Below are positions 1-64,000 of a DNA stretch of 64,000 bases, piece by piece; positions within the stretch are counted from its first letter, which is position 1; each line of letters begins with the position of its first letter. The notes beneath the pieces are model-generated. The model had not been told where the DNA came from. It saw nothing but the letters and a program-made list of their open reading frames with translations, and made no database searches. Both the position numbers and the translations under genes were made by a program. The stretch covers positions 2,542,001 through 2,606,000 of the forward strand of contig CM039002.1 of NCBI GenBank assembly GCA_017499595.2. The letters run 5' to 3'. This DNA is from Psilocybe cubensis. Lineage: Eukaryota.

Positions 1-33
1 TAAATCTGCTCTGACTCCGAACTCGAATCGACA

Positions 34-1391
34 CTATCTATCGTCCATTTGCGAGGGACCATTCTCTTCATCTGCCCTCGTGGAATTACTATCTGATGCG
101 TGCTGACCATGGAACCGAAGCGTTGATATACGAATCGATGCACCGGTGTCATAGTCAGGATCCGTAATCGCAATTCTCGCAACCAAAACAGTCGGCGCCA
201 TCCCCTAAATTCCAACAAACCAAAAAAAAAAAACATCATTCAGCAAAACACAATAACCACCCAATGGCACACACTCAAGTGACAACTGAGAATACTAAGG
301 AGGAGATGGAAGAGGAGGAGAGACAGAACGAGGACATACCCCAGTAACAGCAACAACCACCTCCAAATACATCGCCACATTCCGCATAGACGCACCCTCA
401 CCCGCGCGCGCCGACGCCGCATTGCCAATCGCATACACCAAAATCACAAGCGAGTACACCGCCGCAGACTCGACCAGTACCGCCGCGATATGCCTCAGCC
501 AGCCACCGCGCCTCGGGGCCATCGATTCCAACTTGACGCTTAGCCGCGCATGGGCGTGGTAGGCGCGGTGCAGCCTGTGTGCGATTAGAGACGTGGTGGT
601 CACTGTTGTCGCGAAGGATGCGAAGTAGAGTGCGCCGCGGAGTTTGTTGGTGAGGGTGATGTTGGCGATGGTTCGGTTTGGTCCGGTTATTCCTGTTATG
701 AGTACCCCGGCGATGAAGAGGCCTAGCAATGAAGGAGTTAAAGTTTTGAAGATGCTTCTAACTGCGACTCATAGAACTTACCAAGTTCGACGAAGAAAAA
801 TGCCAACAAGACCAGCAATACCATTGTTGATGGCTTGTAAACTTGATAACACCTCCAAACCTACAACGAGTCAACAAATGAATGCCCTTTCATAGTCAAC
901 TATAGTTCTCACCAGCAGCCCATCAGCCATAACAAACAGACCATAAAACAGCATATTGAGCAACACATAAGACCACATTGGCCCGCTTCCTATCACAGAC
1001 AAATAGGCGCTTTCCCGCGTTTCGCCTTGAGTCACAATTGAATGATGCAGAGAGGACCATTGGAGTACGGATATGCCCAGACACGATAGGTATAGACCTG
1101 AGATGACGAAGATGACCAGACGGCGGCTTTTACTACGGGCGCTTTTGGATACTTTATGGACTAGTTAACGCGCTAAATCAAGTATATGTTGAGGGCGCAA
1201 GAACCTACAGCATAGGTACATCGTTCCAGCGTACACCACAGTGTAGATACCTAATAACGGTCAACTATTCCTAAGAATCAAGACCAATGTATAACCAAAG
1301 TCTTACCCATCAGAAGCTGGAGCATCAAGCACGAGTTCAGTGCAGCACTAATCGCAGCAGACTCCCGCGAAGCACTGATACCAGACTGCAT
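34..1391 (-). CDS. Multi-exon multi-pass membrane protein of an agaricomycete-expanded uncharacterised family
   Basis: Exon 1 MQSGISASRESAAISAALNSCLMLQLLMG is followed by a GTAAG donor. Internal hydrophobic exons include FATTVTTTSLIAHRL...VLVESAAVYSLVILVYAI. The last exon reads GMAPTVLVARIA...DDR* (TAG at 34-36). Confidence 0.75.
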
Positions 1392-3479
1392 GGCTATTGC
1401 GGAATCCTAAAATTTGTCAGAGAACGAGGCGGGTGAATTAGTATTCCATTGCGCCCCTTTCCTAGAACACTGAAGTTTATACGGTGCCATGGATGACAGC
1501 ATGGAGTGCGTTGCTTCGATACCGCTGACCATGAATGCTGCGTCAGTGCCATACCAGCAATAGCACAATCCTGGCAAGTGAACAGTTGTTTCAAAGTAAT
1601 TGGCCATGATAATTAACATTATCCTTGTATCGGAGTGGACTGGCCGCACATCTCAGCATCGGTACATCAAAAATTGCACAGCATCATTGAGTTGTTAACT
1701 CTTGTTAACCGTAAACAAGCAGCCCTGATAATGTTTAGTATCATCATCAATGCAGTTGAATGGAATGATTGGCGCGCGTGGAAAATCTTCAGCCGAAGTG
1801 TTGCATGTCAATGGAGAAGTGACACATTGGGATCGTAGTTTGACGGTTAGACGCTGCGGGGTAGTAAAACATCACCGACATCCCTGTTCCCCTCCACTAT
1901 TGAAGTTTCAGGATCCAAACATTGGCTTCAGGGTAGCACTACTCCCTGAATGGCATACATTGAGCCCATTGGATGTTACGTTCATTTTTCTCTCCGCTTC
2001 TGTAAAGTAAAATTCAGTTCATTGAGGGCCAATCCGTCCTTGTGGGCGTCAGAACCGGGGCACTGATAAAGGTCAAGTATCTCGTGTAATCGTTCCCCTG
2101 TCGTCGAACTGCGTTACCCCTATCAAGATATCGAAGTAGATATTGGCGAGGTACAGTGGGCCCAGCGTGCTAAAGCATCTACCCCCGCGCCCGATGTCGA
2201 GGCGTGGTGCACGGCGCATATATGCGTTTAGTCAAGATAGATGTTTTCATACGCTGTTGAACTGGGCCTATCCAGGCGTTGATGAAGTGGGCCCGAGTCC
2301 TCTAGAGATGAAAGAGTTGATAGAGAATTGAGGAAAAAATACGCCGTTACGGTTCTCTGTAACGCCCAATATTCACCTGCGCAATGTCAATAATCAAACG
2401 TAGCTGGAAAATGAAGCACTGGAGAAGTCATGCTCCAAATTGTCAAGGTCATCGAACCCAGGTCAAAGGAGGAGCAAAACGGCTGTGAACCTAGGGAGTT
2501 CCGATATGCGGAATGATTACAAGTCTGACAAGTCAAATATATGCGCAAAATCCGGCGTCGAAAATGACGAGCACCAAGAAGCAGATGATCGATGTACAAC
2601 CAATGCCTCCGAGTACGGCGGTAGGGGTGCATATACACGCGTTCAAGGTCCTCTAGACATACATTAAGTGCAAATAACTTTCTTAGGGAAAGGCCGAGAA
2701 GCAGTACATTCGGTACTCCGTGGTCTGCTAGGAGACCAAACAACATGCGGAGTCCTGTTGTATCTTCGTATTGTCCCCTTGCAAATTATTCGCCATGCAG
2801 TGAGGTTGAAGAAAGCGAAATATGCGGGTATCAACAGCAATGAAGACGGTGAGATCATCCTCTGCATACAACGTGGGTTTTCGATATGATTATCGATCGA
2901 TAAAGAATGACAGCATTGCAAGCTTGTGTCCTGTCGACCCCTCAGCAATGACGACAACACGCAGCCTCGCAGGCATAGCAGTTCCAAGAAAGTCGTGCGT
3001 AGGACGATTGGTTCCAGATTCCACCTGACATTCGAGCCCGCTGTTGAATGATCCCCCAGAGTTTCACAAGCCCGACATCTGTCCCCAAAAACGCGGGTTG
3101 GGGCCCTGGGGCAAAACAGGCTATTATAACAGGAGAAATTTGCAAAGCAGAGCAGCGAGCGAGCACGGAGGCCGTCTCCGGGGCGTTCAAGAGCGATCAA
3201 TGGAGGTGGAGATGCTCCGAGGGCGACAGGCAGATGGAGGGAGCTGGACAAAATTGAAGAAGCAACAGTCGTGCGAGCAAATGGCAACTGGCGTTACTGC
3301 CGTGCGGCGTGATGTGACACGTGCCCTGGGGTAAGCATGTGATAACCGAAACCCCAAAGTGCAGCCTCGGACGCAAAAGTCTTTACTGTACACTTCTTTT
3401 TGCTTTCATATTGCATTGACCCTCCTCATACCCACCGACGCACCTTGAACCCTTTGCATACATCCAGCTAGCCACATAA

Positions 3480-4338
3480 ATGTCGGTGTCGACCTCGACG
3501 TCAGTCTCATCATCCCAGTCCCAGTTCGCCTCGGGATCAAAGTCAAGTCACGCAGCTGCTGCCGCACCAAAGCCTGGCGTAGCGACGGCGACGAAGAGGA
3601 AAGTGAGACACGTACCCTGGACAGAGCATACTCTGCGACAGCTCAAGCTCGTGCTCCCCGGCGCCGCTATCACATACTATCTTGGCACCTTGAACGACTT
3701 TTGGGGTATTATTGAGGGAAATGGCGGCTTTTGGGCTCGGTGAGATCATCGTTGCTTTGGTTCAAAAATATTGTCTGACGGCAGACTCGTTATTTCTTAA
3801 TGCACCATTTATCTTGTCATCTCTGTATGGCTCTATGGTACATTTGGGCCGTATAGACTTGCTGGATTTGGAGCTTCGGGTCTAGGGTTCCTAACGGTTA
3901 CTCTGTTCCTCTATGTACTCCTAACCCCATGGTTAACTGGTGAAGAGCCTGATGTACGTCTTTGTTCCTGCATTCCTTCTAGATATCTGATGGATCTTTA
4001 TCTTACAGTATCAAACCTGGAGAGAATCAGGAATTCTTTCTTCAGTTATTCCCGTGAGTTGTATTTCCCTGATCGATTTTTGTCGTTGCTGAAGAAATTG
4101 GTCTACAAGGTTTTAACTGGTTCAATCGTTGTTGGTTGGCTACTTGCTGTAAGCACACTTGGCCAATGGTCTCCAATGGGATACGTGAAAGGAACCATAG
4201 GAGGTTAGTTGGTTCTCCATCATTCCGCCTGTCTCAATACTCACGCGGTGCGGCGTAGTGTCTGCCTTTTACGCTCTCACATTCGGACTGCTCGGCCTGA
4301 TTCCCGTGCCAAAGGCTTCACGGAAACGACACGACTGA
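3480..4338 (+). CDS. Small multi-exon membrane protein (about 4 TM helices), function unknown
   Basis: ORF 3480 splices via GT-AG introns to GASGLGFLTVTLFLYVLLTPW, YQTWRESGILSSVIP, VLTGSIVVGWLLAVSTLGQW and VSAFYALTFGLLGLIPVPKASRKRHD* (TGA ends at 4338). Confidence 0.75.
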
Positions 4339-4727
4339 ATGACTTACGATTTTGTCTCCCGGCACCCATTTCATGACCATTTTTTTCTTAAACATTGCCG
4401 TATTTCTTGTTCTTCTGTGAAATTCTCCAACAATCTTGGTCGGAAAATATTGATACCGGAGCTCAAAATGTTTCGATGTAGTTCCAAGTGCTGTATAATA
4501 AGTATATGATATGTAGTCTAATATAAACCAGGATCTCGTTCATACACCTTCGGAGCGAATGACAACAATTAGGAGCTCCCAATAAATGAGAGCACGTGAC
4601 CGCAAGTAAAGCGCCTTGCCGATTCGGTCATTCGGACAAGTCAAGGGCAGGGTTAATACGCAGTCATGTCCTTTAGACTCATCCAACTATCCACATCTCT
4701 TCATATCTACAACTCCCTGCGCTATCG

Positions 4728-6116
4728 ATGTACGCCGGATACAGCGCGAGCCAGCCTTTGACTAACAACCCCTTTATCGCTGATGGCGGATCCAATCCCA
4801 GTGCGCGATTCCCAGACCTCTCGAGCCCTCCTGTCACAAATCAGCAGCAGCAGCAGCAGTACGGCGGCTGGGGCTCTGCAGCGATGAGCCCCGTCAGCCC
4901 GCAGCAACAGCAACAGGGGATGTACCAGCAGTACTCACAACAGCAGCAGCAGCCCCAAATGACCATGGGATATGCACCGCAGCAGCAGATGGGCGGTGGC
5001 ATCTCGATGGGAGGCGGCGGCGCCGGATATCTCTCTCCGGGTGTACAGCTCTACCCATCACATACAGGCAGTGGCGGCGGCGGCGCGCCCTTCCAGCCGT
5101 CAAGTAGCTTTGGCCAGCAGCTCGCGGCGCATGTCAGCGGGAGCAGCTACAGCTATCTCCAAGGCCAGCAGCAGCAGCAGCAGGGCAACCCGAACGCCTA
5201 CAACCCCGCCCAGCAGCAGCTACAGAACAACCCGGGATACGTGGCGCAGCTCGATCCGTACTCATCCATCGGGCAGCTATGGGGCGATTCTAATCAATCG
5301 CAGCCGCAGCAACAGGGGCAAGCGCAAGCGCAGATGGGCGGTGGGGTCGGGCTGGGTCAGAGCTACAGCAGTAGCGCCGGTGGTGTAGCGCCCCTTCCAA
5401 CGGGCGGGTACGGCGTCTCTGCGTCCGGTGAGCCGCACCCGCGCGATTATATCCGCGCGCACAAGGCGGAGATCGAGGCCTGGGACAATTTCGCGTGGAA
5501 GCAGCTCCTCGGCGCGTTCGAGACGCTCATGAAGGCTTGGGAGACGCGCAAGGGCGAGCTGGCCGCGCGCGTCGGCGAGATGAGCGCGCAGATGAATGTT
5601 GGGATGGCGTATGGCCCGTATTATGTCGCGCAGATTCAGCAGGAGGGCGCGAGGCTGCAAGGGGTGAGTAAAGGTTTTTCGTTTTTGATTTCTTTGGGTT
5701 TCCTGGTTTTATATTATTTCCCTGTGATCCCTATTTCGTGGGAGGGTTTATGTCTATCAAGTCAAACTAACTATTTGCTCTGATGATTTCTTCTTATCTT
5801 CACATCCATCACCCACTTCATCTGTATTCCTCTCGCGATAACAAATTCATTTTCTAACACGTCTATTTTTATCCCACCAGCTTCAAAAGGAAGCAGAAAA
5901 CAACTTTGGTATGTCCAATCCATAATTCTCCTCTTTCCGTGTCTCTCATACGCCTATCGTTATTGCTATTCAGATTCTGTAGCCGCGTCCTTATTCCAGC
6001 TCCGAGAAGTCTTCGCTGGATATCGACAGTCAGGCGATCTGGCGAGTAAGCGCCGGGTCAGAGAGGCCATGAACGCTGCCCTGCAGGGTCTGCCTACTTT
6101 CCCTCAACCATATTGA
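4728..6116 (+). CDS. Gln/Gly/Tyr-rich protein with an N-terminal NPF motif and a C-terminal helical domain (possibly endocytosis-related)
   Basis: Long first exon (NNPF motif, polyQ tracts, FQPSSSFGQQL) with a GTGAGT donor near 5664. A short exon LQKEAENNF starts at 5881 and the last exon reads SVAASLFQLREVF...PQPY*. Confidence 0.75.
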
Positions 6117-6985
6117 AGTTTAACGTTTAATGTGTACTTGTCAAGCTGTACATTTTTTATGTTTTGTGTATTATCCCGCTTTTGTTAGATTGTCACCGGC
6201 CACCGCTGTGCTGCTGCTGTGGCGCTTGTTTATGGCAAACTTATCGTCGCTGCCTCCCTGCTCTTCTTTTTCATTACCATTCCGGGTCATTGTAGTAGTA
6301 AATCTCTATCTGAGGTTCATTTTTTTGGAATCACAAGGCTTATTTGTTTGTAACCTTACATACTACGTAGATCATATGAATAAACTGTTGCACGAAGTTT
6401 CTGTTGCTCTTCAGAATTGCGATGGTTCGCAACAGTTCGCGATGAATCCAAATAATTGGCAATTGCTTATCTGCACAGGCTTTTTTCATCCTGTTTTATC
6501 TTTTTCATTGCTGTTGCAGGAGCTACAGGTCGCTTCAGGCTGCTTCCTGCTGCTTCTGGTCGCTTGTTGATGATCAACTTTGAAATTCACCAAAGCGCAA
6601 TACCTGCCGATCAAGCCTCAAGGCCTCAAGCGCCAATCATTGTGATATTCCTGTCGCCTAGGAAAGGTACCCCGTGCGCCACCACCCCATTGTATACCTA
6701 CCCCATCTTGCCCGAATTCAATGATGCATTATATTACTTATCTGATACAAGCAATCTCGTAGAAATCATATAAAAAGGAGGAGAATCAGGCTTGGGATCC
6801 CCCAGAAACGCCTGGTGCATTTCCTCAACTCCCCAACCACTCCAAGTCTCAAAACACAACTTTGGGCTGCGCCCTCTAGCTATATCAATACACCACTACA
6901 TAACCCTTATTTACGTTATGTATGTTGTCCTGTACTACCTCTATGCCGTGCTAATCCTGCCTGCATTTTCTTCAGAACACTCAAA

Positions 6986-7440
6986 ATGCGTTTCTCTCTT
7001 AACGTCCTTGCCCTTTCCGCTCTCCTCTTCAGCTCCTCTGTGCTAGCTTACGAGGTAGGATCCTTTTCTATCTTATTCTAGTTTCGAAATCTAAATTTTG
7101 ACTGAATAGCATAACATTGACGCCATCGTCGCGCGCCACGAACTCGACAATGAGCTCGAAGCGCGTGGGATGCGCACAGAGTTCGAGACGCGTGCGCTGC
7201 TCGTCGCGCGCGCGCCACCCAACGGAGAGTAAGTCTCCACAGTCCCATCTTACACTTAATATTTTTAAATGTTTTTTTAAAAAATCTTTCAGCTGCTCCA
7301 CGGGTCTCCCACAGCCCAACGTCAGCGGCCCGCAATGCGCACAGATGCACGGCTATGGATGGAAGTTCAACGGGAGGTGTTATGGACCCAGGCAAATGAT
7401 CCTGCAGGGGAACACAGTGAAAGGGTTTTGCTACTTCTAA
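6986..7440 (+). CDS. Small secreted cysteine-containing prepropeptide (3 exons)
   Basis: Exons 6986-7054, 7110-7228 and 7293-7440 join in frame. They give signal peptide MRFSLNVLALSALLFSSSVLA, a propeptide with VAR/LEAR/FETR/VAR motifs, then APPNGDCSTGLPQPNVSGPQCAQMHGYGWKFNGRCYGPRQMILQGNTVKGFCYF*. Confidence 0.8.
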
Positions 7441-7955
7441 GATCTAAATGTTGAAAGTGTAGTGTTTAATTGGAGGTCCAATGAAACAAATTGGGATTGG
7501 GACAACTGTGATTTTCTTGAGATCGGAGAAATTTGGTGCTAGGGTAGTGTATTGAATTTCCATGATTGCAAGGTATCAAAGAGTGGGTAAGTACACTGGC
7601 AGTCTATGTTACAGTCCATCCCAACATCGGTTTATACTATCTATTAAGGGGAATCTATGCTGTCCACTAATTACCCCTGCCCTCCTCCACAGGTATCCAT
7701 TGTAGCTCCAAATGAGCTCCTAGATGACATTCAGTATCTTCACCCTGCAATTTCACTACATTCTGGCGCCTCGGCAAAAACGCCGTTCGAGGCAGTATAA
7801 GGCCCTAGGTAGTGAGTGATAAGGAAGATCGCCGCAAGGAATAATTATCGGAGGATTCGACGAGGGAGACTGTTACAGTGCTATAGGTTTTTGGACCCCA
7901 AGCTAAGCCGAGGATCGAGGATGAGGAAGATCTCTATGGATCCCTGGATCCTGAT

Positions 7956-10219
7956 CTATGAACAGATGTTGGGGTACATTCGATCCGTGGGATCCTGGGG
8001 GATCCATCCGCCTTGCAATCCGCGTTGGTAACTCCACTCATCGGCATTCTCAGCCTAATAGAAGAAAATAGAAAATGTGGGTCAGCGATATGGCACATAT
8101 AGATATGCGATATGTGTGCAAAGCATGGGAACGAAGAAGAAGAAGAAGCCATCGACAACACATGTATGATAACGGAGTGTGTTAAAATTAAGTAAACGCA
8201 GCGGAGATTCCAGAACTTCCAATGTCCCGATAGAAACCCATTTAAGAGCTATCAATGTTATTGGGCACATCATACTCGCTCGCGGGAATGTTCAATGTCA
8301 GGGAAATTTTCTGAGATCCCATTTGACGCATCCGAATTGAAAGCTTCATCCGAATAAAGCAAAGAAAAAAAGAAACAGACGACAAACTACAGCGTAAACT
8401 CACCTTCCACGTCCAAAATATCCAACCCTGGACCGCTTCTCCAAGTTCGACTTGCACTTCCCAATACCTGAGGTAAGACAAATACACGATCAAAACGCAC
8501 AGTCAAATCAGAAAAAAAAATGATGACCGACTTTCTCAGAAAAGTAATGTAATCTTGACTCCATGATGTGTAATTTCCCGTGAAGGGTGCGCAACTTCCA
8601 TGGACTTGCGATGTGGGCCCGGGGAACCACGTCCCGTCCCAGCGTGCACCAACGTTGCGGCCATTAAGCCATTTTGCACAGTCGGTGATTGCGTTGGACC
8701 ACTCCCCGGAGACGGTCCATAAGTTGGATGAGGCGTAAGATGTTAGCGTTGGCAATGTGTTAGTGCAAACAAACTACGTTGTAAATTGGATGTTAGATAC
8801 ATTAAGAAACCACGACATAGAAAATCGGAGACGCACATCGATATGTTCATCAAATGTCCTGTTTAGTTCTTTATCGCTGAATACTTGATATTCGTGCTAG
8901 AATAACGTTCTAATTTAACCATATCATGATATGTAGTACGAAAGAGCTCACATAGTCCATTAGAACTCCGTGTCCTTGTGGTGGGGTCAAAAAATTCGTC
9001 CAGCTCTGATTTTGTCCTGTTAGCTGTATCCATTATGAACCACCGAGTGAGCAAAATTGCGCACCTGGACTCCCAAGAAAGCATCGCCAATCATAATACC
9101 CATCCCATCACCAGCCACATCCCTCACCGCGTCATACGCAGTAGTCCAAAAATTCTTCACCACAGATGCCCAAGCACTACTTGTAAAGCCCGCCGCCTCA
9201 TTTAGCAGCTCCAACACGCTGATTTGATTTCCCACCTCCTTAGCGAGAAACACCAGAGTGTCCACTGTCCGTGTGACGTTATCAGGGTTGGTGGCCCACA
9301 CAGGGTTGTTTGTCCTCTGCCCTGAGTTGTCAAATCCGTTTTGCGACCCTGGTGCTCCGTGCAGATCAGCAATCACATTTAGGTTATATTTCTCCGCCCA
9401 CGAGAGTGCTTTTAGAAAGTAGGGCCAAGCCCCTGTGACATAAGGTGCTGTAGAGGTAGATGTGGATGTGTCGGATGAAGTCAGGGGGATGGACCAATAC
9501 CCAATCGGTATTCTGGTAAATTTTAATGAGATTTCACACCAAGAAAGAGCTCTACCCCGTACATACCGAACGTGATTAAGCCCCGCCGCTGAAATTTGAG
9601 CGAAGTCGTCTTCCGTTATCCACTGTTCCGGAGTTAGTTCGGTGACAATCAACACAAAAAGTGCATCCTTGCCGTTTCCCAATGATTTTGAAGAATGTTC
9701 TGAGCGGTTTTTGAATCGAGAAGTTGCCCTAGAGTGAATTCGTCGATGATATTATCGTTTCCTGTACTTTCGAAGACACTCGGTGTTATCCAGGGCTGGT
9801 GAAAAAGTGACGTCAGTGACATGTTGAACGACCGCATCAATGGATTCACCTCCAATACCAACCACCCTCCGCTGACAGATTTATCAGTACACACAGTGTA
9901 TTCGTAAAGAGAAAACATACATATTGACACCCCGGATTGTGTCTGTACCATAATTGAATGGTGTCGGTGTCGGAGACGACGATGTGCCTGATGCCGTCTG
10001 GGTCGTACGTGCAGATGTTCGCGTCGTTGGTGCAGAAGTATTCGCGACTCCGCCAATACCTGTGTTCGAAGGTGGCTGAAGAACTGCTTGGTTCCGATGC
10101 TGCAGACGGCATTTCTGCTGCCTTGCCTCAACCACAGAGCCAGAGAGGAGCAAAATAGCCTCGAAACAAAGGCACATCAACCCTAACGGAAGAACATTTC
10201 TTGGTCTGATTTTGCGCAT
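7956..10219 (-). CDS. Glycoside hydrolase family 5 exo-beta-1,3-glucanase (Exg1-like) with an N-terminal hydrophobic segment and S/T-rich linker
   Basis: Motifs [45 protein letters not shown] (acid/base), GEWS (nucleophile) and GWIFWTWK. Final exon [22 protein letters not shown]...CS* (TAG at 7956-7958). Confidence 0.93.
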
Positions 10220-11046
10220 CTGCTATCAAGGTGCCAATGCCGTTGTATAAGACGGGAGTACGTGGGGGTAGGTGAGGGTCAGGACCAAGGGTTGGCTCAC
10301 TCAGCAACGTGCCCTGTGTAATAGTGTGTTGTATGAAACGGTAAATGAAAGTCAAGAGTGAAAGACGCGGCGACTGGAGTAGAGAAGCCATGTCGGCTGA
10401 TGGAGATATGGTGCCGTTCGCCCATGAGGCCAAAGCAAATTTAGCTAATACTTTGTTCAGATTTCACCAAACTAGTAATCAGTTGCCGCATTCTAATAGT
10501 AATTTTTAATATTGTTCCTTGAACAGAGAAAGAGCAATGGAAGAAACTTACTATTATTATCTTTTAAAGACCAGGAAGGATTGCGCTTGCGACTTGCTTG
10601 CAATCATGACAAAAGAATGTCATGGCTCTCATGCCGGTATTTTGTGGCCGAAGTTGGAGTGTGCTTCCCACGACCCATTACGTCATCACCGGTGTACGCT
10701 TTCGGCCGGGAGACTCCGACAGTTGAAACGGAGTCCGAAGTGACTTCGCCGGCTCATTCGACTCTTCAGCTTCAAGCTTCAAGCTCTATACAGCTCTGTA
10801 GTTGAAAAGTTTGTAAAGTCCCATATGATAGGACCTAGGCTGCTTCTGTCTCAGAGTAGCATACTGTTCTTGTCACCTCAGAAGATACTGGCATTAACCT
10901 TATCATGCTTAAAAAAACGACCGTAGGTGATGCCACTACTACAAAGCCTGTTCTAGTTTTTGGGATCGAATCAAATATGAGTAAGCCGGTAATGCGATGT
11001 GGAAAAATGTACGAGGAATAAAGTAAAGCTCGATATACATGAAGGG

Positions 11047-12651
11047 TTATAGCTTTGAATTGGCTACGGTAGGCGCATCCGAAACTTTGACCACTCTGAT
11101 GGCAAAGTTAATCAACGCAAAGAAGTTGCATATCACAAGAAAAGACTCACAGTTTGCCTGTATTCCCTCCGCTGAAAAGCATTGGCAGCGCTACAGGCGC
11201 CTGTTCGATACCACCTTCGACGATGTGGAATTTACGCTTAATGGCACCGCTGGCAAGATCCTTGCCAAGCTCTTCTATTGCTGTCGGATATTCAGAGGCA
11301 TAATCCATACTAAAAACATTGATTCAGTTTGTTGGATATACAATGGTATTTTATACTACGTACACAATGAAGCCTTGAATTTTGGCACGTTGGGAAATGA
11401 GGTTAAGATAGCTTTGCAGACCCTTTGGCTTGGGGGCATCTATAATAATATAAATCAGCAAATGCAGACATTTTGGTTCCAACGAAAACTTGCTGTAAGC
11501 AGATATAGCACCTGATATAACATTATTTCAGACAATTTGGTGGATCTTTAGAGATAAACATACCACAGAGGACGATTCGTGCGTCCTTATTCAGTCGAGT
11601 AAGGAGGAAATCCAGAATCTCACCTGGAAGTAAACTCGATCATTAGCGTATACATTACCTTTTCAGAAAAATCTCACATACCACCAACGTTATCGAAATA
11701 GACATCCAGATACCCAACATCTTTCTTCAGGTCATTGTAGAAGGTGGGGCTCTTGTAGTTGAACGCTTTGATGACCCCCAGCTCATTCTCCAGCCAACGG
11801 CATTTATCATCGCTACCTGCAATAGCGTATACCTTGGCCCCGGCAGCCTTCCCAAGCTGACATGCAATAGAACCAACAGAGCCTGCTGCTCCCGACACCA
11901 CAAGCTTCTCTCCCGCCTTCAGCTCACCAATCTTTTTGAGACCCTGAATTATGACGTATGAGTGTATGAACAGCAGGGTTGTCTTATTTACGTACAAAGT
12001 AAGCGGTCAGACCTATAAAACAAATTAGTTACAGGTTCGCAGTGACATGAACATGTATATGTACGTACCAGAACTTCCTAGAATGCCCAAGTAGTCGAGG
12101 GGCTCAACACCACGAGGGATACTTTGGACGACCCCGACAGGTCAGTCAAGTTCCAGAAAAGAAGTTTAATAGACTCACACAAGCTTGTCGACGAACTTGT
12201 CTTTTATAACAGCGAATTCGGTCATGCCTAGATGGAGAGTATCGTTGCGTTAGGACACACAGCACTGTAGTGTAATGGCAATGATTGCGCACCCCATGGC
12301 CCGCTCACATTATCTCCCACCTTGAAGCGGCTTCCTGGCCCAACTTCAATAACCACTCCGAGACCCATGGCACGCATAACCTATTCTCATGTTTCGAGTC
12401 AACCCAGATTAGCGTCTTTGGCTTTGACGTACCTCCCCAATCTGTACAGGCGGAAGGTAGCTTCTCACATCACGGATATAGCCCCTCATCGCGGGATCCA
12501 AGCTTAGCCATGTGCACTGGACGAGGACCTCGTTGTTTCCCAACTTCAAAGAAGAGAAAGGGACGATTTCTGTGCGAAATGTATCTGGCTCGATATCGCC
12601 TTCCGGCCGTGAGTTGAGTACAATGCGTTTGAACTGGGATGGCCGGGGCAT
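11047..12651 (-). CDS. NADP-dependent oxidoreductase (MDR superfamily, prostaglandin/alkenal reductase-like) with C-terminal SKL
   Basis: Motifs LSLDPAMRG, VVSGAAGSVGSIACQL, AGSDDKC and YFDNVGG. Last exon VVKVSDAPTVANSKL* (TAA at 11047-11049). Confidence 0.9.
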
Positions 12652-12876
12652 TTTGGCGTTATCAATGTAACAGTGGTAATGGAGAGAAATGGGGGTTGGG
12701 GGTTCAGTAGCGAGTTAAAGCTAAACAGGAGTACTGGCAACAGCTTTATAATGGTACAAGTTCAGGTTCTTTCGTCAGGTACAAAATGTTTACCGGTAAC
12801 TTCATTCCCGGATATCCTTGTCGGCTTCGTCATGTCCATAAGAACGCCCGGCTTCGTGTACCGCCGTGATTCAGGT

Positions 12877-13211
12877 ACTATGTAGCTTTAGCTGGTGAAG
12901 AGAGATTAAGAGTGTGATTCTCTCGCATTAGGTGAGAATAAGCAAAGGAGTGTATGTAAAGAATGTATGTAGCTAGCAACCTGATGTCAATGATATCAGG
13001 GTTTGGGTGGGGAGCACCACCAAATCTGTGAGAGTCTGAGGTCCACGGTGGTCAGCGGCTAGACAGGGAAAAACAGAACAAATGGGAGACCAACGTGGAA
13101 ATGCCGTGCGTAACGCTAAGACTCGCTGATTTTGGATGGTGCAACCAACTCGAAATGCGAGGGAATACTCCGTGAGGCTGTGGAAGAGTCCAAAGTGAGC
13201 AAGGACCCCCA
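12877..13211 (-). repeat. Ngaro repeat B2 (3' terminal)
   Basis: Matches 13446-13780 (offset 569). Confidence 0.95.
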
Positions 13212-13284
13212 GACTGCGGTAGGAGTAAGACCCAAGACACGTCGAGTGACTCAGATACTGGGTACAGAGGGATGGCGGGTGGGG

Positions 13285-13445
13285 GAAAGGAAATTTTCTT
13301 GGACGATCTAAGGGTGGATGCGTCCAAAAATTGTTGCTTCGTCTGTGTGGTGAGAGGGAAAGCGGTGTCGCTCTCACCCGCTGACTCAGCACATAGTAGC
13401 CGTTCAGCGATCGTAGCATTTCATTACACTTCACACTGAACATAA
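13285..13445 (-). repeat. Ngaro repeat A2
   Basis: Matches 18856-19016 (offset 5571) and directly abuts B1. Confidence 0.95.
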
Positions 13446-13780
13446 ACTATGTAGCTTTAGCTGGTGAAGAGAGATTAAGAGTGTGATTCTCTCGCATTAG
13501 GTGAGAATAAGCAAAGGAGTGTATGTAAAGAATGTATGTAGCTAGCAACCTGATGTCAATGATATCAGGGTTTGGGTGGGGAGCACCACCAAATCTGTGA
13601 GAGTCTGAGGTCCACGGTGGTCAGCGGCTAGACAGGGAAAAACAGAACAAATGGGAGACCAACGTGGAAATGCCGTGCGTAACGCTAAGACTCGCTGATT
13701 TTGGATGGTGCAACCAACTCGAAATGCGAGGGAATACTCCGTGAGGCTGTGGAAGAGTCCAAAGTGAGCAAGGACCCCCA
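13446..13780 (-). repeat. Ngaro repeat B1
   Basis: Matches 12877-13211. Confidence 0.95.
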
Positions 13781-13955
13781 AAAGACCAGAGTAGGAGGGA
13801 AAGCAATGCCCGACGACGCGTCGAGCGAAATGGAGGACTCCCACACATCAGGAGGCGGGCAATACACGGGGAAAGGAAAAAACGCGACAGAGGAAGAAAA
13901 CGTAGCAGGAATAGACACTCACGAGAAACACAAGTTCACGGGTTGGAACGTCAGT

Positions 13956-16900
13956 TCATCCCCGAACGGGCGGGATGTTGAGTGTAATGCGATTGAACTC
14001 CGCAAAACATGCGGAATTCTGAATATAAGGTGCCAGGACCTTGGCGTGCTGGCGGAGATAGTTGGCAAAGGCGTCACTAGACCAACGACCCAGTGCCTTC
14101 ACCACCTCAAAGGGGACCCCGCGGAGCAAATACTCCAACACCGCGCCAATACGCAAGCCATGTCCGTGCAGCGGTTCAAGACCTGCCGCTGCTGCCGCCT
14201 TCTTGATGCGATCCAAAAAGGCTGTTCTTGTGAGCGGCCGCCGTTTACCAGATGCCGCGTGTGTGTAAGAGAAAAGAGACTCATTGCTGAGAGGGGAGTT
14301 GATAAGAAAGTGGTTGGCGAGAGCGGCTTCGGGATCAGATGGGCCATCTTGACGGGCCCAATACACCTCCTCGCCATCCGTGGGTGCACACTTTGTGCGG
14401 GGGATGAAGAAAACGGTTGTAGCATTGCCGGCGCGGTCGGTTACATAAGAAATGTTGGACTTCTTCACATGAGCATCAGGGTCAAAGGAAGCGAGGTTGC
14501 GAACTGTGAATTCGCCCAGGCGTGCGGCCGACCAGAAAGTTGACGTCAGACAAGCAAAAACGGCGGCGTCGAGTGGGACAGCAAGGTCAAGATGAGTCCG
14601 TATCGAGCTGATAATAGAAGGAGTGAAAGGTGCCCGCTTGGGGCGACGAGAGGAACGAGGTGCAAGCTTCATGCCAGCGGCAAGGGCGGCATCCACTTCA
14701 AGCTTGTTGTACACAAGCTGATGCCCATGAAGTGTATGCCATGCACGAATGCCATAGAACATGTTAGAAACCTGCGCACCAGAGTACAGACCCGCGCACG
14801 AGGAGAGAAAGGCAAGGAGAAGGATGTTGGTTAATGGGCAGCGCTGTTCCTCGGGAACTTCACGAAGATCACACCAGACATGAAAAACAAGAAGCGCACT
14901 GCCATATGCGCTACTCGTTCCATCAGCATATCGAGCACCCAGGACAGTAAGAACGCAGTCTAGATCATGTTCTGACAGAGGAACAGCATGACCTGCAGCG
15001 TCGAAGGCGGTCCGCGACGTTGCTGGGACCCATTTGAGCAAGCGCTCCGCAGCTACACAGTGTGGGCGAAGTGGGGATGGAGCTGGTACCAGATCTGCAC
15101 GGTATGGACGGGCGCGACGTCGAGAGGAAGGAGACTTCGTGGGCAAAGCAGGTCTCAAAGGGGAAAGGAGAAGCGCACGCGAGCGACGGGGTGTGATGGG
15201 GTTACCCAGCACGGCTGTCCCAGTGCGGGCGATAGAGCTCAAGTTCGTCAACGAAGAGCCGCGCGTTAGTCGGCTCTCGCGATGGGCGATCAGCTGCTGG
15301 AACTCTGTGTTTGAGGGTTTGGCTAGAAAACGCGGCGGATCTGGTGGTGGTTGCAGCGGGGCTGTCAAAACTGACAATGAGGTCGTGGAGACACGAGGGC
15401 AAGGTACATGGTGGGAGAAGAAGCGACTGCGACGGATAGATGCCCCGTGAGGGGCCGTCGGCTGGATTGTCATCGGAGGGGACGTATGCTGTAAAGATGG
15501 ACTCATCGCGGTTGTTGCTGGAGAGAAACGCGAGTATGCGTTTGAAGACCGTGTTGACGGCTGGATTTCTGCTCCGCCGGTTCCACCAACCTTCAACAAC
15601 GCCCATGTTGTCTCCGTAGATTCGGAGGCGAGGGGTGTCTGGTGCAATGGCACAGAGTGTGTAGACAAGAAGCTCGAAGCCGACAGCTTCAGCCCATCCA
15701 ATATCCCGTTTGCCATTAAGGGTCTGCCATCCGGGAAGAAGGCACCATGCACGCCAGCGGTTTCCAATGACGATTGCGATGCCAAACCCAGAGCTGGCGT
15801 CAGAGAAGGCTCTGACATCAGTGACCGCAACCGGGACTGGGATGGGACGCGCGAGGATGGGTTGAGATAATTTTCCCTTCCACCACTCGAGGTCGGCAGC
15901 AAGTGATTTGGGTGCGTGGCGAAGAGCGAGAGGACGTGAACTGGTGGCAAATCCACGGAGCATTGCTTCAAATCCAGTGAGATACGCGCGTCCAGCGGGA
16001 ACCACACAGGTACAGTGGAGAAGCTTCCCATACAGTTTTTGGACGTCTTCGAGAGAATGTTGAGACGCAGACAACCACGCCGCAATAGCATCCAGGTATT
16101 TTGACTTCTTGCTGCCTTCAATGCACACTGTGCGAGTTTCAAGGCACCACCCATAACCTGTGAAAGTGGCATAAGATGAGAAAGGTATGTCTTTAGCAGC
16201 CTCCCATGGTGTCCCGGTCTCTGAAGAAATAGAATCGATATCTGCAAAGCAATAAGAAAAACGGCTATCCTCCAGGGACCTGGAGGAAACCTGAGAGAGG
16301 TCCTGCAAAGGAAAACGGCAATCATCATCAGATTCCTCAACCGTGCCATCCACCAACAAGCCTCCAGTATAAAACACCCGACCACCCGAAAACTGAGGGC
16401 CCGACTCAGCAAACCGAACCGCAGCGCGGGTACGCTGTGCATTGTACTGTAAAAGAAACTTGCGAAGAATGCGAATGAAAAGATGATCATCAACCCACTT
16501 GGTGATGGGGCCAATGCCACGGGAGCGAAACACATCCACTGTGGCATCTTGAATGAGGCCAAACACACCGCCGGATGGTGATGCCCCAAACGCGCCTCGG
16601 GTGTCAACGCAAAACTGGTCATCTCCAATGCGGACAGCAGCAGCAGGCCACTGCGAAGGATGCAGAGGTACGGTGCGGAAGGCCTCAGATACATCCCGCA
16701 CGGCAAGCTGTGATCCAGGTGGAAGACGGCCCAGAAGCAGAGATACAACCGAAAAGGAACCCCAGGTGCAAGGAAAATTGGAAGCACAGGTATATGAATT
16801 GATGGAAGGGTTGGGAAACGAGGAGGAAGGTGAGGAGGGAAAGGAGAAATTCTGAATGATGCGGAATTTTCCTGGGCGGCCTGGCTTTGGAATGATCGAG

Positions 16901-17381
16901 AAAGGAGAAGTTTGGAAAGGGCCGATGAGAGATTCAAGATCGGCCCTCGTGAAAGGACCAATATAACGACCTTTCTCGAGCTCGAGTGCAATAATGTCAT
17001 TGAACTCTTGTTGGAATTGCTTGACAGATGGGCGATTAGGTGGGGATTGAGTAATGGAAATAAAAGGAAAATCAAAAATGAAACCGTGTTGAAACCCGTG
17101 TACAAGAAAAGGGTATTTTTGGTGAAGGCCAGACTCGTCAAGTAAGCGCTTCCAAGTGGCAGCTGGGTAGAGACACTTAATTTGAGTGCGCCTGAGCTCG
17201 AGAGCATTTCTGGGCGCCATGGGTGAATGAACCACACCCTGAACAGCGGTGTCTGTCTCCATGGCTGGACTGTGTGCACCCTTGTGTGGTCTGCCAATCG
17301 AAGCAGAGGGTCTGGCGCGAAGATTTGACAACGAGTGTTCTGCCCTCGCGGTCTGCGAAGGACGGGTGACTTCCATCCCAA
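13956..17381 (-). CDS. Retrotransposon tyrosine recombinase (recognisable domain about 13956-15150; upstream part overlaps RT/RH in another frame)
   Basis: Catalytic signature intact: SAARLGEF (R), PRTKC (K), GHGLRIG (HxxR), GRWSS (W), ANYLR (Y). The true start is unknown; the ORF begins at TTG. Confidence 0.9.
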   Translation of the reverse strand: MGWKSPVLRRPRGQNTRCQIFAPDPLLRLADHTRVHTVQPWRQTPLFRVWFIHPWRPEMLSSSGALKLSVSTQLPLGSAYLTSLAFTKNTLFLYTGFNTVSFLIFLLFPLLNPHLIAHLSSNSNKSSMTLLHSSSRKVVILVLSRGPILNLSSALSKLLLSRSFQSQAAQENSASFRISPFPPHLPPRFPTLPSIHIPVLPIFLAPGVPFRLYLCFWAVFHLDHSLPCGMYLRPSAPYLCILRSGLLLLSALEMTSFALTPEARLGHHHPAVCLASFKMPQWMCFAPVALAPSPSGLMIIFSFAFFASFFYSTMHSVPALRFGLLSRALSFRVVGCFILEACWWMARLRNLMMIAVFLCRTSLRFPPGPWRIAVFLIALQISILFLQRPGHHGRLLKTYLSHLMPLSQVMGGALKLAQCALKAARSQNTWMLLRRGCLRLNILSKTSKNCMGSFSTVPVWFPLDARISLDLKQCSVDLPPVHVLSLFATHPNHLLPTSSGGRENYLNPSSRVPSQSRLRSLMSEPSLTPALGLASQSSLETAGVHGAFFPDGRPLMANGILDGLKLSASSFLSTHSVPLHQTPLASESTETTWALLKVGGTGGAEIQPSTRSSNAYSRFSPATTAMSPSLQHTSPPMTIQPTAPHGASIRRSRFFSHHVPCPRVSTTSLSVLTAPLQPPPDPPRFLAKPSNTEFQQLIAHRESRLTRGSSLTNLSSIARTGTAVLGNPITPRRSRALLLSPLRPALPTKSPSSRRRARPYRADLVPAPSPLRPHCVAAERLLKWVPATSRTAFDAAGHAVPLSEHDLDCVLTVLGARYADGTSSAYGSALLVFHVWCDLREVPEEQRCPLTNILLLAFLSSCAGLYSGAQVSNMFYGIRAWHTLHGHQLVYNKLEVDAALAAGMKLAPRSSRRPKRAPFTPSIISSIRTHLDLAVPLDAAVFACLTSTFWSAARLGEFTVRNLASFDPDAHVKKSNISYVTDRAGNATTVFFIPRTKCAPTDGEEVYWARQDGPSDPEAALANHFLINSPLSNESLFSYTHAASGKRRPLTRTAFLDRIKKAAAAAGLEPLHGHGLRIGAVLEYLLRGVPFEVVKALGRWSSDAFANYLRQHAKVLAPYIQNSACFAEFNRITLNIPPVRG

Positions 17382-17637
17382 ATGCGCGGGAGGCGACAGG
17401 ATCGAAAGTCGTGGGAACGGCGGCCCAAACAGACAGCGCAGGCGGGCTCCGATGCTGCGCCGCTCCGAAAACCCTGAGGCTGCTTGTTGTTCTCGCGGGG
17501 TTGGCGGTAGGGAGAAGGAGATCGACGACGTTTGGAGTCACGATGATTGCGAGGAGGGCTGTCAGAGCGCATATGGGACTGAGTGGAACGTCCCGACCGA
17601 TGGGTGTCTGCTCTGTCGTGAGACCCACCCCATTTTG
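15202..17637 (-). CDS. Ngaro pol: reverse transcriptase + RNase H
   Basis: RT motifs SPFSIIPKPG..KFRIIQNFS, DVSEAFR, FGASPSGG and WVDD. RNase H motifs FSDASS, AEAVGFE, GDNMGVV and NPADGPSRG. Confidence 0.93.
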   Translation of the reverse strand, partial: QNGVGLTTEQTPIGRDVPLSPICALTALLAIIVTPNVVDLLLPTANPARTTSSLRVFGAAQHRSPPALSVWAAVPTTFDPVASRAFGMEVTRPSQTARAEHSLSNLRARPSASIGRPHKGAHSPAMETDTAVQGVVHSPMAPRNALELRRTQIKCLYPAATWKRLLDESGLHQKYPFLVHGFQHGFIFDFPFISITQSPPNRPSVKQFQQEFNDIIALELEKGRYIGPFTRADLESLIGPFQTSPFSIIPKPGRPGKFRIIQNFSFPSSPSSSFPNPSINSYTCASNFPCTWGSFSVVSLLLGRLPPGSQLAVRDVSEAFRTVPLHPSQWPAAAVRIGDDQFCVDTRGAFGASPSGGVFGLIQDATVDVFRSRGIGPITKWVDDHLFIRILRKFLLQYNAQRTRAAVRFAESGPQFSGGRVFYTGGLLVDGTVEESDDDCRFPLQDLSQVSSRSLEDSRFSYCFADIDSISSETGTPWEAAKDIPFSSYATFTGYGWCLETRTVCIEGSKKSKYLDAIAAWLSASQHSLEDVQKLYGKLLHCTCVVPAGRAYLTGFEAMLRGFATSSRPLALRHAPKSLAADLEWWKGKLSQPILARPIPVPVAVTDVRAFSDASSGFGIAIVIGNRWRAWCLLPGWQTLNGKRDIGWAEAVGFELLVYTLCAIAPDTPRLRIYGDNMGVVEGWWNRRSRNPAVNTVFKRILAFLSSNNRDESIFTAYVPSDDNPADGPSRGIYPSQSLLLPPCTLPSCLHDLIVSFDSPAATTTRSAAFSSQTLKHRVPAADRPSREPTNARLFVDELELYRPHWDSRAG

Positions 17638-18801
17638 CTAGCGCGTCGGACTGGACAGCGAGTAAAGCATAAACAGCAAAGTATAAGGCATAAAGCGGAA
17701 AGCAGGGTGCATGGTTGGGGAGAGTAAGGGTCGAGAAAATAAAGCGGCGGTGATAAAGCGGCGGGGGGTAAAGCAAAGAACGGCAAGCAACGAGCGTAAA
17801 GCAAACGGCGTGTAAAGCAATATGTGTGATGCACGGGGGAGCAGAATGAAAATAACAGCGGGTTAGTTTGATACACTACTGAGAAAGAGAGGAGCACGCA
17901 CCCTCGCTAGTTCGTATTGTGCATCTCTGGCATCGCGGTCGTCGTCTATAACCTTGGCTTTGATTTTCCTGTACAGCTCGTCGCTGAAGCCCGCCAGATC
18001 CCAGCCTCCTTCACCGGATGCAATGGAGATATGCCAATCCTTGCGAATACTCTCCTGGTAGGTAAAAAGCGCGAGGCGATTGAGGCGACCAGGGTCAAAA
18101 CGCGACGAGTGGTTCTCGATGCCTTCGAAAAAACCAATGAACATGAGAACACGTTCGGCTGGCCAGCCGGTGCGGCGAATCGCAGTAATAAATCTGGCAG
18201 TGGCAACATGAAATTCCTCCCACGTCAAGTCTTTATCCGGGACGACGCTGCGTGAGTCTTTAGTTACAAGAGAAGGAACAAACGAGGCAACCCCAGATTT
18301 CCAAACAATGGACATGGATTCGTCGGACGTGGCGGCATGGGCGCTAGCACGGGCGTCTGCAACGCCGGCATTTGTAAAGTACCAAAGTTCGACGTACTTG
18401 GCAGCGTCTAGACGGCGAAGGGCGGCGGGGTTGATGACGACAGGGAGGTCAACCGGGATTGGGCGATCAAGAACAGGGCAAAACTTTGCTCGGTTCTTTT
18501 TCACTTCCTCCAAATGGGCAGCCTCTGCATCTTGTTTGAGAAGCTGTGCGGCCTGGTCAGCCGCTTCCTTATCGAGGCGCGCGCGTTCCTCGGCCCTGGC
18601 AACCTCGTCTTCGCGCTGTGCTTGCCACGCGGTTTTTTGAACCTCGTTCATGGCGTGCCATATAGCAGTCAGCGCCGCTACGGCTTGTTCGTCGGTGGCG
18701 CCCGGGACGGCAGTTTTGTGGGCGTCGCGAACGGCTTGAAACGCAGGGAGCGTGTAATCCGGAGGGACAGCGTCCGTAGGATCGTCTACAATGCGTGCCA
18801 T
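17177..18801 (-). CDS. Ngaro gag-like protein, two exons (18801-17902 and 17650-17177), with C-terminal Cys/His zinc fingers
   Basis: Exon 1 MARIVDDP...YVELWYFT...QYELAR ends at donor AG|GTGCGT. The phase-0 acceptor CAG at 17653-17651 joins SDALAKW...CAVCLGRRSHDFRSC...CFDWQ...CSGCGSFTHGAQKC. Confidence 0.8.
17651..17901 (-). other. Putative spliceosomal intron within Ngaro gag (251 nt)
   Basis: GTGCGT donor at 17901, CTAAC at 17866-17862, no AG dinucleotide from 17875 to 17653, then CAG. Removing it restores the frame. Confidence 0.8.
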
Positions 18802-18855
18802 GGCGGGAAATTTTTTCTGAGAGGCCGATTTACTGAGTTCTGACGAACAGAGACT

Positions 18856-19016
18856 GAAAGGAAATTTTCTTGGACGATCTAAGGGTGGATGCGTCCAAAA
18901 ATTGTTGCTTCGTCTGTGTGGTGAGAGGGAAAGCGGTGTCGCTCTCACCCGCTGACTCAGCACATAGTAGCCGTTCAGCGATCGTAGCATTTCATTACAC
19001 TTCACACTGAACATAA
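18856..19016 (-). repeat. Ngaro repeat A1 (5' terminal)
   Basis: Matches 13285-13445. Confidence 0.95.
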
Positions 19017-19128
19017 GTGATGATGTTGTCGAGCACCGGGATGAGTGAGCACGGTTGTCGGGGAGGCTTTTCCACCATCACATGTGCCTCGGACACCGCC
19101 GAAACGACGGACGAGAGCATCATGAAGT

Positions 19129-19483
19129 TAGGGGCTTAAACTTTCAAAAGTTCAACGTCCAGTATCAATGTTCAAGTTCAGTTTAACAGCATGTCATTGT
19201 TAGTGGCATCTTCGTTTAATTTTTTCCAAGCAACTTAAATTTGAGATACAATGAGGTCCAGATCGAGATGTTGTCAATCAATATCCTAATGACTCAATCT
19301 CTCTCGAGCTCGATCATGATGATAGTAATAAATCGACAATTTGTTCTCCAGCGGGACAGTATAGATCAACAAATTTAAAATATAGAGATCTATAGGGCTA
19401 GGTATAATGTTAGCTGAGCAACTTTATCATTGGCTAAAATGTTTTTGACCGAAATGGAGTTGAACTTGGGTTGAACCGCCCTA
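19129..19483. mobile_element. Possible degenerate non-autonomous TIR element (TAGGG...CCCTA ends)
   Basis: Left end TAGGGGCTTAAACTTTCAAAAGTTCAAC resembles the reverse complement of the right end, TAGGGCGGTTCAACCCAAGTTCAAC. AT-rich interior; no TSD seen. Confidence 0.3.
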
Positions 19484-19727
19484 TGTCCCAAAGGCAGAGT
19501 AACTTCGCCAAACATCTTGACATTAGCAAATATATCACTATGCACTTTCTGTCACTAAATTAATGTCAATCGCTCTGGCGACACGATTGAAGCCGCTCTA
19601 CAATACGAGTACACTTGATCCTGAAATAATCGACCTAACACCCATGAAACCAATGTCCTTGGCAAACTTATCGCTTGCTGTCTTACCAACATCTTTCTGC
19701 GGCCAATTAATGCCACAAATATGCCTA

Positions 19728-22700
19728 TCAAACCTGCATACTTCCATTGTTGCCTGGGGCGTGCTCGAAAGTTGCGATGGTAGGCTTTTCCTGCGATGAA
19801 GTGTCGGCAAGGTCAACCATGCTCTGAACACTATGGCGTCTATCTCCATTGTTTTGTTGGAGGGTTCGGCGGTGATTTGCGTGGTGGTTAATAAATTCCA
19901 ATCCTCCTGAGCTGACAGCTAAGGACATAATTTCTAGTGAGATGCGAAAGACGGTAGGTAAACAAGAAAACTTACGTCGGTCTGAATCGACAATGAACAA
20001 TTCATAGATGGTTGCACCCAAAATGGTGGCTGGGATGTTGACCAGAGCTGCAATGGCGGAATAAGCTCCTCCTTTGGCTATTCAAAAATCATTGTTAGAG
20101 GGTAATTTCACTGGTTTGTAATGTTTGATAATTTACCTTCAACTCCATAGATAGTCATCGCTGCCAAACGCGCGCCTACATCACGGGCGGCATTCAATGA
20201 CACTGAGGAAAATAATTAACTTTTTAGGCAATTTATGTCAGACGCATGCATGCTCACCTCCTGGTACTGAAAAGCCCCAGATAGATGCAGCACTATAGGA
20301 GACGATCAGGCCTGATATTATGAAAATGAAAATTGTGTAGGGAAGGGGGCGAGTTCGAGAGAGGACAAAGTAGCCTGAGTACGGACAGAGTTTTGTAGAT
20401 ATTTATGTGTTTAGCACGGAAAGAGATGGGAAAAAAATAGGAAATATGATTCGATACGTCCTTCGGTGTGTAACGACGTCTCCGGTAAGGTGCTAACTAC
20501 TGACTACGCGTCTATGCTGTGGCCATATGGCGTCGACGATGCCAAGTGAGTGTGTCCGCAAGCGTCATGTGACGTGTTTGTTGTGAGTCGCGTCGCGCGC
20601 ACGCGTATCCAAATCCCTACATCTCCCCCCCACTTTAAATTTCAGGCTCCTGGCTGAAATTTCGGTTTCGGTTTCGAGTCTACATCCTGCGGCCCACTCC
20701 CTAGTGCTATTCGTGATATGGATCCATCCAGTCACGACCTGATATGTGGCCTGCTCAAGACCCAGTCTCAAGTGGCCTCTATCACCTCCTTTCCTCTCTA
20801 TTCGGTCAGTCCTCCTCCCCTCGCCATTCATTCTTCCTTCTAACTCTCTAACTAGCTCTCTCCATTGTCTATATGCCCTCGCTCGTCGTCTCTCGTCTCC
20901 GATCTCACTCAATATCTTTTCTCTTCCAAATTTCTCTTTCCCTCCTCCCCCCTCTTTCACACCTCCTCCCCCCTCTTTTGCACCATCGCCCGCTCGCTAT
21001 TCCTCGTCGCCGTCGAACTCCTCGCTGTTTAGGACCTCCGTGACCTCGATGACCTGTCGATTCCGCGGATAATAGGGAATTAAACGAAATGCTGCGTATT
21101 TCAGCTTTGATTCAGCTCCATCGAGTTCTGCCAGACGGTATGAACCTCCTTCGGAGCGGCGTACGACGACAAGTGGTCCCATGTATCTCGGCTTGCCCTT
21201 CCTTCCCACTTCAGCCTCGACCTTCTTGTTCAAGACGAGCACTAGTTCTCCGGGTTGAAAATTATAATCAATGATCTTATGTTTGTTTTTCTCTTCAAAT
21301 TCGGCAATGGACTGATATCTTCGCTTTAGAACACGTTCGTGGACCAGGGCTAGGTCGTCGTCGCGTCGCTCAAGTTGTCTTGCGCGCATACCGAGGAGTT
21401 CAGCGGTTGAAAGCGAACGGTCGATGTCCGGGAGTAGGAATGTTGCGTGAGTGAGGTCAAATGGTAGGAGCGGCTCGATTCCGTGCACAACATAGAATGG
21501 TGAGTACCCGATTGATTTCCTGATTGTAATTCGCTCAGCCCAGTACATGAATGCTACCCTCTCGTCCCACTTTTTCAAGGACCCGTCACCCGACTTGATC
21601 AGCGCTGTACGAATTGGGGTGTGCGTTGTTTCGACGACACCGTTCGCTCTCGAATTATAGCCAGAAATTCGAATATGGCTCACGTTGTATCGCTCGGCCA
21701 GCCATTCTAGTGCCGCCACGAATGGAGGTCCGTTATCCGTTATCATCTCAAATACTACTCCCCACCTCAACATCAACTTCATTAGAATGAAATTGCCTAT
21801 CACCGCCGCCGTCTCCGTCTTCAACTTATCCCATTCTGGCCATGTCGACATCCCACATCTTGCTTGGACAATATATTTGTACCCGTTTGAGGGTGGCATG
21901 TGCATTGTGTCGATATGGCATCTGCAGAACAGCCTTTCGGGTATCATTACGGTAGGTGGGATTACAACTTTCTCGAGCGACATCAATTGACATTGGTGAC
22001 AGGTGTCGATGAACCATCGAATATCCTTATCAATTTTTGGCCACCAGTAGCGATCGGCAACGTTATGGCGAGTCGCAAAGTACCCTCGATGACCTAACAT
22101 GTCATGTCCTTCGACTAGAACCTCAAGCCGGTCTTCTCCAAATAGCACGAGCTTGTGACGTATGCCGCTATCTCGACGCCATAATCTGTTCGCCTGGACA
22201 AAGAACCGACTGGCCTTCTTCACAAATCTCTTCAGTGCAACCCTATCGAGATTTGGTGGTGGTTTCAGTGTCTCCAGGTAAGTCTTGATTTGCATGAGCT
22301 CGTCGTCGAGTTGTCTGACTTCCTCTGTGTCTGGTAACCCTCCCTTTTCTGTCGCTTCCGCCATCTTTCTCTTGAATGCTGCTACCACTGCCTCCTCCAC
22401 ACTCATCACTTCTCCCTCTTTCGCTCCCTCGCTAATTTTAACCCCTGGTTCCTTCACCTTCACATCCATTCCTACTGCACCCTTCCCCTCGCTTCTCTTG
22501 TTCTTCCCTTTTAAACCTCGCTTTCCTATCCTCGGCCATTGATCTCCCTTCTTCCATCCCATTCCTGCCACTATCCACACCCCACATTGATACAACTCCT
22601 CCACCCACTGTTCTGCATCCTCCTCTGTCTCGTCCTCCTCGCCTTCAACCTTCCGCCTCCGTGACAACCCATCTGGACCCTTGAAGTTCTTCCCAGGGAC

Positions 22701-25700
22701 GTGGACCAGCTTGAAATCGAACATCAGAATGGCAGCAATCCATCGGTTCATAGCTGCGTTTGGATGCGTATCAGGGTTATTGATCATACCCTTGATATAT
22801 TTTGCGTCCACTTCGATGGTAAGATTTTGCACCCCAACAATCCAAATTTTGACTGAATGAATTGCTCGAAACAGGCCGTATAATTCCAGCTTTGCCTGCG
22901 AGTAGCGAGCTTCTCGTGGGTTCCATGGTATAGAACCGAACCGTGCAATTATACGTGCGCCGTTTGCATCCAACTGCATGAGAATGAAACCAACTGCAAT
23001 GTTTGAGGAGTCAACTTGAAGAATGACCGTAAAGCCACTCTTGTAATCGATGGGGCGGATTGCTGGGCATGTCGTGACCGCAGTCTTCAGTGAATTCATT
23101 GCGTTTTGATGTTCCTTGTCCCATTTAAACTGAACTTGCTTCTTCGTTAGGTTGACCAATGGGATTGCAATCGCCGCAAAGTCCTTCACCCACTTCCTCA
23201 CCACACCCGCCACTCCTAGAAAGCTTCGCACGTCGGTCGCGTTTTCGCATGGTGGCCAGTTCTCAATTTTTATCACGCTCGACTTATCCGGTTTACGCCC
23301 TTCGTATGTCGATATCTGTCCCACTATCTTTGCTTCCGGCTGACACAAAATCAGTTTCTTCGCAGATGCTGTGGCGCCAGCGTGTGCTAGTCTGTGAAGA
23401 ACTCGATTCACGTCCATCAGGTGCTCCCACACAAACCTCCTCACTCCCGGATTCTCCTCCATCACCTCATAACCTCCGCCCGCCAACTCATACCTCGTCA
23501 TTGGACCCAGGACCGCTATGTCATCGGAAAAATTCGGTGCAACTTCTGTTTCGTGTTGTAGGATGAATGCTACATCACGATGGAAGATTTGCAGCGAGTT
23601 TGTCCAACCTTGAGGCAACACAGTAAGCTGGTATGTTCCCGTTGGTGTTTCAAAGGCTGTTAACTCTCTCGACCGTTTGTCCAGCGTGTGGTGATCGTAA
23701 CCCACGAAAAGGTCAATTGTTGTATAGATCGAGCGGCCGGCGCATTGCTCAGCATACAAATCAATCAATGGTGGTTGCGCAGAGTCTTTGATAGTGACTT
23801 CATTAAGCGGGACAAGGTTGTGCACAATGCGTAAGTCTTTTGATCCTTTCTTCTCGAACGTGATTGTTGCATGCCGATATGCACTTGTCGTAGGTTCTAT
23901 GACACCAGCTTTTAACTTTTCGTCGATGAGCTTGTTGAACCGCTCTCGCAATGCTGGTGGAACTGGAAACGAGCGCTTTACCCAAGGTTCATGTTCGACG
24001 ACCGGTATGACGACATCCGAGAAGTAGTCACTTCGAAATCTTCCTTTCTCAGCTTCCACCCATGCCAAACCTTTCTCGTTTGCTCGTAACACCGCCGCCA
24101 CCACTTTCTTCTCTTCCTCCCACAAAAAATCATTCTCCTCCACTCCAAGCATCTTCCACCTCTCTTCTGTCAACCTTTCTCCTGGCTTAAATGGCCCTGG
24201 CGTCATTGGTATTGTCGGTAACGTCAACAGCGGGTCCTCTGGAAAGCGACGTTGAACATTCGCATATTCTGGCATTGTTGTTGCAACCGGGTGAGTTTTC
24301 TTTGCTGCTGGCTTATACAACAATGTGTGCTGAACTTGATCATAGGTGAATGTTGATCCTAGAAGCTCATTTGCGAGTTTTGTACGAGCTTGACTGTGCG
24401 CCATCATTACCACCTCCTCCACACTCAATTCCACCACCTCCTCTCTTGGTTGCTCTGCTCTTGCCTCCCTGTACATCAACACCTTCTTCACAACCTTCCT
24501 CGCTCGCTCTCTTGTTGGTATAACCTTTGCTTGACGTTGGTCTTTAGGATCGTGCACAATCACATCTACCCGCCCATCGTTATGCTCAACCTTCCCTAGC
24601 CTCACGTACTTTTGCCACGGTCGTCCCAACAGCAACTCGAATGGGGCATCGAGAGGTGCGATGAAAGCGTGTACCATTGATGCAATGCCTCCGACCTCAA
24701 TCTCCATAAACTCGGCACATCCTCCCATCTCCTCCTTTTCGCCGGTCGCTGTTTCCATTGTCATTTGTTGCTCTTTGTTGACGCTGTGCCCTGTTCTCTC
24801 CCACAAGTCTTTCCTTATCACCACAATCTCTGACCCTTCATCTAACAACCCGACCGATGCAACCGTCCCGCATACAACGACATCAATTTCCCGAAGTGGT
24901 GTACAGTATTCGAGTGTTGGCATCTTGAAGGTAGCCGCTCCTGTTGTTGCTGTCGTTGCTGACTTCTTTTCTGTATCCAATAGTGAGGTTTTGGGGAATG
25001 CCTCGTTAGGTACTCGCACAACCTTGAGTTTCTCAACCATTGTTTTTCGTACGTCCCCGCTGAGTGCGTAAATATCGCCGACCGTAACCTCAGGTATAAT
25101 AGTTTTGAAGATTTTCTCTGCCATCTTCAAAGCCGCTTTTGGATCAGATATGCTGGACTCGTATGTGTATGCTTTCTCGTGTCCTCCTCGCTGAATGGCA
25201 TTGGGATCGAAACGGATGTGTTTGATGTCAGTGTGGTGTCCTTCTCCCTCCTCCGCCCTTGCCTTTCCTTTTCTCTCCTTCATCTCTCTCTCTATCCTCT
25301 TTTCCTGCTCCTTCCTCCCGCTCTCCTCATCATCATCACCCGTCTTCTTCCCGCTTCGTGTCTGCAGCAATGCCTCCGCTGTGGCCACCTCTTGCCATGC
25401 CATCCACTCCACTTTGCCCTCGCTTTCGTACCCGTTCTCCCATGGGATCTCCTTCCACTCGTTTCGCACTTCCTCCACTGTTTTCTTCCGCCCGCTACTT
25501 GCTTCCACTTTCACTTGTTCTCCATTGCGCCCTGTGGTGTATGTCTTAGCGTTTCTGGTAGTCTGCGTATAATAACCGCTTGTTGCAACATTGACATGTG
25601 GTGGTTGATCCCTCTGCCACCCTTCTTGACCTGGGGTTGGAACTGCTGACCCGAACCGCTTATCAACAGCGTCCTTCAAACTCTGCCCATATTCAAAACG

Positions 25701-28700
25701 GATAGGCTCTCCGTTTGCATATGTCAATCGAGCTGGAGTTCCAAACCACATGATGCGGCCAACTTTAACGTATTCGGCTGCGGCTACACAGTCACGTATG
25801 CGATGTTGTCCTTTTTTGCAGAAATAGCAGCTGTTTGAACTTGGGCCTGACATACCCGCCTGGGCGTATTGTATTGGTGGTGGGATTTGCATTTGCGGAG
25901 CGGCGAATGTTTGTGCCTGCGTATGATAAGCCTGAGTTTGATACGTTGGTGCAAATTGTGGCTGATAGGGTGCGTGTACTGCCATGTTTGTTGCTGCCGC
26001 CTGCTGAGTTGTTGCCAGTAGTGTTGGTATCCAGATATGCGCGTTTGGGTCCATAGCACAGAGTTGACCGTAGGTTGCAGCATAATTTGCGTCGCCAACT
26101 TTCAATCCTGCTAGCTTGCGTGTCAAGTCACCAATATCCTCTTCTCGAGTCTTCTTCTTTGGTTCGCCAAATGAGACTCGTCGAGTTCGCACCACATCCT
26201 CCTCCTCTTTCACCTTTGCAATCTCCTCTTCCTTCCGCCTCTCTGATCTTGCCCTCAACTCCGCCAGCTCTCTATCCTTCTCCCTCTCCCTCTCCCTCTC
26301 TTTTTCTCTCTTTTTCTTCTTCTTCTCCTTTGCATCCCGTCGCTTCTCCTTTCTCCTCCTCTTCCTCCTCTCGTCCTCACTATCTGACGATTCAGTGTAT
26401 GATTCTGATGTGTCCGATGACACAGACTCGGTTTCTGACTCGGTTTCTGAATCCAATGATGAATCCGATGAGCTGCTCTCATGTTTCTTCTTCCGCCGCT
26501 TTTCCTTCTTCTTCAGCTTCTTCTGTGCCCTCCTCAACTTCTCCTCTCGCTCAGCTCTCTTCCCTTTCCCTACATCCTCGTCTAATAACAGCCTCGCCGT
26601 TTTCAACACATCCTCCACCGCTGGAGCTGCCATCCTTCCCGTCAACCCTATTTTCTTCCCCCCCATCTGCACTTCCACCCGGTCTTGAAGGCGAGGCGGT
26701 AAGCCCATCCAGAAGTACTCGTTCAATTCGTCTTCAGTGATCTCGCCTTGTTTGACTAGCCAGAGACCAATTGGTTCAAAGTTTTTATTGTACTCGGTGA
26801 GCTCGACACTGGTCCTGATGCCACTGCCCTTTGTCGCTTTGGCAATCACTCTCGTCAAGTCGTCCACCGTGTAACTCCCACCCTTTGTCATCCACGGATA
26901 TTCCTCCTTTAACTTCTCCTTCATTGCCTTGAAGCTCCGTGGTCGGTCCAATCGGTAACCCTTGAAAGTTTTCCAGAACTTCACATCTGACTCTTTCCTC
27001 AAATAGTCCACCACTGCCTCTGCCATCATCTCGTCATTTAACCCCGCCGTCTTTGCTAACCTTTCGAACTTCCCCAGAAAGTCCTCCAGCTCATCTACAT
27101 CTCCTGACCAGCTAGGTGCTTTACTCGAGCCCGGCGCTGGCATCTCCTTCAAAAAGGTTGTCGTCGATCCTCCTGGTTGAACCATGTTGTTATTTGTCTT
27201 TGGTGCGTCCTTCTCTTCTTTCGATTCTTCTTTCTTCAATTCTCCTGATTGGGATTCGGGTATAGGGACTTGTAACGACTTTGGTTCTTCTTTGTTGGAT
27301 GTCTGGCTGTCTTGTTTAGCTGGAGCTGGTACGTCGGTTGCTTTGAACTCGTCTTGCTGTTGCTGATCTTCTTCGTCTTGCTTCGTTTCTTCTCCTACTT
27401 GCTGTTCCTTGTTAACGTCTTCTTTGTCTTCTTCTCCTGATTCTGACCTTGCCTCCGGCGACTCAGATCTGATAGATCTTGGTGGTGGATCTGATTCCTC
27501 GTTGAAATCGAGTTCTGGTAAGAAATCGCCGTCCGATGTTTGCCACTCTTTGGCGCTATCAAATTCGTCTTCACGAGGTTCGTCAACCGGCTCTTCAATC
27601 GACGCTAGTCGTGGTACACTTGGTGGTGTTGCAACAGACCACGCTCCTGGGAATGTACCTTGTGGAAATGAGAACCGATTGAATAACGGTGGTGGTGCGT
27701 GTCGAAACGAAAATTGGGTTGGCGTAGGTGTGATAGGGTCAGTATTTGGTGCGTTGACAGTGAGCTCGTTAGCGTCCTGTGGACTAACAGACGCAGATCG
27801 CTCCCTATAACTGACAGGTGCAATGTTGCGGCGATTTCGAGGTGCTTCCGAGGTGGGTAATAACGAGTTAGAACTGCTGGCTTTCGACGATGGTTTGTAC
27901 TCAGATTCGTCGTCCTTTTTCTTCCCTTTCCTTGGAGCTAACTTGGGTATCACTTTCCCAGAAGAAGATCGAATTCCCGAGCCCTTCTTGAGAAAGGAGC
28001 CTCGAACCGGTTGGGATGTCGAACTTCCGCTGTTTGAGGCAATATTGACAGTTCCTCAGTGACACGGGGTTTAACGGACAAGGGGGCGGGCAAAACCGGT
28101 TTTACTGGTTTTGTCCCCTCGCGGTGGGCTCCAGATGTAGGGAAGGGGGCGAGTTCGAGAGAGGACAAAGTAGCCTGAGTACGGACAGAGTTTTGTAGAT
28201 ATTTATGTGTTTAGCACGGAAAGAGATGGGAAAAAAATAGGAAATATGATTCGATACGTCCTTCGGTGTGTAACGACGTCTCCGGTAAGGTGCTAACTAC
28301 TGACTACGCGTCTATGCTGTGGCCATATGGCGTCGACGATGCCAAGTGAGTGTGTCCGCAAGCGTCATGTGACGTGTTTGTTGTGAGTCGCGTCGCGCGC
28401 ACGCGTATCCAAATCCCTACAATTGAAAATACTGACTATGCCAATGCGACAACGAAGGTGCTCATGACTGGTGGTACCAAGATATTCGAAGGGTCAAGGC
28501 AGGACCAGATGATCATTGCAATGAGGGTGCACTGGAAATGCATCTAATAAGCAACCAAAGAATTCATTCAATATAACGAGTTACTTACGTTGACGAACTC
28601 ATTCATAAATGTGCGGGAAAGAGATAGCCCAGGGAGACTGTACAATGCGAATGCACCGGCAGGACCGTTGGGGGTGAATTGGGTCGCGGCTAATGTTCCG

Positions 28701-29381
28701 CTTTTCAAAAGTATTTCTTCGGAGATATCGAGTAGAGATTTCCATTGAGTGTAAACAACGAGGGTGGCAATATAAGCGCCGAAAATTTGGGCGATGATAT
28801 ATCTGTGATAATTGACGTTAGATGAAGTCGTTTTTCTATCATTATCAGGCCATTACCTGACAGCCTTGGCCTTGGGGAAGCCCTTGAAGATGCACAAGGT
28901 GATTGTAACGCATGGGTTAAAGTGACCTCCCGATGTACCAGCGCACATGGTGAGAGCAAAAATAATACCAAGGCAATAGGCCATGCCGATTTGGAAAATA
29001 CCTGGGTTAGGGATATATCAATGATGGGTGCCCGTTTCAGTAAAACTCGGACTGACTAGAGAATCCAACTTCTTTGAGGATGTTTCCAACAACCCAACCA
29101 ACTTGTGAACCAAGACCTAAGCAACTCTATCAGAAGAAGAACAAAGAAGTCTCTATTTAAAGCTTACCAAAATAGACGTAAAGAAATACGCCCATCTAAG
29201 AGATTGTATAGTTAGAGCTATGAGAGTGAAAGACAGTCAAAGAACATGTAGTTACAGATTCAGCAAAACACTCGATGGCCCAGTGCACCTCTTTCGAATT
29301 CCTTCTCCTCTCCCATATCGTAAAGATACGGGGACGCTTGACGATGTCGCGCTGATAAACGAGAGGAGTCTGAGGAGACAT
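19728..29381 (-). CDS. Aquaporin/aquaglyceroporin (MIP family, agaric NPC/NAA type) with an LTR retrotransposon in one intron
   Basis: Upstream exons (29381-28437): MSPQTPLV...HWAIECFAES, GVFLYVYFG, LGSQVGWVVGNILKE, FQIGMAY...SGGHFNPCVTI, YIIAQIFGA...FTPNGPAGAFALY...NEFVN, CTLIAMIIWSCLDP...ALAY. Downstream exons (20292-19728): AASIWGFSVPG, SLNAARDVGARL, GGAYSAIAALVNIPAT...YELFIVDSDR, ...SMQV*. Confidence 0.9.
20336..20621 (-). repeat. 3' LTR
   Basis: Identical by eye to 28136-28421; 8-bp terminal inverted repeat. Confidence 0.97.
20622..20636 (-). other. Polypurine tract
   Basis: AAAGTGGGGGGGAGA on the minus strand immediately before the 3' LTR. Confidence 0.85.
20997..27953 (-). CDS. Gag-Pol polyprotein (zinc knuckle, aspartic protease, RT, RNase H, integrase)
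   Basis: Knuckle CYFCKKGQHRIRDC, protease LLDEGSE, RT LPQGWTNS and FSDD, RNase H VDSSNIAVG, integrase HDMLGH...CHQC plus IDT/TDNG/E. The ORF start at 27953 is GTG; the first ATG is at 27185. Confidence 0.95.
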   Translation of the reverse strand: MIPKLAPRKGKKKDDESEYKPSSKASSSNSLLPTSEAPRNRRNIAPVSYRERSASVSPQDANELTVNAPNTDPITPTPTQFSFRHAPPPLFNRFSFPQGTFPGAWSVATPPSVPRLASIEEPVDEPREDEFDSAKEWQTSDGDFLPELDFNEESDPPPRSIRSESPEARSESGEEDKEDVNKEQQVGEETKQDEEDQQQQDEFKATDVPAPAKQDSQTSNKEEPKSLQVPIPESQSGELKKEESKEEKDAPKTNNNMVQPGGSTTTFLKEMPAPGSSKAPSWSGDVDELEDFLGKFERLAKTAGLNDEMMAEAVVDYLRKESDVKFWKTFKGYRLDRPRSFKAMKEKLKEEYPWMTKGGSYTVDDLTRVIAKATKGSGIRTSVELTEYNKNFEPIGLWLVKQGEITEDELNEYFWMGLPPRLQDRVEVQMGGKKIGLTGRMAAPAVEDVLKTARLLLDEDVGKGKRAEREEKLRRAQKKLKKKEKRRKKKHESSSSDSSLDSETESETESVSSDTSESYTESSDSEDERRKRRRKEKRRDAKEKKKKKREKEREREREKDRELAELRARSERRKEEEIAKVKEEEDVVRTRRVSFGEPKKKTREEDIGDLTRKLAGLKVGDANYAATYGQLCAMDPNAHIWIPTLLATTQQAAATNMAVHAPYQPQFAPTYQTQAYHTQAQTFAAPQMQIPPPIQYAQAGMSGPSSNSCYFCKKGQHRIRDCVAAAEYVKVGRIMWFGTPARLTYANGEPIRFEYGQSLKDAVDKRFGSAVPTPGQEGWQRDQPPHVNVATSGYYTQTTRNAKTYTTGRNGEQVKVEASSGRKKTVEEVRNEWKEIPWENGYESEGKVEWMAWQEVATAEALLQTRSGKKTGDDDEESGRKEQEKRIEREMKERKGKARAEEGEGHHTDIKHIRFDPNAIQRGGHEKAYTYESSISDPKAALKMAEKIFKTIIPEVTVGDIYALSGDVRKTMVEKLKVVRVPNEAFPKTSLLDTEKKSATTATTGAATFKMPTLEYCTPLREIDVVVCGTVASVGLLDEGSEIVVIRKDLWERTGHSVNKEQQMTMETATGEKEEMGGCAEFMEIEVGGIASMVHAFIAPLDAPFELLLGRPWQKYVRLGKVEHNDGRVDVIVHDPKDQRQAKVIPTRERARKVVKKVLMYREARAEQPREEVVELSVEEVVMMAHSQARTKLANELLGSTFTYDQVQHTLLYKPAAKKTHPVATTMPEYANVQRRFPEDPLLTLPTIPMTPGPFKPGERLTEERWKMLGVEENDFLWEEEKKVVAAVLRANEKGLAWVEAEKGRFRSDYFSDVVIPVVEHEPWVKRSFPVPPALRERFNKLIDEKLKAGVIEPTTSAYRHATITFEKKGSKDLRIVHNLVPLNEVTIKDSAQPPLIDLYAEQCAGRSIYTTIDLFVGYDHHTLDKRSRELTAFETPTGTYQLTVLPQGWTNSLQIFHRDVAFILQHETEVAPNFSDDIAVLGPMTRYELAGGGYEVMEENPGVRRFVWEHLMDVNRVLHRLAHAGATASAKKLILCQPEAKIVGQISTYEGRKPDKSSVIKIENWPPCENATDVRSFLGVAGVVRKWVKDFAAIAIPLVNLTKKQVQFKWDKEHQNAMNSLKTAVTTCPAIRPIDYKSGFTVILQVDSSNIAVGFILMQLDANGARIIARFGSIPWNPREARYSQAKLELYGLFRAIHSVKIWIVGVQNLTIEVDAKYIKGMINNPDTHPNAAMNRWIAAILMFDFKLVHVPGKNFKGPDGLSRRRKVEGEEDETEEDAEQWVEELYQCGVWIVAGMGWKKGDQWPRIGKRGLKGKNKRSEGKGAVGMDVKVKEPGVKISEGAKEGEVMSVEEAVVAAFKRKMAEATEKGGLPDTEEVRQLDDELMQIKTYLETLKPPPNLDRVALKRFVKKASRFFVQANRLWRRDSGIRHKLVLFGEDRLEVLVEGHDMLGHRGYFATRHNVADRYWWPKIDKDIRWFIDTCHQCQLMSLEKVVIPPTVMIPERLFCRCHIDTMHMPPSNGYKYIVQARCGMSTWPEWDKLKTETAAVIGNFILMKLMLRWGVVFEMITDNGPPFVAALEWLAERYNVSHIRISGYNSRANGVVETTHTPIRTALIKSGDGSLKKWDERVAFMYWAERITIRKSIGYSPFYVVHGIEPLLPFDLTHATFLLPDIDRSLSTAELLGMRARQLERRDDDLALVHERVLKRRYQSIAEFEEKNKHKIIDYNFQPGELVLVLNKKVEAEVGRKGKPRYMGPLVVVRRSEGGSYRLAELDGAESKLKYAAFRLIPYYPRNRQVIEVTEVLNSEEFDGDEE
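28136..28421 (-). repeat. 5' LTR
   Basis: Identical by eye to 20336-20621. Followed on the minus strand by TCTGGAGCCCACCG (candidate primer-binding site). Confidence 0.97.
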
Positions 29382-32300
29382 CGCTGATATGACCTCTGCA
29401 GGGATTTCCGACTGGCGGGGGCTAGAGGTGGTGGGTGTGCAGGGACTTGGAGCAGCTGGTACCTGGTGTATTTATATGATATCGATTATAACTACCATTC
29501 AGTCAGAATATGGTACGTCAATGTGAATTATTTACTCCCTTCAGTACATTTGGTACCCAAATACCATCATTTCTTGCGCGTAGAGGGTCACCCTGGATTA
29601 ATGGATCTATTTTTAGTAACAGAGCAGGAACACCCAGTGGACAACCTGACACCTGTCCATACTTTACGGGAGCTGTCACTGAAATAGACCTATGGTTCTA
29701 TCGCAAAAACATAACATATCAAGAATGTTGTAATCCTTTGCGGAGGCAGGACGGATCCCGGATTGTACGGCCAGATCTTTACTACACCAACGTTGTCAAG
29801 CGCCAACGACAGTCAAAAAAAAATATGCCAACTTCCTGCCGCTGAAGCGGAAAGCACATGTAACCTTACATAACTCATTATAATAGTCGCTATGTCCTGG
29901 ACATGGACGTCCGGTGATATCTCACATTTTGGCTTTGTGCACGCCAAGCGAGGGGATTGCCCCAGGTTTCTGTGTGTCGGCGGATACGCTTGTGCATCTA
30001 TTTATAGACGCACTCTATGTACCCATGCAGTATCTTGCTATCTTGGACAGCAATTCAATCATAATTAGAGCGTTTTGTGCGTATCCTGTCTGACATATCT
30101 ATAACCTAGGAACATAACGATTCCCCTGATATCATCGCATTGGTACCAGAATTTGACTTGATTTAATGCCCGGCCTCCAGGCGGATAAACTCTTGTATCG
30201 AATTGATTGAACGCTGATAGGGAGTACTTGCCACTTAAGAAGTAGATCGCCCTCCTGACCTTGTTGTTTTTGCAGAACGTCAAACATTGAAGTAGCTTTC
30301 TCCGTTTCATGCGAGAATAGCATACAGCCTAGCCGGACCTTCGACCCACTCATTTTTGATCATTTCTCTCCTAACAAGATATTCTCAAGAATCCTCCATT
30401 TTTTCACCCTGAAAAGATGCCTTCTTTGTATGCCGGACACACAAAAGGAGAATTATATTGCCACTTCATGAATATAATGATGCGGATGGAGAACTATTTT
30501 TTGGAGATTTAGCAGTGTGGGGGTGGGGAATTGGCACTCAATGTGCCCACTCGAAGTGTGTTCAATCAGAAGCTCAATAATAGGCCAACTTGCGCGGTAC
30601 CTCGTCAGCCGAATGGATAGGAGGGGTATTTAAGCACGGCGAATATCATGAAAAGCACCCGTGTATGTCTCGTGGTCTGTCTATTTCAGAGAACACTTCT
30701 AGATGGTGTATCCCTCGAGGAAAGTATCAAGTGCGAGGTAATCACAGTCGAGCGGGAGCAAAACACCACCCTCAAAGCTTCCCACTTAAGCCCACATTTC
30801 TAATCGTGCAAATACAATTGATAGTGGGTTTTTAGAAGGACCAGTGAACAGTACTTGGCAGCAACAGAAAGACAGCTTCTGACGAGGAAAGTTGGAAGCA
30901 GAAAAGCATTAAATCGCCGGGAAGTCGACAGCTGCGTCCCGCCGCATTATTACTGGCAACCATTGAGCGACGTCGCGCAACATATTCGGGGCTATCTCAG
31001 GTTGGGCGGCGGCTTCAGGAGCGCATCCCTTACAGTCTAGGGGGATATGTACAATCAAAGGAAAAGAGACAACAATGTGACAGGGTGATCAGACCTAAAT
31101 CATAATAATCACCGCCTATGCTGCGTGTGCTTTATACGGCCCAAAATTCCCTTGAAACTGCAGACCTGCACAAGCGATTCGCATGGGGAACGACGGCAAA
31201 GGATTGTGGCTTTGTGGAGTATCCAAACCTGGTTGAAGAGTGTGTGCATCGGGTGGACAATACGCATACGCAGCGGCAAGGGTATGCATCAGCAGTGATG
31301 ATCAGCTGAGCTCTGCATACTGCAGCGCTGTGAAACTTATTATTCGAACATGTCTATATAGTGCCATCTATGTAAGGTCCCAGTCTGGGTATGTCGGATC
31401 CGATGTCACTGTTGGTAATTTTGGGCGTTTACCCGAAACATGGGCACAGAGGGCGAAAGTCAGCGTTATCAGTTGAATTGTGGGAGAATGTGAGGTCAAA
31501 TTGTTCGAGTAACGTCGTGTAACGTGTTGGATTCTTGACTCGCGCAGCAATTTGCACACGATTGAAGGTGAGATGATTATGTCGTCTTTCAATTAACGGG
31601 AAAGAGATTTGCGGCTTTGCTTCGGACATCGAAGTATTGTAACGCGGAACTATGTTGCAATCTGGCATGGAAGCTCCAAGACAGGCGTTAATGAAGACGT
31701 TACCCACGAGCGTTCGAGAAAGAGAAAGGTAGGCCATAATGTGTTTTTGAGTGCTGATCCGGCCTCAAAGATTACTAGGAGTTGAAAATAGCACGGATGA
31801 GTTCCAGAATGTAGAAGAGAATTGCAACGGGTGCTGTTATGCACTATACCTGTGCATCAACATCTTGGGTCTGTTGAAGAAAAGGTAGACCTCTATCTTC
31901 CAAAATTCAAACTATTATCATAAATGCTCAAGCAACGAACCGTAGAGCCATAAACCGAAAAAATGAACTTGACCGAGGGAAGAGGTGAGCGGCAGAGTGG
32001 AGATGATCCAAAGAAGACTCGAATGTAGAAGAAACCATGGACAGTATGTGCTTGTGAAACCAGCGCATAGGCGTGAGGTCGAGGGGTTACACAATTCAGT
32101 TTGTATAAACCGGTCATTGAGTGGTCCGTATAAAGTTAATGAATGTGACATGCCAGAAGGTGGACATAGAAAAATCAGATCGTATCGTGGAAAAGACAGT
32201 TCTAAGAAAATGCCTCAATGGATCAGTTGGGTGGAATGTTCAAGAAATGTAAATTAACTCACTCTTGAACATGGTCACGCAACAAACGGGAACGCGATGA

Positions 32301-32525
32301 AACACGCAAAGGCAAGAAGCAACCAAAACGCTAGAGACGTACCTGAAGAATATCTAACGGCGCAACGCAATGTATTCTTCAACCATGTTGGCGTGTTTGA
32401 CGAGGGATACGGGCAATCTCAATGCAATCATCACTGCAACAATATTTTGCTCTCATTCATTGCCTCTATGCGCATTCTATACGTTCTTTCAAAACGACAT
32501 TGATTTTCCATCCCCATAAATACGT

Positions 32526-32880
32526 TCATGGGTCCTCGTATCCTACAGTCGGTCTTCTTGGGCGGTTAGGGACTATCAAACAGGTGGAAATCAACGTTCG
32601 CAACTCGAAAGACGGCATAATGGGCGTACTAGGATATGTAGAGGGTATCATCTCCGCGCGCTTATATCCCATGCTTTCACGGATAGGTGGCACAACCACG
32701 GCCATAACAGGGCCAATAGCACCAATAACTACCGAATAAAAGATGACGGGGCTTTCATGGGCTTGACGTTGCTGCAAAACACCGAGTTAGTTAACTGAGC
32801 TGATAGATGAGAGCGCTCTGAATAGTTGAACACACAAGATAGCGATATGTATTGCGGAACGGTGAGGCGAAGGCCGACAT
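32526..32880 (-). CDS. Mitochondrial complex I 9.5 kDa accessory subunit (NI9M/NDUFA3-like)
   Basis: Three exons: MSAFASPFRNTYRYL | QRQAHESPVIFYSVVIGAIGPVMAVVVPPIRESMGY...IPSTYP | xPNRPRRPTVGYEDP*. Confidence 0.88.
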
Positions 32881-33074
32881 CGCTGGCGATACTGTCGGTG
32901 TTGTTCGTTGGGCAGCAAGTTGAGGAAGGCAGGGTTCTCGGGAAACTACGTTGGGAACCATTGCTTACGTAATTTGTTCGTGAGCAAGTCACTGACTGCA
33001 TCGCGGGCATCTCTCTTTGTCATTGACCACTACACCCAAAATCCTGTCCGCCATCCTACTACACCACAGTCATT

Positions 33075-35990
33075 ATGTCCATGGAAGAGAGCATTAGCTT
33101 GGAGGAGACGAACAAGATTCGTATCTCCTTGGGTCTCAAGCCACTGACTGACGACAAGGCACCAGAGGACAAGGATAAGCAAGCAGAAGACAACTATGCC
33201 AAGCTGCGCGAAAAGGAGGCGAAGGAGAGAGAAGCAAAGTGAGTAGTGGCTATTATTATCCAAGGCTATCGAAACTCATTGTATTCCATTCGTACACTTG
33301 CAGGAAGATTCAGGATAAAATAGCGAAGTAAGTTTATTTGTCTTTTTAACTTGTTACTATCGCTTCATTGCATTTCCTTCCGGGTTTCTCAGACCCAAAT
33401 ACGAAACGACATAAGAGGACTCCGATGCTCATGTATCTTCCTTCATTAGGGTGCGAAATCGACGAGAACTCAATACAGCACTGAAGGGAGCAACTCTGGG
33501 TGATGCAGAAGAGGGCGTAGACGACACTTTGCAATGGATCAAGAGAAACAAGCGTAAAGAGAAAGAATTGGCCAAAAAGCGTCAGCAGGAGTTCGAGAAC
33601 CGAGACAAGGAAATCCAGCAAGACTATACGGAACGTGAGTTATATCAGTTATGGTGATTGTATTCGCTGTTTGTAACTCTATTTCTCTCAGGCGATCTTG
33701 TCGGTCTGAAGGTCAGCCATGACTTCGACGAAATGGACGAAGGAGAAGCTCGGATTCTTACCCTGAAAGATAGTCGGATTCTCGATAACGAAGGTATGTT
33801 TGCTTTTTTGAAGGCGTCATCAGTGTCACTTATTTTCCATAGAGGACGAGCTTCAAAATGTGGAAATGGCGGAAGAAGAGAGACGGAAACAGCGACAGGA
33901 GCTAAAAATCAAGAAACGGGATTATACAGGGTATGATGACGATGAATTTGGAGAGAACCACCAGGGATTGATGAAACGGTCTATTCTCGCCAAATACGAC
34001 GAAGACATCGAAGGGCCTCGCAGTACAGTAAGTCCACCCTATAATTTTTGTTCATTTTATCTGAAATTTGCGCAGGAATTCCGATTGGGAAGCTCCACAA
34101 TCTCGAATAAAGTCTCTCAAGAAGAGAAGAAGCTCCAGACTGCCGCTGCTTTGAATAAGACTCTATTAAATATCGACTACGCCAGTACGTTAATTTTTTT
34201 GACCGATATGAGTTTGTGTTTGATAAATTTATTACACAGAGAACATATCCACCGCTGATTATCTCCAAGAAGGCGATGTCGGCTTCAAAAAACCCAAGGT
34301 GAGCCAACATGCAGCTACCTTGCCTGATCCACATCCCGATGAATTTTTCGTAGACCAAAAAGAAGCGCCCAAGTCGACGTGTGCCTGCAGACAGCGAATT
34401 AGCCAAGGATTCTATGGATGTTGATGAGCCTGCTGCTCCTATGGTACGAAACCTTGATGCCAATTTTGTCGACGACGACGAACTGCAAGCTGCTTTAGCT
34501 CGTTCCCGAAAGGCCAAACTCCACAAAACTAAAAAGATCTCCCCAGAAGAGTTGGCGAAGAAAAGTGGGTATCTTCTTTTCATACGTTGCCTGTATGTAT
34601 GCTGACACAGCTATGAACAGTTGCTGAGGAACGGGCTAAGGAGGAAGAGGAGGAAAAGCAGCTGAGGATTAAGAATGAGGATCCCGACCACGAAGAGGAG
34701 GGCGGCTTGACATTTGACGAAACATCGGAGTTCGTGCAGGCCGTTGGAAACAACCCCATTGTCAAACCGAAACCCGAACCCAAAGAGGTCAAGATACCCG
34801 CAGCTGCTTCCCAACCTACACGAGTCAAGTCTGAACCACGAGACGTCTCTATGGCCGACGGAGATGTCGCCCTGGATGAGCTGGAGGCCGGAGAAGTTCG
34901 TGTCAAGGATGAAGAGGATGATGACTACGACATGGGCATGTTGGACGATATTGAGAATGCCATCAAGCTAACCGAAGCAGAGGAAGAAGCCGCCGCACTG
35001 AATGGCACCGCTGTACCAGAAGTCGGTACCTCTGGCGAGCAGTCCTTCAGCACCGGAATGGCTTCTACGCTCGCTATTCTCAGGCAGCAAGGAATTCTCG
35101 CCCAGCCTACCGCAGACCAATTGGAGCGAGAGAAAACCCAGAGGCAAAGAGATCTTTGGTTGGCCGATCAACGAAGACGAGTTGCCCAGCGTGAGCTGGA
35201 GCGACTGCAATCGCGTGGGGCAAATAAGGATCAGGCACAGAGAGAATACGAGAACCGGCTTCGGGAGCAGCAGGAGGCCCGAGATAATATGGAGGCCTTC
35301 AAGAATTATAAGCCAGATGTCAATATCGTCTACTATGACGAATTTGGCCGTGCGCTGTCAGCCAAGGAGGCTTGGAAGGCGCTTTCGCACAAATTCCACG
35401 GGAAAGGTTCTGGTAAAATGAAGACGGAGAAACGTTTGAAAAAGATCGCTGAAGAGAAGAAGAAGGAAGCTATGGTCAGCGGTGATACGCCTTTGAGCAT
35501 GAATAGGGCCTTCCAGTTGAGACAGGAAAAAGCCGGGCAAGCCCATTTCGTCCTGTCCGTCGGAAACAGAGGGTAGGTCTTGAAACCTTTCTAGCTGCTG
35601 TTATCAACTAACGATTTTATTTTACTTTTTAGAGCGGTGCCGCAGGCCAGCGAATTTTTGGATGCGCAGCCTCTCGCCAAAGGCAAAACAGAGAAGACCA
35701 AAAAGAAGAAGGAAAGCAAGAACGCGCAGAAAGCGGCGGACTCGGGCTTTATGACAGTTCCTGCTCCTCAAGGCAATATGACATCGAATGGTGTCACGCC
35801 AGCGACTTCTGCTTCAGCATCTCCTGCACCCAGGGCTGGGTTCTCGCGTATATCCTCGGCGGTTGTGGAGGCTCCTTCCCCAGGTGGATCGTCAGTGCCG
35901 TCTGATCGTGTCAAGGTCGCATTTGGCCTTGGGACGAAGAGGAAAGCTGGCGAGGAGGCACAAGGTTCTCCACCTCCCAAGCGGCGTTAA
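33075..35990 (+). CDS. SNU66: U4/U6.U5 tri-snRNP protein Snu66/SART1
   Basis: N-terminal HIND motif SLEETNKIRISLGLKPL; LKVSHD; ILTLKD; C-terminal YKPDVNIVYYDEFGR...KEAWKALSHKFHGKGSGKMKTEKRLKK. Confidence 0.93.
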
Positions 35991-36227
35991 TTATTATACC
36001 CTCTCTGGTTCCTTGTACTTATTTTATGCGTTTAGTGTGTAATATATTCTGAACTTTCCGGGATGCGGAATCAGCTTATCTGTGTGGGTCATTTCCGCAA
36101 TTTTTTCTGCCTTGTTTCACAAGAAAGGCGGATTTCCAAAGTCTTTCAAACTCGACTGAACCACTTTGACTTTGGGTTCGCTTTTTTTCTTCCTTGCTAT
36201 TAAATAATGATACAATGGGAGGCGATG

Positions 36228-37395
36228 TTAGAGGGTATCAACGCTCTTGATATGTAGGTCTTTAGTGACAGCACAGCGACCTTTGTCTGCTTCACTTCCG
36301 CCTGCGAATGCCTTGACCAACGAAGCTTGCCCTTCGTCAATCCTGAACACCTTGTTAGAACGTAGGTTGATAATAGCACGGGAGGAAAATACCATTTGAC
36401 AGGGTGGGCACTTTTGTCAAGAATTACTTTGACAGTCGTCCATGAAAAGCGTACAATCTTTGGAAACCCAAAGACGGGATCCATGGCCGTTTTCAGCCAT
36501 GCTTGTGTGTTAGGATCTAATGTTGTGTTAATTTTTATACCGATGAACTGAAAATGAACGAACCTGACGGGTATCCGGATCCAAGACCAGCTGACATCCA
36601 CGATGGCTCCTCCTTTCCCTCGACCTTTTCTTCAAAATACCATCCTTCGACGCATGCATCTCTTGTCACTTTCGCGGCTACACTGGCCGCGCCCACAATC
36701 TTGAACTTGGAGTCGGCCTTTTGCGTCACTGTGAAGCTGATTTCTGGGAATAATGACGAAAGATATTTCTCGTATGTTGTTGTATTGCCCAGCGCATCTA
36801 CATAGACCTTGTGGTTTGATTAAAACAGTGGTGGCATAGGGGGAAGTCCACAAAGCTTACTTCTGAAAGCACAATGCCTTTGGCTAAGACCTCCCGGATG
36901 AGCAGAATCGTGGCCTCTTCGGACTGTTTGTTGAGGTTCACTGGTGGATGACGAAGCATACCGCTGGATATTGCTTGAGGGCTATACGGAGATGATGAAT
37001 GACAGAATTTCAAAACCGTTTTCAACTCAGAACACACCTAACCACTCGCACAGACCATCCTAGATTTGAAGGATCAGAACTGAGGATGTCAAGCAACCCA
37101 GATCGCGTCGCAGAGTTCAGTGTTTTGGAATCTCGACTGAAAGGTTAGCTGGCCATGAACAGTGGAAACGCAATCGGGGCTGTTTACCTGCGAAACCTAA
37201 CTGCTCCATTTCCTCCTGATACGACACTGGACAATACGCGACTCCGTACACCAAAGGGCCTAGGACCGGCCCTCGTCCTGCTTCGTCCACCCCAAGAATA
37301 TATGGACCAGCAGCTGTGGGCGTCGGCGAATGATATGTGTACGAACTCTTGAGAGGTGTCGATGGTCCAGGTGCCGAAGGTATTTGCTCAGACAT
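36228..37395 (-). CDS. RNH201: Ribonuclease H2 catalytic subunit A
   Basis: Motifs [47 protein letters not shown] and [11 protein letters not shown]. Last exon ends ...SVDTL*. Confidence 0.93.
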
Positions 37396-37429
37396 GTTGG
37401 CGATGTGATAGTGGTAAGGTTCAAAGGGA

Positions 37430-37472
37430 ACGCGTGACGCGTTTAATCTTTGTTGACGCGTTGTTTGCGCGT
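37430..37472. promoter_or_regulatory. Cluster of MCB-like ACGCGT boxes upstream of RNH201
   Basis: ACGCGT at 37430, 37437 and 37456, plus GCGCGT at 37467, 35-80 bp upstream of the ATG. Confidence 0.55.
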
Positions 37473-37586
37473 AATTTGGCAAGTCCCACGGCTGTACTCT
37501 ACTAAACCTAGCAAGGACGCATTTCTACCTCCAAAATTGTACACTAATTATACACAATCTAATCCACGCTCTAATGATACAAAACC

Positions 37587-39305
37587 CTATTCTACCGGTC
37601 CGAAATGTCCAGTTGAAGGCTCATACACCCGCAAGACCAAACCCTCTTCCTTAAATATTCTCAAGCGCTCGATATCCTCCGGAGCCATTTCTAGAGCAAA
37701 ACCGTCCAGCGTGTACATTTTCAAAACCAATCCGAGAGGACGCAAGTCCTTTAATTGGTGGAGTTCCGCTTCACCGTCGTACATCTCTATTACCCGAAGA
37801 GGAACCACTCTTTTCTGCGCACATATCACGCTATTGGGGGAAGTGGGAAATGGTTGGAGGCGAGAACGAACCATTTTCGCGAAGCGTCCTGGCGAGCAGG
37901 AGATACAGTCGTACAGTGCAATTACGGATAGGTGTGGACACAACACCTGCCCGACGCCCGTGTCTGTGAGCCGATCAAGGATGTCGTCTGTAACGGAGTA
38001 CATCCCCGGATTGCTCTGGACGGTAAACTCTTTGAGAGTGCCCTGGACAATCTGAAGACACTCAAGGAGGTCTGACTCCGTCAATGGTGGAAAATATAGG
38101 TTCAGACTTTGGAGAGGACATCGAGAGCGACGGAGGAAATCGGTGACTGCTCTACCCGGCCAATATCGAAGGTTGAGAATGAGTTCATTGAGTTTCGGCG
38201 TCGTGGCCTCTTCGAATATTCTGGATATATTGTAGTCACCGCAAATGATGAAGGAGGTGAGCTCGGGCAGGTGGATTTTAAGATTGGACAAGGTAGGATT
38301 CGACAGGCAGATATTGTGGAACGTGAGATGAGTTATGCGTTCAAGCTTCGACATGATCATCAGACACTGGTCGACATGGACACTGGTGTTGAGTGACAAG
38401 CGAGTCAGGTTTCCCCAATGCATGCGGAGAGGAGAGGGAGGGAAGTGAGCACTGTTATTCCATGAAAATTCCCGCAGCCTGGGCGCAGTCATCAATACGG
38501 AGTTGCACAGTGCTGCAATTTGGAAATCTTCAAGGCCATACGGGGTGATTATCTCAAAGGTCTCCAGAGACGTATAACCGTTGGCGTTGCCGAACTGGAG
38601 AGTGACGGGTTGGGGTATATTGATCCTCAGATGCTGAAAACGATGCCCATATGAAGATATGATCCACATCACGCGCTCGGAGCATATATTGTCGTCCTCC
38701 ACTGACAATGACAGCGGACAGGCTCCTGCTCGGGAAAACCACATGTGAGTGAGAGAAGATGCGTTTCGGCAGTGCACATTGTCGAGAACAAAACAATCGT
38801 TGGCAATTTCTAGTGAGCGCCACAGTAGCGGATTCGCGATACACGCATTTCTCCATGCGCTGCAGACATGGGTAAGAAGCAGTGGAGCTTCGTACGGCGA
38901 TGCACGGATGAATTTATCGCTGGGAAGGCAGTATTCGAATATTTCGGTTAGTATCTCTGGAGGTAGTCGTCGAATTGGAGAGAGCAGAGAGCGCAGGTTG
39001 GCAATGGATTTGGTCGTAGCTTCCTCCGACTTGACGAGAGCCCCAGGTAGTCTACCTGGCTTATCATCCTTCGCCTTGCTTCCTATCCTCTTCCTTCTCC
39101 GCAAAGGCAAACCACAAAATGCTGTTGTAAACTGTTCGCTTCCTGGCACAGGGTCCAGAACAGAGTCAATTTGGATTGTTATGGACTGGAGGCGCTCCTT
39201 GTGGTACTCGAGGGATGAGTTGACTCGAGAGAGCTCATCTTCAGAAAGTCCAATGATGCGCAGCCAAATTCTGGCTTCTTGATCGCTCAAGGGAAGGGTC
39301 GACAT
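37587..39305 (-). CDS. Intronless F-box/LRR-like protein (agaric expanded family)
   Basis: F-box SPIRRLPPEILTEIFEYCLP...APLLLTHVCSAWRNACIANPLLW, followed by leucine-rich repeats (LTRLSL, LPELTSF, PKLNELIL, CPLQSLNL). Confidence 0.88.
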   Translation of the reverse strand: MSTLPLSDQEARIWLRIIGLSEDELSRVNSSLEYHKERLQSITIQIDSVLDPVPGSEQFTTAFCGLPLRRRKRIGSKAKDDKPGRLPGALVKSEEATTKSIANLRSLLSPIRRLPPEILTEIFEYCLPSDKFIRASPYEAPLLLTHVCSAWRNACIANPLLWRSLEIANDCFVLDNVHCRNASSLTHMWFSRAGACPLSLSVEDDNICSERVMWIISSYGHRFQHLRINIPQPVTLQFGNANGYTSLETFEIITPYGLEDFQIAALCNSVLMTAPRLREFSWNNSAHFPPSPLRMHWGNLTRLSLNTSVHVDQCLMIMSKLERITHLTFHNICLSNPTLSNLKIHLPELTSFIICGDYNISRIFEEATTPKLNELILNLRYWPGRAVTDFLRRSRCPLQSLNLYFPPLTESDLLECLQIVQGTLKEFTVQSNPGMYSVTDDILDRLTDTGVGQVLCPHLSVIALYDCISCSPGRFAKMVRSRLQPFPTSPNSVICAQKRVVPLRVIEMYDGEAELHQLKDLRPLGLVLKMYTLDGFALEMAPEDIERLRIFKEEGLVLRVYEPSTGHFGPVE

Positions 39306-42076
39306 CGAAAAACCTGGAAAACAACTATTGAGTATCCTTCATGTCAAATGGCGCCCATGTCATCATGGTGGTTGTGGATCAAAAGTGACATTTTCCGAGT
39401 CACTAGCACTTCGCTTAGGCAGTGCACTCACCATGTGAAGGAAACGTGATCCAGGGGATTCTTGGCCCATCTAGCCCAATAACGGATGAGAAACTAGATA
39501 TTGGGTCGCAGTAAAACAGATTCTGGTTTTCTGGCCGTATTTGTTTCTCATGTTCGCAGTCATGTTCGCTACTGACGTTGGGTTTCCTATGATTTGTTGT
39601 TATGGTCAATGAATGATATCAAGTGGCCTCTCGACATACATTGTCGTTAATTCAAAAATGGGCATGGATGGTCGGAAATAAGTCGAATTTCAGGCTCATC
39701 TGGTATTTATATGATCGGCATGAATGTGTATTCTTCTCGGCGCGATATTAATAAAAAGAAGCCATGGTCTCCCGAGGTCAAGGAGTAACAGCGGAGATGC
39801 TACTGCAGACGCCATGAATTGGCCGGGTAACTCACGCATCTCAGCCATCCGCCATTGCATTTAATATTATGACAGGATTTTCTCTGAGGCCCGAACTACT
39901 GGGCCTCGTACGCCTCGAGAAGGGAGTGCGCACCATGCTGCCAAGTTTTCTTCGACGAGTGCTGTGAACGTCACCGATATAAACACCATCCGGCATCGTA
40001 CGATACCTTTCTCAGCCACAGCCGGCCCCTGCGGAGTGGGATTGAGCTGTGGATCTGTAGAGAGTTTTCCAATGACGACTGCGAGGAGCACCACCTGCAG
40101 TGTATTTTTACCTGTAGGGCGAGTCGGAACCAATTCAAGTTGACGCTCAGACGTATGTATAGTGGTGCAACCAGGAACTTTCACCTCGAGATAAAATTCG
40201 GATATAAAATCCCAGGAGATAGACTTGTTATAGTGTCCGTGTGTGTCAAATTGTGTAAACAGCATCGGTGTTGTTGCGGTTGACATAGAAGTGCCGAGCG
40301 TCGGATCGATCTGGTCAAGTGCCATTTATATCATCGAGAGTTTGCTGTGAATTTTCACCCAGGTTTGTCATAATTCCATTATACACAGTAAGTTTGGCGT
40401 GGATAAAAGAAGCAAACTTGGGACGGACTTGGCGCAGTCGTACACTTGAAGTTGGTGAAATGCGTCTATGAATATTCGCATACTATACCCCTTCAGACGC
40501 GAAAAGTACAATGCTGTCATATGTATTCATGGCCTACGGCCGAAACAGATTTCGAAGTGCTTGAATTACACAGAAGTCGCGAACTGCGATCCTTCGGTGT
40601 ATCACGGGGGAGCCTGTTTCCGGCCTTTGGATATATCGACTTGACCTTGTTCCAAGTCATCGGAATCGAAGCAATACAGGTGCTTTTGATAGAACTACCA
40701 AGGCATGACGTAGTCCAGACTATGCAGGGAGGAAGATCCAAAGAGATGCAGTCCGTATAACTGCAATTGGCAAGTGACACAAACTAGCACAGGAAGATAT
40801 GGGCCACGTATTGAATGTCGGATATACTGTCGAGCCTTGCCAATGACACGACCTTTGTAGTTTTTGGGCTGCATTAAGCTTAGTGTGGTGAAAGGTGACA
40901 TCCCTACTAGCCATAAAACCCGATCCTGTGATTCTTATCTCTTTCTGGTTCTGCATGACCAAGTCAGGTGAAACAACCAAACAAAATGGACGAACGATAA
41001 GTATTAGGATCACTGTAAATTTGGCTTTACAAATGAAAAGATCGATATGAATACCATGCACATGCATCATGATATGAATTCGTGGCAGGTCCAAAGTGAT
41101 TCGGAATAAATGAACTTGAAAAGTCTGAAGTCGAGAATTCGAAATCGCCTGAACTTCCGCCCGCCAGAATGAGATAAGACAGGTTGAGAGTCGACTCATT
41201 GGTACGTCGTGTTGAAAAAGCCAGAAGTTCGGGTTAAAGACATTGTCAGACCCAAGTCAAACCCCAAATTGAAGACGAGTTGTAGGAGCTCCTCATTGTG
41301 GCTCAGTCGTAGGGTTGGTTTAGGGGAGGCCTCGGCAGCCAATAACGCGTGTCGCGTGACTAATCTGTTCGGCAGAAATTCGGCAACACGCGTCGAGACG
41401 CGCCAATTAGGGGTCAAAGAAATAGAAATCCACCTATAAGTTAGGAAGATAAATACTTTCAAGCAGGCTTCGAACCATAAACAACAATTCATAATGCTCA
41501 GAAAGAGAATCTACACATTATTTTTTTTGTTGGACTCTCTCCATATTTCTTGAATATCTCTGGAATCTGTCCATGGAATTCCAAGTTGGTATAGCCTGTC
41601 ATCTAGTATGAGTTCTCTAGAGTTAATATTTCATACGTGTGAATTTTTACTAGATGAATTACTGAACTCAACTCTATATAAAGTTGAAAGCGTAATGATT
41701 TTCGACTTTGAAAGCCATAAAACTTTGTTGGGTATTAGTTGATAATAAAGAATGAGTACTATGATAGTAATATATCCATTTAGGTTCAGCTTATTGAGTG
41801 TACACCTGCTCACATGAAGCCTCTTCCAGAGCCGTCCCTGCCCTCAATATGGGGCGGGACGGGAGGTAATACAGGAATTCAATATTCAATTCCCACGATT
41901 GCGGAAGTAGATGAGTCACGAACGCGCTGAGTCACGACTGGGTCACATCTTGTTGATCGCGCTTTCGCCGGGCACCGAGACTTTGCTTCCGAACTTTCTT
42001 TTGCTTTCTCCTCGATTGTCTTCCCTGGTAGGACAGTAGAGGATCTTATACTATAACTTCTTGACATAGCTACTAA

Positions 42077-44763
42077 ATGGACGCGGATGAATCAAACATA
42101 TTTGAGGATGAAGTCATTGCAGACAGTGAAGAAGAGACGGAGCAAAACGAATTAAGAAATCAAGGTGCGTATACACATATTCTTTTCACAATGACTGTAT
42201 TTACAGTTTTTGGATAGAATATGGGACTTTTCAAAAAGCTTCGTCAATATCAGCATTTACAACGGCAGGGTACCCCCAGCGCGGAACTTTTTCTGCCATC
42301 TCCGCATTTTCAGGCGATGCATCTGTACTGGCCCCAAACGACCCTTCTACGATTGAACCCGGCACTTCGTCGAGAGCAGGGGACAAGGAATCAAACACCT
42401 CTATAATATCGAATGCAGACTCTTTTCTTGATGGATTGTCTGCCACGATCAACATAGCTGATAGAGCCAAGATGCGGCAGCGTTCCCAGAAACAGGCCGT
42501 CTCTGATGTCATAGAGCTCACTTCAGACGAGGACGACGAGTTGATATGGAAGCCTTCGACATCCAAGGAGAAGAAAGCAAAATCCAGCACGAAATCGAAA
42601 AGCAAGAAGAAAGAGGTAGTACCTCAGAAAGCAGGTACATCTACCGACACAGATGCTGTATCTGCTCCGAAGACGAAGCCGCGCCCTCGACCGCGTCCGA
42701 TACCGAAACAGCCAAGGTACGGGGAAGCGGATACGTCGTCGTCATTTGTGCCAGATATTCCTATTGCAACTCCTTCGATGCACACTGCTCAACTTATATC
42801 TTCACTACCTCCATCCGACCCCCCACAACACACCGAACCCGAACCACAATATCCTGGTATCACCACCCTCCAGCCATCCTCTCCAAACTCACTCTTCAAC
42901 GAAGGTGTGTCGATCAGAAACACGGACATGGAAGTAGATGAGCTCGCGTCGGACGTACCCTACCGCAACAATGCAAACTATTTCGATGATGACTACATCT
43001 CGCCGAGGAAGATGCCGCCTCCCCCGACCTTTTTTGCGGGATCGTCTTCGTCTTCCATGGGTGGTGGAAAAGGTGATGAGCCTATAACTTTCCTTGTGCC
43101 TCAACAGGATATCGTGGATTTGACAATGCTACCTCCTACGATCGCCCCTGCTGTTCAGAAGAAAGAGCCCAAACCGAAGAAACCTAAGAAGAAGAAAGAG
43201 GCCGAGCACGATTATGACTATGATTTTGTATCTGCGCCCCTGCCTATTCTCGATGAAGATGATCAGGACGAAGACTTTGATCCCACTGGCGATGGGAATG
43301 CCAAAAAGAAGAAGAAAGGGAAAGGGAAGGAGAAAGGGAAGGAAAAGGAGAAACCTGCCAAGAAGAGTAAAGCGAAATCAAAGGCTTCGGATGACTCTAC
43401 GTCCCCGGGCTCAGGAGGCGCGCAAGTTGAAGTGGTCATTACCTCGAAACCTCCCAAGTCGAAGGGCAAGGGCAAAGCAGCTATAAACGAAGAGGACAAA
43501 GAAATGAGGACGGAGCCTCCCCTGGATGGAGGAAACAAAGAATCTTTCAAAAGCCGGGAATTTATTGAGGACTCTGATGAAGATGATCCTATTCGGCTGG
43601 TTGGATCTGTGCCCAATCCGCCTTCTCCTCTTGTACCCATCACTCCCGCGGGTCCCTCTAGGACGATAGTCAAAGACACTAAATCCCCCACATCTTTAAA
43701 AATCCGTTTACCTGGGACTTCTTCGTCGCGGACGCCTGCTCAGGATCTTGATTCAGATACTGAAATGAAGGAAGCTATACCATCGAAAAGCAAGGGCAAT
43801 AAGAAACGAAAGACAGTCGTCGATTCCGATGAGGAAGAGGATTTCTATGTGGAAGAGAAAGAGACTCCGGCGAAAGAGGCGACGTCGGCCTCCAAGAAGC
43901 GAAAAGTAGATGGATCAGAGAGGAAAGAGAAGTCCAAGTCCAAGTCGAAGAACAAAGGAAAGGGAAAGCAAGTTGTTCTCTCAGATGAAGAGAAAGATAT
44001 GATGCTTGCAGAGGAGCTGGAAAAGCCGATAGAGCAAAAGAAATCAAAGGAGGGAAGCCCTGGAAAGGATACAGTGGATGATGAAGAAGCAAACCCATTC
44101 CAAGATAACCACTCAAACGATTCACCCCCTCTGAAATCCACTCCTGAAGAAGTTGTTAAAGGAGGCAAGGTAAATACCACTTTTCTGCTTGTTTATCTCT
44201 GACAAGTTGTAATCTAATCTATACTTCAGGAAAATACCGCGCCCTCTACATCTAGACCCCAACCACAATCTGCGTTCGTCACACCGAGACCATCCAGACC
44301 TATACCCGTGAACCGCGACGGTACTACACCTCTATATGCACGATATGAAATAGCACCGCGCCGGAGCAGCCTCCCCATGTCCGAGCTCATTCGGCGAGCG
44401 AACTCGATGCCCGGCTCGCCCTTCCCGACGCCGCACCCGACCTCGGCGTCCGCGTCCAAACTGAAGCCGCTCATCGCGCGCACGCCGACCTCCACCGCGT
44501 ACTCGCCGTACCTCAAGTCCTCCCGCAGCCTATTGTCCAAGATCGCGCCACTGCACCCGAACAGGCGTACCCCGCCCCCGCCCCCACCCCCGCCGCCCCC
44601 GAGGAAGAAGAGCAAGAAGGAGATTGAGATGGAGGAGAAGTGGGAGGAGGAAATGATTGAGGAGCTGGGTGGTATGGAGGAGTGGGCGGCGCTGACGGAT
44701 GCGGAGAGGAGAGAAATGCGTAAAGTGAAGTGGGCGAGGGAGCAGGGTGGGTGGGATGAGTGA
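42077..44763 (+). CDS. Large low-complexity Lys/Glu/Ser/Pro-rich, probably nuclear protein with a structured-looking C-terminal motif
   Basis: Exon 1 MDADESNIFEDEVIADSEEE..., a long central exon with many basic NLS-like runs, and a last exon ending LSKIAPLHPNRRTPPPP...EEKWEEEM...WAREQGGWDE*. Confidence 0.75.
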
Positions 44764-47230
44764 AAATGTATTTCCCGACACGCTCGGATATTCGCGCCTC
44801 CGAGTCGCGTCAGGACCTCTTTCTCTGGGATAGTTGGGTGAATAGTAAGATGGAACTTTTTGGAAAGAGCTGCGCAGCTGGGATCGCGCTCGCAGAATCA
44901 TTCTGTGTTCTTTCTTCGAAATGATGACTCTCACCTCGTTTTTGTTGATGCTTCTGTCTTTTTCAGTGTATTATTGCAGCCTTTCTCATGTACAACCTCA
45001 GGTATCCGAAGATCGCAGATGGAAGTCTGTCTCTTAACACTTTCTCTAACTTTACAGTTGTAAGAAATTTCGTGCGGAACGCGGTGTAGATCAACGACCA
45101 GTGGTGGCCGAGTGACGAAGTGAGGTGGTTGGTGATTGACCGTATGGATTCTGGAAGCTATCGTGTGGTCTTTAAGTTCTTGATTAATGAGAAATGGATT
45201 CCTCAGGCTTGCCACTTGTAACAAGACTGTCGAGGTCCTGATGCACCGAGTTGAAACGATTGATGTGATGCGCAAAAATAAAATCAGGTATCTACAAACC
45301 TGTCTAGACCTCGTATGATAGGTTGAACCGATTCCTGCAATAACTTCATTCACATGCTTGAGAATATAAGCTTCAGAAGGCCTTTTCGCAAGCGCGTTTG
45401 CTGCGAAAGCGAAGGGTATGGGCATAGAAGGGTGATTAGATAACTCGTGTCGATGCTTTTTTTGGATTTAAGCTCAAGTTTTGCACTCAAAAAATCTTCA
45501 AATGATAAAAAGTAATGAAATTGGATCCGATAGTAGTCTCCATAAACCCTCACTTTTCGATCGTATAGTATGATCATGATCGAGCGGAAGTATAGTCTAA
45601 ATAACAAATTATGAATGCGATCATCTGCGATCACCTCCACCCACAAGCGCCCATAAAATTACTCGACAACGCCCATGACGAATTGGAGTTTTTTTAATCA
45701 ATTGTCGTGATTTAAGGCGCCTAACTAAACCACAGACTTCCCGCTTGTTATTTGAGGTTTTGGTTGCACATAAACATCCATTTGACGCGTATACAAGTGA
45801 CCACGGTTGGTTTATGTTTTTTTAAATGGTTTCTATAAATAGATTTGCGTTAGTGGTTTAAAGAGTGACCAATCCCTTCCGATATGGAAGGTTACAAGGA
45901 ATGTATACCAAGGCGAGAAAGAGCTCCTCGGAGGCTATGTCCCATAGTCAGGTTAAGTCTTCGGGCAAAGCCCACTTCATCACTGCTCTTGGCCCGGTCG
46001 TCCTCGGACTGTATATAAAAAAGGTGAGCTTTATGTGATATGCACTGCGGGTAAATCCTTCATGACCAAATGGTGGACATAACAATCTCTCAGACTCCTG
46101 TATTTAATACAACTGTGTTGAGGCGGCAGGCCTAGGAAACACAAGCGGCGGCTACCATAGCCCAAGGTAAGCGCTTGCAAGCGACTCATGATAACGATGG
46201 CCATGGATTTGCGCTCATTATGAATCGCAAAAGCTGCTGGGCGTTGATATTGTTTTAAAGACCTCGATATCAGTGAAATACCCCAATAATCATTTTACTT
46301 GGAGGACGCAGTGATTGTATCCTGACCGATACCCGAAAGCCGAACGAGATCTTGTGATCGTCTTAATTTAACGGGTGGCGTTTCCTAATGGTATTTGCCG
46401 AGTTGGCGGATCGTTGAATGCAGAGTTGGCCCATCCTATTTCTGCACCATAACTCCTGTAAGATTGGGCTCATCAGGAACCAGCACCCCCTTAGGTAAGC
46501 AAAAGTTGGCTTACCTCCGAACCTTTTCAACCCTTCTGCACTCACACTATTCTACATTTTTGAACCACAGATATGTAGGTTATGCTTCTTTGAACACATC
46601 TGTGGTTTTTTTTTTCAAAAAAATTTTGATCTCAAGAAGTTATAAAGATTTTAATTTTTTTCCTTTTTTTTTAGTCTAACACGTCAGAAATGGTGTTTTC
46701 TCGAGTTTGGGAGATTTTCGAAAATTTGACAATGTTCTTTTGGCCGCTTATATAATGGTACACGTGACCACACGTGACAATAAGTCACGCCTAAGTAATA
46801 CCTCTCAGACTCATTATGGACTTCCAGAGACTACAATTTGACCTCTGAGGTGTAATTCTATTATTGTGGGCATAAAGGCTAGTAGTAAGGATTGTATATG
46901 CACATTTATGAATTTTTTTTTTTTAAACTTTTTGTCTGAAACCATTTTCCGTCAACATAACTTTTGATTTTTTTTTCGAGCTGGATTTTGGCCGCTCTTG
47001 GCGCCAAGCCCATTGATTACGTAAGGGTGCTGGTTTCTGATGAGCCCAATCTTAGACCTGTGGTAGAGCCATGGCGAGTCTATATAAAAGCCCGGTGGTT
47101 CCTTTTACGATTACCTGCGATACTTTGGTGCCATCTCGTTCATATCCGTGCCCAGAACACGTACTAGCTACATTGTTCTGTGCAGTTTCCTCCCCTGGTA
47201 CCGGCAGCTAACCCTTGACCCCGCCTTGAA

Positions 47231-48717
47231 ATGTCGTTTACATCATCTCTTCCTTTGCATCAACAACCACAGCAGGGTTTTTCAATGACTCACCGACGAG
47301 ATCGTTCCAGATTCTGGGGATACCCCAGCGACCATGCTTTTTATCGGACGCATCCTAGTATCATACCACAATGGCCTCCAGATCTATATGACGACATACT
47401 GGGCACAGTTCAAAGCGGGAACGACGACATCGTCCTGCAGAAGAAAGCGAATCCAGCCATCAAAATACCTATAAGCAAGAGGGGGGCACTACAGAGATTT
47501 ACAGAAATGCCAATAGACATTCTATACGAGGTGGGTCATATTTGTCCCGTTCTGGAACTATAATCGGAGAGCAGGTGGTTGGTTGGTGTTGGGCCAATGC
47601 CTAGATCGTGTATCTGCATGTGCCGCCGGACTCCCACCTCTGTCAACCATCGCATTGAATAACGTGTCTGCTTCATCTTCAAGCCCTCTTTGCTAACCGC
47701 GATCTCACAGATATTCGGTTATCTTCACCCGATGGACGTTCTCAACCTCTCCCGCACGACCAAAAGTCTCAGAAGCGTGCTTCTCGCACGGCATGCTCGC
47801 GGGGTGTGGAGGTCTGCACTTGGGAGCGTTCGTGCGCTGCCTTCGTGTCCCCCCGACATGACGGAGCCAGAATACGCGAGTTTGGCATTCGATGACTGGT
47901 GTCAGGTAAGCTCACGTCCGTTCAAGGTGGAATTGGCACTACTTTTAATGGTTGGCCAAAAACACCATATGTGATCGCGTGCTCATAGAACTCCTCTGAT
48001 ATCTTTCCCTTTTTATCAGTTATGCTTAAAGCGCAACACGGAATCGATATCATGGCTATGTCGTGTTAGATACTGCAAGAGTTGTATGAAGAAACGGTGA
48101 GTTCTCCCACTCCAAATCTAAACCACATAAAGTACTTTGCTCACAAACCATGCTCTATAAATAGATGTATTTCAGAAGAAGAACTGATGTACCGCATTCC
48201 GAAGGGATTGTCTATCGAAAAACCCGAAACCATCTTCCCATACACCACGCTGGAAAATAATGGTCAGTACTCAAGGTCCTGTATTAGCCGTTGATGAAAT
48301 TCACAAGTGCTTTATTTTTGGTTTAGGATACCTACCTAGCGACGACGAAAACGAACATCCACTGTACTTCCTTCCAGCTGCTCTGAAATACATCAAAGAG
48401 CTAGAAGAGATAGCGCATGCTCATGACACAGACGCGTTCGACAGATGGCGGGTAGAAAAGAACAAAGCTCAATGCAAGCGGATTACAGTGAGCACAAGCC
48501 TTCCTTACACAATCCGCTGACATTTTGAGCTTATCGATTTGTTGCAACCTAGCACGCTGCGCTGTTTGAGTTCTGGAATACTCATTGGGCATTCAGACGA
48601 TCGGCGCGATCGCTCCCTTCAAATCTCACGGAAGTAGCGCTTATAGTCTTCCTGACTATACTACTGATATATCTGTGGAGAGAAACGCTCTTCACAGTTC
48701 AACCTGGTGTAAATTAA
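47231..48717 (+). CDS. Multi-exon F-box protein with a Cys-rich segment and a C-terminal hydrophobic tail
   Basis: LQRFTEMPIDILYE|IFGYLHPMDVLNLSRTTKSLRSVLL...PSCPPDMTEPEYASLAF, then CQ/C...C...CKSC motifs. Last exon HAALFEFW...VALIVFLTILLIYLWRETLFTVQPGVN*. Confidence 0.78.
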
Positions 48718-50090
48718 CGGAACATACGGAGCCTCTGGGCTCCGTTAAGAGGTTCCGTTCCGCTGCACTTAGTGTTGTAGATACCCGGCTTGGACCTGTC
48801 CACCGTATACTGTCAATGCCAATGCCAACGCCCTTCAAATAAAAATGAAATCCGCAACCATGTTGTCCCTTCCACCATTCGACAATGACAGTTGAACAAA
48901 ATCAAGCTTGGATTAGACGCATTGGGATCTAATCAACTGGAAATCTCCAATGACGTCCAACAATTACGAGTCCATTGAAGGATCGAACAGACACCCCGCG
49001 TCGCGTGTCAGTGTCGGCAGCTGGCTGCATCATGATGACAATGAATTAATGTCATTTGCCACAACGTGCGCTGATCGCCCCAGTTTCTGCGCGCTCCTTC
49101 TATTGCCCGGGTTCCTGCCAGACCCCAGTCCACTGTTATATGCCACAGACACTAGTACTAGCAATGACGCACGCAGCAGATCTTCGACGCCATCGTATCC
49201 GCTAATTCCTTGACCAACACCCACGTCGCCGTTGAAGTGTGCAAATTTGCTCAACTTGACAAATCCCCAGCTGCCACAAATTGACGCTGTCATGAACAAA
49301 TAAAGCTATCGACAAACTCAAAAACTGAGATGAGCGCCCCAGAGAAAACATGTATCCCATAAATATCGACGATCATGTCAATGGTTAAACTCAAATGAAT
49401 CCAAGTCAAAGGTCGCTTTTTCGCTTAGATCCTTTGGATGCTCCATGAAAGTTGCGAAAGTTGGACGACTGCCATTTCCATCTCCAAACTACACGCCAAC
49501 ATAATAAATCCACTCTAAACCACTTTAAATGCTATTCGAAATCCATATTGACATGATGCTCTGCCAGGGGTAAACCTGCTGGTCGAAGGATGTCAGTCAA
49601 CCGGTCTTGTGGCTCAATAGTTCGACGCCAGGCAGATGTTATGTAGCACCAAGAATTTTAGAAAGGGCAACTACGTGCCTTATTACAGTACAGTACAAGG
49701 AACGAGTCCGCTGAAACTCCGATTTCAATACACCGGTGACCGGTTCCAGGAGTGAAAGAACACCATCACTGGCACTGGGCAGTGGCAAACGATGTGGGTC
49801 TGTGCCAACCCCTATCTCGCCCCTAACTAGCCCCTATTTCTTTGAAGTTCAGGTGGCAGGCCCACATAAGTCATCCACTTGTAACAAGACTAGAACAGTA
49901 TCGGTTCCCAGCTCAACCACTGACAGAATTTTAACTTGAGCAAGTTATGAACAAGTAGACTTCTTCAAGTCGTGCCAGGAATAAACATCCATTCTTTGTT
50001 TGTTTTTTTAATGACGGGCGTCAAAATCGTGTCCACAGTCACCAATGAGTGTGCGTAGTACAAAGCGCACATTCACCAGCACTCAAACAT

Positions 50091-53000
50091 TCAAGCCACC
50101 TCCCTCACAGGGAGATTGCCCAACAATGTCTCCAAAGCCGCCATCACACTGTCCAACTTGGCCTCGAGTTTATCCACCTTCTGCTCTAATGCGGAATTGC
50201 ACGAATGGATGTTGTCCAGAACCGCCAACTTGTCTTCGATATTGGATATCCTAGCCAGAACGGCGGTGGGGTCATCTTCTGGTTTGTTCTCGTCCGTGCT
50301 CTCCTCTTTGGCTACTTCGGATTCTTGTTTTTCATCTTCCACTTTGGTTGGTTCCACCTCTGGTAAGGGATCAGAGAGAGGGCTTGTAATGAGGTCTTTT
50401 CGGAGACACAGGAGTGTGTGCCACCATTGATGATCATTCTCATTGGCTTCAAATCGTTCCGGTTGACATTTGTGACAGAGATAGTAATCTTTTCAGAACA
50501 TTTACAAGTTAGCACACCAAAATGAACAAGGAAGATGCATAGGCGTACTTTGACATGAGTGACCCACGCATCGATAGAAATCGAAATCCCAGGAAATAGG
50601 TTCTACACAGCGCCCACAGACAAACGACTTGTTGACCGGACTTGGTTCAATACTTTTCTCTTTCTCTCCAGATTCTTCAAGAGTCTCTGGTGGTTTTGCC
50701 TCCTCGACGGCGGGGAGTTCAGCAGGGTCGCTCACCGCGCTTTCTTCCTTTGTCGGAATCTCATCACTTGTAACAGTTTCTTGTGTTTCTTCATGTTGCT
50801 TGTTTTCTTCTACACCGCCCTCTAGCGAGGGCTTTTCCTCCTCTTTTTCAGGGGAATCCTTTGCCTTGGAACCCACACCAGATATGGACCTCTGTTGAGC
50901 ACGATACTGCTGTTGTAGCTGTTCAAGTATATTCTCCGCCTCCAAATTAAGCCGCTGCTGTTCCTCGGGCATAAAGATAAAGCACACCAGCAGATACGAA
51001 TGTCGGGGTGTGTGTTTAGGGGTATACTCGTTCCCCTCAAGTGTGAGACAATCTCGGCAGAAATCCTGTCCTAGATAGATAATGTAAGGTTAAGACTTGT
51101 GTGCACGGTGCTGGGATTAAAGGTACATACCTGGGCATTGGATACACGTATGACGCCGTTCTTGCGTTTGAATATTTCTGCACCGATCGCAGCCCCATCT
51201 GAAGAACAAAACGACCACACAAACCCAATTAATTACTGGCTATAGAGGACAAAATGATAACTTACCCAGTGAACGGAAAATCAGCTTGTTCAGTCCTGCT
51301 CATCAGATGGCTAAACATGGTATCATCAATCGGATCCCAAGTCCTCGGTATTGTCGAAGGCACATCAGCCGGGTCAAGCGTTTTAACATAGTCCTCCCAC
51401 GTCGGGAACTCCAGATACAAAGGCGTCATTGTAGGAGGGAAGTCATTGAGGATAGGTCTGTCCGCAAGCGCCTCTGCCAGCTCTTGGCGCGTGTAAGGAA
51501 CGAACATGTCGCTGCTGAGGGTGTTGATCTTGTTGATGTCAAGTTCGTGTACGACGTAGGACCATATTCCTCCATGGTAGGTTGCAATGTCTATTCAAAT
51601 GATCAATATGTCAACACACATCTTGGTTGCAGTATCAATGGGACGACAGACCTTCTGCCGAATCTTTTGAGTTTTGGAATCTTACTGGATATCGTCGGGT
51701 CTAATCTCAGTACAGAGCACCGTCATGATGAGGGGAAGAACGCACCACTCAGTTCAGACACTCGCTTGACAGTGATCTCTCGCATAACTCGGAACGCCGC
51801 CGACAGACGAATCCACTCTCTGACATCCACAGTAGCCGTACGACACACATTACTCAACGCCAACAGTTGCTCCAGAATAAGTGTGCAAAACTGTAGAATA
51901 TACTATACAATTGCCAAAAAAACATCAGCAACTAAAGAACGTAACAAAAGTATACCAGCATACCTTTTCAGGATCCTTTTCACCGTACAGCAGATGTATT
52001 GTCGATTCATCTTCGACAGTCCATTTCAAGGAATGCAAATGTTCGCGATATAGTTCATCTTGGTGTAGGACCTTCTCCTTGACAAGCTCACGTAGCTCAG
52101 GGGCAAATGTATTCACGTTTTGGTTTGTCGGCTCACGGGTGAAAGCGTGGCAGATGGTGCAAAAATTGAGAAGTGAGAATAGGAAGAGGTAGCCTCTATT
52201 GCTGGGAAGAACTGGAATTACATTGGTAAGATATATGTATTTGAAACAATGTACAACACATTGCTTACCACTTGCTTGCATCTCCGTCAGCTTGAACGTG
52301 AGGTGACTGATTCGCCTTCGATATATGCGCGCCTCATATGCCCAACCTTCGCAAATAATTCAATAAATCCAACAAAACCCACCGTAGACAACAACTTACC
52401 TGCAGCAGAATACGCACACCACTGCGGCAGACTCCACCCTCTAGGACACTGCTGCGCAAACGCATTGGCCTCACTGATTCTGATAAACCCTGAATCGTCG
52501 CTATCAATCGTCTTCGTAATCTGCTCGCCATGCAACGCGATATACTCCAGCGTCCACGCGTCTGGGTGATTGATCGCGCCGAGCTTGGACAGGAAGCTGA
52601 ACTTGGGCGCTGAGACGGAGATGGCAAACATTTGTTTGAACCAGTCGAGGGTGCCCTTTTGGTGTGCGTCGCTGGTGGGTTCGCCGTCTTTGAATATAGG
52701 ACCAGTAGGGATGGCGTGTTTGGACGAGAATCTATCGAGGTAGAACTCAAAGAGCGCGCTGACGAAGAATTTATTATCCACGCAGAATATCCAATCCTAC
52801 AATCAAAACGATGAAATCAATCTCAAGCTCGAAAATTCACGAAAAAAAAAGAGAAATGAGCGTACCATCTCCTTCCACAGCTCCTTGAGGTCCTCGTTAG
52901 CCAGCCGATCGCTGGGTCCAGACAAACTCTGAATAACCAATTGTGCCGAGTTCGCAATGGCCTGCTCCATCTGCTGCGCGTGGAAACTGAGCTTCATCTC

Positions 53001-54233
53001 AAACTTGCCCATATTGCGATCGCACAGCGCGTCGAGCGACGACTCGAGCTCCCTCTTCACCTTGAACAGCTGCATGTCCGCCGCGAACGCCATCGGCGAC
53101 GCCGCATTGTCCGAGGCGATCGACGCTGGGTCCTGTGTCAGCGCGATGAGCGACTGCAGCGTGCTGGTATCGCCCGCCCAGAGGTTGGTGCTGCCGTTGT
53201 TGCCGCTGTTGTTGTTGCTCTGCTGGGTGCGCGCGTCGAGCGCCTTTTCCCAGTCGTGTTTTGGCGTGAAGAACCGCGCGAGCACGATATCCATTTTGGA
53301 TACGAGGTCTTCGACCCCTGACGCGACTTGGATGGAGAGTGCCTGCTGCAGTTCGATGCGGAATTTGTTGAACTTCTCGATGTGTGCTAGAATACGTTCT
53401 TTCCAGTCCTGCGATTTCCAGAATTTTACTGGATATCACGATTTGACGAGCAACTGAGAGTGCAGGGATAGATAGATATGAGAAGTTCACGTACCAAATC
53501 GCGACTCGTTGTAATATGTATCGATGCTGTTCCCGCAGGACTTGATTTCTTTCTGGATGGACACCAGAATGTCATTGAGCGTCGCGTCCGACCTCAAAAC
53601 ATCAGCATTCAGCCTGTTCCGCCGACGATTGGCAATATCATCCACACTGCGCGCATATAGTAGATCAGCTGTGAATTTTCAAGATAGAGCTTTAACAAGC
53701 CACGCACTCGAGCAAAATGCGCATCACATCCGTCTGGGCGAGGAACACAGCCGTGACACGCGCATCGTTCTCCCTCCGATCCTGCTCGAACATCACAGCT
53801 GCCTTGAAACACTCAATCACAGCTGCGTATATGCGTCCGCAAAAAGACAAGGTCATCAGCACAAGTTGACAGCGCGCATACGACGCACGCGCATACCTTT
53901 CGTGAGCAGTGTATCCCCAACGCCCGCGCTCTCGAGCAGCACGAGCAGTCCCGCCGCGTGCTTGAGGTAATCATGCCCGTCCGCGGGCGGCGCGTCCTTC
54001 ATCCGCGCGTGCGCCTTCTCCCACTGCTTGTACTCCTGCTGCAAAAAGGCCGTTGCATCTAAAGTTGTCGTATGACCCTGCGCCTGTGTGTGCTGGTGCT
54101 GGTGCGGTTCAGGCGTGGGCATGGTGAGTGTTGACCCAACTGGCCCTGCACACCGCGAGGGACCCGGGGACTGTTCCCGCGACTGCTCCTTGCGCTCCTT
54201 CTTCCTCCTGTTCAGACTGAATATCGACGACAT
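50091..54233 (-). CDS. Large multi-exon protein: N-terminal helical domain, EF-hand, two ZZ-type zinc fingers, C-terminal coiled coil (paralog A)
   Basis: EF loop DSDDSGFIRISE. ZZ1 CDRC...CIQC...FCRDC...H...H. ZZ2 CGRC...CVGHSC...LCHKC...HQWWH. Heptad tail LAVLDNIHSCNSALEQKVDKLEAKLDSVMAALETLL. Confidence 0.82.
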
Positions 54234-55071
54234 AGCGTTCTACCTGGGAATGCGTGTATAGAGTATTCAGGGAATTTTGCTCGACCGAATATATATGAGG
54301 TGTTCATGAAGATGCACATCCTTTTTGTCATGTCAGGGCCATCTTCGCGATGTCCATTTGCCGAGATGTAAAACGCGCTTGGTGGCGACGTGCTGATGAA
54401 AGCGCATTGTGAAACGCTCTTGCGCTCGCTACGCGGATTTCGACGTAATTGTGAAGCGCGCCTGTGGCTGTGCAATGGAATGATAGCGAAGATTGCGAAC
54501 TGATCTCATGAAGCACGACCATTCAAGTCTTAGATTTTGCAGTAATATTGCATTTTTATTCAATTTCAGTAGTAATTCTTGTAGTAGTACTCTTACTACT
54601 CTTCCCTCTTCTCTAAGCCCTCAATCCCAAAAAAACAACAGCAAAAGGTGATTAATACGAAAGTCGAAGAGTGGTCTATCGATACCGAGTGAGTGCAGGC
54701 GTAAAAAGCGTTGTATGAAGGTCGAAGTGTAATGCCAGTGCACTTTGAAAAAAATTCCAACGTCAAATGTGATTGATAACTGGTTGCATGATCCGAGTCG
54801 TGGTGGGTGGGTGAATGGAAGTGGGTTGCCGATGGATAAAGGTGATGGGTGGATTGTAATATGCCACAATATGAATGCGATTGTGAGTGCAAATGCGATT
54901 GAATGTCGTGTGTCTGTGTGTTTGAATAATTTCCGGTTGCGATGATAATGGATAATGTTAAATGCCCTAACAAGCCATTCCGAGAGGTTAGTTAAAGGTA
55001 AAGGAGCATGTCAGGAGTAAGGAAAGACTCACGATGATGATGGTAATGTTACAGAGTGTCAGCGTTAAAGC

Positions 55072-55203
55072 TCAGGCAATGACGCAGTATGCGTTTCCGG
55101 CAGTGCCGCTTTTCTCCTCATTCGAAGGGGGCATGGAAGTGGTATCCTCGCTGGGGGTGGAGGTAGAAGCGAAGAAGCTGGTGATAGTGGTGAAAGCGTC
55201 CAT
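55072..55203 (-). CDS. Lipopeptide mating-pheromone(-like) precursor with a CAAX box
   Basis: MDAFTTITSFFASTSTPSEDTTSMPPSNEEKSGTAGNAYCVIA* (43 aa). It has an MDxF start, a P-x-N-E-E-K processing-like site about 11 aa before the Cys, and a CVIA end. TATAAA lies upstream. Confidence 0.88.
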   Translation of the reverse strand: MDAFTTITSFFASTSTPSEDTTSMPPSNEEKSGTAGNAYCVIA

Positions 55204-55325
55204 TTCAAGCAGTTTAGACGGAGGATGAGTTTCAAAGCAACGGAAGAGGTTTCGCAGAGGATGCAGACAACACAGAGAAGAATCTGAGGATTGATTGGAG
55301 TTTCACTGCGCTCCCCCCGAGCGGC

Positions 55326-55331
55326 TTTATA
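55326..55331 (-). promoter_or_regulatory. TATA box of the pheromone gene
   Basis: GGTATAAAGCC on the minus strand about 125 bp upstream of the ATG at 55203. Confidence 0.6.
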
Positions 55332-56326
55332 CCTCTATCCAAAAATACGACCATACGGCCTCGCGCACGCCAATTGAATATATCGCGCACTGAAGCCGTA
55401 CGCCATCGTGCATACGCACACGGTTAATTGTTCTCTGCTAGCTAAATCTGGGGGGGATAAACCCAGACGACAGCAAGACAATAACGCACAACACAATAAG
55501 GCGAATCCGGGTCTACAAATTTGACCAGCCAAGTATTCATACGCGATTATAGTATTAACGAGACAATAACGGCTGATTATAGAAGCAGACAGTGTTCCAG
55601 GATGGCGTCGCGGAGAAAAGCCGAGAATAGGTGACGACACCCAGAGAACAAAAAGCGTCGTCCGGATCTGGAAAGCACGTGGGAAAGCACTATGTCGGCG
55701 GGGAGAAAAAAGCAGGCAAAGTCTATTGGAAGTCATGTAGACCAGAGATAGTGCGATTGAATGGAAGACGAGACACGAGACGTGAAACAGGCAATGGAGA
55801 TGAGAACAGCCTATGTCGCGACGAATAGACATTGAGAAGACATTTGAACTCCCCGTTGGAGTATAGAGATTCCAGGAAGGCCGGTTTAATGAACTGAATA
55901 CTGAGAGCTTTGCAATAGACCGGGAGGAGCTCTATAAGCCGTAGAGATATAAGTATATAGTTGGAACGGGCATGCGCTGGATTAATTTGTGTTGCGATGA
56001 CCTAATGACCGGGGAGATGGTAAATTGACAATCCTCGCGAGCGCAACACAGAAAAAGGGCGACATTGGGGAGAACTGGCAGCGTCTCAGATATTCCAGGA
56101 GCAAGATATGTGGTGGAAAGGAAGAAAGAAAAGACAAAGCGTTGTGTACCTTTTGTAGGAGTTATGGACAAAGGGAATGCACACATCGGGTAAGCGGTGA
56201 CAGTCACACACCCCTGAGGAGGACGCGTCGCTGTGACTGCTTCCGCATTTGGAAGAGGTCACATGATTGACGCGTTAGAATTTGAACCATGACCCGATTA
56301 GGAAGTGTTCACCTTTAGCTTTGACC

Positions 56327-64000: not shown

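Follow-up and report, generated by a model that had tools for sequence, protein, structure and literature searches.

The window analysed here, 64,000 nucleotides of Psilocybe cubensis DNA, holds a retrotransposon whose gag gene appears to be split by an intron and whose reverse transcriptase/RNase H (pol) and tyrosine recombinase (YR) are encoded in long, overlapping frames. To our knowledge, there is no settled account of how the tyrosine-recombinase retrotransposons (DIRS, Ngaro, PAT) express enzymes whose ORFs overlap. For this element an earlier note had proposed an answer, in which one splice donor is joined to either of two closely spaced acceptors, the first giving complete Gag and the second a fusion with Pol. 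The locus thus poses two questions: whether the intron is real, and by which route ribosomes could reach the two enzyme frames.

An intact Ngaro-type element

The element lies on the minus strand at 12877–19016 (6140 nt, delimited by its repeats and ORFs) and is present in the window as a single copy, as judged by blastn self-comparison. Its parts follow the order A1, gag, RT/RNase H, YR, B1, A2, 73 nt, B2. The split direct repeat A1 (18856–19016, minus; 161 nt) is 100 % identical to A2 (13285–13445), which directly adjoins B1 (13446–13780, minus; 335 nt); B1 in turn is 100 % identical to B2 (12877–13211) in the blastn self-hits. Split repeats in the arrangement A1 ... B1 A2 B2 define the Ngaro group in the sections of PMC13465315 drawn on here. 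The window element is an intact, young and recently inserted Ngaro-type retrotransposon.

The recombinase is located downstream of RT/RNase H, where Phage_integrase (PF00589) matches at 14058–14288 with an E-value of 3.8e-07 and 30.5 bits against a cut-off of 27.1. The reverse transcriptase and RNase H were recognized by structure: the AlphaFold model of pol (pLDDT 81.6) matches the reverse transcriptases of foamy virus, MMLV, Ty3, CaMV and HIV in Foldseek (E 9e-12 to 1e-7, probability 1.00), and two sources give relatives the name 'reverse transcriptase ribonuclease H'. In all, phmmer found 4290 relatives. Neither Pfam, searched with pol and both gag exons, nor a PDB profile search with pol gave a significant match. 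No methyltransferase was seen, in that the stretch between RNase H and YR matches no Pfam family; this is weak evidence, because Pfam also misses the reverse transcriptase.

The pol frame (15202–17637, minus) comprises 811 codons from stop to stop, in the +1 register with respect to gag exon 2. An ATG first occurs at codon 88, with further ATGs at codons 126 and 140, just ahead of the conserved RT/RNase H part, which begins near codon 140 (ATG 17220–17218; ME..AL..RR). Similarity of pol from residue 55 onwards was considered as proof that the overlap is translated and was dropped, as it amounts to 26 % identity with gaps and lies under conserved Gag motifs. The recombinase frame (13956–17537, minus; 1193 codons from stop to stop, −1 relative to gag exon 2) spans the whole RT/RNase H gene, and within about 110 nt of the acceptor all three reading frames are open.

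The recombinase frame is significantly stop-free across all of pol. It contains 0 stops there in the window, where synonymous-codon shuffles lead one to expect 6.7 ± 2.0, and 0 against 12.8 ± 2.2 in the related element L001, a result reached in 0 of 2000 shuffles in each case; shuffling the order of codons left the frame stop-free over pol in 0 of 5000 trials. Seven of the 21 long recombinase proteins of relatives consist of the overlapping frame followed by YR, and two more switch into the overlapping frame.

The order of gag, RT/RNase H and tyrosine recombinase and the split direct repeats are shared with the Ngaro elements of fungi, as described in the consulted portion of Muszewska et al. 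2013 (PMC3783388). Likewise, no methyltransferase (on the weak Pfam evidence above), protease or DDE integrase was detected, and relatives occur in Agaricomycetes. The window element differs in that its recombinase ORF overlaps the entire RT/RNase H ORF, and in its gag intron, a feature that goes unmentioned in the 2013 survey ('intron' and 'splic' both have 0 occurrences). An overlap of this kind has been described in DIRS1-like elements, whose recombinase ORF overlaps pol in half of 28 elements, all five fungal ones included, according to the excerpted text of Piednoel et al. 2011 (PMC3266345). There, too, a long recombinase ORF runs over pol, with the catalytic domain in its non-overlapping 3′ end. 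DIRS1-like elements differ, in the same text, by their inverted repeats, their methyltransferase and the position of YR upstream of pol, whereas in the window element the overlap starts in the zinc-knuckle region of gag and takes in the whole of RT/RNase H. No mechanism of entry into the overlapping recombinase ORF of DIRS1-like elements is proposed in that excerpt.

The gag intron

Gag is encoded in two parts. Exon 1 (17902–18801, minus; 300 codons, MARIVDDPTD...DAQYELAR), recognized as an ORF with homologues, encodes the N-terminal Gag domain; it starts at ATG 18801–18799 (MARIV...), ends in GCG AGG before GTGCGT and has homologues of 29–36 % identity in the proteins P0001, P0002 and P0004. 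Exon 2 (17177–17650, minus; 157 codons and a stop at 17179–17177) opens with TCC GAC GCG (SDALAK...) and encodes a linker of basic character together with two zinc knuckles (CAVCLG..., CSGCGS..H...C). Its counterparts are the C-terminal half of P0002, a contiguous Gag of 463 aa, and the gag2 regions of L001, L002 and L003.

The DNA of relatives came from a gag alignment search of metagenome contigs, which gave four loci, of which L001, L002 and L003 were compared. Gag alignment and pol alignment searches of viral_contigs and genome_contigs found no relatives, and a search among 8000 candidates for proteins of more than 531 aa that carry the gag N-terminal domain came up empty, fused forms turning up later by way of pol. 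Reasonably intact elements with DNA number only two, of which L001 carries a stop in pol (8068–8070). The decayed copy L003 was not used to argue about reading frames, on account of its stops in gag and its broken pol and YR frames. Two small sequencing runs under the same species label, sharing 0.00 of the words, placed 0 contigs on 15100–19016 at 80 % likeness.

Between the exons lies an intron of 251 nt (2 mod 3; 17651–17901, minus), with donor GTGCGT, a CTAAC motif at 17866–17862 and the acceptor CAG at 17653–17651. Both of its proposed borders hold: the donor AGG|GTGCGT is in phase 0, with the first intron G at 17901, and the CAG joins exon 1 to the zinc-knuckle exon (ELAR + SDALAK) in the layout of P0002. 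The CTAAC lies only 36 nt from the donor and is followed by a pyrimidine-rich tract of 209 nt without any AG (17861–17653), the first AG after which is that of the acceptor CAG. AG-exclusion zones behind distant branch points, and use of the first AG after them, are known from splicing in general. The window sequence thus has the donor, branch motif, acceptor and restored frame of a spliceosomal intron (GTGCGT ... CTAAC ... CAG). Shuffled tracts were free of AG in 394 of 20000 trials for the window, and in 121 and 3 of 20000 for two other elements.

The same architecture recurs in relatives. A phase-0 GT donor stands at the same aligned Gag position in all four elements with DNA (window, L001, L002, L003). 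All four have a CTRAY motif 36–42 nt into the intron and an intron end in YAG; a tract of 131–212 nt lacks internal AG in three of them, and the decayed L003 has one AG. A Suillus gene model, P0001, reads through the donor at the same residue, continuing with V (GTN). The intron lengths are 2, 2, 0 and 1 mod 3 in the window, L001, L002 and L003; therefore splicing alone restores Gag, and no single frameshift could replace it. From these comparisons, a real spliceosomal intron that is conserved in relatives is well supported, and the AG-free tract together with the retained architecture places it, on this reasoning, beyond chance. As the frames read, splicing at CAG 17653–17651 is needed to join the N-terminal domain of Gag with its zinc-knuckle domain. 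The same two domains stand together in P0002, an ORF-called 463-aa protein found on two contigs, in which the linker is 96 residues long against 92 predicted for the window.

The suggestion that unspliced RNA serves as the genome is borne out by the presence of the intron in every genomic copy; because each copy retains it, the RNA that is reverse transcribed must be unspliced. Read as mRNA, the unspliced form meets a stop 12 codons into the intron. In the literature consulted, no gag intron or splice-based frame switch was found described for Ngaro or DIRS elements, although a mention is possible in Goodwin and Poulter 2004, which reportedly deals with fungal Ngaro retrotransposons.

A candidate frameshift site in gag exon 2

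The second acceptor of the earlier proposal is unconserved in relatives (see below), and ribosomal frameshifting is therefore the likelier route to the enzymes. The sequence suggests a place for it about 180 nt into exon 2. Here the candidate site G_GGU_UUU_CGG (17465–17474, minus; gag exon 2 frame) combines two motifs that share a run of U: a −1 heptamer, G_GGU_UUU (17474–17468), which leads to the YR frame, and a +1 motif, UUU_CGG (17470–17465), which leads to the pol frame.

On the −1 side, a heptamer of the X_XXY_YYZ type is followed by a frame that is open to a functional domain, since the YR frame is open from 17537 to 13956. Exon 2 has no other canonical −1 heptamer in its first 500 nt; this one is in frame with gag and opens onto the YR frame. 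In L001 the heptamer G_GGA_AAA (7154) stands exactly where the −1 frame opens, and that frame is open from 7154 to the end of the contig. Against a shared site, the alignment places the heptamers of the window and L001 on different codons, with an offset of 21 nt.

A GC-rich hairpin (17430–17467, minus) is predicted by folding directly after the slippery site; its inner stem of 8 bp starts 5 nt past the heptamer, and its 3′ arm covers the Ala-Cys-Ala-Val codons of the first zinc knuckle. The 68-nt stretch folded in the window (17467–17400), of which the hairpin is the first 38 nt, reaches −23.7 kcal/mol, and the hairpin is no more stable than shuffled sequences (z scores +0.23 and +0.98, the former for this stretch). 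The L001 hairpin has −37 kcal/mol and a z score of −3.24, with 1 of 200 shuffles as stable, and a spacer of 3 nt, where a programmed −1 cassette would have its stable structure 5–9 nt downstream.

The +1 motif is in the upstream frame, faces an open +1 frame and is kept in relatives: UUU_CGG at 17470 in the window is matched by UUU_CGC at the aligned codon of L001 (7176). In Agrocybe, TTT CGC was deduced from the two reading frames of P0005 and P0110, 6 codons upstream of the site aligned with that of the window; at the aligned codon itself Agrocybe has UUU_CCC, which counts against a shared site. In the window and L001 the pol frame is also open upstream of the UUU_CGN motif. In 7 of 11 Gag sequences an F-R dipeptide precedes the first zinc knuckle by 10–17 residues, within a linker that is otherwise unconserved, and its conservation could have a protein reason. 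Single occurrences of the slippery motifs are not rare, since the ORFs contain further heptamers and UUU_CGN (three heptamers and one UUU_CGN in the window pol).

UUU_CGN is the +1 motif described for plant amalgaviruses, and likened to that of influenza A PA-X, in the relevant sections of Nibert et al. 2016 (PMC5052127). There, as here, UUU is followed by CGN in the upstream frame and the downstream gene lies in the +1 frame. The window element differs in that the same run of U is also part of a −1 heptamer, and its site is a candidate.

Expression could then proceed as follows. On the spliced mRNA, some ribosomes would switch out of the gag frame at G_GGU_UUU_CGG, about 180 nt past the start of exon 2. 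Slipping by +1 on UUU_CGG would bring them into the frame of RT/RNase H; slipping by −1 on the heptamer, aided by the hairpin, would bring them into the 1193-codon recombinase frame, which covers the whole RT/RNase H gene. Three products with a common Gag N-terminus would result: abundant Gag, rare Gag-RT/RH and rare Gag-X-YR. The −1 product would carry about 750 residues of the overlapping frame ahead of the recombinase, which is costly. As a whole, this model, with a conserved gag intron spliced at the first AG and frameshifting on the spliced mRNA into the pol and YR frames, is put forward tentatively, as a reading that is plausible and yet somewhat short of probable.

Splicing-controlled excess of Gag is said to occur in BARE (PMC3735527) and, reportedly, in Drosophila copia. 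In Arabidopsis EVD and its Ty1/copia relatives, spliced RNA is a dedicated Gag mRNA and unspliced RNA the genome, according to the part of Oberlin et al. 2017 (PMC5580714) used here. The likeness to the window element is that a single retroelement transcript is used both spliced, as Gag mRNA, and unspliced, as genome. The copia intron, however, removes pol from a single gag-pol ORF, whereas the window intron lies within gag and its removal completes Gag; unspliced window RNA cannot make full Gag or, in the window copy, Pol.

Other routes to the enzymes, and implications

Pol and the recombinase might instead be translated from internal AUGs near the end of gag (pol ATG 17220–17218, codon 140; YR ATG 17207–17205), by reinitiation, by leaky scanning or from a subgenomic or differently spliced RNA. 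This would fit the finding that conservation of pol starts only around codon 140, upstream of which there is little similarity (26 % with gaps to L001), and what there is resembles a side effect of Gag conservation in the other frame, as where SASIGR lies under LCFDWQ. By eye, about 10 of the 15 relatives fetched have Met at the place of pol codon 140; four listed proteins begin exactly there (P0015, P0035, P0048, P0154), and the ORF-called YR-frame proteins P0165 and P0169 begin at a Met aligned with the YR ATG of the window, but the starts chosen by an ORF caller are no evidence of initiation. Neither Met is present in L001. Both AUGs are about 1.6 kb away from the 5′ end, with many others ahead of them, and 28–41 nt upstream of the gag stop (17179–17177), a greater distance than in familiar cases of termination-reinitiation. 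Initiation at these AUGs would also leave unexplained the roughly 330 stop-free nt of the YR frame upstream of the YR ATG and its openness across pol, and we regard it as unlikely.

The tandem-acceptor proposal fares slightly worse. Its second acceptor is the TAG at 17638–17640 (minus), 13 nt past the CAG; with one donor, major use of the CAG would give Gag and minor use of the TAG a fusion of gag exon 1 with RT/RNase H, which would set the Gag:Pol ratio. The TAG had been said to join an 808-codon frame; the join is correct, the frame being open from 17637 (CAA AAT GGG..., QNGVGL), but the length from stop to stop is 811 codons. In the window the second AG, following the AG-free zone of 209 nt, is indeed in phase with a pol frame that is open from there, and L001 also has an AG in the pol frame at exactly +13. 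Gag exon 1 and pol share a genomic frame in the window, in L001 and in four relatives seen as uninterrupted ORFs, and in the window only two stops separate them, the TAA at 17865–17863, inside the ACTAAC branch motif, and the TAG at 17640–17638. A Hermanssonia gene model, P0007, which is computed and not RNA evidence, enters the pol frame from exon 1 some 50 codons ahead of the overlap with the zinc knuckles (68 in the window), and must therefore have an in-phase AG followed by an open frame.

Against this, the TAG is itself the stop that bounds the pol frame, and it 'joins exactly' into pol because exon 1 and pol share a frame; the chance of the next AG landing in phase is about 1 in 3. The open pol frame over exon 2 was rejected as a meaningful sign, since codon shuffles give 0.7 stops where 1 is found, and chance thus explains it. 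The earlier note had held that homologues lacking a second acceptor in the pol frame would speak against the switch, and three relatives come out against it. In L001 the AG at +13 is of a weak type (GAG) and is blocked by a TGA 9 codons on, the first AG giving an open pol frame being the fifth, at +46; L003 has no AG at +13; and in Agrocybe pediades P0110 no in-phase NAG is found from −60 to +24 codons around the exon-2 start, because K, Q and E codons are absent from 60 before to 24 after it. The TGA that blocks L001 may have arisen from CGA by decay, as may its other stop, at whose position Agrocybe has Arg, a point that counts against the frameshift model. None of the 150 pol relatives listed aligns to pol-frame residues 1–33, though seven carry upstream sequence. 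The stop-free recombinase frame also goes unaccounted for, its first in-phase AG lying 188 nt past the first acceptor.

The known cases of tandem acceptors, of the NAGNAG type and wider, add or drop a few residues. The window resembles such cases in its distant branch point, first AG and second AG close by, but differs in that the 13-nt offset would swap whole reading frames; we know of no description of such a swap in a mobile element. On these grounds a splice switch that sets the Gag:Pol ratio is quite unlikely. The TAG may be used now and then, but would not, from the comparison with relatives, be the family's route to Pol.

Retention of the intron would act as a switch if unspliced RNA were read through exon 1, intron and pol as Gag-Pol, carrying intron-encoded peptides (VRAPLFLSSVSN...), and spliced RNA as Gag. 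Besides the frame shared by exon 1 and pol in the window and L001, four divergent relatives (P0110, Agrocybe pediades; P0072, ENA; P0047, JGI; P0069, Logan) have exon 1, a V-initial translation of the pyrimidine tract and pol in one uninterrupted ORF, which points to translation of the retained intron as a further route, one that the frameshift model does not need. Open introns are, however, expected now and then because stops are scarce in all frames of a pyrimidine-rich intron, and the sample is biased because only open cases are visible as fused proteins. L001 has three stops in the way, and the window copy, despite its 100 % identical repeats and intact ORFs, carries both the TAA and the TAG and would need readthrough of the two, which makes such a switch very improbable.

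Equally improbable is the absence of splicing, with the pyrimidine tract as a spacer or translated and the zinc-knuckle ORF expressed alone or by frameshift from exon 1. In its favour, the exon-2 frame extends without a stop back to 17875, so that it shares 12 nt with the end of the exon-1 frame, and the whole stretch is one open frame in L002. But the offset between the gag parts varies (2, 2, 0, 1 mod 3) and the splice signals persist, namely donor, branch motif, AG-free tract and YAG, and P0002 joins both domains by an ordinary linker of the predicted length and not by a translated pyrimidine tract.

The frameshift model could be extended to a scheme in which all proteins stem from one start codon and recoding acts at two levels. 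First, the conserved and slow intron, with its distant branch point, would sort genome from mRNA; second, one slippery run would yield Gag, RT/RNase H by +1 and the recombinase by −1. The recombinase frame, about 1170 codons long, would be held open by selection at synonymous sites, and pol could also be reached by occasional use of the TAG acceptor or, in relatives, by translating the retained intron. This fuller scheme is doubtful.

What the locus offers is a concrete and testable layout: an intron, three frames near its acceptor and a recombinase frame that is open across 2.3 kb of another gene. The intron would survive retrotransposition because unspliced RNA alone is copied, while spliced RNA alone makes complete Gag. 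If the intron and the recoding site are true, they would represent a new way for a retroelement to set the ratio of structural proteins to enzymes, and a natural fungal example of a distant-branch-point intron with an AG-exclusion zone of 200 nt. For annotation, the layout accounts for the many inconsistent Gag-Pol and Pol-YR fusions that gene predictors produce for such elements.

Layout of the element and its surroundings

The element spans 6140 nt on the minus strand (19016–12877) and is of the Ngaro type, with the split direct repeats that are described as the defining trait of such elements (PMC13465315). Repeat A1 (19016–18856) is 100 % identical to A2 (13445–13285), as is B1 (13780–13446) to B2 (13211–12877), all on the minus strand; the element is present as a single copy within the 64-kb window. 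Its ORFs comprise the N-terminal part of gag (ATG at 18801), a zinc-knuckle ORF, an 811-codon frame and a 1193-codon frame, the C-terminal end of which matches Phage_integrase (E 3.8e-07). The 811-codon (pol) frame went unrecognised in Pfam and PDB sequence searches; a structure model built from 10 relatives (pLDDT 81.6) matches the reverse transcriptases of foamy virus, MMLV, Ty3, CaMV and HIV, with Foldseek E values of 9e-12 and up and a probability of 1.00. Relatives are found in the Agaricomycetes (Agrocybe, Panaeolus, Trametes, Hermanssonia and others). Gag residues 1–60 are 89 % identical to a Psilocybe cubensis gene model, P0003 (JR316_0006475). In a comparison with window 18810–18620 (minus strand), the 60 Gag-like residues form the end of that model and unrelated sequence lies upstream; annotation across a related element has probably produced a chimeric model here.

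About 2 kb upstream, on the same strand, lies an unbroken 2352-codon frame (20997–28055, minus), which by eye has the appearance of a Ty3/gypsy-type gag-protease-RT-RNase H-integrase polyprotein. Downstream, an intron-bearing host gene (11674–12714, also minus) begins approximately 160 nt past B2, so that the element occupies the upstream region of this gene. The predicted protein, which starts MPRPSQFKRIVLNS... and features a GAAGSVGS nucleotide-binding motif, reads like a medium-chain dehydrogenase/reductase.

The gag intron

All coordinates of the earlier note proved correct when the sequence was re-read. The donor (GCG AGG|GTGCGT) is in phase 0, with the intron G at 17901; the first acceptor, CAG at 17653–17651, leads into SDALAK... 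and a stop at 17179–17177. Alignment of gag led to four metagenomic loci, three of which (L001, L002 and L003) span this region. The window intron measures 251 nt (2 mod 3), with donor GTGCGT, CTAAC at 36 nt, an AG-free tract of 209 nt and a CAG acceptor. The corresponding values are GTCAGT, CTAAC at 42 nt, 131 AG-free nt and TAG for L001 (179 nt, 2 mod 3), and GTAAGT, CTAAC at 37 nt, 212 AG-free nt and CAG for L002 (255 nt, 0 mod 3). L003, a decayed copy, has GTTTGT, CTGAT at 37 nt, a tract of 147 nt within which a single AG falls, and CAG (190 nt, 1 mod 3). All four elements have a phase-0 donor at one and the same aligned Gag residue. Mononucleotide shuffles of the tract were free of AG in 394 of 20000 cases for the window, 121 of 20000 for L001 and 3 of 20000 for L002.

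The frame offset varies among the elements while the splice signals persist, which argues that splicing, not frameshifting, restores Gag. The Suillus gene model P0001 continues past the donor residue with V (GTN), followed by pyrimidine-tract residues. In P0002, an ORF-called protein of 463 aa from two short contigs, both Gag domains are joined by an ordinary linker of 96 residues, versus 92 predicted for the spliced product of the window. Judged from these sequences, the gag intron is real and conserved.

The build of the intron is unusual, in that the branch motif lies close to the donor and is followed by about 200 nt devoid of AG. This is compatible with selection of the first AG from a distant branch point, and such an intron is likely to be slow to splice, which would suit the element, since part of its RNA must stay unspliced. 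As the intron is kept in all copies, the RNA that is copied must be the unspliced form; the proposal that unspliced RNA serves as the genome therefore stands. An AG also occurs 22 nt past the donor, before the branch motif, in three of the four introns (at 22 and 25 nt in the window, 17880–17877, minus; at 22 nt in L001 and in L002). L002 (141–1718) is a gag-only relative whose intron, at 255 nt, is divisible by 3 and stop-free, so that spliced and unspliced RNA alike would yield a Gag-like protein. The 1 kb downstream shows no pol homology, and L002 may represent a gag that is non-autonomous or has been domesticated.

Candidate routes from Gag to Pol

What is said here of the route to Pol and the tyrosine recombinase (YR) we infer from sequence, and frames were compared at the DNA level in two fairly intact elements, those of the window and L001. 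In the gag frame, exon 2 carries the codons CAG GGT TTT CGG some 180 nt from its start. The last two of these conform to UUU_CGN, a motif that in plant amalgaviruses has been described as a signal for +1 frameshifting (PMC5052127), and the +1 frame at this motif is pol, which is open upstream of it in the window and L001. At the L001 codon that aligns with it (7176) the sequence is TTT CGC; in Agrocybe, TTT CGC can be deduced rigorously from two frames (P0005 versus P0110), six codons upstream. Of 11 Gag sequences, 7 have an F-R dipeptide 10–17 residues ahead of the first zinc knuckle, the basic linker being otherwise unconserved. Over the first 500 nt of exon 2 a single canonical −1 heptamer occurs, G_GGT_TTT; it falls in the gag frame, from which it leads into the recombinase frame. 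In L001 the heptamer G_GGA_AAA stands at the very point at which the −1 frame becomes open. The window has a hairpin (17430–17467, minus) whose inner 8-bp stem begins 5 nt past the heptamer and whose stability is not above that of shuffles; the L001 hairpin (7164–7228) folds at −37 kcal/mol, with a z of −3.24. The 3′ arm of each hairpin covers the codons for Ala-Cys-Ala-Val in the first zinc knuckle, and synonymous codons that differ there are matched by differing 5′ arms. From these two sequences, the hairpin past the slippery run may be a conserved RNA structure. Signals of each of these kinds also arise by chance at appreciable rates. Ribosomes would leave the gag frame in exon 2 by +1 at UUU_CGG into pol and by −1 at G_GGU_UUU into the recombinase frame; such recoding is a better candidate route than tandem acceptors, with odds of its own somewhat below even.

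Translation of the retained intron could yield Gag-Pol in some relatives. The gag N-terminal domain and pol share one protein in 11 of the 150 listed pol relatives, and in four of these fusions (P0110 from Agrocybe pediades; P0072, P0047 and P0069, ORF-called from ENA, JGI and Logan contigs) a single ORF runs from gag exon 1 through the translated pyrimidine tract into the pol frame. Open introns are to be expected occasionally in pyrimidine-rich sequence, and only open ones are visible as fusions. The fusions P0005, P0007, P0008, P0026 and P0042 switch frame at differing places, which look like choices of the gene predictor. Read-through is barred by three in-frame stops in L001 and two in the window, where gag exon 1 and pol share one genomic frame interrupted only by TAA 17865–17863 (within ACTAAC) and TAG 17640–17638.

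The latter TAG, which bounds the pol frame as its stop codon and precedes QNGVGL..., had been proposed as a second acceptor, 13 nt past the first, that switches from Gag to Gag-Pol. That it joins exactly into pol is a consequence of the shared frame, and the switch fails on the conservation to which the earlier note itself looked, in L001, L003 and P0110. An AG does occur at exactly +13 in L001, within the pol frame, but it is of the GAG type with a TGA nine codons on, and the open pol frame is first reached by the fifth AG, at +46. That this TGA is a decayed CGA is the less likely reading; L001 pol has one other stop, also a TGA, at a position that is Arg in Agrocybe. An AG at +13 is lacking in L003. 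The nearest relative to offer usable data is Agrocybe pediades, whose protein P0110, a translation of the pol frame across intron and exon 2, lacks K, Q and E between 60 codons upstream and 24 codons downstream of the exon-2 start; hence there is no in-phase NAG in that stretch. No alignment to any of the 150 listed pol relatives covers pol-frame residues 1–33, though 7 of these relatives carry upstream sequence. That pol stays open over exon 2 is itself unremarkable, because codon shuffles give 0.7 stops in this +1 frame versus 1 observed (the TAG itself), and the remark that pol has no ATG near its start is qualified by ATGs at codons 88, 126 and 140; codon 140 directly precedes the conserved part. 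The TAG may be used at a low level; as a switch operating in the window element it is improbable, and is the weakest part of the earlier note.

The overlapping recombinase frame

The 1193-codon recombinase frame (13956–17537, minus) overlaps the whole RT/RNase H gene, and has a counterpart in L001 (7154–8809). It is −1 to gag exon 2 and +1 to pol, and contains no stop across the RT/RNase H gene, whereas synonymous-codon shuffles that keep the Pol protein predict 6.7 ± 2.0 stops in the window and 12.8 ± 2.2 in L001. Zero stops was reached in 0 of 2000 such shuffles, and codon-order shuffles were concordant; no comparable depletion was seen in gag exon 1 or the recombinase's own region. Among 21 long recombinase proteins of relatives, 7 combine the overlapping frame with YR, 2 switch from pol to the overlapping frame, 11 are pol-YR fusions and 1 is YR only; relatives with the long overlapping ORF come from Taiwanofungus, Ephemerocybe, Schizopora and metagenomes. 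Alternative acceptors fail to explain this frame, since its first in-phase AG is 188 nt past the first acceptor. Selection against stops implies that ribosomes would enter the recombinase frame from upstream of pol, which fits an entry point in exon 2.

Long pol/YR overlaps are described by Piednoel et al. 2011 in half of 28 DIRS1-like elements, the sister group, and ORF overlaps as usually absent from Ngaro elements. For Ngaro the overlap has apparently not been noted. The element represents a variation on known kinds, namely Ngaro elements and splicing-controlled Gag expression.

Follow-up and report, generated by a model that had tools for sequence, protein, structure and literature searches.

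A gag intron with a predicted distant branch point, and a putative frameshift site downstream of it, in Ngaro retrotransposons of Psilocybe cubensis and related elements

Introduction

How would an intron be spliced when its only canonical branch signal lies close to the donor and far from the acceptor, and what might such an intron do for a mobile element? The question is raised by a Ngaro retrotransposon in a 64,000-nt stretch of Psilocybe cubensis DNA (contig CM039002.1; the whole stretch is called the window here), whose gag gene is interrupted by an intron with a long zone devoid of AG. An earlier note on this DNA had read the zone as the mark of a distant branch point and had suggested that inefficient splicing would suit an element that must keep unspliced genomic RNA. 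Here we describe the element, compare its intron with those of its relatives, and consider how the overlapping frames downstream of it may be expressed.

Results

An intact Ngaro element with a divided gag gene

The element occupies positions 19016-12877 of the window (minus strand) and carries split direct repeats in the order A1-ORFs-B1-A2-B2. A1 (18856..19016, at the 5' end of the element) and A2 (13285..13445) are 161 nt long and 100% identical, as are the 335-nt repeats B1 (13446..13780) and B2 (12877..13211, at the 3' end), and A2 and B2 are separated by 73 unique nt (13284-13212). The coding segments, all on the minus strand, begin with an ORF of 300 codons for the N-terminal part of gag (exon 1, 17902..18801). 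Exon 2 of gag (17177..17650, 157 codons) encodes a basic linker followed by two Cys/His clusters (17440-17396 and 17245-17204). The pol ORF for RT/RNase H (15202..17637, 811 codons) is in the +1 frame relative to exon 2, and the tyrosine-recombinase ORF (13956..17537, 1193 codons), in the -1 frame, overlaps the whole of pol downstream of the predicted slip site described below.

The recombinase, which forms the end of its ORF, was assigned by Pfam (PF00589, E=4.7e-7, 30.2 bits against a cut-off of 27.1). A Pfam search with pol returned no RT match and just a weak match to PF00336, and a PDB search with pol gave no match; the ORF nevertheless contains WVDD (at 16497) and DASS, which we take to be RT/RNase H motifs. 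No methyltransferase domain was matched in Pfam, a search of limited sensitivity, and self-BLAST of the element returned direct repeats alone, with no inverted terminal repeats or ICR. These features agree with the structural definition of Ngaro in the available parts of PMC8547959 and PMC13465315, and judged from its sequence the element is an intact basidiomycete Ngaro retrotransposon.

The same genome holds a 99% copy, a decayed 77% copy and a family at 36% Gag identity, and the intron layout is kept in all of them, with an AG gap of 568 nt in the last. The 77% copy (L003 / L004, G000:C5:3252971-3256440) has suffered a ~1.6 kb insertion and a frameshift in gag-N, and its intron contains an expanded array of six tandem 7-nt repeats. 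The window copy is located at the 5' end of a host gene that is transcribed and has the same orientation. Two sets of RNA-type contigs with the same label (window positions 1-20000) lack 13341-20000 and run from 12876 directly into sequence like that from 19018 onward; contigs crossing 12876 to ~19018 correspond to an empty site, and the Ngaro insertion thus looks recent and polymorphic. At 20336-28421, 1.3 kb away from the Ngaro copy, is an LTR element whose 286-nt LTRs are 100% identical and which has a single ORF of 2352 codons.

The intron in the window

The gag intron (17901-17651, minus strand, 251 nt) runs from a GTGCGT 5' splice site in phase 0 (17896..17901) to a CAG 3' splice site (17651..17653), and with it removed the gag-N and zinc-finger ORFs form one stop-free frame that encodes 457 aa. 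The only CTRAY in the intron is the CTAAC at 17862..17866, the predicted branch point. Its A (17863) is 38 nt past the donor G (17901) and 212 nt ahead of the intron end (17651), so that the earlier estimates of ~35 and ~210 nt are borne out, and a pyrimidine-rich tract (17832..17861, 77% pyrimidine) follows directly. In this copy the TAA inside CTAAC is also the stop of the unspliced gag ORF.

On the minus strand, AGs are found at 17880 and 17877, and the next is the acceptor AG at 17652, which leaves the AG-free zone of 223 nt (17653..17875) that had been reported for the sense strand. At more than 100 nt ahead of the acceptor, the zone is of the size associated with distant-branch-point introns. 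Its composition is T84 C78 A31 G30 (73% pyrimidine), for which 4.2 AGs are expected, and none was found in only a small share of 100,000 mononucleotide shuffles (P(0)=0.0077). The zone also lacks GG and has GA once, it is the third-longest AG gap in the window (others reach 374 and 273 nt), and close to the acceptor are two degenerate branch candidates, TTTAC, whose A is 12 nt from the end, and CTTAT (33 nt). Taken from the window alone, the AG gap is therefore weak evidence, and its significance comes from the relatives. We also considered nested or recursive splicing at the AGs 17880 and 17877 and rejected it, as such AGs have no fixed position across families.

The zone is filled by repeats: it contains nine GC-N3-AY heptads (17832 to 17668) compared with 2.3 in dinucleotide shuffles. 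In relatives, too, the zones are built from short repeats, which are YGC-rich and differ by family, and only 7 of 19 families have 7 nt as their modal YGC spacing. These repeats may act as a cis signal for packaging, export or reverse transcription. The AG-free zone folds no better than its shuffles (z=0.35), which makes a structure bridging branch and acceptor unlikely and linear scanning the simpler reading.

Host introns were taken from RNA-type contigs, where, of the 15 joints listed out of 28, the 12 with GT..AG ends were used. Eleven of the 12 are 49-65 nt long, and the remaining one (217 nt) has a CTAAC 23 nt from its end and four internal AGs. The short lengths that the earlier note had given for host introns (50-70 nt) thus hold, whereas its placement of their branch point near the 3' end does so only in part, with an exact CTRAY within 40 nt of the end in just 6 of the 12; being the only canonical CTAAC cannot, by itself, fix a branch point. 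In several of the short host introns the spacing from donor to branch signal is 37, 37 and 39 nt.

Conservation of the layout in relatives

Relatives were found by an RT scan of metagenomes, which gave 527 candidates and 231 relatives, of which the best 80 were kept; locating loci by RT favours elements whose RT is close to that of the window. Alignment of gag-N offered no stretch conserved enough for scanning. With the window, L003 and L008 there were 83 sequences, and 51 of these contained both the gag-N end and the zinc finger. Four of the 51 were dropped (L071, with an insertion ahead of the donor; L077, with the donor deleted; L083, which has no intron; and L053, with an uncertain donor), so that 47 loci remained, which form 19 families at 70% RT identity. 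Donors were chosen near the gag-N end, blind to the downstream sequence, except that those of L065, L073 and L075 were set by eye. The family tree, built from such loci only, is unrooted. In L077, ~80 nt present in L075 are missing from the donor on, branch signal included, and the gap ends at a non-AG site; it is either a deletion or an odd splice product.

A donor-like hexamer stands at the same place in all 47 loci, and a CTRAY with its A at offset 37-48 from the donor is present in 35 of them, representing 16 of 19 families. The offset is 37-41 in 31 of those 35, looser variants occur in nine further loci, and in the 44 loci with such a signal the tract that follows is 63-100% pyrimidine. 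The TRA of the CTRAY is distributed 15/10/10 over the reading frames, all three being used, so it is not a conserved stop. Families sharing as little as ~45% RT identity, with intron bodies made of different repeat units, keep this layout, and intron length ranges from 82 to 600 nt, with a distance from branch signal to acceptor of ~210 nt in the window and up to ~550 nt in L008. Length modulo 3 varies even within families, indicating that the zone is not coding. Outside the L066 family the commonest donor is GTCAGT; within it (e.g. L089, L109), 11 of 12 loci have a predicted donor of the GC type (GCACGT, GCATGT), and such weak donors may add to intron retention.

AGs were counted from +55 to +160 relative to the donor, a span defined without regard to AG, in 19 automatically chosen family representatives. 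Seven AGs were observed against 52.6 expected (O/E 0.13), whereas the values for other steps were 0.53 (GA), 0.83 (GG), 0.96 (AA) and 0.90 (CT), and in the stretch from donor to branch signal AG was undepleted (15 against 10.3 expected, 1.45). The branch consensus and adjacent pyrimidine tract are thus found at the 5' end of the zone, with AG at normal frequency upstream. With two representatives swapped by hand and the span taken as +55..+170, 18 families have no AG, 30 GA, 25 GG and 69 AA, and the 19th (L054) has seven AGs by itself. An AG within 1-5 nt past the branch A is tolerated, occurring in 10 loci from four families.

Beyond offset 55, the first AG shares the frame of exon 2 in 38 of the 47 loci and in 16 of the 19 families (P=7e-6 against one third). 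The triplet at this AG is CAG in 35 loci, TAG in six, AAG in six and GAG in none; in exon 1, by comparison, 194 of 723 AGs are preceded by G. In 45 of the 47 loci the unspliced gag frame stops within the intron. In the protein library the gag-N family numbers 1906 clusters at E<=0.001, and among its best 150 members 88 have lengths of 280-330 aa, as expected if gene callers stop in the intron, and the library proteins P0021, P0041, P0049, P0098 and P0104 (430-465 aa) join gag-N to the zinc-finger region.

A few loci depart from the pattern. L054 and L056 lack the 5' branch signal, have CTAAC 13-14 nt from the intron end and contain 12 and 23 internal AGs; they nest in a supported clade of distant-branch families (97/93, in the unrooted tree), and by this placement are a derived family with a 3' branch signal, so that the AG-rich contrast consists of one family. 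An exact CTRAY 8-40 nt ahead of the acceptor occurs in 7 of 47 loci and 5 of 19 families, against ~2 of 19 expected from its density, and in one of the seven, L112 (82-nt intron), this motif and the 5' signal are one and the same. L055 has 294 nt devoid of AG yet no matching 5' signal. L083, at the junction predicted from its sister L071, has no intron, and may be a genomic copy or a transcript. In L050 (L050:2015-4492), gag-N, intron and pol form a single open frame when unspliced, and a stop is present in its sister L051; the library proteins P0012 and P0018 resemble this type of read-through. L044 (G000:C8:1205501-1210000, minus strand), from another recombinase-type family, has an apparent GTGAGT..CAG intron in its RT region with an AG gap of 205 nt (~4040-4284 of the reversed locus).

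These data bear on three other ways of reading the intron. It might be a conventional intron with a degenerate branch signal near the acceptor, the AG gap being a by-product of pyrimidine-rich YGC repeats: GG is absent and GA almost so from the zone in the window, GA is itself reduced across families, host branch signals are often loose, five families do have a CTRAY near the acceptor, and a human repeat-caused AG gap of 369 nt has its branch at -17 (available text of PMC1431707). We think this unlikely, however, for it leaves unexplained why CTRAY is fixed at offset 37-41 in unrelated intron bodies, why AG is at zero where GA is at 30, and why some AG-free zones are rich in G, with 17 GA and 18 GG but no AG in L008 and 12 and 15 in L104 (zone ends being set by the first AG); the one family with a clear 3' branch signal has, moreover, repeats that contain AG. 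It is scarcely credible that CTAAC is instead kept as the gag stop in a region translated from unspliced RNA, with AG lost through the removal of TAG stops. The position of the TAA in the window and the L050 read-through would fit, yet the frame distribution largely refutes a conserved stop, intron length modulo 3 shifts inside families, and nearly all loci stop in the intron anyway.

The distant branch point could also serve cleavage at the first step only, of the kind known from fission-yeast telomerase RNA, or a stalled lariat, leaving a 5' fragment or a lariat joined to exon 2, complete splicing being the minor outcome. A donor-branch pair that is strong and spaced as in the host, combined with so remote an acceptor, would suit this, as would the finding that long gaps hinder excision in S. 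pombe (available part of PMC9508853). Against it stand the acceptor in frame in 16 of 19 families, the existence of an intron-less copy, and the slip site, which needs ribosomes arriving from exon 1, and we consider it highly unlikely. Splicing from a distant branch point to the first AG is, for these reasons, the reading we prefer: the AG absence withstood both the test for base composition and that for conservation in related elements, either of which could have overturned the proposal of the earlier note, and branching at 17863 with selection of the first AG, as predicted from these patterns, is in our view quite probable.

A UUU codon and a hairpin at the entry to the downstream frames

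Among the 72 of 80 rows examined, 69 loci have a Phe 8-15 codons ahead of the first CxxC of exon 2, and its codon is TTT in all 69, compared with 63 of 188 Phe codons in the gag-N background, where TTC is commoner. The following base is C in 59 loci, T in nine and G in one. In the window this is the predicted slip site G_GGU_UUU_C (17467..17474, minus strand; UUU codon 17470-17468, context UUU_CGG), and it shows the sequence of a +1 site, UUU then C where an open +1 ORF overlaps. In 63 of 69 loci the pol frame has its last stop ahead of the site, and from the site the pol frame of the window is open for 755 codons and the recombinase frame for 1170. Eight of 20 representatives have a -1 frame that stays open for 1093-1170 codons from the site, the last stop before it being 10-115 nt upstream.

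A hairpin begins 6 nt past the slip site (17435..17461, minus strand; arms 17461-17455 and 17441-17435). Its 7-bp stem is supported by covariation: 91% of 147 cells are paired, compared with 25-55% in slid controls, although deriving the stem from these very sequences gives it an advantage over those controls, and 18 double-sided changes were counted against 6.1 in shuffles, none of 500 shuffles reaching as high, with relatedness ignored. The alignment comprised 21 of 24 families, the short-recombinase families L089, L082 and L125 being left out by choice; they lack the stem, with 2, 4 and 1 of 7 positions pairing.

A -1 site consists of an X_XXY_YYZ heptamer, a 5-9-nt spacer, a downstream stem and an open -1 ORF, and a U before the codon with a hairpin at ~6 nt is the layout of such a site. 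The window has G_GGU_UUU, a 6-nt spacer, the covarying stem and the open -1 frame; other families keep just U_UUU. Families with a U before UUU tend to have an open -1 frame (14 of 17, against 1 of 6 otherwise, P=0.009), an association that drops to P=0.053 without the two site-less families, the families not being independent. L055, L111 and L115 have neither the UUU site nor a long -1 frame, and L055 and L115 belong to separate clades, each among families with the long frame.

We also weighed the possibility that pol and recombinase are expressed without frameshifting, from alternative acceptors after the first AG, from AUGs of their own or from subgenomic RNAs, the Phe codon and hairpin then having a role in, for example, RNA packaging. 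In the window, the TAG at 17639-17638 (minus strand), 13 nt past the acceptor, is the last pol-frame stop and would, used as an acceptor, connect exon 1 with pol; five loci of the L066 family (L080, L081, L085, L089 and L099) have an AG at +4 that would have this effect too. Most families, moreover, have a pol-frame AUG 22-36 codons past the slip site, and both arms of the hairpin are also coding. An acceptor of this kind is, however, not a general route into pol, the +13 AG being absent from L003; L058 and L072 have no AUG within the first 300 pol-frame codons; and the exclusive use of TTT, where TTC is the commoner Phe codon, would go unexplained. Expression without frameshifting thus seems fairly unlikely. 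A +1 shift into pol, suggested by the codon and its context, is probable, and a -1 shift into the recombinase frame at the same slip site is only slightly favoured over its absence.

Discussion

The intron layout and its conservation, the depletion specific to AG, the arrangement of the frames, and the codon and stem signatures are brought together if the gag intron is spliced from a distant branch point, exon 2 is the place of frameshifting, and unspliced RNA is the genome. We give this explanation as a whole a probability of roughly two in three. Donor and branch signal would be spaced as in an ordinary host intron of 50-60 nt, with the branch A ~38 nt in and the pyrimidine tract next to it, and the acceptor would have moved ~210 nt off (as much as ~550 nt in relatives). 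Following the first step, the spliceosome would use the first AG beyond a few bases from the branch, and selection would as a consequence remove every AG from the tract. Splicing would bring ribosomes into exon 2, where the U-run and hairpin would cause part of them to shift +1 into RT/RNase H; in those families where a U precedes UUU, others would probably shift -1 into the recombinase ORF. Unspliced RNA, on which translation would stop in the intron, would serve as genome, and weak splicing would preserve that pool. Progeny copies would retain the intron thanks to the YGC-repeat tract, which probably acts as a cis signal; this is the least secure step of the scheme. For weak splicing that preserves genomic RNA together with an intronic cis signal, we see the odds as even.

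The best reading of the sequences is that spliced RNA makes Gag, Gag-RT and probably Gag-recombinase and that unspliced RNA is the genome. On this reading ribosomes gain access to the RT and recombinase frames by way of exon 2, and to exon 2 only through splicing, which lends indirect support to the earlier suggestion that unspliced genomic RNA has to be kept. In a stronger form, which we offer tentatively and would not bet on, spliced RNA would be the sole mRNA, for Gag (457 aa), Gag-RT (+1, ~1115 aa) and Gag-recombinase (-1, ~1530 aa); the weakly spliced intron would decide the fate of each RNA, the unspliced genome would be selected in trans via the intron-only YGC repeats, and the retroviral division of labour would be reversed.

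If the preferred explanation is true, a fungus with introns of ~55 nt performs long-range first-AG selection well beyond the spacings tested in fission yeast, and the relatives offer dozens of natural variants and one natural reversal for testing it. It would also provide testable answers to how the overlapping RT and recombinase ORFs of DIRS-order elements are expressed and how a retroelement retains an intron through reverse transcription. A single site feeding both +1 and -1 frames would be unusual in recoding. Gene callers, for their part, would be mis-annotating a large family (the 1906 clusters) as hypothetical proteins of 300 aa.

Introns are present in Chlamydomonas TOC3. The available part of the survey of fungal groups by Muszewska et al. 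(2013, PMC3783388) describes Ngaro elements that have in common with ours the split direct repeats, overlapping gag, RT-RH and YR ORFs and PF00589, and it does not mention an intron or splicing for them. The available text of PMC9210276 likewise mentions neither intron nor frameshift, that of PMC8547959 no frameshift, and DIRS/Ngaro is absent from the first 300,000 of the 449,034 characters of PMC5009743. In the literature searched we found no published account of the gag intron or slip site; Goodwin and Poulter (2004), the Poulter reviews or Repbase may mention the intron.

Each part of the scheme has a precedent, and the whole is an unexpected combination and a variant of known mechanisms. 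In vertebrates, exons with distant branch points have AG exclusion zones whose 5' end, as here, bears the branch signal and pyrimidine tract, AG being normal upstream, and AGs closer than 12-15 nt to the branch are bypassed (Gooding et al., 2006, available part of PMC1431707), which matches the tolerance of AG 1-5 nt after the branch A. Unlike the vertebrate case, the Ngaro intron belongs to a mobile element in a fungal host with introns of 50-65 nt, has its branch signal ~38 nt from the donor, and keeps its layout across a whole clade without sequence similarity. In a fungus, long spacing from branch to acceptor weakens splicing: S. pombe reporters with gaps of at least 30 nt are poorly excised, and its branch-distant introns, for which 21-39 nt counts as distant, need Sde2, Cay1 and Tls1 (available part of PMC9508853). 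By that measure the 210 nt of the Ngaro intron, which are unstructured, and the ~550 nt of L008 are extreme for a fungus.

The slip site resembles the UUU_CGN +1 sites of amalgaviruses and influenza PA-X in having UUU then C at the entry to a +1 ORF (available part of PMC5052127). It differs in the codon that follows, often CAN or CCN, in having two open frames downstream, and in the presence of a hairpin at 6 nt and a U before the codon, as in -1 sites. Spliced gag RNA is, finally, known from Ty1/copia elements, namely Drosophila copia and Arabidopsis EVADE (PMC7197481, available part), where splicing likewise divides the roles of the RNA and unspliced RNA is the genome. In those elements unspliced RNA gives Gag-Pol and spliced RNA gives Gag, whereas in the Ngaro elements described here spliced RNA apparently makes everything, and unspliced RNA just a truncated Gag.
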